This document shows positions 1-64,000 of a stretch of DNA of 64,000 nt, piece after piece (within the stretch, counting starts at the first letter, position 1; the number at the start of each line of letters is the position of its first letter). Position numbers and translations under genes: made by a program. Origin of the DNA: Mobula hypostoma (Eukaryota); assembly GCF_963921235.1 (NCBI RefSeq), contig NC_086097.1, positions 173,602,001 to 173,666,000 of the forward strand. The letters are read 5' to 3'. Below the pieces are notes generated by a model, which was given only the letters and a program-made list of their open reading frames with translations, was not told the DNA's origin and made no database searches.

Positions 1-263
1 GAAACTTCAGGGAATACAAACTCCAAAGCAGTTTCAGCCAGATTGTAAATAAGATTATTATTTTCACTGCCTAATCATTGCATATAGTAAGTAGAACTTT
101 TAACACAATAAGATTATCCACTGGCAAAACAACACACCTTTTGGGAGAGAAAGCTGATTCATGGCAGACAAGCAAACTCTAATTTCAGTGACTTCCCTTA
201 TAAAGAGATCAGTCAATTCTCCTATTCAGGCAATAAACTTTTACATGTTCCAGCTGCACATAC

Positions 264-398
264 CTGGGGCTTTGGCACAAGCTTTTATTGATCCCATGGT
301 CCCCGAAACACATTTTACCAATGATGTGCTACAGAATTTCAACTCAACGTTTTGGATAGAACCCTCCAGAGTTGGCAATGGATTCTGGGATTTCACAC
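264..398 (-). CDS. VPS13B: Internal coding exon of vacuolar protein sorting 13B (Cohen syndrome protein), 135 bp, phase 1/1
   Basis: Minus strand reads ttttcttttattag|GTGTGAAATCCCAG...GCCCCAG|gtatgt with a canonical acceptor and donor. It translates (G)VKSQNPLPTLEGSIQNVELKFCSTSLVKCVSGTMGSIKACAKAP, nearly identical to the remembered human VPS13B segment GVKSKNPLPTLEGSIQNVELKYCSTSLVKCASGTMGSIKICAKAP. Confidence 0.92.
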
Positions 399-1745
399 CT
401 AATAAAAGAAAATTGCAAATGAAGTAGTCTGCTGTGTTTAAATAATTAGGAATTCTAGATAGTGGAGTTATTTCTCCACACTTAGATGTAATGTTATACA
501 AACTGTGTATTCGTATATAACTGTATGAGCTTTGTACAAAATTACATAAATTGCAAAAAAAAATCAGCACAGGTTTAACTTTCAATCTTTTGAAAAATAC
601 ATTGTGAAGCAGTTTTTAATTTTCAAAATATTCAGATTTGCAAATTGCTCTGAATGATAGCTACAGATAATGAAGACAGTTAAACCTGCAACACAGGGCA
701 GTAAATTAATCTGACACTTCAAGTGCATTCTACTATGGCACTGCAGTGTAAATTTGGATATGAAGCACAACTAATTCCGGAGGCACGAGTCTCACATTGG
801 TTCGTTTCAGCACTTCATTGAGTACAAGCTAGAGTGGTCACCATGCCTAGTTTATAAAAGTGGCCTAATGGCCTCCTTAAAATAACCTTAACTTATTGAT
901 TAGTTCAAATGTTTAGTTAAGTGATTAGTTCAAAGTTTCTTCCAGTCCAAACTTTCTAAGCATCCCTAATTATTGGAAGAAAATCTGTGCATGCATCTAT
1001 GCTTGCACAGACCGTTCCTCAACGGGACAGTGGAGCTTGAACCAAAGCAGGAACCAAACAGTGTAAACAGGGTTCCATCTCAATGGAAATAGATATCACA
1101 AACAAACATATGATCCATCTAAACTAATGAACACTGATAGAAAACACACCTTCCTTCTCAGTCTCAAAAATGTTAAAAAAGTTCAGAACAGTACCGTGAT
1201 TGCATTTAGCTACCACTACAAAATAGCTTTGAACATATCTATGAAAGTAACTTGAAAGAAAGAATCGATCTCTAGTTTGTGATAAGCACTACTCAACAAT
1301 AGTAATTGGTTTAATGTAAGTGTGCATGACAATACCCATCAAATCTAACCTTGACATTTTTGCACACTGCTATGGAAAGTACAGTGCCTTCAAATTACAA
1401 GGATCTTTCCTCTGCTAATTAAACTTTATTTCTTCACAAATCTGCATCAGATCATCAAAGAGAAAAAAAATCAAATATTTTAGGTAAGGACAATATCTAA
1501 TTTTGTTTAAAATTGCATCATTTCAAAATCTCGTTTAAAATTTTCTGAAAACTTGAGTCCAAAGTCCATATTGTTTCAGACTTGAGAGATTTTGAAATGG
1601 AGATAGTTTTGCTGTGACTGCAAGCTTCCTCTTTAACTCAAACTAATTAGTTTATTAATAAACCACACAATGTATTTACTGATAAGGTCATTTTGTTAAC
1701 TATTTACTCTACTAATTTAACCTTTGCCTTACCTGGCTACTCATT

Positions 1746-2888
1746 ATAGAAACATAGAAACATAGAAAATAGGTGCAGGAGTAGGCCATTCGGCCCTTCG
1801 AGCCTGCACCGCCATTTATTATGATCATGGCTGATCATCCAACTCAGAACCCAGCCTTCCCTCCATACCCCCTGACCCCTGTAGCCACAAGGGCCATATC
1901 TAACTTCCTTTTAAACATAGCTAATGAACTGGCCTCAACAGTTTGCTGTGGCAGAGAATTCCACAGATTCACCACTCTGTGTGAAGAAGTTTTTCCTAAC
2001 CTCGGTCCTAAAAGGCTTCCCCTCTATCCTCAAACTGTGACCCCTCGTTCTAGACCTCCCCAACATCGGGAACAATCTTCCCGCATCTAGCCTGTCCAAT
2101 CCCTTTAGGATCTTATACGTTTCAATCAGATCCCCCCTCAATCTTCTAAATTCCAACGAGTACAAGCCCAGTTCATCCAGTCTTTCTTCATATGAAAGAC
2201 CTGCCATCCCAGGAATCAATCTGGTGAACCTTCTTTGTACTCCCTCTATGGCAAGGATGTCTTTCCTCAGATTAGGGGACCAAAACTGCACACAATACTC
2301 CAGGTGTGGTCTCACCAAGGCCTTGTACAACTGCAGTAGTACCTCCCTGCTCCTGTACTCGAATCCTCTCGCTATAAATGCCAGCATACCGTTCGCCTTT
2401 TTCACCACCTGCTGTACCTGCATGCCCACTTTCAATGACTGGTGTATAATGACACCCAGGTCTCGTTGCACCTCCCCTTTTCCTAATCGGCCACCATTCA
2501 GATAATAATCTGTTTTCCTATTTTTGCCACCAAAGTGGATAACTTCACATTTATCCACATTAAATTGCATCTGCCATGAGTTTGCCCACTCACCCAACCT
2601 ATCCAAGTCACCCTGCATCCTCTTAGCATCCTCCTCACTGCTAACACTGCCACCCAGCTTCGTGTCATCCGCAAACTTGGAGATGCTGCATTTAATTCCC
2701 TCATCCAAGTCATTAATATATATTGTAAACAACTGGGGTCCCAGCACTGAGCCTTGCGGTACCCCACTAGTCACCGCCTGCCATTCTGAAAAGGTCCCGT
2801 TTATTCCCACTCTTTGCTTCCTGTCTGCTAACCAATTCTCCACCCACACCAATACCTTACCCCCAATACCGTGTGCTTTAAGTTTGCA
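1746..2888 (-). mobile_element. Young 5'-truncated CR1 LINE (RT C-terminal half plus 3' UTR and tail)
   Basis: ORF 1935-2906 has [14 protein letters not shown] and LVRPHLEYCVQFWSP. Tail is (ATAGAAAC)n on plus. 7-bp TSD cattata at 1742-1748 and 2889-2895. Confidence 0.95.
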
Positions 2889-5652
2889 CATTATATACAG
2901 GTACATATTATATACATATTATATACAGGTTATATTCTCCCCAGATTATTCATGCCCGATTTCTGTATGTACAAATGGGCATTGGAAAACCAATGGGATG
3001 GATTTGCCATCTGCTATGGAGCTGCAGGCATCTTCTGCTGTGTGGGAATTTGGTCTCAGTTTGTGGCAATATCTGGATGGTTTGGTTAAATGCCCAGGAC
3101 ATTACCTTTGGATGCCCTATGTCTCAATCAAATATATTGTTTGACAGGAAACATTTCTAACTTATGCACTGTTCAGGTTACGAATAGTTCTCAGGAATGT
3201 AAGTCTGTCAGGGGGAGGAACTGTAGAGTTGAGTCATTACACTGTTCCAATTTCAAACATGCAGATAGAAAAGCTAGCAATAAAAATATTGCTTCATTAG
3301 GATGGAAGCTATCGACAATAAGTTTACAGGCATTAAAAGTAAAATATATTAATTTCACAGTGGAATAACTGGAGTATACTAGTGAGAAAGTTAATTATTC
3401 CTCAATGGGCATCACAAACATCATTCTGTTATATTTGACAAATATAGTTGCAGAAAAACAGTGGAGAATATAACAAAACAAGTAGTAAACTGCAGGTTAA
3501 TGAAATTCACAAATCCACATATTAATACTTTAAAAACATGCACCAACAATAAAAAAAAATCCAATTTCTAATGCAAATAACCTATGCATAACCCAGAGTT
3601 GCTTTACTTGCATATCATATGCCATATTATATATATAGCACAGCATTTGCTTGAAGGATATGACTTTACAGTCAGCCATTTTCATTTTTAAAAGCTACCT
3701 TCAGAAGATACTGTCTCCAAATATAATGTCTGTCCGATGAGGCAAGATAAATGGAAAATAAATGCCACTGAAAGTGATGATCTCACCTGTAGATTGAATT
3801 CTATTTCATGAGCTCTGGCAAACATATGTGAGCAAAAACTACTGCAAACATTCCCTGCATCTATTTGCTTTTAGCTTGAATTCCATTTTAACTATTGGTG
3901 ATGAATGACCTAGAGCCCACATTTAATAAAGTACAAGTTGAAGCCTCTTAAAAATATATTCTTGTTCTGATTCCTTATGTAACAAATTGCTCAGAGGAAG
4001 GCTCGATGTTTATTACAGACCATTTATATTTCTATACAATAATTAGTAAATTAGTTTAGTATTGTCACATGTACAGTGAAAAATTTGTCTTGCATAATGG
4101 TCACATAAATTAATTCATTACAACAGAGTATTGAGGTTGTACAATGTAAAGCAACAACAATGCAGAATAGAAGTGCAGTAATTACAGAGATGGGTTGTAT
4201 TGTGGCTATAAATACCTAGGAAATAAATGACAAGCAATGGGTGGATATTTCAACCCAATTATCAACAGTGGAATTTCTGCAAGAATTTTCTATCACCAAC
4301 ACAACAACCAGAGTGCAAGGTAAATAGGATTAGGAGCACGTTAAGTTTGACGGCCAAGATGATATGCTGATCATTACTGGAGGTGGAGATGGGTGTCAAC
4401 AGAGCAATAGATTAGCAAAATTGGACGTGATAAAGGCATGGTTGAGGATTGTCGGCAGATTTTCCCCCCACTTATTCACAGGATGTTGACATTAATGACG
4501 AAGCACACATTTATCATCAATTGTCAACCAACAAAGATTATATTTAATTGAAATAAATACAAATGTTTGTACGTAATCGAATAAATATTCAGATAAATAT
4601 TTAATTGAAGAAAAAAATTGATGTATTTCTTTTTAAATAAAGTATGGAACTTAATCTACCTCCAGCATAAAGTAACCCATATTGGTGTTATTTCAGTTTA
4701 AGTCGTAACAATGAAAATTATTTTAAACAGGCATTTGATAATGTTCAGGGTGAATCAAGGCAATTTGTTATGTTTTATAGGCCTGGAATATAATCTGTGA
4801 ATGATTCTTTGACTGTAATTGTGTTGCCAATCATCTTAATTAAGATTTTTCTTGAATTTGTAGTGAAGTGAAAATTACTAATTATTAGTAAATATCTCCA
4901 ACTATCAATAATTTTGCTGATACAAATATCTGCATGGAAGCTATGATTTTCCTGTGTGGGCAGAAAGTACCATATTTTAATAGTACATGGCTACTCATTT
5001 TAGTTATTTCTCCCAAAATAAAGCAAAGATCACAAAATAATATAGAGTATTTGTTCAAAATTTATGCCAACTTGATAAACAAAAAGTCTATTTTAATCAT
5101 CTGTTTGAGAATTGCTTTGCTTGATCTGAATACTTCCAATAAACGGTCACTGAACATTCATTTGTTTCAAAGTCATCTTCATGTTGTAGTGTCAGTAACA
5201 AAAATGCATCTGCTCTGAGTGGGGGTGGTGTCCCCCCACCCAGATTTTGAAGATATTTTCAAGTCTATTTATTGGCATTTCTAGCTCATCATGTGACATG
5301 AAAGTCCACCATGTATTCTGGACCTCAGATCACAGGAAAGCCAGAACAGGTAGGAATGACAGGTCTCTTATCTGAAAGGCACTAATGAACCAGTTGGGTT
5401 TTTACAGCCATTTTAACTAGCACCAGCAAACCCACAAATTACCAGATTTACAGCTTGCTATGGTAGGATTTATACTCATAACATTTAGGTCGCTTGCCCA
5501 GCCCCACAATTACTATGTTACAGCTACCTGTAATTTACAATAATGATAGTCTATAAAGAAAAATACGGTTTGGTAAACATATGTACCTTTTTATTCATAC
5601 TTAGTAAGTGTGAAATTAAGGGAAATTGGTCGTCAGTAGTTACACAAATTTG

Positions 5653-6500
5653 CTCCAGAGACAGAGAGATCGAGAGGGTGTCTACAGGAGTGAGATACGC
5701 CAACTAGTGGAATAGTGCCATAACAACAACCTGGCACTCAACGTCAGTAAGACGAAAGAGATGATTGTGGACTTCCAGAAGAGTAAGACGAAGGAACACA
5801 TACCAATCCTCATAGAGAGATCAGAAGTGGAGACTGTGAGCAGTTTCAAGTTTCTGGCTGTCAAGTTCTCTGAGGAACTAACCTGGTCCCAACAAATCAA
5901 TGTAGTTACAAAGAAGGTAAGACAGTGGCTATACTTTATTAGGAGTTTGAAGAGATTTGGTATGTCAACAAATCACTCAAAAACTTCTATAGTTGTACAA
6001 TGGAGAACATTCTGACAGGCTGCATCACTGTCTGGTATGGAGAGGCTACTGCACAGGACCGAAAGAAGCTGCAGAAGGTTGTAAATCTAGTCAGCTCCAT
6101 CTTGGGCACTAGCCTACAAAGTACCCAGGACATCTTTAGGGAGCAGTGTCTCAGAAAGGCAGCATCTATTATTAAGGGCCTCCAGCATCCAGGGCATGCC
6201 CTTTTCTCACTGTTATCATCTGGTAGGAGGTACAGAAGCTGAAGTCACACACTCAGCGATTCAGGAACAGCTTCTTCCCCTCTGCCATTGATTTCTAAAT
6301 GGACATTGAACTCATGAACTCTACCTCACATTTTTTAATATATGTTTTTCCATTTTTTGCATGATTTTTAATCTATTCAATATGCATATATTGTCATTTA
6401 TTTATTTCCTTCTTCTATATTATGTATTGCATTGAACTGCTGCTGCTAAGTTAACAAATTTCATGACACATGCCGGTGATAATAAACCTGATTCTGATTC
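5653..6500 (+). mobile_element. Rex1/Babar-type LINE 3' fragment with a short Penelope-derived 5' stub
   Basis: KKVRQWLYFIRSLKRFG and ILTGCITVWYG motifs; tail aataaacctgattctgattc. The first 26 nt are identical to 10677-10702. Confidence 0.85.
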
Positions 6501-8104
6501 ATCTCCGAATTCAAATTTATCTGAAGGTCATACCCTTCATCTCTCTGTAATTTCATTCAGCATGATCAATCTGTGCTCTTCTGATCACATACTCTTGACC
6601 ACCCCAAATTTATTTGCTTCACTACTGGTGTTTATGTCTCCAGAACGGCAAAAGCCCTAAAATCTAGAATATTATTCCTAAACTTTTCCAGCTTTCTATT
6701 TCTTCTCATTTATGCTAATCTTTACCTCTTCGACCATCTGTTTGGATAGCCCCAGTATTGCCTATCAAACTTCAAAGAATGAGAACAGCTGTCATAAAGA
6801 AGAGTGGTTGTTCCTGGTGTAGACAATGGACAAATCAGTGGCAGGTAAAAATCAATATAATGAAAGGTACAGTTACATTTTTTGATGTTTTGTTTTACGT
6901 GCTAATTTATGGAAGGTACATTTCGGGAAGTCCTAAACTCCTTTTTATATGCAATCACTTATAATATAGGAAATATGTCAACCAGTTAACACATTTCCTC
7001 AACCTATAATGTGTACAAAAGAAACAAAAATAATTTTAAATAAGATTATAGACTGGTTACGACACAAATAAGAAGCCATTTTGCCCATCACGTCCACAGG
7101 AGCTCTCTACCTGAGCAATTCAAGAGTTACAACTTTTGCCCTTTCTCCATAGGTTTGCTAGTTTTTCCTCACTATATACTTATCCATTTTCCTCTTCACT
7201 GAAAAGTTTCTCATCACTTAATTTTAATTTTCTTCTCTATTATTTAATGTACCAAGAAATGAAGAAAACTCCCAGGTTTTTCTTCAAAGTACTGTTTTCC
7301 TTTACATTCACCAATGAGAGAAGTTCGGATGTCTGGTCAACATGTCACAGGAAAAATGACTGCATCACTACCTCAAGCCTCTGAATAAGACCATCATCTG
7401 ATGTTAAGATAAAACTGTTGACGCTGAACCAATGCGAACACCAGACAAGATCTGGAATATACCAGTAAAGACAGATTTGTTCAAATATAGTTCATTATCT
7501 CATGAGAAAATACAAATATATAGTTTATTACAGTATAAATATAGATATTATAATGGTACTCCATAGCTTTATATACATATACAGCATATATATAATACCA
7601 TGAAGTATTATTATAAAATGAGAAGATAACGACAAAGTAATGGACAGATAAGTTTAAAAATAAGAGCAAAATAGGAACAGACAGGGTGGAAAGTTTATAG
7701 GTGCCGGACGAACTTTTTTTACTTACACATGGTTTGTGAGATAGTGGAATGCACTCTCAAGAGGTATTGACAGAAATGTATTGTAGGTCAATTTAAAAGA
7801 ATGGATTAGTTTCACAGTGGAAAGAAAAGCAAATAAGAAAAAGTTTAAACCAGATGGACACATGGGATTGGGTACATTGTTGAAGATTCACACAAACAGC
7901 ATTTGCTTGGTCAAAGTGGCTCAGACTGTGTTTCAATTTCTACACAATCCACTACAGATTACTCTCTTTCTCTTAATCTTTTTTTTTAATTTGCTGCATT
8001 CGACTGTTTTGACAGAATTTATTGTCCAGCTCTAATCACCCTTGAGTTAGTGGTGGTGAAATACTTTCTTGAACTGATGTGATTTTTTTTTGTTGTTTGT
8101 GTAC

Positions 8105-8290
8105 CAAAAGTGCTGAAAATCTGAAATGCAAACAAAACCAAAATGCTAGAAACACTCAGCATCTAGTGGAAGAGAAGCAGGTCTGAGACCATTCATCAGA
8201 ATAGACCAGTTCTGACAAAGGCTCTCAGACTTGAAACATTGGCTCTGTTTTTCTTTCCAGAGATACTGTTCTGTGCTTTCACTCCAAGTG
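8105..8290. mobile_element. Old degenerate Penelope-like terminal repeat (fold-back type relic)
   Basis: tgctgaaaatctga...aaaatgctagaaacactcagc, followed by cagttctgacaaaggctctcagacttgaaacattgg, a decayed version of the hammerhead-bearing repeat. Confidence 0.5.
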
Positions 8291-8371
8291 AGTTCCAAGC
8301 TTGGGTACAGTGGCGATAAAGAAACATCAACAAAATTCCAGTCACTACAAATCTTCTACATTTATTTTGAG

Positions 8372-8642
8372 ATACAATGCAGAACAGGCTTTTCCGGCCC
8401 AACAGGCCACACAGCCCAACAACCCAACTATTTAACACTAGCCAAATCACAAGACAATTTACAATGACTAATTAACCTATTAACTGGTAACTCGTTGGAC
8501 TGCGGGAGGAAACCAGAGCACCCAGAGGAAATCTATGCAGTTATGGGGAGAACATACAAATTCCTTACAGGTAATGGTGGGAACTGAACCCAGGCCACTG
8601 GCACCGTAAAACAACGCACAAGCAACTTTACTACCATGCCGC
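8372..8642 (-). mobile_element. V-SINE (HE1-like tRNA-derived SINE with CR1-type tail)
   Basis: Reverse strand has a tRNA-like head with ggttcagttccc B-box and the V-domain tttcctctgggtgctctggtttcctcccgcagtcc. Confidence 0.75.
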
Positions 8643-9420
8643 AGATTATCATAGATGATTAGATAGCTGTTCCATACAGGAATCTTGATACAAAAAACTT
8701 CATTCACGTGATTTATCTTTCAAGTTTTTAAAATCACTCAATCTATCTGAGGAACATAGAACTAGAGTCAGGGGAAGATCTGTTTTGGATTCATCAAGAA
8801 ATAACTGATCTTGTCACTCAGCCCCATTTTCCTGCACTATCCCCATATCCCCTGATTCTCTGAATATCCAAAAATCTATTAAACCCAGCTTTTTATTAAA
8901 CTTAATTACTGGTCCTCTTCAGACCTCCAGGATTGAAAAGATACACCTTGCTCTACAGTTTCTTGCAGGTTAGCGGAGGGATGGAGTGCCTTACGCCTCC
9001 TTTGGTGAAGATGTATCTCTGCCTCGCCGCTCCTTTGAAATAGCCTACCCTTATTCTGACAGATGAGCACAAGTAAATATGAGTAGGAGGAATCGCTCAG
9101 ACCCCTCAAGCCTTATTTGCCATTTAATAAGATCACGGGCGATCTATGCTCTTGTCAATTTGTCTCTGTGCCAGTTCCCAATATCAATTGCTTCATCATT
9201 CAAATACTTACCTTTCTCCACCTTAAACATATCCAATAATCTGGCCTCCACCACCCTCATGAACGAAGAATTCCAAAGATTTTGCAACTATGCAGCAGGG
9301 TTCAAGTCTTTCACACTGGTGACACATCTCAACATTCACCCCGTCAAGCCCCCTCATGATCTTATATGTTCAAAGGTCATCCTTCATTAAACTCTGAGGA
9401 ATACAGACACAAACATTTAC

Positions 9421-10700
9421 AGCAACACACAGAGAATGTTGGAGGAACTCAGCAGGCCAGACAGCTTCGATAAAAAAAAAGCACAGTCAACTTTTTAGGC
9501 CGAGACCCTTCAGCAGGACTGGAGAAAAAGAAGTTGAGGAATAGGTTTAAAAGGTAGGGGGAGGGGAGAGAGAAACACAAGGTGATAGATGAAACTGGGG
9601 GAGGGGAACAAAGTAAAGACCTGGGAAGTTGATTGGTGAAAGAGATACAGGGCTGGAGAAGGTGGAATCTAATAGGAGACCACAGAACATCATGGAAGAA
9701 AGAAGAAGGGGAGGAGCCCCAGAGGGAGACGATGGGCAGGCAAGGAGATAAGGTGAGAGGGGGTAAAGGGGATGGGGAATAGTGCAGGGGGGAGGGTGGC
9801 ATTAACAGAAGTTCAAGATGTTCATGCCATCAGGTTGGAGGCTACTAGACAGAATATAAGGTGTTATTCCTCCAACTTGAGTGTGGCTTCATCGCGACAG
9901 TACAGAGGGGCATAGATTGACATATTGGAATGGGAATGGGAAGTGGAATTAAAATGGGTGGCCACAGGGAGATCCCACTTCTTCTAGTGGATGGAGCGTA
10001 GGTATTTGGCGAAGTGGTCTCCCAATCTACATCAGGTCTCACTGATATACAGGAGGCCACACCGGGAGCAACAGACAAAGTATATGACTCCAACAGACTC
10101 ACAGGTAAAGTGTCACCTCACCTAGAAGGACTATTTGGGGCCCTGAATGGTAGTGAGGGAGGAGGTGAAGGGACAAGTATAGCACTTGTTCTGCTTGCAA
10201 GGATAAGTGCCGGGAGGAAGATCAGTGGGGAGGGACGAATGGTCAAGGAAGTCGCGTAGGGTGTGATCGCTGTCGAAAGCAGACAGTGGGGGGAGGGAAA
10301 GATGTGCTTGATGGTGAGATCCCATTGGAGATGGTGGAAGTTCCGGAGAATTATGTGCTAGAAGTGGAGGCTGGTGGAGTGGTAGGTGAGGACAAGAGGA
10401 ACCTTATCCCTGGTAGGGTGGTAGAAGGATGGAGTAAGAACAGGCATGTGTGAAATGGAAAAGAGGCTGTTGAGGACAGCCTTGATGGTGAAGGAAGGGA
10501 AGACTCTTCCTTTGAAAAAGGAGGAATGAAAAGCATCACCCTGAGAGCAGATGCTGCAGAGACAAAGGAATTGAGAGAAGGGGTGGCATTTTTATAAGTA
10601 ACAGGGTGGGAAGAGGCATAGTCCAGGTAGCTGTGAGAGTTTATGAGTTTATAATGGACATCAGTAGATAAGCTGTCTCCAGAGACAGAGAGATCGAGAG
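9421..10700 (-). mobile_element. Penelope-like element (Neptune-type): RT thumb, Cys linker, GIY-YIG endonuclease and terminal repeat, degraded
   Basis: Minus-strand peptides STDVHYKLINSHSYLDYASSHP and PGTYPCKQNKCYTCPF, plus a VIY..CSRCGLLYI GIY-YIG-like region. Ends in the agcaacacac...ggaggaactcagcaggcc repeat with a mutated hammerhead. Confidence 0.85.
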
Positions 10701-11340
10701 GGCATACTGGACTGAGATTTGCCAACTAGTGGAATGGTACCACAGCAACAACCTGGCACTCAACGTCAGTAAGATAAAAGAGCCGATTATGGACTTCAAG
10801 AAGGGTAAGACAGAGGAACACATACCAATCCTCATAGAGGGAATCAGAAATGGAGAGAGTGAACAGCTTCAAGTTCCTGGATGTCAAGATCTCTGAGGAT
10901 CTAACCTGGTCCCAACATATTGATGTAGTTATAAAAAAGACAAGACAGTGGCTATACTTCATTAGGAGTTTGAAGAGATTTGGAATGTCAACAAATCTCT
11001 CAAAAACTTCTATAGTTGTACCGTGGAGACCATTCTGACAGGCTGCATCACTGTCTGGTAATGGAGGGGCTACTGCATAGGACTGAAAGAAGCTGCAGAA
11101 GGTTGTAAATCTAGTCAGCTCCATCTTGGGCACTAGCCTACAAAGTACCCAGGACATCTTTAGGGAGCGGTGTCTCAGAAAGGCAGCGTCCATTATTAAG
11201 GACCTCCAGCATCCAGGGCATGCCCTTTTCTCACTGTTACCATCAGGTAGGAGGTACAGAAGCCTGAAGTCACACACTCAGTGATTCAGGAACAGCTTCT
11301 TCCCCTCTGCCATTGATTCCTAAATGGACATTGAAGCTTT
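10697..11340 (+). mobile_element. Rex1/Babar-type LINE fragment fused to the Penelope fragment
   Basis: FKFLDVKISEDLTWSQHIDVVIKKTRQWLYFIRSLKRFG; closely similar to 5680-6310. Confidence 0.85.
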
Positions 11341-11346
11341 GGACAC

Positions 11347-12118
11347 TCAAGCTATTCTCAACCTATTCTCATAACACATGTTCCACAATCCAGGCAACAT
11401 CCTTGTAATTCTCCTCTGCACCCTTTCTATGGCTTCCACATCCTTCCTGTAGTGAGGCAACCAGAAATGAGCACAGTACTCCAGGTGTGGTCTCACCAGG
11501 GTCCTATATAGCTGCAACATTACTTCTCGGCTCCTAAATTCAATTACACGATTGATAAAGGTCAATACACCGTATGTCTTCTTATCCACAGAGTCAACCT
11601 GCGCAGCTGCTTTGAGTATCCTATGGACTCGGACCTCAAAATCCCTCTGATCCTCCACACTGCCAAGAGTCTTACCATTAATACCATATTCTGCCATCAT
11701 ATTTGACCTACCAAAATGAACCAAATCAGACTTATCTGGGTTGAACTCCATCTGCCACTTCTCAACCCAGTGTTGTATCCTATCAATGTCCCGCTGTAAC
11801 CTCTGACAGCCCTCCACACTATCCATAATACCTCCAACCTTTGTGTCATCAGCAAATTTACTAACCCATGCCTCCACTTCCTCATCCAGGTCATCTATAA
11901 AAATCACAAAGAGTAAGGGTCCCAGAACAGATCCCTGAGGCACTCCACTGGTGACCGGCCTCCATGCACAATATGACCCGTCTACAACCACTCTTTGCCT
12001 TCTGTGGGCAAGCCAGTTCTGGTTCCACAAAGCAATGTCCCCTTGGATCCCATACATCCTTAATTTCTCAATAAGCCTTGCATGGGGTACCTTATCAAAT
12101 ACCTTGCTGAATTCCATA
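11347..12118 (-). mobile_element. CR1 LINE RT fragment
   Basis: ORF 11347-12117 contains [20 protein letters not shown] and LVRPHLEYC. Confidence 0.9.
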
Positions 12119-12119
12119 T

Positions 12120-13836
12120 TGACAACGTTTCCTCCAACACCACAAGGCTATGTGCTTAGCCCCCTGCTCTACTTGCTTTGCACTTATGTCTATGAGGATA
12201 AGCATAGATCCAATATCATACTTAAGTGTGCTGATGACATCACTGTTATTGGCCAAATCAAAGGTGGTGACAAATCATCAATAGGAGGGAAAATGAAAAT
12301 TTGGCTGAATGGTGCCACAACAATAGCCTCTTACTCAAAGTCAGCAAGACTAAGGAGCAGATTATTGGCGTCAGGAGGACAAAACCAAAGGTCCATGACC
12401 CAGTCCTCTTCGGAGGTGGAGAGGGACAGCAACTTTAAATTCCTCGGTGTTATCATTTAGGAGAAGCTGTCCTGGCCCAGCACATAAGTGCAATTATAAA
12501 GGAAGCACAGCACCACCTCTACTTCCTTAGGAGTTTGCGAAGATTTGGCATGACATCTAATCCTTTGACACACTTCTCTAAATGACTCGATGTGTAGTGG
12601 AGAGTATATTGACTGGCTGCATCACGGGCAGGTATGTCCAATGACTTTGAATAGAAAATCCTACTGTACAGGGTTTCTTCTTTGTTATGTTAAAATTAAA
12701 ATGGCTTCTTTGTTATGTTAATCCTTTAAACTGCTGCATATGTGAAATAAAATGGCTTCTATGTTATATTAAATGCAGAGAAAGTCTTTAGCTAGAAATT
12801 TGCTTGGGTTAATACAGATAGCAAAGGTACTATTAGCCAATGGGTGTCCATGTTATTTATTCTTTCTTGGGGTGATATGCTGTCTCATATGACTGGGAAC
12901 CAGGGGCTTTTGGCGGGGAGTTGGAGGAGAGACCGTGAGGACGACGGACGTGTGGGAAGGCTCAGGTTGATCACTCCGGGTTGTCCCCAGCTGCGAGTCA
13001 ATGGGGTCCGGGTGGTCCCAAAGAGGGTCCTGAGCTCTAACGTGTGCACAAAGAAATTGAACTTTGATAAGTCTGGTGCCTTTTCCATTCCTTTATTTGT
13101 ATTGAACTTACATTAATTTCATAGACTTAGTAATATCTATAAAGTGTAATTGGTAAAACGTACAGTGTGTGCTGACTGATGATTGATGTTTGAAGCTGAA
13201 TTCGGTGGGAAGTGTACAGCAACCGACACAACCGGGAGACCAGGCGGGCGGGGTTTCCCCTAGATATATACGAGCCAATATAGCTGAGCGTTACACTACA
13301 AATATTAGTGGTTATGGCCCACCTCACCAGTGAGCACGTCTACACAGAGTGCTGTCGCAGCATCCATCCTCAGGAACCCCCACCACCTGGGACAGCTCTC
13401 TTCTCACTGCTAACATCTCACTGCTAACATCAGGAAGGTGGTATAGGAGCCTCAGTACTCACACCAATAGGCTCAGGAACAGTTATTACCCTTCAACTGT
13501 CAGGTTCTTGAACTAAGGGGAATAACTTCAATCAACTTCATTTGCCTCATCACTGAAAAGTTCTTATAACCTATCAACTTGCTTTCAAGCACTCTTCATC
13601 TATGTTTTCAATATTTATTGCTCATTTTATTATTAATATTACTTCTTTCATTTTGTATTTGCACAGTTTGTTGTCTTTAACACTCTGGTTGAATACTCAC
13701 GTTGGTGTTTCATTGATTCTATTAGGATTATTATTCCATTATGAATTTATTGAGTATGCCTGCAAGAAAATGAATCTCAGGGTTGTAGATGGTGACATAT
13801 ATCTTCTTTCATAATAAATTTACTTTGAACTTTGAA
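12120..13836 (+). mobile_element. Degraded Rex1/Babar-type LINE interrupted by a solo LTR
   Basis: PQGYVLSPLLY and ADD motifs; tail aataaatttactttgaactttgaac. The sequence resumes across the LTR as aaaatcctac|aaatattagtgg. Confidence 0.8.
12665..13295. mobile_element. Solo LTR, 631 bp (Gypsy/ERV-type)
   Basis: TGTA...TACA termini flanked by a 4-bp TSD ctac (12661-12664 and 13296-13299), cleanly splitting a Rex1-type element. Confidence 0.8.
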
Positions 13837-13890
13837 CCCAAGTATAATGGTTTGAATAAGCCTGAATGGAACAGATTGAATTCCTATTCT

Positions 13891-14096
13891 AGCAACATAC
13901 ATCAAAGTTGCTGGTGAACGCAGCAGGCCAAGCAGCATCTATAGGAAGAGGCGCAGTCGACGTTAGTCCTGACGAAGGGTCTCGGCCTGAAACGTCGACT
14001 GCGCCTCTTCCTATAGATGCTGCTTGGCCTGCTGCGTTCACCAGCAACTTTGATGTATGTTGCTTGAATTTCCAGCATCTGCAGAATTCCTGTTGT
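13891..14096 (+). mobile_element. Young Penelope-derived fold-back insertion: 74-bp perfect inverted arms, 26-nt loop and unpaired tail
   Basis: 13891-13964 is the exact reverse complement of 13991-14064. Tail is tgaatttccagcatctgcagaattcctgttg. Duplication ttgaattcctattcta at 13876-13891 and 14097-14112. Confidence 0.9.
13965..14000 (+). ncRNA. Minimal type I hammerhead ribozyme motif
   Basis: AGUC-CUGACGA-AGG(GUCUCGG)CCU-GAAA-CG-UC/GACU: intact core, stem I AGUC:GACU, 3-bp stem II, palindromic ACGU stem III. Predicted cut after C13996. Confidence 0.75.
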
Positions 14097-15689
14097 TTGA
14101 ATTCCTATTCTATGTTATTTTCTTATGCATCATTCTGAAATTTTAGGTTCAAGAGTGCATTTTCACAAAGCATGAAAAGTTTCCTGTTTCATTAATAGGT
14201 TTAGATGTATTAGTACTATAGGTAAAACCCTTGACATCCATTTAACAAAGTACACATTTCAACTAAGAGTAATAAAATGATAGCTAGAACAAAGAAAATG
14301 GTAATATCCTGTTTAGTATTACGTAATCTCTGACACTATGTTTATAAGTAATTTAGGGCAAGGCTATGAGATGACAGTTGTTACATTGAAATAGAGTCAA
14401 GTGATAAGTGGAGTTCAACTGGCCAATTTGACAGCGTTTAAGGCAATGTTATCTTTTTATGTACAATTTTTTTATTTTGAAGACCACATCTTCAGAAGCA
14501 GCGTGTGCAAGCTTACATATAATCATCCATTTTGGGTTCTAAAGCATAGGGGTTTGGCTGTTGATGAATAGAATCTTCCAGTGCCATGAAGATTATGTCA
14601 CAAAGTTGCTTTTAACAACATTTGAAACAAATTCTGCTCATCTGAAGGTAAGAGCACTTAATTCCAAATTGGAACAGATTTTAACCAGGCAAGAGATCTG
14701 CCGATATCCACAAAGCAAAGAGCAACACAGTCAGCCAGTCTTGGTGCCAATCCAAACAAACCAAATGCCTCTTGGGTAAAGAGATTCATGCTTACAAGCT
14801 CCTAATATTAATTTAGGACATAAACTAGAGAATGCCAGAAATCTTCAACAGATCCCATAGTGGGAAACTGCAGGTGCTAGAAAAACAATGACTGCATTGG
14901 AACTGAGAATGCAGTGGGAAGATAGCCAGTATAAGAGGTTAGAGGGAGGGGTAAAACAGAAACTGGTTGGTAATATGTCAAATCAGATTGAGGAAACGAG
15001 TGATGAGCAGAAGGAACTAGGTGGGGTAGAGAGAGAGGTGAGTGTTGAGAAAGAAGTAGGTCAAGGATAGGTGAAAACCAATAAGGGAAGGATGATGGGA
15101 GATGGAACTAGGTGGGGGATGGGTTCGGAAAGGTGACATGGTCATAGCACTGGTTCTGATTAAAAGTCTACAACATTGCAAATTGCAAATCTTTTACCAA
15201 ATCCAGTGCTAACCAAAGCTCTTCATGGACTGCAGAGATTTATTATTTCTTTATGAAGACTAATTTTATGACCAGTTCTTCTAGCAATGATCAAAAAGAT
15301 TTGTGAAATATCTGTAATTTGAGGCAAACATATTTAAAATAGTTATATTAAACAGAAGGTTGTGCTTTGCACCGTACTGCTACCACAAAACAACAAATTC
15401 AATGTCATATATTGTAAGTCAGAGATAATAAACTTGTTTCTGATTCTGCCTGCAAAAGGAAGCATGTACCGCTGTTAAATCTCTAATATTAGCCAGCATT
15501 TGCAGTTTATATTTTGCCAAAAAACATGATTCCAGAAGAGAAATATAAAACTTGCCAAAGAAAACTGAGGAGCAAAAGATGCTGTGTCAACTGAAAGAAC
15601 ACAACTTCATGATATCTGAAGCCAAAGTATCAATAACAATGTTCCAGTTTTTTTAAATCATGCTTTATTTGGTCATGGTTATGGGTTTC

Positions 15690-16740
15690 ATAGAGCATGG
15701 AACAGTACAACACAGTACAGAAAGAGGCTCTTCAGCCCACGATGTTATGCTGAACAGAATCAATAATGCTTAACTTCACTTACCATTCTTTCTGGACATG
15801 GTCCATATTTCACCATTCTTTGCACATTCATGTGCTAATCTAAGAGACTCTTAAACAACTCTATCACATCTACCTCCATCATCAATCTGGTAGTCATTCC
15901 AGGCACTTAATAGTCTGTGTAAAACAGACACTTGCCCCACACATCTCTTTTCAATTTACGCCCCTCACCTTAAATGTATGCGCTCCAGTATTGGACATTT
16001 CAACCCTGGGAAAAGATACCTGTTGTCCACTCTATCTGTACCACTCATAACTTCATAAACTCCTATCAGGTACCTACTCAGACTCCGCTGCTCTAGAGAA
16101 AACAACCCAAGTTTGTCCAACCTCTCCTTACTTGCCCTCAATCTAGCTCACATCCAAATAAACCTCTTGTCACCTTCCCCACATCCTTCCTTTAATGTGC
16201 CAATAAGAAATGAATGCAATCCTCTAGTTGTGGCCCAACTGTAGTTTTATAAAGTTGCATCCTAACTTCCTGACTCTTGAACTTAGTGCCTCAACTAATA
16301 AAGGCTCGGCATGCTAAATGGCTTCTTTACAACCCATTCAATTTGTGTGGCTAATTTCAGGGAGCTATGGACATGGACCCCAAGATTTCTCTGTATGCCA
16401 TTAACAGTGTACTTTCCCTTTACGTTTGATTTCTGAAAGTGCAATGACAAGAATTGTGCTGCACAAAGCCATGCTGACTAACTTTTTAAGGTCATGCCTT
16501 TCCAACTTCTCAAAAATCCTAACTCTAAGAATCCTCTTCAATGTGAAAATTCAAGCGTCTATAATTACCAGGATTATACTTATTTGTACAAAGGAACAGC
16601 ATTTGCTACTCGCCAGTCCTTCTGGACCTTGCCTGTGGCTAGAGATGTCACAAAGAAGCTGTTTCTCAATTCTTGTCTCTCTCAGTAATCTGGGTTATAT
16701 CCTAGTAGGCTCTGTAGGCTTGTCCACCTTAGTATTCAAG
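15690..16740 (-). mobile_element. Old CR1 LINE fragments
   Basis: CR1 3' tail (catagagcatggaacagtacaacacag) followed by degraded RT-homologous sequence. Confidence 0.7.
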
Positions 16741-16741
16741 A

Positions 16742-17115
16742 GATGGTGGTGTCTGAAAAGAGGATGCTGTCCAAGTTGAATGCCATCTTGGACAATTTCT
16801 CCCATCCATTACATAATGTACTGGTTGGGCACAGGAGTACATTCAGCCAGAGACTCATTCCACTGAGATGCAGCACAGAGTGTCATAGGAAGTCATTCCT
16901 GCCTGTGGCCATCAAACTTTACAACTCCTCCCTTGGAGGGTCAGACACCCTGAGCCAATAGGCTGGTCCTGGACATATTTCCATCTGGCATAATTTACAT
17001 ATCATTATTTAATTATTTATGGTTTTATATTGCTATATTTATACTCTATTCTTGGTTGGTGCAACTGTAACAAAACCCAGTTTCCCTCAGGATCAATAAA
17101 GCATGACTATGGCTA
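16742..17115 (+). mobile_element. Rex1-type LINE 3' end
   Basis: ILDNFSHPLH...RKSFLPVAIKLYN; tail ggatcaataaagcatgactatggctatg. Confidence 0.8.
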
Positions 17116-17814
17116 TGAAACACTGTGGATTTCTTTGAGATCCCCTTTAATTTTTCAGAACACTAATGAAAACAAGCCTATTTGCCTATTTTTTTCTTCA
17201 TGTGTCAGTCCTGCTATCCCAAGAATCATTCCTGTGAGCACGTTTAGACTTTAAAAGGTAGCTCCATCTGTGATGCTGAATCTCTTATCAAAGCAATTAT
17301 GACTTTGATAAGGAATACATTACCAAAAGGTGTCATTTGGTCACAATAAAATAAAGCAATTCAATCATACTTCATGGCAAAGACAATCTACAGCTCTTGT
17401 TCAGATACAAAAGCCAAGGCAATACACATCTGCTAAAAAGTTAAAGGTCTGTAAGGAAGTGCTATCTATCTTCATTTGGAGCAAAATCCCCACTTTTTTT
17501 ATTAATCCCTTATGAGAAGTATAGGAAACATGATGAAATTTCACATGAAACAATGGAAATCCAGCTGAATTTTAAATACCTTACATTTCAAAAAAATGAA
17601 ATACCACATTCTATGCTTATTTCAAATTTCTTTGACTTATTTTTACATGTTTAGCACTTCAGATCTTCAATTATGCAGACACAATCAGCTTATTTGAAAG
17701 TTTTAGATTGTTAAACTTATGAAAATCAGATCTGTTAATTAAGGAGCAAGATGGTACTTAGATACACTGGTCTCAGTTTGAAGAATTGACAAGGAAACTA
17801 TTGGAAAAACTATT

Positions 17815-19065
17815 TGATGGATCGAAGGTACTACTTAAGTTCTACAGAGGTACCATAGAGAGCATTTTGTCTGGTTACATCAGAGCCTGGTATGGAGGCT
17901 CTAATGCACAAGACCAAAAGAGGGTGCAGAAGATTGTAGACTCAGGCAGCTGCATCACAGGCACAGGCTTCTCCACCATGAAGGACATCTTCAAAAGGTG
18001 GTGCCTCATGAAAGAGGCATCCATCATTAGGACCCTCACCATCCAGGACATCCCTTCTTGTCATTACTATTCTTCTCATTCTCATTGTGTCTAGAAAACA
18101 ACCTCTCCCTCAATGTCACAAAAACAAAGGAGCTGGTTGTGGATTACAGGAGGAATGGAGACAGGCTAACTCCTACTGACATCAATGGATCTGGAGTTGC
18201 GAGGGTAAACAGCTTTAAGTTCCTTGGCATCCACATCACCGAGGACCTCACGTGGTCTGTACACACCAGCTGTGTGGTGAAAGAGGTACAAAAGTGCCTT
18301 TATCACCTCAGATGGTTGAGGAAGTTTGGTATGAGCCCCCAAGTCCTAAGAATTTTCTACAGGGGCACAATTGAGAGCATCCTGACTGGCTGTATCACTG
18401 CCTGGTATGGGAACTGTACCTCCCTTAATCACAGGATTCTGCAGAGAGCAGTGGGGACAGCCCAGCACATCTGTAGTTGTGAACTACACATGATTCAGGA
18501 CATTTACAAAGACAGGTGTGAAAAAAGCACCTGAAGGATCATTGGGGAGACACCCCAATCACACAATCTATTCCAGCTGCTACCATCCGGGAAATAGCAC
18601 CGCAGCATAAAAGCCAGGACCACAGGCTCCGAGACAGCTTCTTCCACTATGCCATCAGACTGATTTACTCAAGTTGATTTGAGTGTATTCTATGTTACAT
18701 TGAATGTTCTATTTATTCTAATTATAATTACTATCATTGCACATTTAGACGGAGACATCACATAAGGATTTTTACTCCTCGTGTATATGAAGGGTGTAAG
18801 AAATAAAGTCTCTTCAATTCAATTCCCTTCTGGAGAAGGTACAGGAACTTGAATCTGCTCACTCAATGTTTTAGGAACATTCTCCTCTCTGCCATCCGAT
18901 TTCTGAACAGTCCATGAATTCATGAACACTATCTCACTATTCCTTTTTTGCACTGTTAATTTATGTTTTTATTGCAATTTATAGTAATTTTTTGTATCTT
19001 GTACTGTACTGCCACCACAAAACAGCAAATTTCATGTCATATATCAGTGATAATAAATTTGTTTC
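17815..19065 (+). mobile_element. Old Rex1/Babar-type fragment interrupted by a younger Rex1/Babar-type copy (~18084-18825)
   Basis: Two FYRGTIESIL(S/T)G motifs. The inner copy ends in an (attca)n tail and the outer copy resumes at ccttctggagaaggtacagg. Confidence 0.75.
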
Positions 19066-19739
19066 TGTGTTTATTCCCTGCAGATCCCTGCAACAAACTA
19101 TTTCAATACACCTTTAAGAACAGTGCAACATAAGAAATATGACCAGGAGTAATCTATCTGGTGCACCAAGCCTGCTCGGTTATTCAATAAGATTATAGCT
19201 AATCTGACCAAGTGGAAATTCTTCTTAACTTAACTTTCACCTTTGGGAATATTTCCATTCATCAAAATTACCATGAAAAATCTCTTGGGTCACATTGCCT
19301 TCTAAGCCAAATCTTTCTTCTTCACAGCATATTCTATTTAATATATGAACGATCTTTGGGTTTCATTGATTTAGAACTGCCAAAGTACCTCAAAGTCATT
19401 TTGAGCAAAAAATGTGTGTTCTTAAAGAAGTGCTTCAGCTTCTATCACTTCTTTGTCCCTGTATTCTATGAGGAAGTACACAGTCCACAATACATCTAAA
19501 CACCATTCTTACAACAAATCCAATCTCCACAAGCCTGCTCACTAGCAAATTCCCTGAAAGATGTACTTCAGAGTACTCTCTAGCAGATGCTGCAGTTGCA
19601 ATTCACATTAGAATTAGCAGGTCACCAAAACCTTCTTAATAATTCCAATTAGTACATGACTTTCCCAATGGATTGCACCATCTAGAGTAAAGAACTCTGG
19701 AGATTTCAGCATTAAACAGTTTCTCCTGCTAAAATTTTT

Positions 19740-20480
19740 TCTTCGTTTAACGCAGCCCCTTGGGATTGAGGATGAATTGCTTCCACTCCAATATTGTGGC
19801 TTCTGAGATGACCAATGACCACCTCAGAATTGTACACTCTTCCACAGATGGGACAGAACACTTTTGATGCACATTCCTCAGGATTCTCAACACTACCCCA
19901 AATACTTCTTCTCCAGTTTGAGCAATCTTGGGCCAAGACTGCCAATAGTAAGTTGGAATGTTGTACTTTGTTCATGGCCACTTCCAACACATAAGTGAAT
20001 TTTTTCTTCTGTCCATCTGATGATGGTTTCCCCTGACAGAAAAGAGTGTCTGATTCATGAGTCTGTGTCAAGCATGCTCATAATGTGGCCAGCCTTACAG
20101 AGCCAAATCCGTGTAACTAGGGCTCAGTGTTAGGGATGTTCACCTCAGAGAAGGAAATGCCTTTAATTAATTTATTATACAACTGAATTTCAAGGATTTT
20201 GCTGTGACAGCTTTGGTGGTCTCCTTCCAGTGCCTTTAGGTTCCCACTGACAGCGTCTCAGAAGCATACTGGAAAGCAGGGATCACTATTGCTTGAAAGA
20301 CCATGAGTTTTGTGCAGATGTGAGGTCTTGAGCTTTAGGGCATCACTGTCTACGTGCATGTTGCTATCACTGTCTGCTCCACAAGATGACAGAAACTTTT
20401 TCTCCACCAGGAACATATTTCACTGTACCTATGTACAATTAGGAGCAATGAACAAAAGCACCTGAGCCTGTACCAATATT
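19740..20480 (-). mobile_element. RTE-type LINE 3' fragment, degraded
   Basis: LAQDCSNWRRSIW followed by CPICGR...GHLRSH, a C2H2-like terminal motif typical of RTE/BovB-like ORFs. Confidence 0.6.
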
Positions 20481-20669
20481 GTTGATGGATACCATAATGA
20501 CTACATTTTACAACAAATCTAGATTCTATATCTGTAATCTCTTGTATCTCCATACTTTCTTTGTATCATCCAACTTTGAATGGTTAGGACGGTCATCAGA
20601 AACACAATTCCATTACGTTTTCAATCAGATCATCGGTGGTCAGCATCAGAAATGTATTTATTTGTTTAC

Positions 20670-20900
20670 TGATACAGCACAGAGTGGGCCCTTCAGGCCC
20701 CGACAGCCCTGCAAATACTAATAAACCCGATTCACCCTAACCTAATCATGGGACAATTTACAATGACCAATTAATCTCATCAGTACATCTTTGAACACCT
20801 TTGGGAGGAAACCTGAACATTCCACGGCAGGATTCACAAAGACTCCTTACTGAATGGTGCCAAAATTAAACACCGAACTCCGGAACGCGCTGACCTGTTT
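20670..20900 (-). mobile_element. V-SINE fragment
   Basis: ggacaatttacaatgaccaattaa...gggaggaaacc core, as at 8372-8642. Confidence 0.65.
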
Positions 20901-21054
20901 CATTAATAACTTCGTGTCACAAATAAAGCTTCAATACCAACCAAAGCACAATTGAATAAATCAATAAGTTTTTACAAACACTGGCAGCTTCAATACTTTG
21001 AAGCCTTTGTTTCTGAGTAAAATTAGAGTTTGGACAAGCCACAAAACTAACACA

Positions 21055-21632
21055 TACCGGCTCTGTGGTGAAAAAGGCACAACAGTGCCTCTTTCACCTC
21101 AGACAGTTGAAGAAGCTTGTTATGGGCCCCCAAATCTTAAGAACTTTCGACAGGGGCACAACTGAGAGCATCCTGACTGGCTGCATCACCGCTTGGTATG
21201 GGAACTGTACTTCCCTTAATCACAGGACCCTGCAGTGAGTGGTGCCGACAGCGCAGCGCATCTGTAGATATGAACTTCCCACTATTCAAGACATCTACAA
21301 AGACAGGTGCGACAAAAGGGCTCGAAGGATCATTGGGGACCCGAATCATTCCAACCACAAACTGTTCCAGCTGCTACCATCCGGGAAACGGTACCGCAGC
21401 TTAAAAGCCAGGACTAACTGGTTCCAGGACAGCTTATTCCATCAGGCCATCAGACTGCTTAATACACGCTGATACAATTGCATTTCTATGTTACATAGGT
21501 TGTCCTATTGTATATACTATTTATTATAAATTACTATAAGTTGCACATTGCACATTTAGACGAAGACATAACATAAAGATTTTTACTCCTCATGTATATG
21601 AAGGATGTAAGAAATAAAGTCAATTCAATTCA
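21055..21632 (+). mobile_element. Rex1/Babar-type LINE 3' fragment
   Basis: Similar to 18260-18825; LFQLLPSGKRYRSLKART; tail aataaagtcaattcaattca. Confidence 0.8.
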
Positions 21633-21638
21633 TTAACA

Positions 21639-22519
21639 TAGGTTGAGTACCCCTTATCCAAAATTCCAAAACCCGAAACTTCCAAAATTTGTATTTTTTG
21701 TTAACGCTGACATGATGTCACAAATGGAAAATTCCATAAAGTGCTGAGAAGGTTCCCGGGGGTGGGCAGGTCTCTGCGCACCACAGACAGTTCTGAGAAG
21801 CGTCCTCACATACACAATGAACAGAAGTTCATGAAATACAGAAAAACTCTGCATAAAACAAAAAAATCTAGAAATCAATCGTGTATTAGAAGAACAGATT
21901 TGTCAGCATCGGAGTGAACATATGCCACTTAACTGTATGCTGATCATGAAACAAGCAAAGATCTATCACAAAGTACTGAAAATTGAAGGCAATTGCGAAT
22001 ATTCAGCAGGGTGGTTGCAGAAATTTAAGAAAAGGCACAGCATTAAATTTTTGAAGTGTCTGCTGATCACAAAAATCTAACACCAGAACAAGTCCACAAT
22101 GCTGATTGCTTTTGTACTTTACATAAAACCTTAAAAAAAGGTAATATACAAATACAGTGTACTGTAACCTATTAATCAAAACATGGCATCGTAGGTGGAG
22201 ACTGAAAGCCTGCCATTGTGTGTTGTTGCTCAACAGCTGATTCAGGTTCTCTCCCAATGCTGCTCTGATGCTTTTGTTATCCTGCGCACATTACATTTTC
22301 TTGTTAATTGTACGTAATAACTTTCACTATTAAGTACATACAATATGTGTGATGAGCAAATGGAAGGCAAAGAATACTTACCAATAGTACATAAATTCAA
22401 AGTTGGAAATTATGGTGATCTCAAGCTAAATATATCATTAAATATTCCAAAATCCAAAGAAATCTGAAATCCAAAACACTTCCAGCCCCAAGCAGTTCAG
22501 AAAAAGAGTACTCACTCTG
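21639..22519 (+). mobile_element. Internally deleted Tigger (pogo/TcMar) DNA transposon, Tigger4/Zombi-like
   Basis: Degenerate TIRs (aggttgagtaccccttatcc ... aagagtactcactctg|ta). 21880-22056 translates RVLEEQICQHRSEHMPLNCMLIMKQAKIYHKVLKIEGNCEYSAGWLQKFKKRHSIKFLK, a CENP-B-type HTH. Confidence 0.8.
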
Positions 22520-23529
22520 TACCAGTTGCATCAAACCCCAAGAAGGTTCATCTAGGTTCAGTAGTTATAGGGACCATCTCCTCCTTTGGCAATCCAGATG
22601 AACAATCTTGAAAGTGTTAGGTGTGAGAGTAAGGAAAATTGTAAAGTGAAAAAGCCAGAGAAGGGGGAGCAAACAGTTGTAGACCATATTTTGGCTCATC
22701 ACATAGATAGCAAGATATCAGAAATCTCTTCAGGTGAATTCAGAATATTACAAATCAAGCATCTCCCTACTGACTTTACAACTTCCCAGAATCCTAATTC
22801 ATTTAAGCATAGCAATGAGAAAAACCACAAAACATAACAAAATGTGCAGGAGAATTAAGGAAATTAGGATGTGTCTAAAGATATTAAGCAGATGGAACGG
22901 ATAAGAACACTATGTTGTAGCTTATTCTATTGCATGAGGACAAGCTAGATCCGAACAGTGGAAGTGGAGGTGCTTGAATATAGCTCAAAATGAATATAGC
23001 TCAAAATGTTAAAGGAAAAAATGACCCAAATGAATAAAATATAAAATAAAAATATAGCAGTGCTAAAGGATAAAACTAACCGCACAAAGGGGAAAAATGG
23101 GTAAGTTTAATAATCTGGCAGATAACCATCCAGTAATAGGTAAGAGTAGAGCAATCAGACCAAAGCGAACAAATTAGGAATAGTAAAAAGTTTCAAGAAA
23201 GTTGGGCTTACATTTCAGAATCAAATGGGGAGAACAGAATACTTTAAAGTTTTTTTTAGTGGTGCAATGCACAAGACTTGAAAATAAACCAGAAGAGCAG
23301 TTATTTTACAGACTTAACAACATAAGCAGAGACCTGGCTGCAAATAAAACAAAAAACAGAAAAGATTCAAGTTGTTATTGATTTAGGAGAAGAAAACCAC
23401 AGAAGTAGAATGGTGAGGCTGGCAGAAGAGCAAGAACGTGATGTGTGAAGTTAAAAATAAATAAGGAATAGATTCAGAGCTTGTTGATATGGTTGGAACT
23501 CCTTCATAAAGAAGTTTTTATCGATTTAG

Positions 23530-23900
23530 TGACATTACAGTTATATCGCTGGGCCTGTAATATAGCAGTCTAGACTAATAATCTGGAGATCCAACATCTT
23601 TTCTTATAAAGGCAATTTTAAGTTCAGTTAACTAATTAAGTAAACCAGGAATAAAAAGCTCTTATTAATAACTATGAATATGAAACTACTGGATTATTGT
23701 TAAAACAAGTTTCAGGTTCACTGATGTCCTTCAGAGAAGGAAGTATACCTTTCTTATTTGTTCTGGCCTATTTAAGATTCTAAACACACGACAAACTTCA
23801 CTGTCCTCCAGATCAGCTGAGCCAGACACTTCTCAAGGGAAGTAGAGGTGGTGAATAAATGATAACCTTACTGGAAACACCAGACTCTGGTGAGTGGAAA
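23530..23900 (+). mobile_element. Old tRNA-derived SINE with L2-like tail; a related antisense relic lies at ~5340-5530
   Basis: Recurring core ggttcactgatgtccttcagagaaggaa; its reverse complement is recognisable near 5370-5405. Confidence 0.45.
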
Positions 23901-23929
23901 AAGCACAGGAGGAAGTGGACTCAGAAATT

Positions 23930-24410
23930 TAGAGTCAGATTATATGTGCACGAATTATGGTTTTTTAAGCAGAATTTAGTTTTATAAGTTGTGAAATTTG
24001 TTGTTTTACGGCAGCAGTACAGTGCAGTACATAAAACTTTCTATAAGACAGTAATAATATATCTAAAAAATAAATAAATAGTGCATAAAGAGAGAGCAAA
24101 ACAGTCAGGGAGTGTTCATTGGTTCATGTACCATTCAGAAATCTGAAGGTGAAGGAAATGTTCCTAAAAGTATTGAATGTAACTCTTCAGGCTCCTGTAG
24201 TAGTAATGAAGGCATTTGCTGATGGTGAGGGCCCTTCATGTTGGAGGCTGCCTTCTTGCGGTATCATCTTTTGAAGGTGTCCTAGATGGTGGGGAGGCTA
24301 TTGCCCATAAAGGAGTTGGCTGAGTTTTCCCATGCAGCTTTTTCTGGTCCTGTGCACTGGCAACTCCATTCCATACAGTGATGCAGCCAGTAAGAATGCT
24401 TTGACTGAAT
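23930..24410 (-). mobile_element. Rex1/Babar-type 3' fragment
   Basis: Reverse complement of the ctggctgcatcactgtatgg...gcacaggaccagaaaaagctgc region and the Rex-type 3' UTR. Confidence 0.7.
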
Positions 24411-27400
24411 CATCTTGGTATAGATAGAAGAGACCACACAGATCAGGTCACCATGGACTAGATGGGCCAAAGGGGTGCTTCTCTGCTGTAGTATTCTATG
24501 TCTCATCTTGTGAAGTTACTGATCCACCTAATGCAATGGTACTGATTACCACTGCATTATCTCTATCATCCCATCTATATTGTCAAATGTCTACCACGTC
24601 CATTTTAATTGAGCAAACTAGAAATATATTAATAGTTAAAATAAATCAAGGTTGACACTTACTTAAGTGGGAAATCTTTCAATTCCCTCTGGGCTTTAGC
24701 CATGTGCAGAATGGGCTGCAGCTGAGCTTAAGAACCAATAACTGAGTCCTTGGTTGCAACCAACATAGGACTGTGTTCTTCTACAACTTAGAAAGTTAAT
24801 ATTCTGCAGACTGCTCATATCATCTACTGTCATTTCCTGTTTAGTAGAGTTAAATATTGCAGTTACGGTTGCTGAGAATCATTCAAGTACTGACATTAAG
24901 TTGGAACTAAATTAGAAGCAGCCATATTCTCCAATCTTGGTCAAAGGCTTTCTGAAGCAATCAAAGACCAGACAGAAAAATAAATTGAATTGTAACAATT
25001 TCCAATCCCATTCATTATGCCTCTGTGGTCCCAGTATGGCCTGTACTTGGTTACCACATGTTTAAGAGTGTCGTCATCACACATTGCAATTTGCTTTGTG
25101 GCTGTTCACATGTTTGCAAGTCAGGCTGAATTCTTGGTTCCACTCAAGCACCATTTACAATTGATGACATGTGGCACTGATATGCAGAACAATTGTACGA
25201 AATTACTGGCTAGAGTTACTGAAGGACATCTGTGCAAGAGCTACAAGTACTCAATCATATGCTTGCAACCTGCAGAAGCGGCAAAAACCTTTGAAGTGAT
25301 ACCTACTGCAAGAAGATCAGGATCAACTATTGGCATAGTTGCCTCAACTTCATTCTACTTTGGAACTTAATCTTAAATTATGCAATAAAATGTTGTGTGC
25401 CAGAAGTGTGCAGTGTTATGAAACAGTCTTTTAAATTTGAAAGATTCTGTCACAAAGTCCCAAACTGCTTGGTGGAAAACAGGCCACCACAATTCCACAG
25501 GTTTCCTGTTTCTCACACATCAGAAAACATTTTTTTTAAAACATGGTCTTGTAAGCCTATGTGACAGACTTAAGCAGGAAAATTGCGAAGGAACATTTTT
25601 CCCCTGACAACTTCCAATGATTTCTTTCAATATAGCCTCCTCTGTTTTTAATTTTTTTTAAATATTTAGGTTGCTTTACAGACATTGGTAGGCATTTGTA
25701 AAATATTATTGAGAGTGCTGTTCTAGATGCTAAAATAAATAAAAATTATGTCTCCTTTGTAATATCAGCAGGAAGCTCTGCACCTGTGTAATACAACAGC
25801 TGGCACTTGAAACTTACACGTATGGATTTCAAAAGAAAATTTCTTATTTGTCACTTGGCTGTGATCATTTTATATACTTCCAGTAGAGAAATGCTGGACA
25901 GGAGTCACAGGTGCATATTATAGAGAAGAAGTCAGCAGCTGCAGCTGAGTTGTCCGAAGTTCCTGTCATGCATCCAGGGGATCTCCATAACTATAGCACC
26001 AACCAAATCCAGGGTCAAAAAGAACAATTCAGGTTATCAAAAAATAAGTATATACAGAAGGACAAGATTAATTAGCCACATAAATAATAGAGTATTTCAT
26101 TTGTCTTCAAGTTTTGTTAGGGACAAATCTGGAAAAGACTACACTCATGTTGGCGTCTAAAGACAGGAATACAGTATTAAACAAAGCTGACAACATAACA
26201 AAGCTTGCAAATACCTTCAGATCTTCCCAATTGGCCATACGAGGTCAGATTGCAAGACATCCTGAATCAGAATAATCTGCTACAAAGGGCAGTTACATTT
26301 GGTTCTTGAACTAACCAGCAAAACCCCAATCACTGCAGTTAAGCAACATCATGATCATTTTTATCACTTTGCACTGAAGTGGGTAATTTTTGTTCTAATT
26401 GTGTTCTTTCTTGCAAAAACTGTATTTTATTTAGAATTAAATTATGAATGCTGCTCATCTGAAGCTAAGTGCTTGTCATGCCTCTGAAAGTAAGAGGCTT
26501 GTCATGCCTTTGCACCTGTCCATACATGTACTTCTGCTTATTACAATAAACTTAGTTTTGATGTGGATACCCGATTCTTGTTAAAGCTGTATTTTTTTTG
26601 CTTTGGGTAAAATGACCAACAATATTGGAATTATCCAGAATTAATCCAATATCAGAATTATCCAGATAGTATAGTCCCATAGTTGGGTCCCATGACCCAA
26701 CTGATACTGTCAAGGCATTTATTTTTTACACTGATCAGTTAAGAAGACCAGAATATAAGGAAAATGTAAATACAATTTGTAGAAAAAATAAACTGTGTAA
26801 ATAATATAATAAAAATTTTTAAATAATCTAATAAAAAAAGTGTATTTAATTTAGAGCATATGCATTCTAAAATGCCACATCCATTGCAAGGGCCAGTTTT
26901 AAGCTTCAGACACTGACTGGTTAAGGACACGGCTATCTGAGGGACAACTACCACCAGCACTTCCAAACAATATCATAGGAACTATAAGCAAGGAGCCGTT
27001 CCTTGCCCAATCCATTAGGTAAAGTGCAGCCTTAGGCTGCTTTGTGATCAATAAGTGATAGGAGGTGTGGATTGGCAGCCAAGTTTGAAAAGAATTCGAG
27101 AAAAGTAGAACTGCCTGACTTAATCTAGCCTCCACTCTTCACTCTCTCAATGCCACTGCTGGCTACAGTCTAATCCCTTTTGCTACAAAATGACTCCTGA
27201 GTGCATGGCGAGACTCTAGTATTCCAACGACATGCAAGAACAGGCAGATCTTTATGGACTGCTGATATAGAAAATCTGCTCCATGATCACAATGATTTCT
27301 GTGCATAATGGATGATATGCTGGAACAACAGTTAAATGTTATGACACAGATGGAATTTAGTTAGACCCTTTGGAAGGACCAACCAGGGTAGGTCTTAAAT

Positions 27401-28114
27401 CCATGGAGCAACGGTATGAATGGGTTTTCCGAGAGGTCAAATTTATGGAATTAAGAGGCATGTTGTTAAGTGCTTAGTACTGAATTTCAAATTCCAAAGG
27501 AGAATATTTTAGAAGTTGAGATAATGCTAGCAGTCAGCATTTTTACAAGAGAAGGTTACATCCACTTAGAGCAATAAGAGGGTCTTAACTGAAATAATCA
27601 CAATTCTCAGGGATCTTGACATGGTCAATGTGGCAGATATTTCCAATCATACTAGAATCTAGAACTACAATTACTGTTCAAAAATAAAGGAGCATCAATT
27701 TATACAGAGATAAGACAAAGAATTTTCTCTCAGAAACCAGTGATCCTTTAAAACTCTCTTCCTCAAAGGTTAGTGAAAACAGAGTCTTTAAATATTTTTA
27801 AGGATGTGATAGATTGATACTTCATAAGCAAGGAAGTGAACAGTACTGCAACTGGACAGGAGTGCAGAGTTAAGTTTACAATCTAGTCAGTCATGATCCT
27901 ATAAAAGGTGCATTTATGGAAAGAGAGGTCATGACCTCTTTCTGATTTTATTTAGTTTGTAACACTTGTTTAAGTCTCAATTTTAATTAATGAAATTTAG
28001 TTCAACAATGAATTCTTGATGGAACTATGTAGAACAAGTTTCAAACTGTGACCATATTGAGTAAGATGTTTTGCCACGTTAAGCAGTAATCTTAAATAGC
28101 CATCTTCCAAATTA

Positions 28115-29490
28115 CCAGGAAGAACATGGTAATTTGCCTCAATGAATATCACCCAATAGCACTTACATCCACAGTGATGAAGTGTTTTGAGAGTTTAATA
28201 ATGAAATATATCAACTCCTGCCTGAGACGCAACTTAAATCCACTCCATTTTTCCTACCAGCACAACAGGTCCATAGGAGGTGCCATTTCGTTGGCTTTTC
28301 ATTCAACACTGAACATCTGGACCACAAAGATGCACACATCAGGATGCTTTCAATACTATCATTCCCTCAAAACTGATCAATGAGCTTCAAGCCCTTGGCC
28401 TCAATACCTCCTTGTGCAAATGGATCCTTGATTTCTTACTTGCAGACCACAGTGAGATCAGATTGGCAACAACATCTCCTCCACAATCTCCATCAGCACA
28501 GGTGTGCCACAAGGCTGTGTGCTTAGCCCCCTGCTCTACTCAGTTTACAATTATGACTGTGTGGCTAAGCACAGCTCCAATGTCATATTTAAGTTTGCTG
28601 AGAGCATCACTCTCGTTGGCTGAATCAAAGCTGGTGACAAATCAGGGAGATTGAAAATCAGGCTGAGAGCTGTCACAACAACATCAACAAGACCAAGAAA
28701 CTGATTATTGACCTCAGGACGAGGAAACCAGAAGTCCCTGAACCAGTCCTCATCAGGGAATCAGAGGTGGAGAGGGTTAGTAACTTTAAATTCGTTGGTG
28801 TTTTCATTTCAGAGGACTTGTCCTGGGCCGAGCACATCAATGCAATTATAAAGAAAGCAAGACAGCACCTCAACTTCATCGGAATTGTGAAGATTTGGCA
28901 TGACACCTGAAACTTTGACTAATTTCTAGAGATATGTGCAGAGAGTATATTGACTGACTGCATCACAGCTGGGTATGGAAACACCAATGCCCTTGAATGG
29001 AAAATCCTGCAAAAAGTTGTGGCCCAGTCCATCACAGTAAAGCCCTCCCAACCATTGAGTATATCTACACGTTTCTAGTCGTTTCTCATTGCTGCCATCA
29101 GAAAGAAGGTACAGGAGCCTCCAGACTCACACCAGCACGTTCAGAAAAAATTATCCCTCAACCACCAGGCTCTTGAACCAGAGGGGATAACTTCACTCAA
29201 CTTCACTTGCCCCATCACTGAACTGTTCCCACGACCTATGGACTCACTTTCAAGGACTCTTCATCTCAAGTTCTGGACATTTATTGCTCATTTACTTTTA
29301 TTATTATTATTATTTCTATTTTTTCTTTTTCTATTTGTATAGTTTGTCGTTTTTTGCAGACTGGCTGTCCACCCTGTTGCACAATCTTTCATTGCTTTTA
29401 TTATGGTCATTGGATTAAGTATGCCTGCAAGGAAATGAATGGTGACATATACTTACTTGGATAAAAAAAATTACTTTTAACTTTGAACTT
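28115..29490 (+). mobile_element. Degraded Rex1/Babar-type LINE (RT plus 3' UTR)
   Basis: CLNEYHPIALTSTVMKCFE, WILDFL and ccacaaggctgtgtgcttagccc (PQG); tail ttttaactttgaactt. Confidence 0.85.
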
Positions 29491-30120
29491 CAAATAAATT
29501 TCAGTCCCTAACCACTTATTAAGCAAAAAGACTTCCAGCTTAAGTGGTGTCTTGAATGGATAATTTCCCTTACTTTCTTTACTTACGATTTCAAATGTTA
29601 CATATACAAAAGCAATGATGCATTATAAGCAAGAAGACAGTGCAAAGAACTAGCGGTTACACTAAGAAATATTGCTTTTACACCAGAAGACAAATAATAA
29701 ATTGCTGGGAGCTGTATACATTTTCTTCCATATTCTCTAAATGGTAATTTTGCATTATTTAATTCAAAACTTGCATTTGGAGTCTTGTCCAAGCTTCTTA
29801 AGAATTGGATGTTTTTTTTTAAAGATTTAAGGCAGAAACCATGTTGACAGGTTTAATATTCACAGGAATCTAGTCACAAAAATTGTCAATTTTAATAACA
29901 CTAAGCGGTCACCCAGAAAACTATTACAACAGTACATAATCTTAAAAAACTACCATTCAAAATTAAGTACATTGCATGTGCTGGCACAAATGGCCAAAAT
30001 TAATAAACTAGTACTTTGAGATATTTCCTAAAAATATCTCTGCCTTAACTGCTTAGAAATGACCTGCATCATATTTTGAATCAAACTAGACTGACAAAAA
30101 TATTAAATATTAAGTGAATA

Positions 30121-30743
30121 CGGGAGGAGGGAGATCAGCGCGCTGCACGTGCGCAGCCCTCCAGTGAAAAATGATATCATATCCATTAAATAGAGGTCAT
30201 GGACAATTCTGATTTGATGGAGACGGAGGTGAAAGCACAGAGGAACATCTGGAGAAATTTCTGAAACGCTCATTCGCTGCTGTCGTAACTGCGCGGTCGG
30301 GAATCTTCCACAGGGAAGGCCTCAAAATCCCCGGCATTGCCTGCTGTTGGCGATCGAGATTGAGGTCAAATCGTTCGGACAGAGATGGCACTCAGTACTC
30401 GGTGTCGGTGAGCTGATTCGGAGGCTCGAAGTTTTCGGATGACTCAGAGACGGATTGTGGTCGGGCATGGCAGGGAGAGTTTTTCTTCCTTCTCCCATCT
30501 GTGTGAGATGTGGGACATTTGAGTGACTTTGAACTTTTTACTGTGCTCATGGACTTCTTTATCAGGTTATGGTATTGTTGCACGGTTGTAACTATATGTT
30601 ATAATTATGTGGTTTTGACAGTTTTTTCAGTCTTGGTCTGTCCTGTGTATTGTGATATCACACTGGAGGAAATATTGTATCGTTTCTTAATGCATGCATT
30701 ACTAAATGACAATAAAAGAAGACTGCATGTCTTCATAATCTAA
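30121..30743 (+). mobile_element. CpG-rich non-coding interspersed element with a LINE-like 3' end (unclassified, probably non-autonomous)
   Basis: Sharp GC/CpG contrast with the flanks, a T-rich 3' part ending tgacaataaaagaagactgcatgtcttcataatctaa, and no recognisable TE protein motif. Confidence 0.5.
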
Positions 30744-32554
30744 AATATTTACTACATTGCAAAAACAGTGAAATAATTATAGCATCAACTATTTGGGTAT
30801 TTTAATTTTTCAAAATTATATTAGGCCCTATATTACAACACATGAATAATCAGGACGAGATCAAATGGAGAACTTAAGTGATGGCTAGTTATCTGGTTAG
30901 AAACAGATTAATCTGAGGACAAATGGTACTTTGGCCAATATATACTTAAACATAAAGCTTAATGTTTTCTCAAATATTATTAAAATAAACATGAGGTAGT
31001 TGAAGTTAAACCCACAATATGAATATATTCATAGCATTGCTTCTGTGTACCACTGGATTGCTTAAACAATTGAACACACCAGCCAAGCGAAATAAATAAA
31101 TCTCATTTGGGATCATAACAAAAGGAAATATAGATTACCAGTAAACACATCAATCTAAAAATCAGCAAAAGTTAAAAGACAGAGATGTACTTCTGGGTAT
31201 ATTCCACAAGATGTCCCAATTAAAAATTGGGTTGAAATAATACAAAGGGAGGCAATTAGAAACATGAATTGTATTAAATTGTATTAAACAGTCCTTAATT
31301 TATGAAGGAGGAATCAATGAAAACTAGCCTGCATTCACAGTGAATTGATCGCACTGAAACAGATTCTGAGAGAGACAAATCTAAAAGTAAGACAGGACGG
31401 TCCAGAAAGAAAATCCTAATCTTTCTTCCCTCAGAATGACATAAATAAGTCTAAATCAAAATATAAAATGTTATTAATTAATTTTGATAAATTTATTTTT
31501 CCCTTTAAATTAAATTTTTAAAATCAATGCACATGTCGATTAAATTACCACCTTTCCATTTCCCTCACCAAATATCCATCCAATAAGAGAAGCAATTTTG
31601 GTTATGTATTTCAATTCAGCAGTGTCTTTACTTTAGCTTAGGTTTAAGACAAGATCAATATATTTTGTCCATCTATTCTACTGCAATTCATCAGTGCTAA
31701 GCATGCATATTCATGTTTTGCAATCCTTCCATCACTCTGATCCTCTCTATCATTAACCATCTTCTATCCATGTTTTACATTCAACCCAAATTCGACTTTC
31801 GAATTCTACAGGAGCTAATCATATTTCTGGCACATGATCAAGCATTTTCATAAAATCAAATGTACAGTAATTTAGAACAATCACACAGCTAGTATAATAT
31901 ACTGTTCAATGGCAAAAGATCTCCTTTTCCATAAAGTAAATAATGATTTTTTTTATTACTCAATCAAGATAGATGTTAATACACCTTACCTCTCATGATC
32001 TCATCTAGCAATTTTCCTACCAATGAAATAATTTTTCAGCTCTGACCAGGCATGAAAAAGAGCAAGTACAGGTCAGAACAGCAAAAGTGGATGCTGTTAC
32101 ATTTGTGATTATGACCAAACAAGTAAGTAATTTAAGTCATTTTCACTCCTGGTTCAGATTAACTTTCATCTGTTAGAATTGCATAGCATATGGTGCAAAG
32201 TTACAGGACTTTTGGTCCAAAGTATCTGCACTGATGTTTCTGCTCAACACAGAATCAACATGCACAGAGTTGGCTTCAGATCACGTCACATTCCAGTTAG
32301 AACATATGAAACAGAAGGATTAGGTAACTTGGCCATTTGCACCTGTCATGCCACTCAATCAGGTCATGCCAGATCCTTTACAACCACACCCCTTTAGCCT
32401 TCCCCCTTGATATCCCAATATCTATCAATTTTTGTACTGAATTCCTTTAAAGGACACTGGTGATGCCACTTATGCAACACTGCATACATGTCTTGTCTCC
32501 CTAAGAAAGGATATACTTAAAAGAAGAGGGTATGCAACAAGAATTCACAAGAAC

Positions 32555-33360
32555 AACACATACAAAATGCTGGAGGAACTTAGCCAGTTAGGCAGGGTCT
32601 ATGGAAGGGAATAAATAGTCGAAGTTTAAAGTTGTGACCCTTCATCAAAACTGGAAAGGAAGGGGGCAGAAGCCAGCAGGGGAAGGTGGGCGGGTTGGTG
32701 GGGAGGCAGGATTAAGTAAGAAGCTGGTAGGAGTTTGGTGGAAGAGATAAAGGGTTGAAGAAGAATGAATCTGGTAGGAGAGGACAATAGACCTGGAAGA
32801 AAGGAGGAGGGGAACCAGAGAGAAGTAATAATATATGAATATACATATATATTAATAAGTTAAATTGAATAAGTAGCGTGAAAAGAGAAAAAAAATGAGG
32901 TAATGTTCATTGGTTCAATGCCGATTGAGAAATCTGATGGCAGGGGGGAGGAAACCATTCCTGAATCATTGAGTATGTGTCTTCAGACTCCTACACTTCT
33001 TCCCCGATGGTAGCAATGAGAAGAGAGCATGTCCTGGGTGATGGGGGCCCTTAATGATGGATACTGCCTTTTTGAGGAATCACTCCTTAAAAATGTCCTG
33101 GGTGCTGGGGAAGCTAGTGCCCATGATGGAGCTGACTGAGCTTACAACCTTTTGCAGCTCATTTTGATCCTGTGCAGTGCCACTCCCCCATACCAGATGG
33201 TGATGTAGCCAGTTCGAAATCAATTTTCATGCCATCAGATTGGAGGCTACCCAGATAGAATACAAGGCATTGTTCCTGTAAGCTGAATTTAGCCTCATCA
33301 TAACAGTCCTGTCCATGGCCTTCACTACTACCTACAGCAGCTGCAGAATCTCTTGTGTTT
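32555..33360 (-). mobile_element. Old Penelope-like terminal repeat/GIY-YIG relic, interrupted by a minus-strand Rex1-type fragment (~32830-33212)
   Basis: Starts caacacatacaaaatgctggaggaact and ends with the tail ctgcagaatctcttgtgttt. Confidence 0.65.
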
Positions 33361-33499
33361 ATAAAAAAGAACAATTTACTGCGACTGAAATGTTTATTGA
33401 GCTGAGTCCCAGAGTATGAAGATATAATAATAACTGAACCTTGAACATAAAGATCTTCCTTCCACCAGAATACACAATTAAAACTGGTTGTAAAAATAA

Positions 33500-33810
33500 A
33501 ACACACAAAATGCTGAAGGAACACAGTCTGTCAGGAAACGTTTATGGAAATGAATAAACAGTCATCGTTTCAAGCCAAGACCCTTCTTCAGGACTGAAAA
33601 GGGGTTGCTCCGGGTGGCAGAAGAGGAGGTCCTCATCCAACATATCGGAATGAAAATGAAAATCGGAATTAAACTGTTTGGCCACAGTTAGTTCTGCTTT
33701 TGGCAGGTGGACTGCAGGTGCTCTATGAAGCAGTCCCCCAATTTACGACAGGTCTCACCATTGTAGAGGCAGTCACATCGTGAAGACCAGACACAATAAA
33801 CAACCCAGAA
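33500..33810 (-). mobile_element. Old Penelope-like relic
   Basis: aacacacaaaatgctgaaggaacac...gacccttcttcaggactg, then sequence similar to the GIY-YIG region at 9930-10090. Confidence 0.6.
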
Positions 33811-33899
33811 GATTTGCAGAAGGGTTACATTTGCACCATGTAAAGTAATATATTACAGTTGAACTCCAACCTCAAAGAAAGAGAAGTGAGATTTGTGAG

Positions 33900-34790
33900 A
33901 TGATCGTGGAGAATGCTAATTTGCAAGGGCAATTTGACATAAAGAAAAAGATGGTGTTTGGTCTCTTGAAGAATGTTAAGATGGACAAGTCATTAGGGCC
34001 TAATGGGTATATCCCAGATTATACAGAGAGAAGCAAATGATGAGATTAATGAGTTCTTGGGTCCTCTCTAGCCAGAGGACTGGCGAGTAGCTAATATTGT
34101 TTCTTTGTTCAAGAGGAGAAATAGGTATGATCCTGGAATTTATAGACCATTGAGACCAATGTCATCAGTGGAGAAACTTTGAAGAGGATTCTTAAGGATC
34201 TTCTGCATCCTGCAGACAGTTCATGAAACTACTTCCTTTACTTTTTCTATCAAATATGATTCTACCACTACTATGTGTACGATTGGAACCTGTGACTTAC
34301 ACTTTGAAAATGTGTTTTTGGGCCAACTGAGTGACCTGGTGCTCTGCTGCCTCTGAAAGTGTTTGGTGTGGTTGGGAGTAGATTGTGTGGCCTGGAGGCC
34401 GAGAAGGCTAGACATGGGGTGCAAACCAATGATCGACTCCACTGCTTCTCTCCAACTGGGGCATCCAGCAAGGTTCAATTTGACTTGCTGAACTGAATTA
34501 CACTGAATACTACTGACTCCTGGTTTGATATTCTATGTGTTCTTTGCTTATTTTTTGCCATTTGTGCAATTGGTTCTATTTTGCACCTTAGGTGTTTGAT
34601 GTTTTCTTGAACAAATTCCATTATGTTTCTTTGTTTCATAGCTGCCTGCAGGAGGACAAATCTCAGAGATGTATTCTGCATACATACTTTGACAATAAAT
34701 ATACTTTGAACTTTAGGCATAGGATTTATGAGCATCTGGAAAACCATGGCCTAATTAGGAATAGCCTATATGGCTTTGACCAATAAAAAA
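33900..34790 (+). mobile_element. CR1 fragment interrupted by a non-coding element with a Rex1-type tail (~34200-34713)
   Basis: CR1 gaggactggcgagtagctaatattg...gaggattctt resumes as taggcataggatttatgagcatc after the tail aataaatatactttgaactt. Confidence 0.6.
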
Positions 34791-35499
34791 AATTCAAGTC
34801 ATGTCTTATCAGGGTAGACATGTTAAATACTGGAGGATTTGGAGGGAATGGAGGGATATTGATCATGTGCAGGCAGAAGAGATTTAGTTCAATGAGATAG
34901 TGTGTTTTGCACAGACATTGTGGGCTGAAGGGCCCGTCTCAAGCTGCACTGTTGTATGATTAGTCATGAACCTGACCACTATTTACTCCTTACCTATACA
35001 TCAGTTCAACCTTCTAAATCCCAATCCAGTTGTAGCTAACTGGACCCGACCACCAAAAAGTTTCCGCCCAGTTAATGTCCATCTTGAGCAACTGAACCAT
35101 TTCTAGCTCAGGCAGCTGTCAGTAAATGAATGCTGAAAGCACAGGATTAAAGAGGTTTGGTATACAGGGCAGGGAACATTCTTTATTGGAGAGAGCTGCG
35201 ACATTACTGTTCCTCAGATGTGTGGCTGTTGCAGAAGCAACACTGTCTTTTAGAGTTAGATTGGATCAGTGGATGAAAAAAATATATGAACAGAAATAGG
35301 AAAAATATGGGTGAATATGATAAGAAATATTTCTTTGTGGTGCATTAACAGTAATAGGGTGGTCTGAATCTGAATTGTCTGAGCGGAAGCAATTGCCTCA
35401 GCAGCATGGGAGTTCATTAGATGGCCTATTCTGATGAGATCAGCATGTTTAATGGAAAGAGTAAACTTCAGCATTAGGGTCAGAGTTCCAAAATTCATT

Positions 35500-35970
35500 C
35501 ATGTCAGTTATCTCAGTACATGAAGATCAAGAAGGACATAGTTTGTCTGGGTAACTACAAAAATCCTGGCAGAAGCACAAAACAAGAAATCAAGAAGCTC
35601 TATTAACAAGCATAATGAGCTGGACACAATTTATGAACCTATGCGTTTGCAAGATCAGCGCCAAAGCGTGAGCTGTGAACACCTGAGAAACCAACGCTCA
35701 CAGAGACTGTTAACCATGGATGTAGGCCAGCGGAAATCACTCAGCTATCTGGTTGGCCAAGACCCAGCAGAGATTCGTGGCCAGCGTGACAGCCAACCAA
35801 TTAGAACAACTAGTTGAACCAATATAAACATAAACACTCGGCAGAAACAACACTCAATTGTGCACTGATGATATCGCCACCACTGGTGATGAAACGCTTG
35901 TCGGCCAACAAGCAGGATTGGCGAACAACCCTACAAACATGCAGCCAAACGGAGATAGCAATCTTCTCTT
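35500..35970 (+). mobile_element. Second Penelope-like family: GIY-YIG C-terminus and terminal repeat with a degenerate hammerhead
   Basis: SVISVHEDQEGHS..W.TTKILAEAQNKKSR..SINKHNELDTIYEP. Then GCA-CUGAUGA-U-AUCGCCA(CCAC)UGGUGAU-GAAA-CG-CU-UGU at 35862-35901. Confidence 0.65.
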
Positions 35971-36812
35971 TCATTTCTAATTCATGTTCTCTTTAATTCT
36001 CTTTGACATCATTATCCTGCTAAATCACGACTGTATCACATTTTATTAATATAATGATATGTTAAAAAAACCTTAAACTTTTACAATACATGTTAAATGC
36101 AGTTGGTGATTGTGGCAATCTTAGTCATCTCTCAATAAAGTTCTTACAAAAATGCTGCTCATGAAAAAAATAAGAGCGATCTAAAAATTGTAAAAGTTAA
36201 TTAGATTTCATTCTCCCCTGCCAAGCACAAGCTGGAAATTGTCAGTTTTCACCAAACAAGTTTGAAATCACATATAAGTCACTACCTACCATCACTGTTA
36301 CCACACCATACTATAACTTAACTTAACACACCATCTCCAGAGATGTAGAGAAGAGATATGTGAACATAGTACGTAACAGCAGGAATATGCTAATTGAGCC
36401 TTGAACCTGCTCTGTCATTTATCAAGATCATGACTAATCTACTAGGCATAATTTTCTCCCTCTAATCCCATATCCCTTGAAATTCTCTATGATTCAGAAT
36501 TAGGAGGCCCAAAGGTCAAAGTCCTGCAATCCTGTAAGCCAGGTCAGCAGGAGCTGGGGATAGAGACCAACGATCCCTAGGTCAGCAAGCCCTGGATCTG
36601 AGGCCCATACAGATGGGAGCCACGAGGACCAGTGACTCCCTGCCCCCAGGGAAACCAGGGTTGGATGCTCAAAAGATCAAATACGTAATCAAGGAGTCCT
36701 GGGATAAATACGTGGAAATCGACAAAGTCTGGAGGGTAAAGATGAAGGATCCAGTTTGTTGAATTTCTCTGCCCTTGTCTTAATCATTACAATTTCTCCC
36801 ATCTCGATCATA

Positions 36813-37305
36813 CACTCAGTGGCTACTTTATTATTTACCTCCTGTACCTCTAAAGTGGGCACTGAGTCTACGTTCATGATCTTCTGCTGTTGTAGTCCAT
36901 CCACTTCAAGGTTCCAAATGTTGTGCATTCAGACATGCTCTTCTGCACACCACTGTTCTCACGCGTCGCTGGAGATACTGTTGCCTTCCTGTCAGTTTGA
37001 ACCAGGTCTGGACATTCTCCTATGACCTCTGTCTTTAACAAGCTGCTCTCGCCCACAGAAATGATGCTCGCTGGATTTTTTTTGGTCTTCGCACCATTCT
37101 CTAGAAACTGTTGTGCATAAAACCCCCAGGAGATCAGCAGTTTCTGAGATACTCAAACCACCCTGTCTAGCACCACCAATCATTCCAAGTCTGATGTCTG
37201 GTCTGAGCAACAAATGAACCTCTTGACCACGTCAACATGCTTTTATGCACTGAGTTGCTGCCACAAGATTGGTTGATTAGATATTCGCATTAATGAGCAG
37301 GCATA
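36813..37305 (-). mobile_element. Tc1-family transposon deletion derivative (N-terminal DNA-binding region)
   Basis: GMIGGARQGGLSISETADLLG..TTVSREWCEDQKKSS and VQTDRKATV...TLKWMDY peptides; ta|cactcagtggc TIR. Confidence 0.8.
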
Positions 37306-37339
37306 TCTAACACGGAGATTAGAGTTAAACTGCACAGAA

Positions 37340-38025
37340 ACACAACCACCACCCTCTGTGTGGAAAAAGGTTCTTTTTAAATAATTGCCACTCACTTTAA
37401 ACCTATGGCCTCTGGTTTTAAATTCCCCGACATTGATAAAAGACTAGGACAATCCACCTTATCTATGCCCCTTAGCCTCCTACTCCCTGCAGGAAAAAAA
37501 TTCCCATCCTATCCAACCTCCCCTTATAACTCAAGTCCCCCAGTCCCAGTAACATTCTTGTGAACTTTTTCTGTACATTTTCCAGTTTAGTAACATTATA
37601 TATCTGGGCCATTAGGACTGCAAACAATACTCCAAAGGTGAACTGTAGTACAGTAATTTTCTGCAGTTGCAACATAACATCCCAACTCCATCATTATTGA
37701 TAAGAGGCATAGAATAGACAGCCAGCGCTCTTTTCTAAGAGTGGAAATGGCTGATATGAGAGGGCATAATTTTAAGGTAACCGGAGAAAAGAATTCGGAG
37801 AGAGTCAGAGGAAGCTTTTTTTTTTAAACACAGTAAGTTCATGGAACACCTTGTCAGAGATGGTGATAGAGCCAGATACATCAGGAGACTCTTATATAGG
37901 AACATGGATGAAAAAAAAGAGGGCTATGAAAGAGGGAGGTGTAAGATTTATCTCAGAGTAGGTTAAAATGTTGACACAACATCATGGGCCAACGAAGCTA
38001 TACTATGCTGTACATTTTATGTTCA
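37340..38025. mobile_element. Two adjacent CR1 3' fragments in opposite orientations
   Basis: Minus: KLENVQKKFTRMLLGL. Plus: gagggcataattttaagg...gggccaacgaagctatactatgctgta tail. Confidence 0.65.
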
Positions 38026-38189
38026 AACTCTGGTGCCATGAAACACAGAAATGCTTTACAGGCAGGAAACAAAAACAATTCTATTATTAACACTTTTTCT
38101 GTAGTACAATCACTGCATCCCACAGCCAGTGATTTCCTTTTGGGAGTTGTGCTATTGAACCGTCTGTACAATCTTGCATTTTTGTGGTG

Positions 38190-38705
38190 TCTTGAAGGAT
38201 TCAGCGAATTGGACCCTCGAGGATGCTGGTATGGCCGCAGCAGTCATTGCTGGAGCACCCTTAGGGCCAGATATAAGCAGCAGGGCTCAGGCCCAAGAGC
38301 GAAAAACAAACCAATGTTTGGCAGATTTAAGTGCTAAGCCAGACTTAAAAGATCAAGACGTCAAGGCTGAGGGCAAAGGATGAACCAGTGCTCAGCTCAC
38401 TACTCCATGAGATTTACTTGCTGTGCTAAACTGATTCTGAAGCTTGGTCTGCAACCATCGCTACTCTTTTCAGTGCTGAACTGGCTCCGTGCTCTGGACG
38501 CACTTTTGGGGACTCTGCGGTTCATGTTCTGAGTGTCATTTGTTTACTTTTTTTATTGTTTGCATGATTTGTTCTTTTCTTTGCACATTGGATTTTTTAA
38601 TTGTTCTACTGTGGTTCTTTATTTTGTGGCTCCCTGCAAGAAGATGAATCTCAAGGATGTATACAGTGTCCATATTTCAATAATAAATTAACTTTGACCC
38701 TGACT
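38190..38705 (+). mobile_element. Non-coding element with a Rex1-type 3' tail
   Basis: Ends tgcaagaagatgaatctcaagg...aataaattaactttgacc, the same tail type as at 13760-13836 and 34640-34713. Confidence 0.55.
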
Positions 38706-39443
38706 GATGAAGGCAAGCATGTCAAGTGCCTCCTTTATAACCCTGCCTGCCTGTATCTCCAATTTCATAGAATGATATATTTGTACCCTTTGGTATAACT
38801 GTTCTACCACACTCCTCGCGGTCCTGTTTTACACTGTGCAAGTCCTGCTCTGATTTAACTGATCAAATGGAACACCTCACTCATATCTGAATTAAATTCC
38901 ATCCGCCATTCCATGGCCTACTTCCGAGATCATCTAAATCCTTCATAATTTTATGTGTCTGCAAGAGCTCCACTTTCAAGTTTTTTCTTGTGAAAGCTCT
39001 TACAGTTTTTTTTCATGTACTTTGTTGGTTCATTCTAGTTATATTTTTCCTTTTTATCAAATTTTTGGTCAACTTTTACTGAATTCTTTAAATACTTCCA
39101 ATTCTTAAGGTTATTGAATTTGAGCAATGTTATTAGCCTTTCCATAGATTTAATGCCACAGATCCTCTAGAGGTTACAAATGGTCCACTTATGGACACTC
39201 TGTAGATATGAATAAGTACTTGGGAGACCAAAGAAATGAATAGGGATGGATTTGGCGATTGCTGCAGGGCTAGAGCTAAATTCTGTTGGATGGAAACAAA
39301 GCATTTCCACACCACCCCAAGCCACCAAAATTGGCGTTTGGATTGAGCCGGGAGTGCTGAGCAGATTCACTCCCTGAATCAGAGAGGTCAGCTATTGGCC
39401 GCTCTTTATCTTCCACAAAAGTTTATTCAAGATTCAAAATTTA

Positions 39444-40181
39444 CAGTGGTTCTAGAAAGTTTGTGAACCTTGTAGAATTTTCTCTATTTCTGCATAAATA
39501 TGACCTAAAATGTGATTCACTAAAGTCCCAAAACTAGATAAAGAGAACTCCATTAAATAAATAACACAAAAACATTCCACTTGTTAATTTATTTACTGAA
39601 GGAAATGATCCAATATTACATGTATCTGTTGGAAAAAGTTTGCTTTCAGTAACTTGCAGTTACCTGGCTTTATCCCTGCTGCCATTGTTAAGTAAAGGAA
39701 CAACATCAATGGTCCGTAAGTCTTTAGCATCTCATCTATGACTAACAGAGGTGCAAAAATATCCATCAGAGCTCAGCATTCACTTCCAAACTAGCTGCTC
39801 CCTTGTTTTCTGTGATAGATGTCATCTGGCTCTGGGGATTTATCAACCCTTATGCATCCTATGACATTTCATATTTTCTCCTTAACAATTCCTTGTCCCA
39901 GATATTGGAAACAAGTCTTTGTTCAGGGTACATTTTCCATGTACCCCTCCCTGAAGGCATTACCTGAAAGGCTCACATACTTTTTCCAAAATATATATGT
40001 AATATTGGATCAGTTGTCAAAAAATAAATAAATAAACAAATATAATGCTTTTGTGTTTTTTTAAACTGGGTTCTCTGTATCTATTTTTAGAACTTACGTG
40101 AAGATCTGATTATATTTTATGTAATACTTATCTAGAAATAGAGAAAATTCTACAGGGTTTACAAACTTTCTAGCATCACTG
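39444..40181. mobile_element. Non-autonomous Tc1-type element with ~200-bp TIRs
   Basis: ta|cagtggttctagaaagtttgtgaacc ... gggtttacaaactttctagcatcactg|ta, with a TA duplication on both sides. Confidence 0.85.
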
Positions 40182-41689
40182 TAAGTTCTTTTATCATGTG
40201 TACATCGAAACATACGGTGAGATATGTCATTTGCGTCAACCTGAGGATGTGCTGGGGTCAGCCTGCAAGTGTCACCACACATTCCAGCACCAAAATGGAA
40301 TGGCCCTAATAAAAAACACAGAACACAACAAGCAACAAAACAACAACAGCAAAACAGGACTGTTCCCTCATCCCTCATGGTCAGGGTAACATTCACACTT
40401 TTTCCCTGCCTTTTCATTTTCTGAAAGTGTCAGCAAGTTATCCAAATACAGTATAGCACCCAACACCATCTGCCAGAGGTTACAACATCAGTCAGCCTTC
40501 ACAACGTGAGCAACATGTTACACAAAGCAGCTTAACTGTCCATTCAACGGCTACATCATTTCAAGCTGTTACTGATATTCCTTTTGTTCCCTCCACTACT
40601 TTCCCTGATAATTAGACTAACTTGTTTTCTCTCTTAATCAGTTCTGCCTAAGGGTCTTTCAACCCGAAATGTTGACTGAAGTGTTAACATTATCCTACAA
40701 AAACAAACTGCGCAACTAAGAAAGCATCATCAAAGACTCCCACCATCCAGCTCATGCCCTCTTCTCACTGCAGGTACAGGAACCTGGAGCCCCACATTCT
40801 TCAACCAACCTGTAAAACCCTAATTCTGCCTCAGACAGTATTTCCCTCAATTTGCACTAGTGTTGTTATTTTCTGTTTATTGTATTGTGCATGTATAATG
40901 TTAACGTATAATGTTAAGTTTATGTCATTTATGTTTGTAAAGTACTGTGCTGCGGCTGAAAAAACTAATTTGAATGGTACTTAAACCATGTTTGTAAATG
41001 CCCATGACAATAAACTTGAATCTGAGCAATTAAAAATGTCCCACGCAGAAATTTTTTTTAAAATCCTACTTTACACAGGATCTTCACATATAAACATAAG
41101 TACTTTACAGTGGACATTAGAAACTTGAATTTAAAGGAAAAAATGTTGCCATTGAGCAGCATCTATGGAGAGAGAATTAACATTTTAGGTTGAATGCTTG
41201 TTTCATACAGTTGGCTCTCTTCCACAGGACTCATCATTTTACCAAAAGCAAAGATCACTAAATTTCCAAAAAAAAAGTCCTTGATTGTGTCAATTGACTG
41301 TGTCAAAGACCTGCTAGATAAAGAGCATATTAAGAATTGGAGCTACAAGCAAAGCTATAAATTGCTGCCAAGTGACATGATTGATATTGGATCCAGTGCT
41401 GTTGCTTCAAACAGTGGTGGGAGAATAATTTTGCTTTGTGGAAGGCAGTGGGCCAGAACTGAATAGTGAAAATAGAAAAGTATGTTGGAATTTCTACTTG
41501 ATTACTTAAGGGGTCAGGAAGTATAACTTCAGAAGAAGAATTGATTCTGAAAAGCCAGAACTTAATATCGGCAAGTCACCAAATGGTGACAGCATCTATC
41601 CAAGGCTGTTAAAGCTGGTTATAGACAGTTGCCAACATTTTTCAGTCCTTCTTACGTAGAAAAATTTATCTGAAGGGCTTCAGTGATAT

Positions 41690-42770
41690 TCAAGGGAAGA
41701 AGGGGTAGAGACAGGGGAAAGAGAAAGAAGGGGAGCAGGGAAATGGAGTGGAAAGAGGAAGTGGGAAAAGAAGAAGAGAGAGAAGAAGTGGAGAAAGGGA
41801 GGAAAAGGAGGATAGAGGGGGCAGACTTGAAGAGATAGAGTGAGGGTCAAGAAAGGTGTAAGAAGGCAAGAGGAGAGGGATAAGTTGGGAGAGAGAGGAG
41901 TGAGAAGCGGAGAGGGGTGTGTGCAGAAAGGGAGATGAAAGGGGAAGGAAGAAGTGGAGAAGAAGAGAGGAGAAAGCAAGAGTGGAGAGGGAGGAGAGGG
42001 AAGAGGGAGGAGAGGGAAGAGGGAGGAGAGGGAAGAGGGAGGAGAGGGAAGAGGGAGGAGAGGGAAGAGGGAGGAGAGGGAAGAGGGAGGAGAGGGGGAA
42101 GGGGGAAAAGGAGAAAGGGAGGAAAGGGGGAAAGAAGGGAAAGGAGAAAGGAGAGAAAAGGGAAAGAGAAGAAAAGGGGAGAGAGGAGAAAGAGGGAAAA
42201 AGGGAGAGAGGGGAATTAGGAAGGGAAATGAGTAACAGGGGAAAGGGAGAGGGGAGGACATAGGGGGAGAGAGGGGAAATAGCAAGAGAAATGAGAGAAA
42301 AGAAATGGGTAAGAGAGGGGAAAGGGGCAGAAGAGGGCAAAGGGGGAGAGAGCAGAAAGGGAGGAGAGAGGGGAAAGATGAGGGACAGGAAAAAGGAAGG
42401 GGACAAGAAGCATTTGGAAGAAATTAGAGTGGGAGGGGAGAAGAGAGGAGAGAAAGGGCAGATGGGAACAAAGAGGGAAGATGAGGGTGAGAAAGAGTGA
42501 AGAGGATGAGGGTGGAAGAAATGGGCACAGCAGGGGGAAAATAAGTAGAGAAGGCAAGGGGGGAGGGAGGAAGGGAGGGAGAGAGAGAGAAAGCAAACAG
42601 AGGATAGGAACAAGAAGCAGGTGTAAGCAGGGAAAGGAGCTGTGAATGAGCAGAAGAGGCAAGTTGAAAATGTGAGGAAGAGTGAGGGGGAAAAGAAGGG
42701 AGGGAGGGAGGGGAGAGAGTGGGATGAGAAAGTATGAGTGATGCGAAGGTGGGAGGGACAGAAAGATGTG
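41690..42770 (+). repeat. Purine-rich (GA) low-complexity tract including a 16-bp minisatellite (GAGGGAGGAGAGGGAA) x ~7 at 41987-42096
   Basis: Seen directly; it explains the stacked low-complexity ORFs here. Confidence 0.95.
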
Positions 42771-43079
42771 TAAACTGTTGACCTTAATGGCCTAAATCAA
42801 GCAGGATGCATGACCATCACTGCACCCAATGACAGCAGTTCAAAAAGGGAAGAAGTAGTATGAGTCAACATTGATAAATGCAGAACTCAGCTAACAAACT
42901 ATCAAAAATAATTAATTGCTTATTAAGATTATGGAGGAATGGCAAGACATTTAGTCAGAATACCCTCAATGACAAAACAATATCCTGCTTAAATTTACTT
43001 CACGGATTAAACAAAATATTGAAAATTATAACCACAAACAGCAGCTAAGATTCAACCTCGATTTTGTCGTGCATAAAGC

Positions 43080-46000
43080 ATGTACCCTGTTGGCTGTTCC
43101 CCTCAATAATAAGTATGCCACTTTGGATACTATGGGCGGGGGGGTGGGGGGTGGCAGGGAGAATCTACCAAAGAGAAGCCACAGTGAGCCGCTCTCTGGC
43201 ACTGAGTCCAGCTCTGTGGCTCCGAAGGGAAAGGGAGAGAAGTGCAGTGGTGATAGGAGATTCCATAGTTGGAGGAGCAGACAGCAGATTCTCTAGACAT
43301 GAGAAAGAAACACATATAGTATTTTGCCCACCCAGGAGCCAGGATCAAGGATGTCTCAGATGGGTCCAAAGCATTCTAAAGGGGAAGGGTGAGCAGCTAG
43401 AAGTCGTGGTACATATTGGTACCAATGAAATAGGTAGAAAAAGGGAGGAGGTCCTGAAGAGAGAATATAGGGAGTTAGGTAGAAAGCTGAAAAGTAGGAA
43501 CTCCAGCGTAGAAATCTCTGCATTGCTGCCTGTGTCACATGCCAGGGAGGATAAGAATAGGCTCATTTAGCAGATCAATGCATGGCTGAGGAATTAGTAA
43601 AGGGGACAGAATTTCAGATTTCCGGGTCATTGGGATCTCACAAGGGGAAGGTGTCATCTGTACACAAAGGACGGGTTACACCTGAACTCTAGGGAGACCA
43701 ATATTCTTGCGGGCAGGTTTGCTGGAGCTGTTCAAGAGGGTTAACAATAATTCTGGCAGGGGATTGGGAACATGACTAACAGGGCAAGAAAGGGGCAGTT
43801 GTTATACAAGCAGATGTAGTGTGTAGTAGGATTATGAGGAAGGACAGGCTGATGATAAGGCAAAACTGCAGTCAGTGAGAAGAGTTAAAGTGTAACATGG
43901 AGGTAAAATTGAAAAGGATAATAAAGGACTGAAGGTATTATATTTGAATGCATGCAATATATGGAATAAATTAAATGATTTTAGTCCTTAAGACCATAAG
44001 ATATAGGAGCAGAATTAGGTCATTTGGCCCATCAAGTCTGTTCTGCCATTTCATCATGGCTGATCCAATTTTCCTCTTAGTCCCAATCTCCTGCCTTTTC
44101 CCCATAGAACTTCATGCCCTGACCAATCAAGGATCATTCAGCCTTTGCCAAAATACACAATACATACTTGGCTTCCACAAATGCCTGTGGCAAAGAATTC
44201 CAAGGATTTACCATTCTCTGGTGAAAGAAATTCCTCCTCACCACCATTCTAAAAGTACATCCCTCTACTCCAAGGCAGTGTTCTCTGGTCTTCGACTCTC
44301 CCACAGGAAACATCTCCACATCCACTTTATTAAGGCCTTTCACCATTCAATAGGTTTCATTGAGGTCACCCCTCATTGTTCTGAATTCAAGTATAAATAC
44401 AAGCCCAGAAGTCATCAAACACTCTTCATATGACAAGCCATTCAATCCTGGAATCATTTTTGTGAACTTCTTTTGAACCCTCTCCGGTGGGCAGTTTGAG
44501 ATTAGCAGGTACGATATTGTGGGCATCCCTGAGTTGTAGCTGTAGGAAAATCATGGTTGGAAGCTAAACATCCAAGGATACACACTGTATCAAAAGACAG
44601 GTAGCTAAGCAAAGGGGGTGGGGGTTACCAATCTGGTAGTAAAGTCTTAAAGCAAATCCTTAGAAAAAGGTGAATTAGGATTGGAAGAAGTAGAATCCTT
44701 GTGGGTAGAATTAAGAACCTGCAAGGGTGAAAAAACCCTGATGCGGGTTATATACAGGCCTCCAAATAGTAGCCAGGATGTGGGACACAAACTACAATGG
44801 GAGATATAAAATACCATGTACAAAGGGCAATGTTACAATAGTGATGGGGGATTTCAATATGCAGCGTGATTAGGAAAATTAGGTTGACGCTGGATCCCAA
44901 GTGGAGAAAATTGTAGAATGCTATGAGATGATGAGATGCAAGTAACGTGATAGTATCGGGGGCAGAAGTGAGTGTTTTTCCTATTACTAAGGAGAAGGTG
45001 CTTAGGAAGCTGAAATACCTGAAGGTAGATAAGTTACCTGGACCCAGATGGACTACACGGCATGGTTCTGAAAGAGGTAGCTGAAGAAATTGTGGAAGCA
45101 TTAGTAGTAGTCCTTCAAGGGTCACTAGATTCTGGAATGCTTCTGAAGGACTGGAAAATTGAAAATATCATTCCCCTCTTTAAAAAGGGAAGGGGGCAGA
45201 AGAAAGGAAATCGTAGGCCAGTTAGCTTGGCTTCAGTAGTTGGAAAGATGTTGGAGTCCATTTTTAAGGATGAAGCTTCACTGTACTTGGAGGCATATGA
45301 TAAAATAGGCCAAAGTCAGCATGGGTTCCTTTAGGGGGAATCTTGCCTGACAAACATGTTGGAATTCTTTGAAGAAATAATACCCCATTTAGACAAAGGA
45401 GAATCAGAGGATGTTGTTTGCTTTAACAAAGTACCGCACATGAGTTTGCTTAATAAGTTAAGAGCCCATGGCATTACAGGAAAGATACTAGCATGGATAG
45501 AAGATTGGCTAACTGGCAGGTGACAAAGAGTAGGGTTTAAGGAGGCCTTTTCTGATTGGCTGCCAGTGACACTTGGTGTTTGGCAGGGGTCGGTGTTGGG
45601 ACCATTTACATATTATGTGTTAATGCTTTGTATGACAATATTGATGGACTTTGTGAGTCTGCAGAAGGACTAAAACAAATTGGGAGAAGAGGCAAATAAA
45701 TGGCAGATGGTAAAAGGTGTGGTCATACACTTTGCAGAAGGAATAAAGACATAGACAATTTAATAAATAGGGAGGAAATTTAAAAATCAGAGGTGCAGAG
45801 GGACTTGGGAGTCCTTGTGCAGGATTCTCTAAAGGTTAGCTTGCAGGCTGAGTAGTGGTAAGGAAGGGAAATGCAAAGTTAGCATTTATTTTGAAGGACT
45901 AGAATATAAGAACAAGGATGTAATGCTGAGGCTTTATAAAGCATTGGTCAGACCACACTTGGAGTATTGTGAGCAGTTTTGGGCCCCTTACTTAAGAAAA

Positions 46001-46482
46001 GATGTGCTAGCATTGGAGAGGGTCCAGAGGAGGTTCATGAGAATGATTCTGGGAGTAAAAGGGTTAGCATATGAGAAGCATTTGATATATTTGCTGGAAT
46101 TCAGAAGAATAACATAGGGGAATCTCACTGAAGCTTATCGAATATTGCAAGGCCTGGATAGAGTGGATGTGGGAGGATGTTTCCTTTAGTAGATGAGTCT
46201 AGGACCAGAGGGTACAGCCTCAGAATAGAAGGACATCCATTTAGAACAGAAATGAGGAGGAATTTCTTTAGCCAGAGGGTAGTGAATCTGTGGAATTCAT
46301 TACCACAGACAGCAGTAGAGGCAAAGTCAGTGAGTATATTTAAAGCTGAGATTGATTAGTCAGGGCATCAAAGGTTACAGGTGAAGTCAGGAGAATACGA
46401 ATGAGAAGAATAATAAATCAGCCATGATGGAATGGAGGAGCAGATGATGGGCCAAATTGCCTAATTCTGCTCCTATGTCTCA
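43080..46482 (+). mobile_element. Long degraded CR1 LINE with ORF1 SGNH esterase, APE endonuclease, RT and tail
   Basis: VPLNNKYATL, VVIGDSIV and VVVHIGTNEIG (ORF1); YRPP and GDFN (APE); PLFKKG..RPVSL and LVRPHLEYC (RT); tail gcctaattctgctcctatgtctcatgg. Confidence 0.88.
43988..44488 (-). mobile_element. CR1 3' fragment nested in the longer CR1
   Basis: taagaccataagatataggagcag tail; RRNFFHQRMVNPWNSLP on minus. Confidence 0.8.
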
Positions 46483-49439
46483 TGGAGAGCACAGACAGCA
46501 TAAGCTTGAGGTTTGCTGAGGGCTCAAAAGTACTGAGCACAGTAAGTTATAGAGAGCTGTAAAAGTCTTCAAGTAGGCATATGTTAATAGATTGATTGAA
46601 AAGGTTCTGTATATAATTTAACCTATGATTAAGTGAATGGTAGGTTTTTGTATAAAATCACTCTACATATATGCAAATTGTGCTCTATTGATAACTGCAC
46701 AGGAAGTACGTGTACAATGAGAAATGCAAATACCTAAAACAAGAAACATAAGGTCTCTAATATATGATTGTCTGAAAGTACAATTACGGGTTTACACAAA
46801 CAAAAGACTATTGCTAAACAGTGAAAGGAGTGCAAGAATCAGAATCAGGTTTTTATCATTGACATAAGCAATAAAATTTGTTTTGCGGCAGGAGTATTGA
46901 AACATTTATACAAACATTGGTTTGGCCACTGTCAAACGAACTACGTAAATGTCCTAAACATATGAATTGTGCAAAATAATATGACACTGTATTATTGTGA
47001 GTGTGGATTGCAGATTTATTAAGACAATACTGAGAATCACAAACTACGTTGACAGCAAACATTCTGTTTATAAGTGATGTAGTATTAATGACAGGGTACA
47101 CCTCTGAGAGAAAGAAAAGGTAAGGAACAGAGTTATCTGGGTAGGGTAAATCAGCACAATGAGTCCAGGACTATTCTGGTCTTAATGATCTTCCATTGTA
47201 CTTTTGACTTCCTTTCCATAAACTCTATTCCAAATATGAAAACAATTGATCTTAAAAGTGCTTATGGATGAAAGGAGCTGATTGTGGATCAAATAATTTA
47301 TTTGCTCAACTTCCTGCTCTAAAATTATTTCATACCATCTATCTGAGAACTAAGCCATTCTTGTATCCTTGCTACTGCAACTTCTCATTCACAATTTGGA
47401 AACCAGGATCTTGGCATCAGTGACCAATGTTCCCTATTCTGCATTTTGAGCCGAGAGAGCACTACTTATAACATCTACTGTTTCATTATGGTTCAAGAAT
47501 ATTCACTTGAACTCACACTACAGTTAAAAATAATGTTTTAAGAATGCTCTATTCTTATATAAAAAACTGCAATACCCAAAATATTCAAACATTGAATATG
47601 CAAATTTATGCCACATTTCTGGAACAATCAAGTAGTCAAGTAATTTTAGAAAGGGTGCTTGGGGACGAAGTCCTTATGAGAATGAAGTGAAATGTTTCCA
47701 TATGTTTTATAAAGTATTCTATTCCCTCTAAAAGCAATCATTCACATGCACTTGCTGGCAATGATCCAAAGAATCCATATGGACATTGCATCCCTTACGG
47801 CACCATATTAGTCATAGGACTGCTATGTCACAGTTCATATAGAAAATAATATAAAAAGCATTACATTCTATGTCCAATGCCTTGCTTTACTTCTTATTCC
47901 ACCACCTGACAACGTCCTATAATGGGACATAACTGGGAATGTTACACCAGAAAAAACTTTCACATAAAAATTTGAAATGGTTTCCAGACCAGTCACATTA
48001 AATTTAGTTGCATTCTTTGTACCGAAAAGAACTTAGACTATTTTCTTCTTTCTCTTGCTCTGCAATAAACACTTAAATCTTATGAGTATCACGGTTCATT
48101 AGCAAGTATCAAAATATGTCATTTCTATCAAGTTACATCTGCAAGCCATATATTCTTTATGTTTTGATCTCAACAATTATATATTGAAAATTCACATTTT
48201 AAAAGTTTCATTCAATTACATTTAATTAAATGAAAGAGAAAACTTACGTCTCTTTGAATTAATGCTATATAAATACACAGCAGATCAATTTTATAAGCTA
48301 ATTCACACACTTGTTGAAATTATACCCTTCAGTAACATAATTAACAAAAAGCTTAATGTTTTCACTGGATGTTTTTGTAGATTTTCATTCTTGCTCACAT
48401 TTTTCTACTGCAGTTTAATTTGTACAAAATCAGGTGATTCAATGGGGGACAGCAATTACACACAAACTAACTGTGTGCAAGATGCAAAATCTGATTTGAA
48501 AATTCCCGTTTAAGTATTTTAAACAGTACCGTCTCAAGGAAATTTTAGATCAACAGATATCCTCTTTAAAAAAAACATGCAAAGCCTTTTGCATGCAATG
48601 TACAATGAAGGCAACAAAGTCTTTTTTTAATAGGAATCCTCCCCACTAATCTCAGATAATTGGTCACATAAAATGCCTGCAGAAGGAGAGAAAATATTTA
48701 GAATCATAAAATCTACCAATTTAGAATTTGTACTATCTGACAATAATCAAGTGAAGTTTAAAAAAGGAAAAAAGGGAGAAAAAATAGGAACAGAACTGCA
48801 CCATATCAACTCATAAAATAAGACCATGACTAATCAGTTTCAAAGCTCCATTTATCCTTTTGGTTCCATAACTATTGGTAACCTGGCATAACAAGAAATC
48901 TAACTACCTCATTTCTGAAGTTTTCAAATGACCTTATCCCCTTCATCGCCTTCAACAATTTTTTAGGGGAAGAAGAGATCCAGAGTTTCACTGCAATTTC
49001 TGTGAAGGAGTTTTAAGTTACATGCCCTCTTTCTGGCCTACCTCACTCAAAGTACCAGTTCTATATCCACTGTATAAGTTCTTATTAAATATATATTACA
49101 CAGCCACAATATTCTTTATGTTGCGTGTCATGAAAACAAATCAAGGAACCAATCGAAAACTGAAGAGAAGCAGAAACAATAAATTCAACTTCAGAACAAC
49201 TCTTGCTTAAGAAATATCCCACTGTCGATTTTTATACACTCAATGTCTATTGTTTCTCTTCTATGTTAGTGCTTTGCAAATTCTGAAAGTAAATATGTCA
49301 TTCTTGTTGAGCAAAATGATTTAAAACCTATAAATATGGTAACATTTTCAAATTGCTAAACATTGCTTAAATATGGTTCAAGTACTAAATGCACTTCTAC
49401 CCAAAACTTTAAAATTACGCAGCCAACATTAAACATCAT

Positions 49440-51160
49440 TTGCTGAAATTACTGCAGATTCTTAAGGATTTACACACATTTGAGCTACAAACTCAGCATG
49501 GCCTTGTACAAGAGGTGACATCTTACAAATTTGAAACCGTTTATGAGAAAGTGTTGAAGAAATTTAATGAGGGCAGGGGAGTAGATGTATATATGGACTT
49601 CAGCAAGGCATTTGACACGATCATTTATAGAAGGCTCATCTAGAATGTTAAGATACTTGGGACCCACACAGAATTGGTAGATCAGATTCAAAATTGGCTG
49701 GGGCAAAGACAAAGAGGGGATTGGTGATGGGATGTTAATCTGATTTGAGATCTCTGATCAGTGGTAAGCAAACCTCCTTTGCTTATGATATATATATATT
49801 TTTCTTTTTTTGGAAAAAAGAACATGGGAAAATTAGTAAGTTTGCAGATGAGACAAAAATTGGCAGAGTTGTGGATAGTGAGGAAGGCTATCAAAGGATA
49901 TAGTAGAATGTAGATCAGTTGCAAACATGATGTGAAAAATGGCAGGTGGAGTTTAATTCAGACGAATGTTTCACTGTGGGAGGTCAAATCTAAGAGGAAA
50001 GTATACAGTAAAGGGCAGAATCATTAGAAACACTGATCTACAGAGAGATCCAGAATGCAAATACATCGCTCCTTGAAAGCTGCAATATAAGTGGATAGGT
50101 GGTAAAGAAGGCATGTAGCATACCTGCTTTTTATCAGTGAGGGCACTAGGTAGAGCTGTGAAATTAATTCCCACAGGTTTGTTTCATAGGCTTTTTTTTT
50201 GTTTCCAATATGTTGGCATTAGGATGCATGCTTTGGTATATATTAAAATTAATGCTGTTTACCAATCCAGCATTGCCACCAACTGCAAAATCTCTTGTGA
50301 TGGTATTTAGCAAAATCTGAACTTTTTTAATATTGATATCTTAAGATTTCAGTAAAACTCAAAGGCATTAGAATGAAACCGACTCATCTTGAATGCAGAG
50401 TGCTAGACTTACACATTGGGAGAAAGCATTGTTATGATAAGGCAATCAAAAAAAAGGCTTATTTGCTGTAACAGAAAAGTTTCAAGAAGATATTAATGAG
50501 ATGATGATTAATGCATTAAGTGTGTGCAAGCTGGTTGCCCTATTACAGGAAAAATGTACAGGCTATGGAATGAGTGCAGAGATTTATCAGAAAGCAGCCT
50601 GGACTACAGAGTATGAGCTATAAGGAGACAGTGAATAAATTTTGGCTGCTTTCACTGAACACTGGTGGCTGAGGAAAGACCTTATAGAAGTTTAGCAAAT
50701 TGAGATTCAAGATTATTTGTCATGTATACACTGACACATACAGTGAAATGCGTTGTTTATACTAGTAACCAACACACCCGAAGATGTGTGGGAGCAGCTT
50801 ACAAGAGACACAAATAGGGTAGGTGATCAGAATCGTTTGCCCCAAGTGTGATAAATTCAAGTACTAGAGGACATACATTTAAGGTAAGGTAGATATTTTT
50901 AACGGAGCTATGAGGGGCAAGCTTTTTTTAAACACAGAGAGTGGGTGCCTGGAACAGGCTGTCAGGGGTAGCAGTGGAAGCAGATACAATTATGGTGTTT
51001 AAGAGGCTGTTAAATGCACACACAAGTGTGTATGTAATGGAAAGAAACAGATCATGTACAGACAGAAGATATTTATTTTAATTTGGCATCGTGTTCAGCA
51101 CAGACACCACGGACTGATGGGTCTGTTCATGCGTTGGTACTGTTCTATAGCCTATGTCCT
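49440..51160 (+). mobile_element. Degraded CR1 RT and 3' UTR with internal insertions
   Basis: VDVYMDFSKAFD, tttgcagatga (FAD) and tail tgttctatagcctatgtcctatg. Confidence 0.75.
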
Positions 51161-52994
51161 ATGTACCTCCATTAGTCTAGCTTTCAATAATAAAGCTCAA
51201 AACTAGGAAAAAAAAGAACAGAATATATTAAGAATATGAATTGCCACCCCAAGTAAATTAAAATATTCAGTGGGAATTCAACAACAGAGAAAAGCAATGA
51301 TGCTAGATTTGATGGTGAATAGCTGGTGAATTGTAAAAGGCAAAACAAAGTTTCAGTATTTAAATGCATAAAATTCAATGGGCAATCACAGATTTAATTC
51401 ATTGTTGATTGATAGTCATACATGTAATCAATGTTGAGAGAATTGTATCATGGTGTGCTGATATGACCATAACTGAATCAAAACTCTGAAAATGTAATTA
51501 ATGTATAAAAACAACTGCATTGCTTCAATCACCTGGTTTTACAGAAGTAAACTTTTTTCGAAGGATAATACATGATAATATAATGGCAATGTACTGATAT
51601 ACTGATCACATATGTGATGTATTGTATTTGTTTGACTAACACAATTATACAATATATCTCATAGCCCAAAATGTAGAGTTTTATCTCATTTAAATAAAAC
51701 TCAATGAAGCTAAATTATCTAACCAAGCCTCACACCCCTAAAAGCAGGGAACAGTGATTACTTTAACCTGTATGTATTCATTATATTACAGGCTATAATT
51801 GAAATATGTGCTGCCATGACTGCTGTCAGAGAAATTGCTACCAGTGCTGTAATTGGCACTGTGTTTTCTCCCAATAAGTCCAGGACTCTAGAGTTTTAAC
51901 GTTCAAGATGGGTAAGTTTCATTCTAATACCAGTGAGTTTTACTGAAATTACTAACGTGTCAGCAGAGTGGAAGTGACCAATGGAAGATGTATAAAAGGT
52001 TTATTAGATTAAATAAAATTTAAAAATAAGGAATTTTGAGAAATGAATTTGTGTTGTAATCATTTGAGCAATGGCTACACATCTGGGATAGGAAACATCA
52101 ATGTTTTGTAGGTCTATATATAATCTTACATTTGCCAAAGGTTATTATGTTCAAAGGGGAAGGTTGTAGGTTTAAATATTATTTGGAACTTTTTAAAAAC
52201 CAGTGCTGACTCACAGGATCACATTTATGTTTTAAAGCTTATACCATTACTAAGTTGTACAAAATTACATTCAATTTTTTAGTTAACATCAGATTCAAAA
52301 TGTTTTAGTTTTTTTTTCTTGATTTACAAAGTTTCCCATCCTTTACCTAGACTCAAAACCAAGTTCTCTTGCACGCTGATTTCAATGGATATTGTAAGGC
52401 TGTGCAGTACCAAACCAAAAGCTGATGTGTTTTTTCTTAATTTTATGAAATTTATTTACTGGTTTAAATATTTTAAAGTGCTATTAAATGTTGTAATTGA
52501 GTGCTTCAATTATCATTTCTTCATTTTAATTTTTGCTACTTTTCGAAATGTCCCTGCATGTTAGAGGCATTCAAAGCTATTTAAAAACCCATGCTTTATC
52601 AGCCAGCAAAGGATAGGGACTGGGTTTCACCAGCTGTCAACGACTTTCATGAGTATTCTTCAAGGTTTCTCAAGATCCTACCAATACTCAGGGATTCATT
52701 GTCGGATTACAGGTTGCCTTAGGGCAGCAAGATTGGGCACTCACATCTTAACCAGGTAAGTTCAAGTGATGAGTAGGAGTTGGCAGCGTGCTAATGCCAT
52801 CAGAATATATACTGATGTGTAAAAGAGAAGACAGATTATCATGCCTACTAATATTTCACCAAAAAAAGCGCTATTCAGATTGGTTCTTGTTTTGAAATTA
52901 GTCCTTCATGAAAGGCAAATCTCATTGATCAGTAGGTGAACAAGCTAAAATGAGTTGGAAAGATGACAAGACATATCAAAGTGATGGTACTTAT

Positions 52995-54830
52995 GGGATG
53001 CACCTCTTTCCTGATGGCAGTAGCAAAAAGCGAATACATCCTGGGTGTTGGGGGTCCCTGATGATGGATGATGCTCTCCTGCAACAGCGTTTCATGTACA
53101 AAGTTTGTAGATGTGCTCAATGGTTGGGAGGGCTTTACCCATGACGTATCAATGACTTTTTATAGGAAATCGAGGATCCAATTGCACAAAGAGATATTGA
53201 GGCCAAGGTCTTAGAGCTTATTGATTAGTTTTGAGGGGATGATGGCATTGAGTGCTGACCTGTAACTGATAAACAGCATTCTGACATATGCACATCTGCT
53301 GTCCAGATGTTTCAGGGTTGAGTGAAGAGCAAATGAGATGGCATCTGCTGTGGACCTGCTGCTGCGGTAGGCAAATTGAAGCAGATCCAAGTTACTTCTC
53401 AGCCAGCAATCAATATGTTTCATCATCAACCTCTCAAAACACTTCATCACTGTGGATATAATTGCTACTGGGTGATATTCACTGAGGCGGATCACCACGC
53501 TCTTCCTGGGCACCAGAATAACTGATGCTTGCTTGAAGCAGGTGGATACCACACACTGCCAATGTGAGAGGTTAAAGATCTCAGTAAATGCACCAGCCAG
53601 TTAATCAGCTTCAAGCAGCTCTTAGGATTTGGCCAGGTACCCCATATGGGCCAGTTGCTTTTGGTGGGTTCACCCTGCTAAGGGAAAACTCTGAATGATT
53701 CCGTGGGGACATAATCATCTTCAGCTATTTTAATAAAGTCCATTACTAACATGGTCTATTCATTTAGATCTCCCTGATCAATCCTTGAACATGGCCCAAT
53801 CCATTGACTTGAAGCAATCCCAAAGCTGCTCCTCTGCCTCCTGTGACCACCTCTTTGTTGTCTGAATCTCTGGAGCTTTGCTCTTTAGCCTCTGCTTATA
53901 TGCAGGCAGGAGGAGGACAGCAAATGATCTGATTTTCCAAAATGCGGTCTGGACATGGAACAGACGGCATTCCTTATCTTAGTATAATGGTGGTCTAGCA
54001 TGTTGGGATCTCTAGTGCTACAGGTTATATGCTGATGGTAACTGGGCAGGGTTTTCTTTAAACAAGCCTGGTTGAAGTCCCCAACAGTGATGTGAAATGT
54101 GTCGGGACTGTTTCTTTCATGCAGCATCAAGAGTGCTTGATTATAGTCAGCCTCTGGTGGTATGTAAACAGCAGTCAGGACCATGAATGAGAACTCACTA
54201 AGTAAATAGAACAGATGGCATTTGACCATTAGGTCTTCTACATCAGGAGAACATGAGTTTGACAAAACCGGCACATCAGAGCACCACTGAGAGTTTATCA
54301 TGAAACACACACTTTCTCCTTTTGCCTTTTCCAAATCAGTAGTTCACTCCATTCTATAAACCGAGAAGCCTTTCAGTCTGATCGCTGTATCTGACATGCA
54401 GGGAGAAAGCCAAGTCACAGCCAAACACAGGATACAACAGTCTCTCAATTTCCCTCCGATACAGGAATCTTGCCCTCAAGTCCTCATATTTATTCTCCAG
54501 CAACTACACATTTGCCAACAAGGTGCTGGGCAGAAGAAACCTCATCCCTCCATGTTTCAATTTGGTTTGGAGCCCCGCATCCTGCCTCAATACCATGGCA
54601 ATGAACCTTCGTCCACTTCAAGCTGCTATATCTGCCTGGCCCACCAAGTCCTTTAGAAAATCATTAGATCTGTAGATCATTAAGTTGATTTAAAAGTACA
54701 TTGCTTAGAAGGAACTTAAATGCTGCAAAATGCAGTGAGAGTAATTTGAAAGAGGTATATTTAAAAATCTATTTAGAGCTATTGTTTGCAGCTCACAAAA
54801 CATTATTGACGATCACGAGCATCTTCGGCT
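52995..54830 (-). mobile_element. Rex1/Babar-type LINE retaining its 5' region, APE endonuclease and RT N-terminus; internally deleted
   Basis: VCFMINSQWC, VYIPP, VGDFN, LDHHY and SDH (APE); CFKQASVILVP..YHPVAI..VMKCFERL..QFAYR..RSTADAI (RT). Confidence 0.85.
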
Positions 54831-55404
54831 GAAGCAATATTCTCTCATTTCTGTTCTGAATTGCCAGACCCTATAGTCTGAGTCAATGATTCCAGGCACC
54901 CTAGCCAAGAAAAACATCGACTGTCGCAGCTAACTCCTGTCAATCCAAAAGAATTTTGATCAATTCTAGATCTTCTGAACTCAAAAGTACTTCATTCACG
55001 AAATAAAAACAGAAGACATTGCAAAATTCAAAAGGTCAGGCAGTATCCAGGGAAAGAGCAGCAATGTAGATATCACAGACACTCCACCAGAACTGGGAAG
55101 ATATTCAATATTAACTCGTGCTAACTGGTCTGTCTGCTTTGCACCTCAAAGCTTTTACATGACCCTGTTTTCTCTCTGTTGTTCTCTAACTGTTCTCATT
55201 AAACTATCAATTCGATGGCATCATCAACTGCTTATCACCAGAGCAACCAATCCATCGCTCCATTTATCTGATCCATCGCTCCTCCACTCTTCCTGTAATT
55301 TAAAACTAACTTGTTTTCTCACTTTTCCAGTTCTGACAAAGGATCTTCAACCTTAACTCTGTTTTGGTTTCCAAAGAGGTGACCTGCTGAATGTCACAGT
55401 CAGT

Positions 55405-55650
55405 CACAGAAACAGGTCCCACAGCACAGAAATCTGGCCCACTGAGTGCATGTCAGTCATCAAGCACCCAATTACATTAATCCTACACTAATCCCATTTT
55501 ATTCTCTCCATAATCCCATCATCTCTCCTAGATTCTACCTGACCTACTCACAGACACACCAGGAGCAATTAATCATGGAGTTAACCCACCAACTCAAATA
55601 TTTTGAGATGTGGGAAGAAACCAGAGCAACCAGAGAAAATTCAAGGGGTC
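55405..55650 (-). mobile_element. Old V-SINE fragment
   Basis: gagatgtgggaagaaaccagagcaacc V-domain and a CR1-like tail. Confidence 0.55.
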
Positions 55651-56325
55651 ACCCTTGGAGCAAAGGAAGCTGAAAGTTGACAAGGTAGAGGAATATAAAA
55701 TTATGAGAGCATAGTTAATAAGGCAGATAGCTAGTTTTCATCTCCTTTGGCAAGTGTGTCTTAAAACTGCAAGGCATAAGTTTACAGTGAGTGAGAAGGT
55801 TAAAAGAGGTCTGATGGATAAATTTTTCACACGAAGAGTAGTTGGTATCTGGAATGAACAGTCAGGGAGGTAATGGATGCAGGAACAGTAACAACATTTA
55901 AGTGCTATCTGGACAGGTACTTGAATGGACGGATATGGAAAGAACACAGGTAATGGAATTTTCATAGATAGGAATGATGGTTAGCATAGTTGTGCCGGGC
56001 TGAAGGTATCCTCTTTCTATGCTGATACCTCGATGACTCTAGACTCTAGATTGTGAACAGCCGGCACTCTAGTGCCATATGCTGTGAAACCTCATGAATC
56101 ACAGATTCCCAGCCCAGAAGTGATTTATTTACTTCTTTTGTCTGCTTTCTGTCTCCTAACAATCCCAATACACATGAATAAATTAACCCCAATAAATATG
56201 ATTAATAATTGCTTGTGTAAAATCTTATCAAAAGCCTTCTAAAAGTTCAAATACATAACTGGTTCACCTTGATTTATTTTGTTATTACCATACCAAAAAA
56301 ACTTCAATAGATTCGTCAGTTTCTT

Positions 56326-56519
56326 CACAAACAAGAGAAAATCTGCAGATGCTGGAAATCCAAGCAACACACACACAGTGCTGGAGGAACTCAGCAGGCC
56401 AGAAAGCATCTAAGAAAAAGTTGACATTTCGGGCTGAGCCCTGATGAAGGGTTTCAGCCCGACTGTTTTCTCTTTTCCCGAGATGCTGCCTGGCCTGCCA
56501 AGTTCCTCCAGCATTTTGT
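56326..56519 (-). mobile_element. Older Penelope-derived fold-back insertion (tail plus imperfect inverted arms)
   Basis: acaagagaaaatctgcagatgctggaaatcc tail, arm agcaacacac...tgctggaggaactcagcaggcc, central ctgatgaagggtttcagccc, return arm gctgcctggcctgccaagttcctccagcattttg. Confidence 0.75.
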
Positions 56520-58889
56520 AGGAGAGGTGACAAACTTAGATTGTTATTCTGAAGTGTGGGGTGAGTGCAGACTTGATGAAAGCTCATACGATCATGAGAG
56601 GCACAGATATGGCAGACATTAAGAATCTTTTTCCCATGGGAGAAATGTCAAATACTAGATTTCATGCATTTTAGGTGAGTGGGGCAAGTTTAAGGAAGAT
56701 GTGCAGAGCAAGATCCACCGAGGGTGGTCCCTGGAATGGGCTGCCATGGTAAGTGATAGATGCAGGTACGACATGGCTTATAAGATGTTAAGTAGACACA
56801 TGAATATGCAGGAAATGGTAGGATATTGATCATGTGCAGGCAGAAAAGAGTTCACTTATTTTGATATTGTGAATGGTGAAGACACTGTGAGCCAAATGGC
56901 CTTCTATGGTGCTGTACTCTTCTATGAGTACAGCATCTGTTCAATGCCCTATGTGTTTACTCTATCCAATCTTCTATGTCAAAAACATCCAATATAATTA
57001 GTCTATCCACTCGTCTATATTCAATGTCCCATGTAATTAAGCGATCCAAACTTATTATTTTCCATGTTTCCAGTTACCACTTCCTTAAATGTTGATTCTA
57101 ATTTTTTCCACCACTGGATGTCAGGCTTACTGTTCTACAGCTCCATGTTTTATCTTTATCTCATTACTTAATAAGTGAGATTACATTTACTACTTTCCAA
57201 CTGCAAGAACTTTACAAAATACTATGGAATTTTAAAATCAATTAGTACATCCACTATCCACACAGTCACCTCCAAGGATCCAAATCACCATGTCCTGGGA
57301 ATTTATCACATTTCACATCTTAACAATGTTGTCAATCCTAATGTTTTACTTATATTAAGATTTACGACATTTCAAGTCCTCTGTTCACTCTTGATTTTTA
57401 GGTTTTCTATCTCTGTCTATAAAGACAAATGCAGTATATCTTTTCTCTGCAGTATATCTTTCCTCTGCCAATTCTTTAATCCCCTATATAATCTCTCCTT
57501 TCAGTCTCTATGGGACCTAGGTTAATTTTAGCTTCTCGTTTCCTCTTTTCAAATCTATTGAAATACCTACAGTCTTCTTAGGCATCTCACTAATCTACTC
57601 TCTTTTTTTTTTATATTTCACTGCTTTGGTTCTCCTTTTAATGAATTCTGAAAGCTTCCCAATTCTCAGTCTTAATGCTTTGCTTGGCAATATTTGAGCA
57701 AATGGTAATTTTAATTTCTCTTTAGAGACACAACTGATCCACCTTTTATATTTTAAAGAGATATATCTTACTTTTAAACCTTGAACTAATTCTTTAAACA
57801 TGAACTTGGATTACTGTCATGGCTTTTATTGCAATTTTCCAATGTACTAACAACAAATCACACCACTGGCCAATAAACCTTTGTTTCAAGATTGAACTAA
57901 ATCACTTTCAATTTTTAAATAAAATTCCAAAGTATTATGGGCACCCTTCCATAATGGTCCCTTACATATCACGTTATTGATTATGCTTTCTCTTTTTGCA
58001 AATGATGATCTAAAATAGATTGTTGTTTCACTGATTCCTTCTTTACCAGTTTGCTTTGCACTTTAAAATTTTTTTTGTAATATTTAACTGACAGCATTGG
58101 TTACTTTGCAAGTATGTCTGTTAAGATGCTTTGATTAGCACTGCCATAAAGATTCAGATAAAGAGCCCTTAAAAGTGACGTTGAAGAACTTCCCAATCAC
58201 TTTATTCACACTACTCGGATCAAGGATGCATTATTATCAATTAGATAGGCTCTCCATCATTGCATCTGAAAGGCATGGGGAAGCTGTGGATGGCGAATCA
58301 GTACATGCAGCCAGGCCAGTCTGATTCAGTCCAGAATATTCTGTGAAAACCACAGAAAGTAAAACTGGAAAGCACAATAATGAATCTTCTCTTAAATAAT
58401 CAAAAAATATAGGACATCTAAAAGGCATTTGGATAAGTACAAACGTTTGTACATGAATAGGAAAAAGGGATAGGAGTCAAGCCAGACCCAGGCAAACAGT
58501 AAGCATTTTGGTTAGCATGGACAGATTGGGCAATCAGCCTTGTTTCTATGCTGTATAACTTTATAAGAGAACATCACAGGTTAGTTGTATTGCTGATAGC
58601 ACAGAAAGTTGTCGTAGGTTACAACAAGTCATTGGTAGGAATGCAGAGCTGAGTTGAAAAGTAATAGATGGAGCTCAATCTAGAAAAGTGTGAAGGATAC
58701 ACTTCGGAAGGTTAATCTGCAACACAGAGTACAAGATCAGTGGCAGGATTCTTCGAATTGTGGAGGAACAGCGGGATCTCGGGGTCCATATCAGAATCAG
58801 AACCAAAATCAGATTTATTATCACCAGCAACATACATCAAAGTTGCTGGTGAACGCAGCAGGCCAAGCAGCATCTATAGGAAGAGGCGC

Positions 58890-58925
58890 AGTCGACGTTT
58901 CAGGCCGAGACCCTTCGTCAGGACT
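58890..58925 (-). ncRNA. Minimal type I hammerhead ribozyme motif (mirror copy, sense to VPS13B)
   Basis: Exact reverse complement of 59034-59069. Confidence 0.7.
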
Positions 58926-59033
58926 AACTGAAGGAAGAGTGAGTAAGGGATTTGAAAGCTGGAGGGGGAGGGGGAGATGCATCTCCCCCTCCCCCTCCAG
59001 CTTTCAAATCCCTTACTCACTCTTCCTTCAGTT

Positions 59034-59069
59034 AGTCCTGACGAAGGGTCTCGGCCTGAAACGTCGACT
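59034..59069 (+). ncRNA. Minimal type I hammerhead ribozyme motif
   Basis: agtc ctgacga agggtctcggcct gaaa cg tc gact, identical to 13965-14000. Confidence 0.75.
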
Positions 59070-60189
59070 GCGCCTCTTCCTATAGATGCTGCTTGGCCTG
59101 CTGCGTTCACCAGCAACTTTGATGTATGTTGCTTGAATTTCCAGCATCTGCAGAATTCCTGTTGTTTATTATCACCAGCATGTGACATGAAATTTGTTAA
59201 CTTAGCAGCAGCAGTTCAATGTAATACATTATATAGAAGAAAAAAAATAATAAATCAATCAATTACAGCATACATATATTGAATAGATTAAAAATTGAGC
59301 AAAAAACAGAAATACTATATATTAAAAAAGTGAGGTCCATTGTCCATTAAGGAATCGGATGGCAGAGGGGAAGAAGCTGCTTCTGAATCTCTGAGTGTGC
59401 CTTCAGGCTTCTGTACCTCCTACCTGATGGTAACAGTGAAAAAAGGGCATGCCTTGGTGCTGGAGGTCCTTAATAATAGACGTTACCTTCTGAAACACCA
59501 CTCCTTGAAGATATCCTGGGTACTTTGTAAGCTAGTACCCAAGATGGAGCCGACTAAATTTACAACCCTCTGCAGCTTCTTTCGGTCCTGTGCAATAGTC
59601 CCTCCGTACGAGACAGTGATGCAGCCTGTCAGAATGCTCTCCACAGTTTTTAAGAATATGCGTTGACATACCAAATCTCTTCAAACATGTAATGAAGTAT
59701 AGCCGCTGTCTTGCTTTCTTTATTACATCAATCTGTTGGGACCAGATTAGATCCTCAGAGATCTTGACACTCAGGAACTTGAAATCAAAGTTGCTATGCA
59801 AGTTGATAGGGTGATTATTAAAGTGTATGGTGTATTGCCTTCATTAGTCACGTTATTGAGTTCAAGAGCTCCTTGAACACGACTACTGTATCTGCTTCTA
59901 CCACCTCTGCGACAGCACATTCCAGGGACAATCGACTCAGTGCAAGAAACATGCGCAGAATTCTTGTTTGAACTTTTTCCCTCTCATCTTAAAGCCATCC
60001 TTCTAGTATCTGACACTTCCACCCACTGAAAAACAGACTCTGACCATTATCCCTATTTATGACTTTTTTAGTTCTAAATACTCCTACCAAGAAGCCACAT
60101 GGTTGCATTGGTCCAGAACAAGACTGCAAGTTAGCTAAACCCTTCTTACAGCTACTACTGTCTAATCAGGCCACATCCTGGTGCACAGC

Positions 60190-62830
60190 CGCAGACATTT
60201 TAACCTCTCCCTGCTTCAATCTGTGATTCCCACCTGCTTTTGGAAGACCGCTATCATCGCAGTACCAAACAGAAATGAGATAACATGCCGTAACAACTAC
60301 TGCCCAGTGGCTCTGACACCTACCATAATGAAGGGCTTCGAGAGGCTAATCATGGCACGCATTAGCTCCAGCCTTCCAGGCAACCTCAACCCACTGCAAT
60401 TTACCTACCACCAAAATAGAACTACAGTAGACACCAGCTCCCTGGCCTAACACTCTTGTCTGCAGCATCCGGAGAGTAAAGATACCTATGACATTTTTTA
60501 TTGACTGCAACTCAGCCTTCAATGTAATACTGCTGAGCAAAGTTATCACCAAGCTCTGGACCCTGGGACTCAATGCCTCCCTCTACACATGGATCCTTGA
60601 CTTCCTGACTTTCTAGATTTTAGATTCTGGACTAGTTCCTGAGGATTGGAGGGTGGCTAATGTAACTCCACTTTTTAAAAAAGGAGGGAGAGAGAAACCG
60701 GGGAATTATAGACCGGTTAGCCGAACGTCGGTGGTGGGGAAAATGCTAGAGTCCGTTATCAAAGATGTGATAACAGCACATTTGGAAAGCGGTGAAATCA
60801 TCGGACAAAGTCAGCATGGATTTGAGAAAGGAAAATCATGTCTGACGAATCTCATAGAATTTTTTGAGGATGTAACTAGTAGAATGGATAGAGGAGAACC
60901 AGTGGATGTGGTAAATTTGGATTTTCAAAAGGCTTTTGACAAGGTCCCACACAGGAGATTAGTGTGCAAGCTTAAAGCACACGGTATTGGGGGTAAGGTA
61001 TTGATGTGGATAGAGAATTGGTTGGCAGACAGGAAGCAAAGAGTGGGAATAAACGGGACCTTTTCAGAATGGCAGTCAGTGACTAGTGGGGTACCGCAAG
61101 GCTCAGTGCTGGGACCCCAGTTGTTTACAATGTATATTAATGACTTAGATGAGGGAATTAAATGCAGCATTTCCAAGTTTGCGGATGACACGAAGCTGGG
61201 GGCAGTGTTAGCTGGGAGGAGGATGCTAAGAGGATGCAGGGTGACTTGGATAGGTTAGGTGAGTGGGCAAATTCAAGGCAGATGCAATTTAATGTGGATA
61301 AATGTGAGGTTATCCACTTTGGTGGCAAAAACAGGAAAACAGATTATTATCGGAATGGTGGCCGATTTGGAAAAGGGGAGGTGCAACGAGACCTGGGTGT
61401 CATTATACACCAGTCATTGAAAGTGGGCATGCAGGTACAGTAGGCGGTGAAAAAGGCAAATGGTATGCTGGCATTCATAGCAAGAGGATTCGAGTACAGG
61501 AGCAGGGAGGTACTACTGCAGTTGTACAAGGCCTTGGTGAGATCACACCTGGAGTATTGTGTGCAGTTTTGGTCCCCTAATCTGAGGAAAGCCATTCTTG
61601 CCTAGAGGGAGTACAAAGAAGGTTTACCAGATTGATTCCTGGGATGGCAGGACTTTCATATGATGAAAGATTGGATCGACTAGGCTTATACTCTCTGGAA
61701 TTTAGAAGATTGAGGGGGGATCTTATTGAAACATATAAAATCCTAAAGGGATTGGACAGGCTAGATGCAGGAAGATTGTTCCCGATGTTGGGGAAGTCCA
61801 GAACGAGGGGTCACAGTTTGAGGATAAAGGGGAAGCCTTTTAGGACCGAGATTAGGAAAAACTTCTTCACACAGAGAGTGGTGAACCTGTGGAATTCTCT
61901 GCCACAGGAAGGAAACAGTTGAGGCCAGTTCATTGGCTGTATAAGAGGGAGTTAGATATGGCCCTTGTGGCTAAAGGGATCGGGGGTATGGAGGGAAGGC
62001 TGGTACAGGGTTCTGAGTTGGATGATTAGCCATGATCATACTGAATGGCGGTGCAGGCTCGAAGGGCCGAATGGCCTACTCCTGCACCTATCTTCTATGT
62101 TTCTATGTTTCTGACGAACAGAATACAATCAATAAGGACGGGCAGCAACCACCATGATTATTCTAAACACTGGTACTCCACAAGATTGCATCCCCAGCCC
62201 CCTACTCTACTCTCTGTACACTGATGACAGTGTGGTCAGTCTCTGTTCTAACCCCATCTACAAGCTTGCAGATCATACCACTGGAGTGAGCTGTGCCTCA
62301 AATAACAAAGAATTGAAGTACAGGAAGGAGACAGAGAGCTTAATAACATATTGTCATGACACCAACCTTCCTCTCAGAGTCAGCAAAACAACAATGCCAG
62401 CTATTGACTTCAGGAAAGGAGGCGGTACATATCCCGTCTATATCAATGTTGCTGTGGTTGAGAGTTTCAAGTTCCCGTGACTGACCATCACCAATAGCCT
62501 GTCCCAATTAAACAATGCAGATGCCATGACCAGGAAAGCTCACTAACAACTCTACTTTCCTCAGGTGTCTCAAGAAATTTGGCATGTTCCCATTGAACCT
62601 TACCATTTTTTATCATGTCGTCATTTAACCTTACCAATTTTTATCAATGCGTTACAGAGTGCATCCTATTCAGATACATAATAGTTTGATATGGCAACTG
62701 CTCTGAACACAAGAAACTGCAGAGTTGTGGACACAGCTCGGCACATCACAGTAACCAGCCATCCCTTTATGGACTCTATTTATATTTCTTGCTGCCACAG
62801 TAAAGCAGCCAGTATAACTAAAAAAATACT
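60190..62830 (+). mobile_element. Degraded Rex1/Babar-type RT split by a young CR1
   Basis: FNLSLLQSVIPTCFWKTAII..PVALTP..MKGFERL, WILDFL(T), then NTGTPQDCIPSPLLYSLYT after the insert. Confidence 0.82.
60610..62110 (+). mobile_element. Young 5'-truncated CR1 LINE; RT disrupted by frameshifts and a stop
   Basis: [33 protein letters not shown] and FADD; tail (ttctatgt)n; apparent TSD ctgac at 60605-60609 and 62111-62115. Confidence 0.95.
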
Positions 62831-63195
62831 GGGTCAATGGCATCAACAGGGGTGATGCCAAAAGGCTCAATAAACTGATTAGAAAGGCTGAATCAAACTG
62901 GACACACTGAAGGCTGTGGTAGAACAAAGGACTCCACAGAAAATCCTGGCAATTCTGGACAATGTTTCTCACCCTCTGCATGCCAACTTGGCTGAACGAA
63001 GAGCGCTATGTGAGGTCATTCTTACCCCCAGCCATAAGTCAGCCTACAGCCAGGGCGTGATGAGCCCCTCCTGTTCGATGGTTTTTGGTAACTTATGTTT
63101 TATTCTTTCTACTTCTCTTCCAATATTTATATCTGTGCACTTATAACGCTACTGTGACACTGTAACTTCCTTTGGTATCAATAAAGCATCTATCT
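62830..63195 (+). mobile_element. Rex1-type LINE 3' end
   Basis: ILAILDNVSHPLH; tail ggtatcaataaagcatctatcta. Confidence 0.75.
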
Positions 63196-64000
63196 ACTAA
63201 AGCCTCAGCACCCTTCCTGTAATGTGGCTATCAGAACTGCAGACAATTCTCCAAATGTGGCTTAACCAAAGTGTTACACAGCTGAAATATGACTTCACAA
63301 CTTTTATATTCAATGCCTCGACTAATAAAGGCAAGTATGCCATATGCCTTTTTAGCATCCTATCTACTTGTGTTGCACTCACAAAATACATGTTGCATTA
63401 AGAACCTAACAGCTTTACAGAGATGCAATAATATGTTATATAGCAATTGGGAGAAATTGCACAATAAGTTAGAGGAGAAAACCTTAGTCGATGAAAAGTT
63501 AAGGAAGGAATTTCACAGACTGGTGCCAAAGCAGTTACAAGGACAGTCATCAACACTGGAACCAGAAACAGCAGATGCATAATAACCAGTAACAGAGGGA
63601 TTAAGGGAGCAGTAAGCACAAGGACCAGAATGATAACTTTATATTAACAGATTTGTGAAATCAAAAGCAAGTAGAGGTCAGCAAGGATAAGCGGGATCAG
63701 TAAATTGCATGTAACGCATAGAGTTTCAGTTCAAACTTGGTAGCAGTTCTTCTCACTTTTTTCTCTCCACCTTGAAGTGCAACTAATAGTTGACCTATTT
63801 CATAATAATTTCCAAATTAAACAGAAAGCATTTGCACCTGCAATTCAATGACACCTCTCAACATCCCAATACACAGCAAATTGAAGGCATGTGGCTTAGA
63901 ACAAAAAAAACCACTGCTGTAAGCTAATGAAATAATAAAAAGAAAGGCTTTGAGCATCTGCCAAAACCCACCAATATTCTCTAATTAAATAGTACAAAAT

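What the first reader, a model, noticed from the sequence alone, without database searches (positions are those of the whole stretch)
13876..14112. Independent second copy with the same end-points suggests a stereotyped fold-back integration mechanism
Seen: the sequence matches the 58.8-kb element wherever they overlap. The inverted arm again starts at AGCAACATAC, the same tail is left unpaired, and there is again a 16-bp duplication, but at an unrelated target and with a different turn-around point. The junction sits on a 3-nt GTT microhomology (gacGTT / GTTagtcc). Inference: both DNA ends are primed at two fixed positions ~31 nt apart on the element RNA (twin-priming-like) and joined at variable internal points. 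Alternatively, a longer palindrome lost its centre by cruciform resolution. Two such events within 45 kb suggest a high-copy, recently active family that creates hairpins in introns.
Basis: partly seen in the sequence, partly recalled or inferred. Interest (0 to 1): 0.8.

Follow-up and report, generated by a model that had tools for sequence, protein, structure and literature searches.

The report
Two-armed Penelope-like retroelement insertion
This hairpin-shaped repeat is a real, recent insertion made of two head-to-head scraps of the tail end of a Penelope-like jumping gene, with about 33 extra bases on one side only, an arrangement already described for this class of element and likely made by copying its RNA from two nearby start points.

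Summary
Observation confirmed. At 13876-14112 a 16-bp duplication encloses an inverted 74-nt arm, a 26-nt loop and a direct arm with a 32-34-nt unpaired tail. Both arms are identical to the 58.8-kb copy; the flanks are unrelated. A contig from a related organism joins 13875 straight to 14097, giving the empty site with one copy of the 16-mer. The insert is the 3' terminal repeat of a Penelope-like element (PLE). It carries a minimal hammerhead motif, and a 75%-identical older repeat in this window ends a broken RT/GIY-YIG reading frame with ray homologues. Inverted repeat + one-sided 30-40-nt tail + duplication + palindromic junction is the published PLE layout (PMC3846280, PMC8557442), and two RT start sites bounding the tail were shown in vitro (PMC11167929). 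Both arms copy the same segment, so this is not classical twin priming. Two copies cannot separate two-ended priming from fold-back or a later central deletion. The intron claim was not tested. The scan noted this same architecture several times elsewhere in this genome. Ordinary; interest low.

The parts
13876..13891 (+). Left copy of the 16-bp target-site duplication; its last base is shared with the arm start
   Evidence: single copy in the empty site of run X5, record 22
13891..13964 (-). Inverted, tail-less arm: 5'-truncated terminal repeat of a Penelope-like element, equivalent to 14064 back to 13991
   Evidence: 74/74 complementary to 13991-14064; mapping
13962..13964 (.). GTT junction microhomology, assignable to either arm
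   Evidence: 3 nt or more in 4.1% of random truncation pairs
13962..14098 (+). Direct arm: 5'-truncated terminal repeat with tail
   Evidence: 137/137 identical to 59031-59167; loose ends before 13962 continue like the 58.8-kb arm (table 7)
13965..14000 (+). Minimal type-I hammerhead motif: helix I 13965-68/13997-14000, core CUGACGA 13969-75, extra A 13976, helix II 13977-80/13985-88, GAAAC, palindromic ACGU 13992-95, predicted cut after 13996. In a transcript of this locus its 3' half is predicted to be buried in the 74-bp stem
   Evidence: motif scan, pairing, compared by eye with PMC4209133; activity not tested; no Rfam hammerhead hit
14065..14098 (+). Unpaired 32-34-nt tail, present on one arm only
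   Evidence: same tail at 59134-59167 and at 56329-56362(-); loose-end pile at 14098-14099
14097..14112 (+). Right copy of the target-site duplication; its first 2-3 bases are shared with the tail end
58814..59180 (.). Sister insertion: 154-nt perfect palindrome with centre ATGCAT, same tail, own 16-bp duplication, inside an older repeat
   Evidence: paralogous empty site at 6390-6500(-)
9421..10725 (-). Older, broken Penelope-like body (end of RT, CX4CxxC linker, GIY-YIG with internal CxxC) followed about 300 nt downstream by a related hammerhead repeat that stops at the tail-less end
   Evidence: tblastn E 5e-96 to P0001; 71% identity; repeat 77/102 identical to 13965-14064, nhmmer E 8e-14
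56329..56520 (.). Older two-armed copy of the same superfamily in the opposite orientation, tail on one arm only, no clear duplication left
   Evidence: tail arm 66/80 identical and ending at the same place

Best explanation
This is a recent, very short insertion of two head-to-head pieces of the 3' terminal repeat of a Penelope-like retroelement inside one target-site duplication, likely made when the element's protein cut both target strands and began reverse transcription at two preferred RNA sites about 33 nt apart. Shown: the two arms, the one-sided tail, the duplication, the empty site, the hammerhead-like motif and the link to an RT/GIY-YIG frame through an older relative. From literature on another PLE: cutting and extension of both strands, and two RT start sites that bound the tail. 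Inferred: a staggered cut of at most 16 nt left two 3' ends; one primed at the tail end, the other at the tail-less site, helped by a 5-of-6-nt match between target end and RNA; both cDNAs stopped early and annealed by their 3' ends (GTT/AAC here, self-complementary ATGCAT at 58.8 kb); fill-in gave the hairpin. Because both arms copy the same segment, two template copies (two RNAs, or two repeats of a tandem transcript) or strand displacement would be needed. The inverted arm runs 3-6 nt past the predicted hammerhead cut, so the template was likely uncut. The insert encodes nothing and is likely dead on arrival. Confidence that it is a PLE insertion: about 0.95; that two-ended priming made it: about 0.6.
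For: Anatomy and 100% identity of two copies with unrelated flanks. Empty sites for both copies. Older PLE body in the window ends in a 77/102-identical repeat exactly at the tail-less end, and another older copy ends at the tail end. All 9 protein hits, of 280 candidates, are from the rays Mobula hypostoma (2) and Hypanus sabinus (7); 5 of 9 have weak GIY-YIG hits and 1 of 9 a weak RVT_1 hit, all below Pfam cut-offs; Atlas neighbours of P0003 carry HTH_animal, RVT_1 and GIY-YIG at 0.96-0.97. Loose-end pile at the tail end in 3 of 4 runs among the rows shown. PMC11167929: PAc cuts and extends both strands, the tail is the sequence between the two RT start sites, and uncut RNA is the main substrate. 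PMC3846280: inverted pLTR, 31-bp tail, 8-10-bp duplications, palindromic junctions. Target ends match the element 5 of 6 at the tail-less start in 2 of 2 copies; 5.8% of window positions would do so at any of 7 registers (noticed after the fact).
Against: Only two young copies were examined; no genome is held. No intact partner with an identical repeat was found; the link to RT/GIY-YIG runs through a 75%-identical older copy. The tail-less end appears in the shown loose-end rows only once (3 contigs in X17 at 14064; 1530 rows were cut), so its fixity genome-wide is untested. The loose ends at 14099 share a few more letters before diverging, so tail ends vary by several nt. [quoted passage not shown] PMC3846280 reads the palindromic junctions as self-priming, and PMC8557442 ascribes the tail to endonuclease resolution. 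The direct PLE fragments gave no Pfam hit. The X1 contigs at the two junctions reach only about 20 nt into the insert, short of the tool's 31-letter rule for bridging.
Confidence: 0.6

Rival explanations
1. Same PLE insertion, but made by one priming event and a fold-back. A cDNA primed at the tail end stopped, its 3' end (AAC) snapped back onto its own GTT across a 26-nt loop, copied itself, and was cut or joined about 33 nt short of its start.
For: Gives the same sequence; the A junction has a 3-nt stem and a feasible loop. Self-priming is the reading in PMC3846280, and endonuclease resolution is offered for the tail in PMC8557442.
Against: The 58.8-kb copy has no loop, which suits two ends annealing at ATGCAT unless the native sequence there is itself palindromic (not known). 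Single-armed old copies also end at the tail-less site (9.4 kb), and in PAc both tail borders are RT start sites, which explains a fixed tail-less end without a cut.
Confidence: 0.27
2. The insertion began as a longer palindrome like the 58.8-kb copy and later lost its centre by cruciform processing or microhomology-mediated deletion.
For: Removing 58900-59033 (134 nt, GTT at the ends) from the 58.8-kb copy gives 13891-14098 exactly. Microhomology-mediated deletions are reported in PLE copies (PMC3846280).
Against: Needs an extra event in a copy with no substitutions; the deletion would be lopsided (80 vs 54 nt); the perfect 308-nt palindrome of the same age survives intact. It does not explain the tail or duplication, so it can only add to a PLE insertion model.
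Confidence: 0.1
3. A non-autonomous fold-back or MITE-type DNA transposon, a microRNA-like hairpin gene, a segmental duplication or an assembly artefact.
For: Long perfect inverted repeat with a duplication; Rfam hairpin models of miRNA score 44-46 bits.
Against: Repeats are not terminal on both sides (one-sided tail); arm length and axis differ between copies; the sequence is the end of an RT/GIY-YIG element; Rfam scores are about half the gathering thresholds; flanks unrelated; empty site in organism B and junction-side contigs without mismatches in X1.
Confidence: 0.03

Closest known systems
Endonuclease-bearing Penelope-like element insertion units with an inverted 5'-truncated pLTR and optional tail, e.g. 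Pen2a_Av of Adineta vaga (PMC3846280; passages and Discussion read) and the general scheme in PMC8557442 (passages read)
   Same: Head-to-head inverted copy, 31-34-nt tail on one end only, one duplication around the whole unit, palindrome or short overlap at the inverted junction.
   Different: Both arms are cut down to 74-188 nt with no reading frame; duplication up to 16 bp against 8-10 bp in the rotifer examples; host is a ray-like fish by protein homologues.
Poseidon from Anolis carolinensis, PAc (PMC11167929; parts 1-2 of 4 read, supplements not read)
   Same: Two 3' ends 30-40 nt apart bounding the tail; hammerhead upstream (88 and 122 nt from helix II here, 111-118 nt for the main start region in PAc); template apparently not cut by the ribozyme; AT-rich targets.
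   Different: The older body here has a CX4CxxC linker, absent from Penelope/Poseidon and present in Neptune and Nematis (PMC8557442). Target ends match the element 5 of 6 in both copies, whereas PAc started at non-homologous sites in vitro.
Minimal hammerheads of metazoan PLEs (PMC4209133; parts 1-2 of 4 read)
   Same: Short helix I, conserved core, extra nucleotide before helix II, no helix III, palindromic 15.2-16.2 region.
   Different: Helix II is 4 bp with G-U at the 10.1-11.1 position rather than 7-8 bp closed by G-C; cleavage untested; predicted to be half buried in the hairpin at this locus.
L1 twin priming and dual priming (PMC2837659; passages read)
   Same: Both target 3' ends primed; inverted pieces inside one duplication; short junction microhomology.
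   Different: Twin priming gives non-overlapping fragments with an internal deletion and a variable internal site; here the arms overlap fully and both starts are near fixed sites. It resembles the proposed dual priming on two RNAs. No poly(A) tail.

Membership tests
Penelope-like elements (EN+) | Terminal repeat belongs to an element with RT followed by C-terminal GIY-YIG endonuclease | tested here: met
   Through an older relative only: 77/102-identical repeat about 300 nt downstream of a broken frame matching P0001 at E 5e-96; homologues have weak GIY-YIG and RVT_1 hits below cut-off and Atlas neighbours with these families
Penelope-like elements (EN+) | CxxC between GIY and YIG (CCHH motif) | tested here: met
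   GVIY-x-C-x2-C-GLLYI in the window frame and in P0001, read by eye against PMC8557442; the histidines were not assigned
Penelope-like elements (EN+) | Inverted 5'-truncated repeat next to the direct one, with a 30-40-nt tail on one end | tested here: met
   definition in PMC8557442 and PMC3846280
Penelope-like elements (EN+) | Target-site duplication of variable length | tested here: met
   16-mer single in both empty sites
Penelope-like elements (EN+) | Hammerhead motif in the terminal repeat | tested here: met
   Core, helix I and palindromic centre present; no Rfam hit; fold z -0.35
Penelope-like elements (EN+) | RT groups with PLE/telomerase RTs in a tree | not tested
   Only the RT C-terminal part is in the window; no reference PLE set was at hand
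Penelope-like elements (EN+) | Intact autonomous copy with the identical repeat | not testable with these tools
   No genome held; scans of viral and metagenome contigs gave no relevant locus
Neptune/Nematis clades of PLEs | CX2-5CxxC motif in the RT-endonuclease linker | tested here: met
   CKQNKCYTC in the older window copy, CKRNKCYTC in P0001; definition in PMC8557442. Clade not confirmed by a tree
Active hammerhead ribozyme | Self-cleavage after GUC | not testable with these tools
   Needs an in vitro assay; the inverted arm passes the predicted cut by 3-6 nt
L1-type twin-priming inversion | Two inverted, non-overlapping fragments with an internal deletion, and a poly(A) end | tested here: not met
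   Arms overlap over 74 and 154 nt; no poly(A); definition in PMC2837659
MITE / fold-back DNA transposon | Inverted repeats at both termini, fixed internal layout | tested here: not met
   One-sided tail, axis differs between copies

The most novel reading that the evidence does not exclude
These miniature insertions record a dual-primed integration step that has not been shown for any Penelope-like element: a reverse-transcriptase dimer holds two template copies, one subunit always starting at the tail end and the other at the tail-less site, which it finds by 5-6 nt of pairing with the cut target, and the two short cDNAs are stitched by their 3' ends. A young, very abundant family with recoverable empty sites would let this be read out from thousands of natural events.
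Probability: 0.3. Interest if true: 0.45.

Novelty: new member of a known kind. Interest (0 to 1): 0.15.

Why it matters
By itself it matters little: it is one more truncated Penelope-like insertion with the published layout. Its use is as data. The later steps of PLE integration are stated to be unvalidated (PMC11167929), and young two-armed copies with known empty sites give exact cut, start and join positions that can test two-ended priming against fold-back. If such copies lie in transcribed regions they would form perfect 74-154-bp RNA hairpins, but that was not tested here.

Tried and rejected
Pattern scans for further copies: 0 loci in viral contigs, 0 in metagenome contigs; a second pattern gave 1 locus, L001, a 25-31-nt match in 57% GC sequence with no other similarity, judged chance. 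Rfam on 13800-14200: 6 matches at E up to 10, none at gathering level, no hammerhead family; the miRNA hits reflect the perfect hairpin. Pfam on three broken window fragments: no relevant hit. No RNA holder was listed for 13000-15000; run X17 is only guessed to be RNA and did not cover the unique right flank; this says nothing on expression. A search for a host gene was not completed, so the intron claim stays open. A small stem just before the tail-less end folds in 4 of 4 copies tried, but only the young copy is mildly better than shuffles (z -2.16; others -0.99, 0.84, -0.81), so I do not claim a conserved start-site structure. Turn at the hammerhead cut site: rejected for this copy, the inverted arm passes it by 3-6 nt. 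No convincing duplication for the older 56.3-kb and 8.2-kb copies (best 6 and 7 nt). Paper searches: Penelope + twin priming + inverted, 2 papers, listings only, neither titled on PLE mechanism; Penelope + retrotransposon + stingray, 0; Penelope + Neptune + cartilaginous + transposable elements, 1 paper, listing only; PLE mechanism since 2023, 6 listed, only PMC11167929 on the subject. The library lacks most subscription papers, and no supplements were read; those of PMC11167929 (Fig. S2, genomic ends) may already cover the end statistics.

Full report
Observation. The sequence is as described. A 16-bp direct repeat (13876-13891, 14097-14112) encloses an inverted arm (13891-13964) that pairs 74/74 with 13991-14064, a 26-nt loop, and an unpaired tail ending at 14096-14098. 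The direct part 13962-14098 is 137/137 identical to 59031-59167. The 58.8-kb copy has 154-nt arms without a loop and a different 16-bp repeat. The flanks of the two loci are unrelated. A shared 16-mer did not occur in any of 3000 random 40x40-nt window pairs.

Insertion proven by empty sites. In run X5 (organism B) one 2113-nt contig covers 13773-13875 and continues at 14097-14500 with consecutive record positions, 3 other letters and 1 gap on the right side (record 22). The ancestral site therefore has one copy of the 16-mer and lacks 221 nt. In run X1 (organism A) two contigs match the junction sides without mismatch, though they reach only about 20 nt into the insert. For the 58.8-kb copy, a paralogous repeat at 6390-6500(-) matches both flanks in one piece with one 15/16 copy of its 16-mer. 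Segmental duplication and assembly error are thus unlikely.

What it is. The 58.8-kb arm finds five older relatives in the window at E below 1e-4. One, at 9421-9565(-), is 77/102 identical to 13965-14064 and lies about 300 nt downstream of a broken frame that matches protein P0001 at E 5e-96 and 71% identity. All 9 protein hits among 280 candidates come from two rays. Five of 9 have weak GIY-YIG hits and 1 of 9 a weak RVT_1 hit, all below Pfam cut-offs; the window fragments themselves had no relevant Pfam hit. Atlas neighbours of P0003 carry HTH_animal, RVT_1 and GIY-YIG. The frame shows a CxxC between GIY and YIG and a CX4CxxC linker, which PMC8557442 gives as marks of PLE endonucleases and of the Neptune/Nematis clades (passages). 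No tree was built. The direct arm holds a minimal hammerhead motif at 13965-14000, matching by eye the description in PMC4209133 except for a short helix II closed by G-U. Rfam did not detect it and cleavage is untested.

Two preferred 3' ends. The old 9.4-kb copy stops at the tail-less end; the old 56.3-kb copy has one arm that ends at the tail end. In one search, 161 contigs of X1, 170 and 125 of X5 and 41 of X17 run off into unlike sequence at 14098-14099 (agreement 0.41-0.44). Their consensus shares a few more letters, so tail ends vary by several nt. The table was cut (1530 rows not shown) and shows the tail-less end only once (3 contigs), so that end was not tested genome-wide. About 60,000 contigs per run were laid in X1 and X5, with summed depth near a million over the insert against 5-25 on the unique right flank; the tool warns this is not a copy number.

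Comparison with print. PMC3846280 describes an inverted pLTR, a 31-bp tail on one inverted repeat, 8-10-bp duplications and palindromes at the inverted junction. PMC8557442 gives the inverted 5'-truncated copy and the one-sided 30-40-bp tail as general PLE features. PMC11167929 shows in vitro that a PLE protein cuts and extends both strands, that the tail lies between two RT start sites, and that uncut RNA is the main template; later steps are called unvalidated.

Mechanism. I favour two-ended priming (about 0.6). Both target 3' ends are extended, one from the tail end and one from the tail-less site; both cDNAs stop early and anneal by GTT/AAC here or ATGCAT at 58.8 kb. This is not classical twin priming, which yields non-overlapping fragments with an internal deletion (PMC2837659); it resembles the dual priming proposed there. 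The target end matches the element 5 of 6 at the tail-less start in both copies, against 5.8% of window positions at any of 7 registers; this was noticed after the fact and rests on two cases. The inverted arm passes the predicted hammerhead cut by 3-6 nt, which fits an uncut template. Against this reading: PAc showed no strand difference in start sites and no target homology in vitro; the 3-nt junction overlap occurs in 4.1% of random pairs; a single cDNA folding back gives the same sequence (about 0.27); and deleting 58900-59033 from the 58.8-kb copy reproduces this locus exactly (about 0.1).

Limits. No genome was available, no intact partner was found, the intron claim was not tested, and no supplements were read. 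Earlier notes of this scan report the same architecture several times in this genome; they are unchecked and agree with a reading I had already written down.

Verdict. A real, young, non-coding Penelope-like insertion with the known inverted-arm-plus-tail layout. New member of a known kind; interest 0.15.

Noticed in passing
window 9421-10725 (-): Broken Penelope-like body (RT end, linker zinc-finger motif, GIY-YIG) with a tail-less terminal repeat; its 5' end abuts a LINE fragment near 10.7 kb.
   Followed up: yes
window 56329-56520: Older two-armed copy in the opposite orientation with the tail on one arm; its junction lies inside hammerhead helix II; no clear duplication remains.
   Followed up: partly
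window 32535-33804 (-): Penelope endonuclease fragments (33804-33599 and 33305-33195) are interrupted by a same-strand terminal repeat at 33494-33602, then a LINE piece, then another repeat at 32535-32672; possibly a nested or partial-tandem insertion.
   Followed up: no
window 8105-8273: Weak hits on both strands (E 0.02 and 0.33) suggest a very old two-armed copy.
   Followed up: partly
window 58814-59260 and 6390-6500 (-): The 58.8-kb copy sits inside the end of an older repeat; a paralog of that repeat at 6.4 kb serves as its empty site.
   Followed up: yes
window 13965-13990: The 26-nt loop of the hairpin is exactly the 5' strand of helix I, the core and helix II of the hammerhead motif; both truncation points bracket the ribozyme core. 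One case, may be chance.
   Followed up: partly
window 13640-13840: Another abundant repeat end lies just left of the insertion (very high contig depth in all four runs).
   Followed up: no
window 41680-42800: About 1.1 kb of purine-rich low-complexity sequence with a 16-nt tandem unit.
   Followed up: no
window 1748-2893 and 60960-62112: Two about 95% identical LINE reverse-transcriptase fragments in opposite orientation 58 kb apart, each with a long open frame (327 and 213 aa).
   Followed up: no

Follow-up and report, generated by a model that had tools for sequence, protein, structure and literature searches.

A perfect palindrome in a VPS13B intron of Mobula hypostoma is a young Penelope-like insertion, probably formed by twin target-primed reverse transcription

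We analysed a 64-kb stretch of the Mobula hypostoma genome (hereafter the window, to which the coordinates refer) and a palindrome that it contains at 58826-59133. This palindrome is a young, 5′-truncated copy of an autonomous Penelope-like element (PLE) of the Neptune type, encoding a reverse transcriptase (RT) and a GIY-YIG endonuclease (EN), and the process that probably made it at insertion is twin target-primed reverse transcription, in which microhomology would have linked one cDNA to the other. The window locus is an ordinary one, and it is the thousands of near-identical young insertions of the family that make the mechanism a countable test. Between self-priming and twin priming at a symmetric double nick, the copy counts favour the latter.

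Anatomy and parentage of the palindrome

Direct comparison of the arms bore out the spacer-less perfect palindrome described in a first-pass annotation of the window: the two 154-nt arms are 100% complementary, with zero mismatches and 0 nt of spacer. Since the runner-up spacer-less palindrome within the 64 kb has arms of only 8 nt, a chance origin is excluded. The features of the locus and of its surroundings are as follows.

262-399, minus strand: VPS13B exon, 96% identity to shark and skate VPS13B; the sole exon found in the window
13876-14112, plus strand: second insertion of the same family; 137 nt of the forward part identical, an inverted arm of 79 nt, a spacer of 26 nt and a 16-nt duplication of its own
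58814-58829, plus strand: left copy of the target-site duplication (TSD); its terminal AGCA (4 nt) is shared with the beginning of the inverted arm
58826-58979, minus strand: inverted arm, antisense of the element 3′ end, from an internal tail-less start site
58889-58926, minus strand: mirror copy of the hammerhead motif, minimal form
58978-58981, no strand: TGCA, the axis word; self-complementary within the parent element, it joins the arms as a 4-nt microhomology
58980-59133, plus strand: forward arm, final part of the 3′ UTR/pLTR of a PLE
59033-59070, plus strand: minimal type I hammerhead motif, with features as in PMC4209133; predicted cut after 59065
59134-59167, plus strand: unpaired tail; in longer copies it leads, with the frame kept, into the 5′ part of the ORF
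59165-59180, plus strand: right copy of the TSD; its opening TTT (3 nt) is shared with the end of the element
59165-59785, minus strand: 3′ end of an older non-LTR retroelement (the target), ~81% identity to its other copies

The tail measures 31-34 nt (59134-59164, or to 59167 when the three T common to the duplication are counted), and the 16-bp target duplication, TTTATTATCACCAGCA, overlaps the arm start by 4 nt and the element end by 3 nt. An AATCAG-type tail of the older target element lies at ~58790-58813, and related copies of this repeat hold the 16-mer only once, right beside such a tail. Hence, the 16-bp repeat is a true target duplication, and the ~31-nt tail and 16-bp duplication reported in the annotation are confirmed. 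Its further statement that a Rex1-type tail had been duplicated was correct as to the duplication, but the 16-mer adjoins the AATCAG-type tail rather than lying inside it. The older element shows this tail and RT-end fragments, with PF09004 in one related copy, and it may be of the Rex1/Babar type. Two more insertions (L092 and L127) adjoin such a tail in other copies of this older family. In the 53 PLE copies compared, arm mismatch averages 1.5%, and the perfect arms in the window are not exceptional, since 13 of the 53 are mismatch-free.

A pattern search with a family 56-mer returned 8,680 exact matches genome-wide and 0 for its backwards control. In longer copies, the forward arm runs unbroken into an ORF with RT and, at its C terminus, GIY-YIG, in an element unit of ~3.5 kb. 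Open stretches of 830 aa (L085) and 770 aa (L086) matched RVT_1 (E 9e-5 and 2e-4, respectively) and GIY-YIG (E 0.0016 and 0.0025), in each case below the Pfam cut-offs; the element protein had 1,897 homologues at E ≤ 1e-20, and its N-terminal domain just two. None of the four long copies and L081, which were examined for it, holds an intact full-length ORF. The tail is in frame with the 5′ part of the ORF in tandem copies, of which L081 is a partial one. The family presents a single ORF for RT and GIY-YIG, a pLTR with a minimal hammerhead motif in partly tandem or inverted arrangement, and a tail of 30-40 bp at one end.

The annotation had proposed a Penelope-like origin, which was upheld, as the arm is homologous to the pLTR/3′ end of an RT/GIY-YIG element, and a Neptune type. 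A C-X4-C-XX-C linker, described as a mark of Neptune/Nematis in the available text of PMC8557442, lies directly upstream of the EN and also in 4 of 5 aligned homologues; by this motif, which alone also fits Nematis, the element is classed as Neptune type, as first suggested. On the other hand, the distinct protein-free element mobilised in trans that the annotation envisaged has to be abandoned, the forward arm being nothing other than the RT/GIY-YIG element's own 3′ end (pLTR). Since longer copies continue the arm into the RT/GIY-YIG ORF, the palindrome does not represent a separate non-autonomous family.

The second insertion of the window (13876-14112) has a centre different from that of the palindrome and a junction microhomology of 3 nt. 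An older relative at 56329-56519 (minus strand, ~83% identical) has the same inverted-arm-plus-tail form, with a 51-nt spacer, and so the inverted-arm process predates the young subfamily. Single pLTR fragments of older date, whose hammerhead motifs have decayed, lie at 9445-9571 and 33559-33595 (both minus strand), and a long low-complexity purine-rich tract occupies 41900-42800.

Copy survey and the origin of the inverted arm

The genome-wide tabulation of arm, axis, tail and TSD that the annotation had put forward was carried out on 102 sampled copies (set 1: 100 among the matches listed plus the two window copies, unselected for structure), alongside an independent set 2 of 58 loci picked solely on their central junction. 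The sampled copies are the first places among the matches listed, on the largest contigs, rather than random draws, and boundaries are blurred by 1-2 nt through BLAST ends and maximal-extension duplications. An inverted 5′ arm was present in 61 of the 102 copies of set 1 (L013, inverted but missed by the parser because of an intervening insert, is excluded from the 61), which gives an estimated ~5,000 inverted stumps in the genome (8,680 x 61/102). Among the inverted copies, 54 of 61 had a duplication of 12-19 nt (mode 14); the median tail length in the set was 37 nt, and 26 of the 41 non-inverted copies were without a duplication of at least 10 nt. In set 2, all 58 loci had exactly one tail. 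The idea that the palindrome is a unique structure was rejected, given the ~60% of inverted copies in the sample and the recurrence of exactly this axis, which is found at five loci in all.

According to the mechanism that we propose, a likely dimeric protein would nick both strands of a target with two-fold symmetry, the nicks being ~13-14 bp apart, and each 3′ end would prime an antisense cDNA, usually on one RNA. One cDNA would start at the tail end and the other ~35 nt further in, which would leave a tail on one side only. The internally primed cDNA would run ahead and often end longer; the cDNA ends, of the same sequence and polarity, would then be joined, either through a microhomology of 2-7 nt or with a short insert between them, and the gaps filled. 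At the window locus, both cDNAs would have stopped at TGCA, which is self-complementary, so that they could anneal mutually with no spacer. We infer the dimer, the single RNA, the order of events and the repair pathway from the observed anatomy, family and copy statistics: target symmetry, one tail, arm bias, junctions and shared haplotype together fit a double nick, twin cDNAs and end-joining.

The target sites are symmetric. Outside both nicks, T+3, G+5, T+7 and T+8 were preferred, the same on both strands, so that the preference can be written as approximately AAnCnAnn-[TSD]-nnTnGnTT. Based on exact duplications of at least 10 nt only (48/61 copies in set 1 and 48/57 parsed loci in set 2), the two-fold symmetry of the profile was r = 0.72 in set 1 (48 sites), 0.81 in set 2 (48 sites) and 0.84 for the pooled 96 sites (permutation p ≤ 3e-4). 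The right flank of the window locus fits this preference in part, at T+3 and T+8 only. Short outer microhomologies were common among the family insertions (set 1), and the AATCAG-type tail flank of the older repeat may be a favoured insertion site.

The lengths of the two arms are biased in one direction. The inverted arm was longer in 34 of the 61 copies, the tailed arm in 20 and neither in seven, a difference that is not significant (p = 0.076); however, where the excess was more than 100 nt, the inverted arm was the longer in 12 copies versus one for the tailed arm (sign test p = 0.003), and the excess reached 1.8 kb. This excess sequence cannot have been copied from the tailed arm, since it is absent there. 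The observation bears on an alternative in which a cDNA primed at the tail end snaps back, is copied as far as ~35 nt from where it began and then becomes attached to the target's other end, with deletions at the centre occurring later. Such a snap-back predicts the correlation found between the lengths of the two arms (rho 0.70, set 1), accounts for the haplotype agreement between arms and fits the 20/61 copies with a longer tailed arm, to which the spacer belongs, the window copy at 13876-14112 among them; moreover, snap-back 5′ junctions are reported for R2 proteins in the available text of PMC11371274. It does not explain the 34 inverted arms that hold sequence lacking from the tailed arm, and a one-sided bias is not expected from later deletion. 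Together with the haplotypes and centres described below, this leaves snap-back as an unlikely route.

We then compared the two arms of each copy. They agreed at 286 of 317 polymorphic sites, versus 63% when shuffled, and at 12 chosen sites, they were fully concordant in 46 of 53 copies. Post-insertion gene conversion was rejected as the cause of this agreement, since only 12 of 76 rare variants were common to both arms and later homogenisation was therefore limited. As the remaining 7/53 copies have discordant arms, a single RNA template is not universal. The arms of L008 differ at 4 of 11 haplotype sites and those of L081 at 3 of 12, indicating two templates or a mosaic, and this multi-site discordance counts against snap-back. 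In L046 and L056, one arm stops by the hammerhead edge (-118 and -110) and the other runs 1.2-1.8 kb, as if the arms had been primed on different pLTRs of one transcript.

The inner junctions point to end-joining. An overlap of at least 2 nt (range 2-7) was seen in 24 of 38 insert-free junctions, where 15.6% was expected (p = 4e-11), and 23 of 61 copies had short inserts; by eye, several of these seem to have been templated. Centre positions range from ~-58 to -1900 nt and differ between near-identical copies. These results can be set against the reading given in PMC3846280 for head-to-head palindromes at Penelope junctions, in which an antisense transcript primes itself and the resulting hairpin intermediate is integrated, with one end trimmed to a tail by the endonuclease; the tail is likewise ascribed to endonuclease resolution in the available text of PMC8557442. 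Self-priming of this kind has the advantage of being published and would yield identical arms and a single tail, but the axis is not fixed, and very unequal arms and symmetric targets with a 13-14-bp stagger are more simply obtained by priming at two ends. We regard it as very unlikely.

Twin priming also bears on the spacer-less centres. There were two of them among the 61 copies of set 1 (TGCA and GGCC) and eight among 50 of 301 loci listed, and 8/8 lie at self-complementary words, although self-complementary axes are 4 of 16 possible (axes counted by hand). The spacer-less words that are self-complementary in the parent element are TGCA, GTCGAC, ACGT, GGCC and CG, and the GTCGAC centre occurs at 17 exact loci. 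This recurrence is a further difficulty for snap-back, as a zero-loop fold-back of a nucleic acid is sterically implausible.

The 44-base TGCA axis was matched exactly at five loci, including that of the window; three of the four others are each flanked by an exact duplication of their own, and in one of the four there is a perfect 156-bp arm. Five loci with the same axis could reflect a non-autonomous palindrome that propagates itself in the manner of a retrozyme or MITE and has active ribozymes on both strands, and retrozymes are indeed reported as Penelope-pLTR derivatives (bioRxiv 10.64898/2026.07.22.740005, in the text available). However, the same-axis loci differ in their left ends (-17, -18, -20, -30 and -31), tail ends and variants, which implies that each was built anew and largely refutes such a unit. 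In addition, the arms at the locus are head-to-head with no tandem head-to-tail units, the hammerhead is predicted to be sequestered, and single minimal hammerheads were without cleavage in vitro, according to the available text of PMC4209133. A self-propagating palindrome is thus highly improbable.

A perfect spacer-less palindrome is also the typical form of an assembly or library fold-back artefact, a possibility that the annotation had itself raised. Read contigs from two runs labelled as this species, made from a single sample that may be the assembly's own, span the left junction and extend 22-23 nt into the arm with no differences; among the pieces listed, none reaches the axis or the right junction. 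The left junction in the reads, the one-sided tail with its flanking duplication, the four more loci with the same axis and the ~60% of the family that is inverted all speak against an artefact at the window locus, to which we give almost no credence.

Hammerhead motifs, host gene and age of the insertion

The annotation had assigned a ribozyme to each strand. As a sequence motif this holds, with stem I UAGUC/GACUG, core CUGACGA, a bulged A, stem II GGGU/GCCU, GAAA and a palindromic ACGU; an Rfam search of the locus returned no hammerhead and only generic hairpin (miRNA) matches, below gathering scores. A free ribozyme fold is not predicted. The locus is predicted to form a 152-bp hairpin of ~-338 kcal/mol, with the antisense arm transcribed first on either strand, and the predicted pair probability of helix I is ~1e-49 in the full hairpin and 0.002 in the arm alone, so that the hammerheads are predicted to be fully sequestered on either strand. 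Because they are predicted to be locked in this hairpin within a large intron, the window copy is most likely inert. U at position 11.1 was by far the commonest form (103 counted motifs). At window position 59057, the young subfamily has this U, and older copies keep the conserved C.

The hammerhead also marks a preferred end of the arms: 28 of 163 arm 5′ ends lie within 7 nt of the 5′ edge of the motif (element -119, window 59034), versus 6 of 163 near the predicted cut, and hammerhead cleavage is therefore not favoured as the source of these ends. The cluster at 59034 comes after a polypyrimidine-AG stretch. Splicing or a shared leader at the -118 cluster was rejected, as the 41 non-inverted copies are without common upstream sequence. 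The 5′ edge fits an initiator-type consensus, and it may be the transcript start. As the window copy goes 56 nt beyond this edge, it was likely templated on the 3′ pLTR.

We put at about even the chances that twin priming is the normal Penelope route, with a dimer acting on one RNA, a symmetric, transposase-like stagger of 13-14 bp, two RT starts at fixed sites 35 nt apart, hammerhead-edge ends that represent the transcript start and short stumps that are primed on the 5′ pLTR. If true, one mechanism would account for tail, inverted pLTR and junction palindromes alike, and thousands of near-perfect hairpins would have been seeded genome-wide, some of them intronic, as potential dsRNA and cruciform sites.

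The N-terminal VPS13 exons lie 220-305 kb past the window end, upstream and on the same strand. Since these and the exon at 262-399 flank the palindrome on the minus strand, the insertion is intronic, in agreement with the VPS13B context given in the annotation. The VPS13 gene extends over at least 0.9 Mb (contig ~173.07-173.97 Mb), with one exon found in the 64-kb window. An effect of the insertion on VPS13B is possible, though unsupported. In a related species (~1.7% divergent; two runs, one sample), the fit of the read contig ends exactly at 58829 and is followed by four unlike letters, which suggests an empty site in this close relative. The recent insertion claimed in the annotation is in keeping with this apparently empty site and with a forward arm that is 100% identical over 176 nt to another family copy.

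Comparison with known systems

The architecture of inverted arm, tail and TSD is already published for EN+ PLEs (PMC8557442, PMC3846280). As far as the available text of these accounts goes, the family resembles EN+ PLE insertions in its 5′ truncation, adjacent inverted 5′-truncated copy, 30-40-bp tail at one end and TSD, as well as in its palindromic inverted junctions, a tail that overlaps the ORF start and the order of RT followed by GIY-YIG. It departs from them in its variable axis and in the thousands of young copies that permit counting, and the same portions of text give no symmetric target consensus, arm-length asymmetry or twin-priming reading. In the search listings for the wider Penelope literature, no paper came up with a symmetric target preference, a rule of one tail, an arm-length bias or a twin-priming reading, and the origin of PLE inverted repeats and tails is still called open in the texts available.

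The motifs resemble the minimal hammerheads of metazoan PLEs in the available text of PMC4209133, with a helix I of 4-5 bp, a bulged base before helix II and a palindromic 15.2-16.2 region, and differ from them in a short helix II and a U at 11.1 (a wobble for the conserved G-C); opposite-strand hammerhead pairs 100-700 bp apart are already recorded there. Unlike in non-LTR retrozymes, the arms of the locus are head-to-head, with no tandem hammerhead units.

The Poseidon_Ac (PAc) protein, a dimer by prediction, cuts and extends both strands in vitro; RT starts internally, at two adjacent sites between which the tail lies, and insertion proceeds without the need for hammerhead cleavage (PMC11167929, in the text available). 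Its start sites show no strand difference in vitro, whereas the family described here has strictly one tail per insertion, and PAc priming took place at a site without homology, in contrast to the frequent short outer microhomologies of this family. PAc belongs to the Penelope/Poseidon clade, not to Neptune, and the formation and joining of inverted repeats are unexplained in that text. By analogy, PAc supplies a biochemical precedent, and LINE-1 (L1) twin priming a conceptual precedent, for the proposed mechanism. If this mechanism is true, the PLE would be a retroelement for which one RNA serves to write both strands, a property of relevance for gene writing with RTs.

In L1 twin priming, it is an upstream portion of the RNA that gives rise to the inverted piece. 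L1 inversion is a minority outcome, whereas in the present family it is the majority, the starts lie ~35 nt apart at fixed sites and the arms overlap into a palindrome. The proposed route nevertheless shares with L1 twin priming, as presented in the available text of PMC10760644, a second priming at the other target end, cDNAs joined by microhomology and a TSD that is kept.
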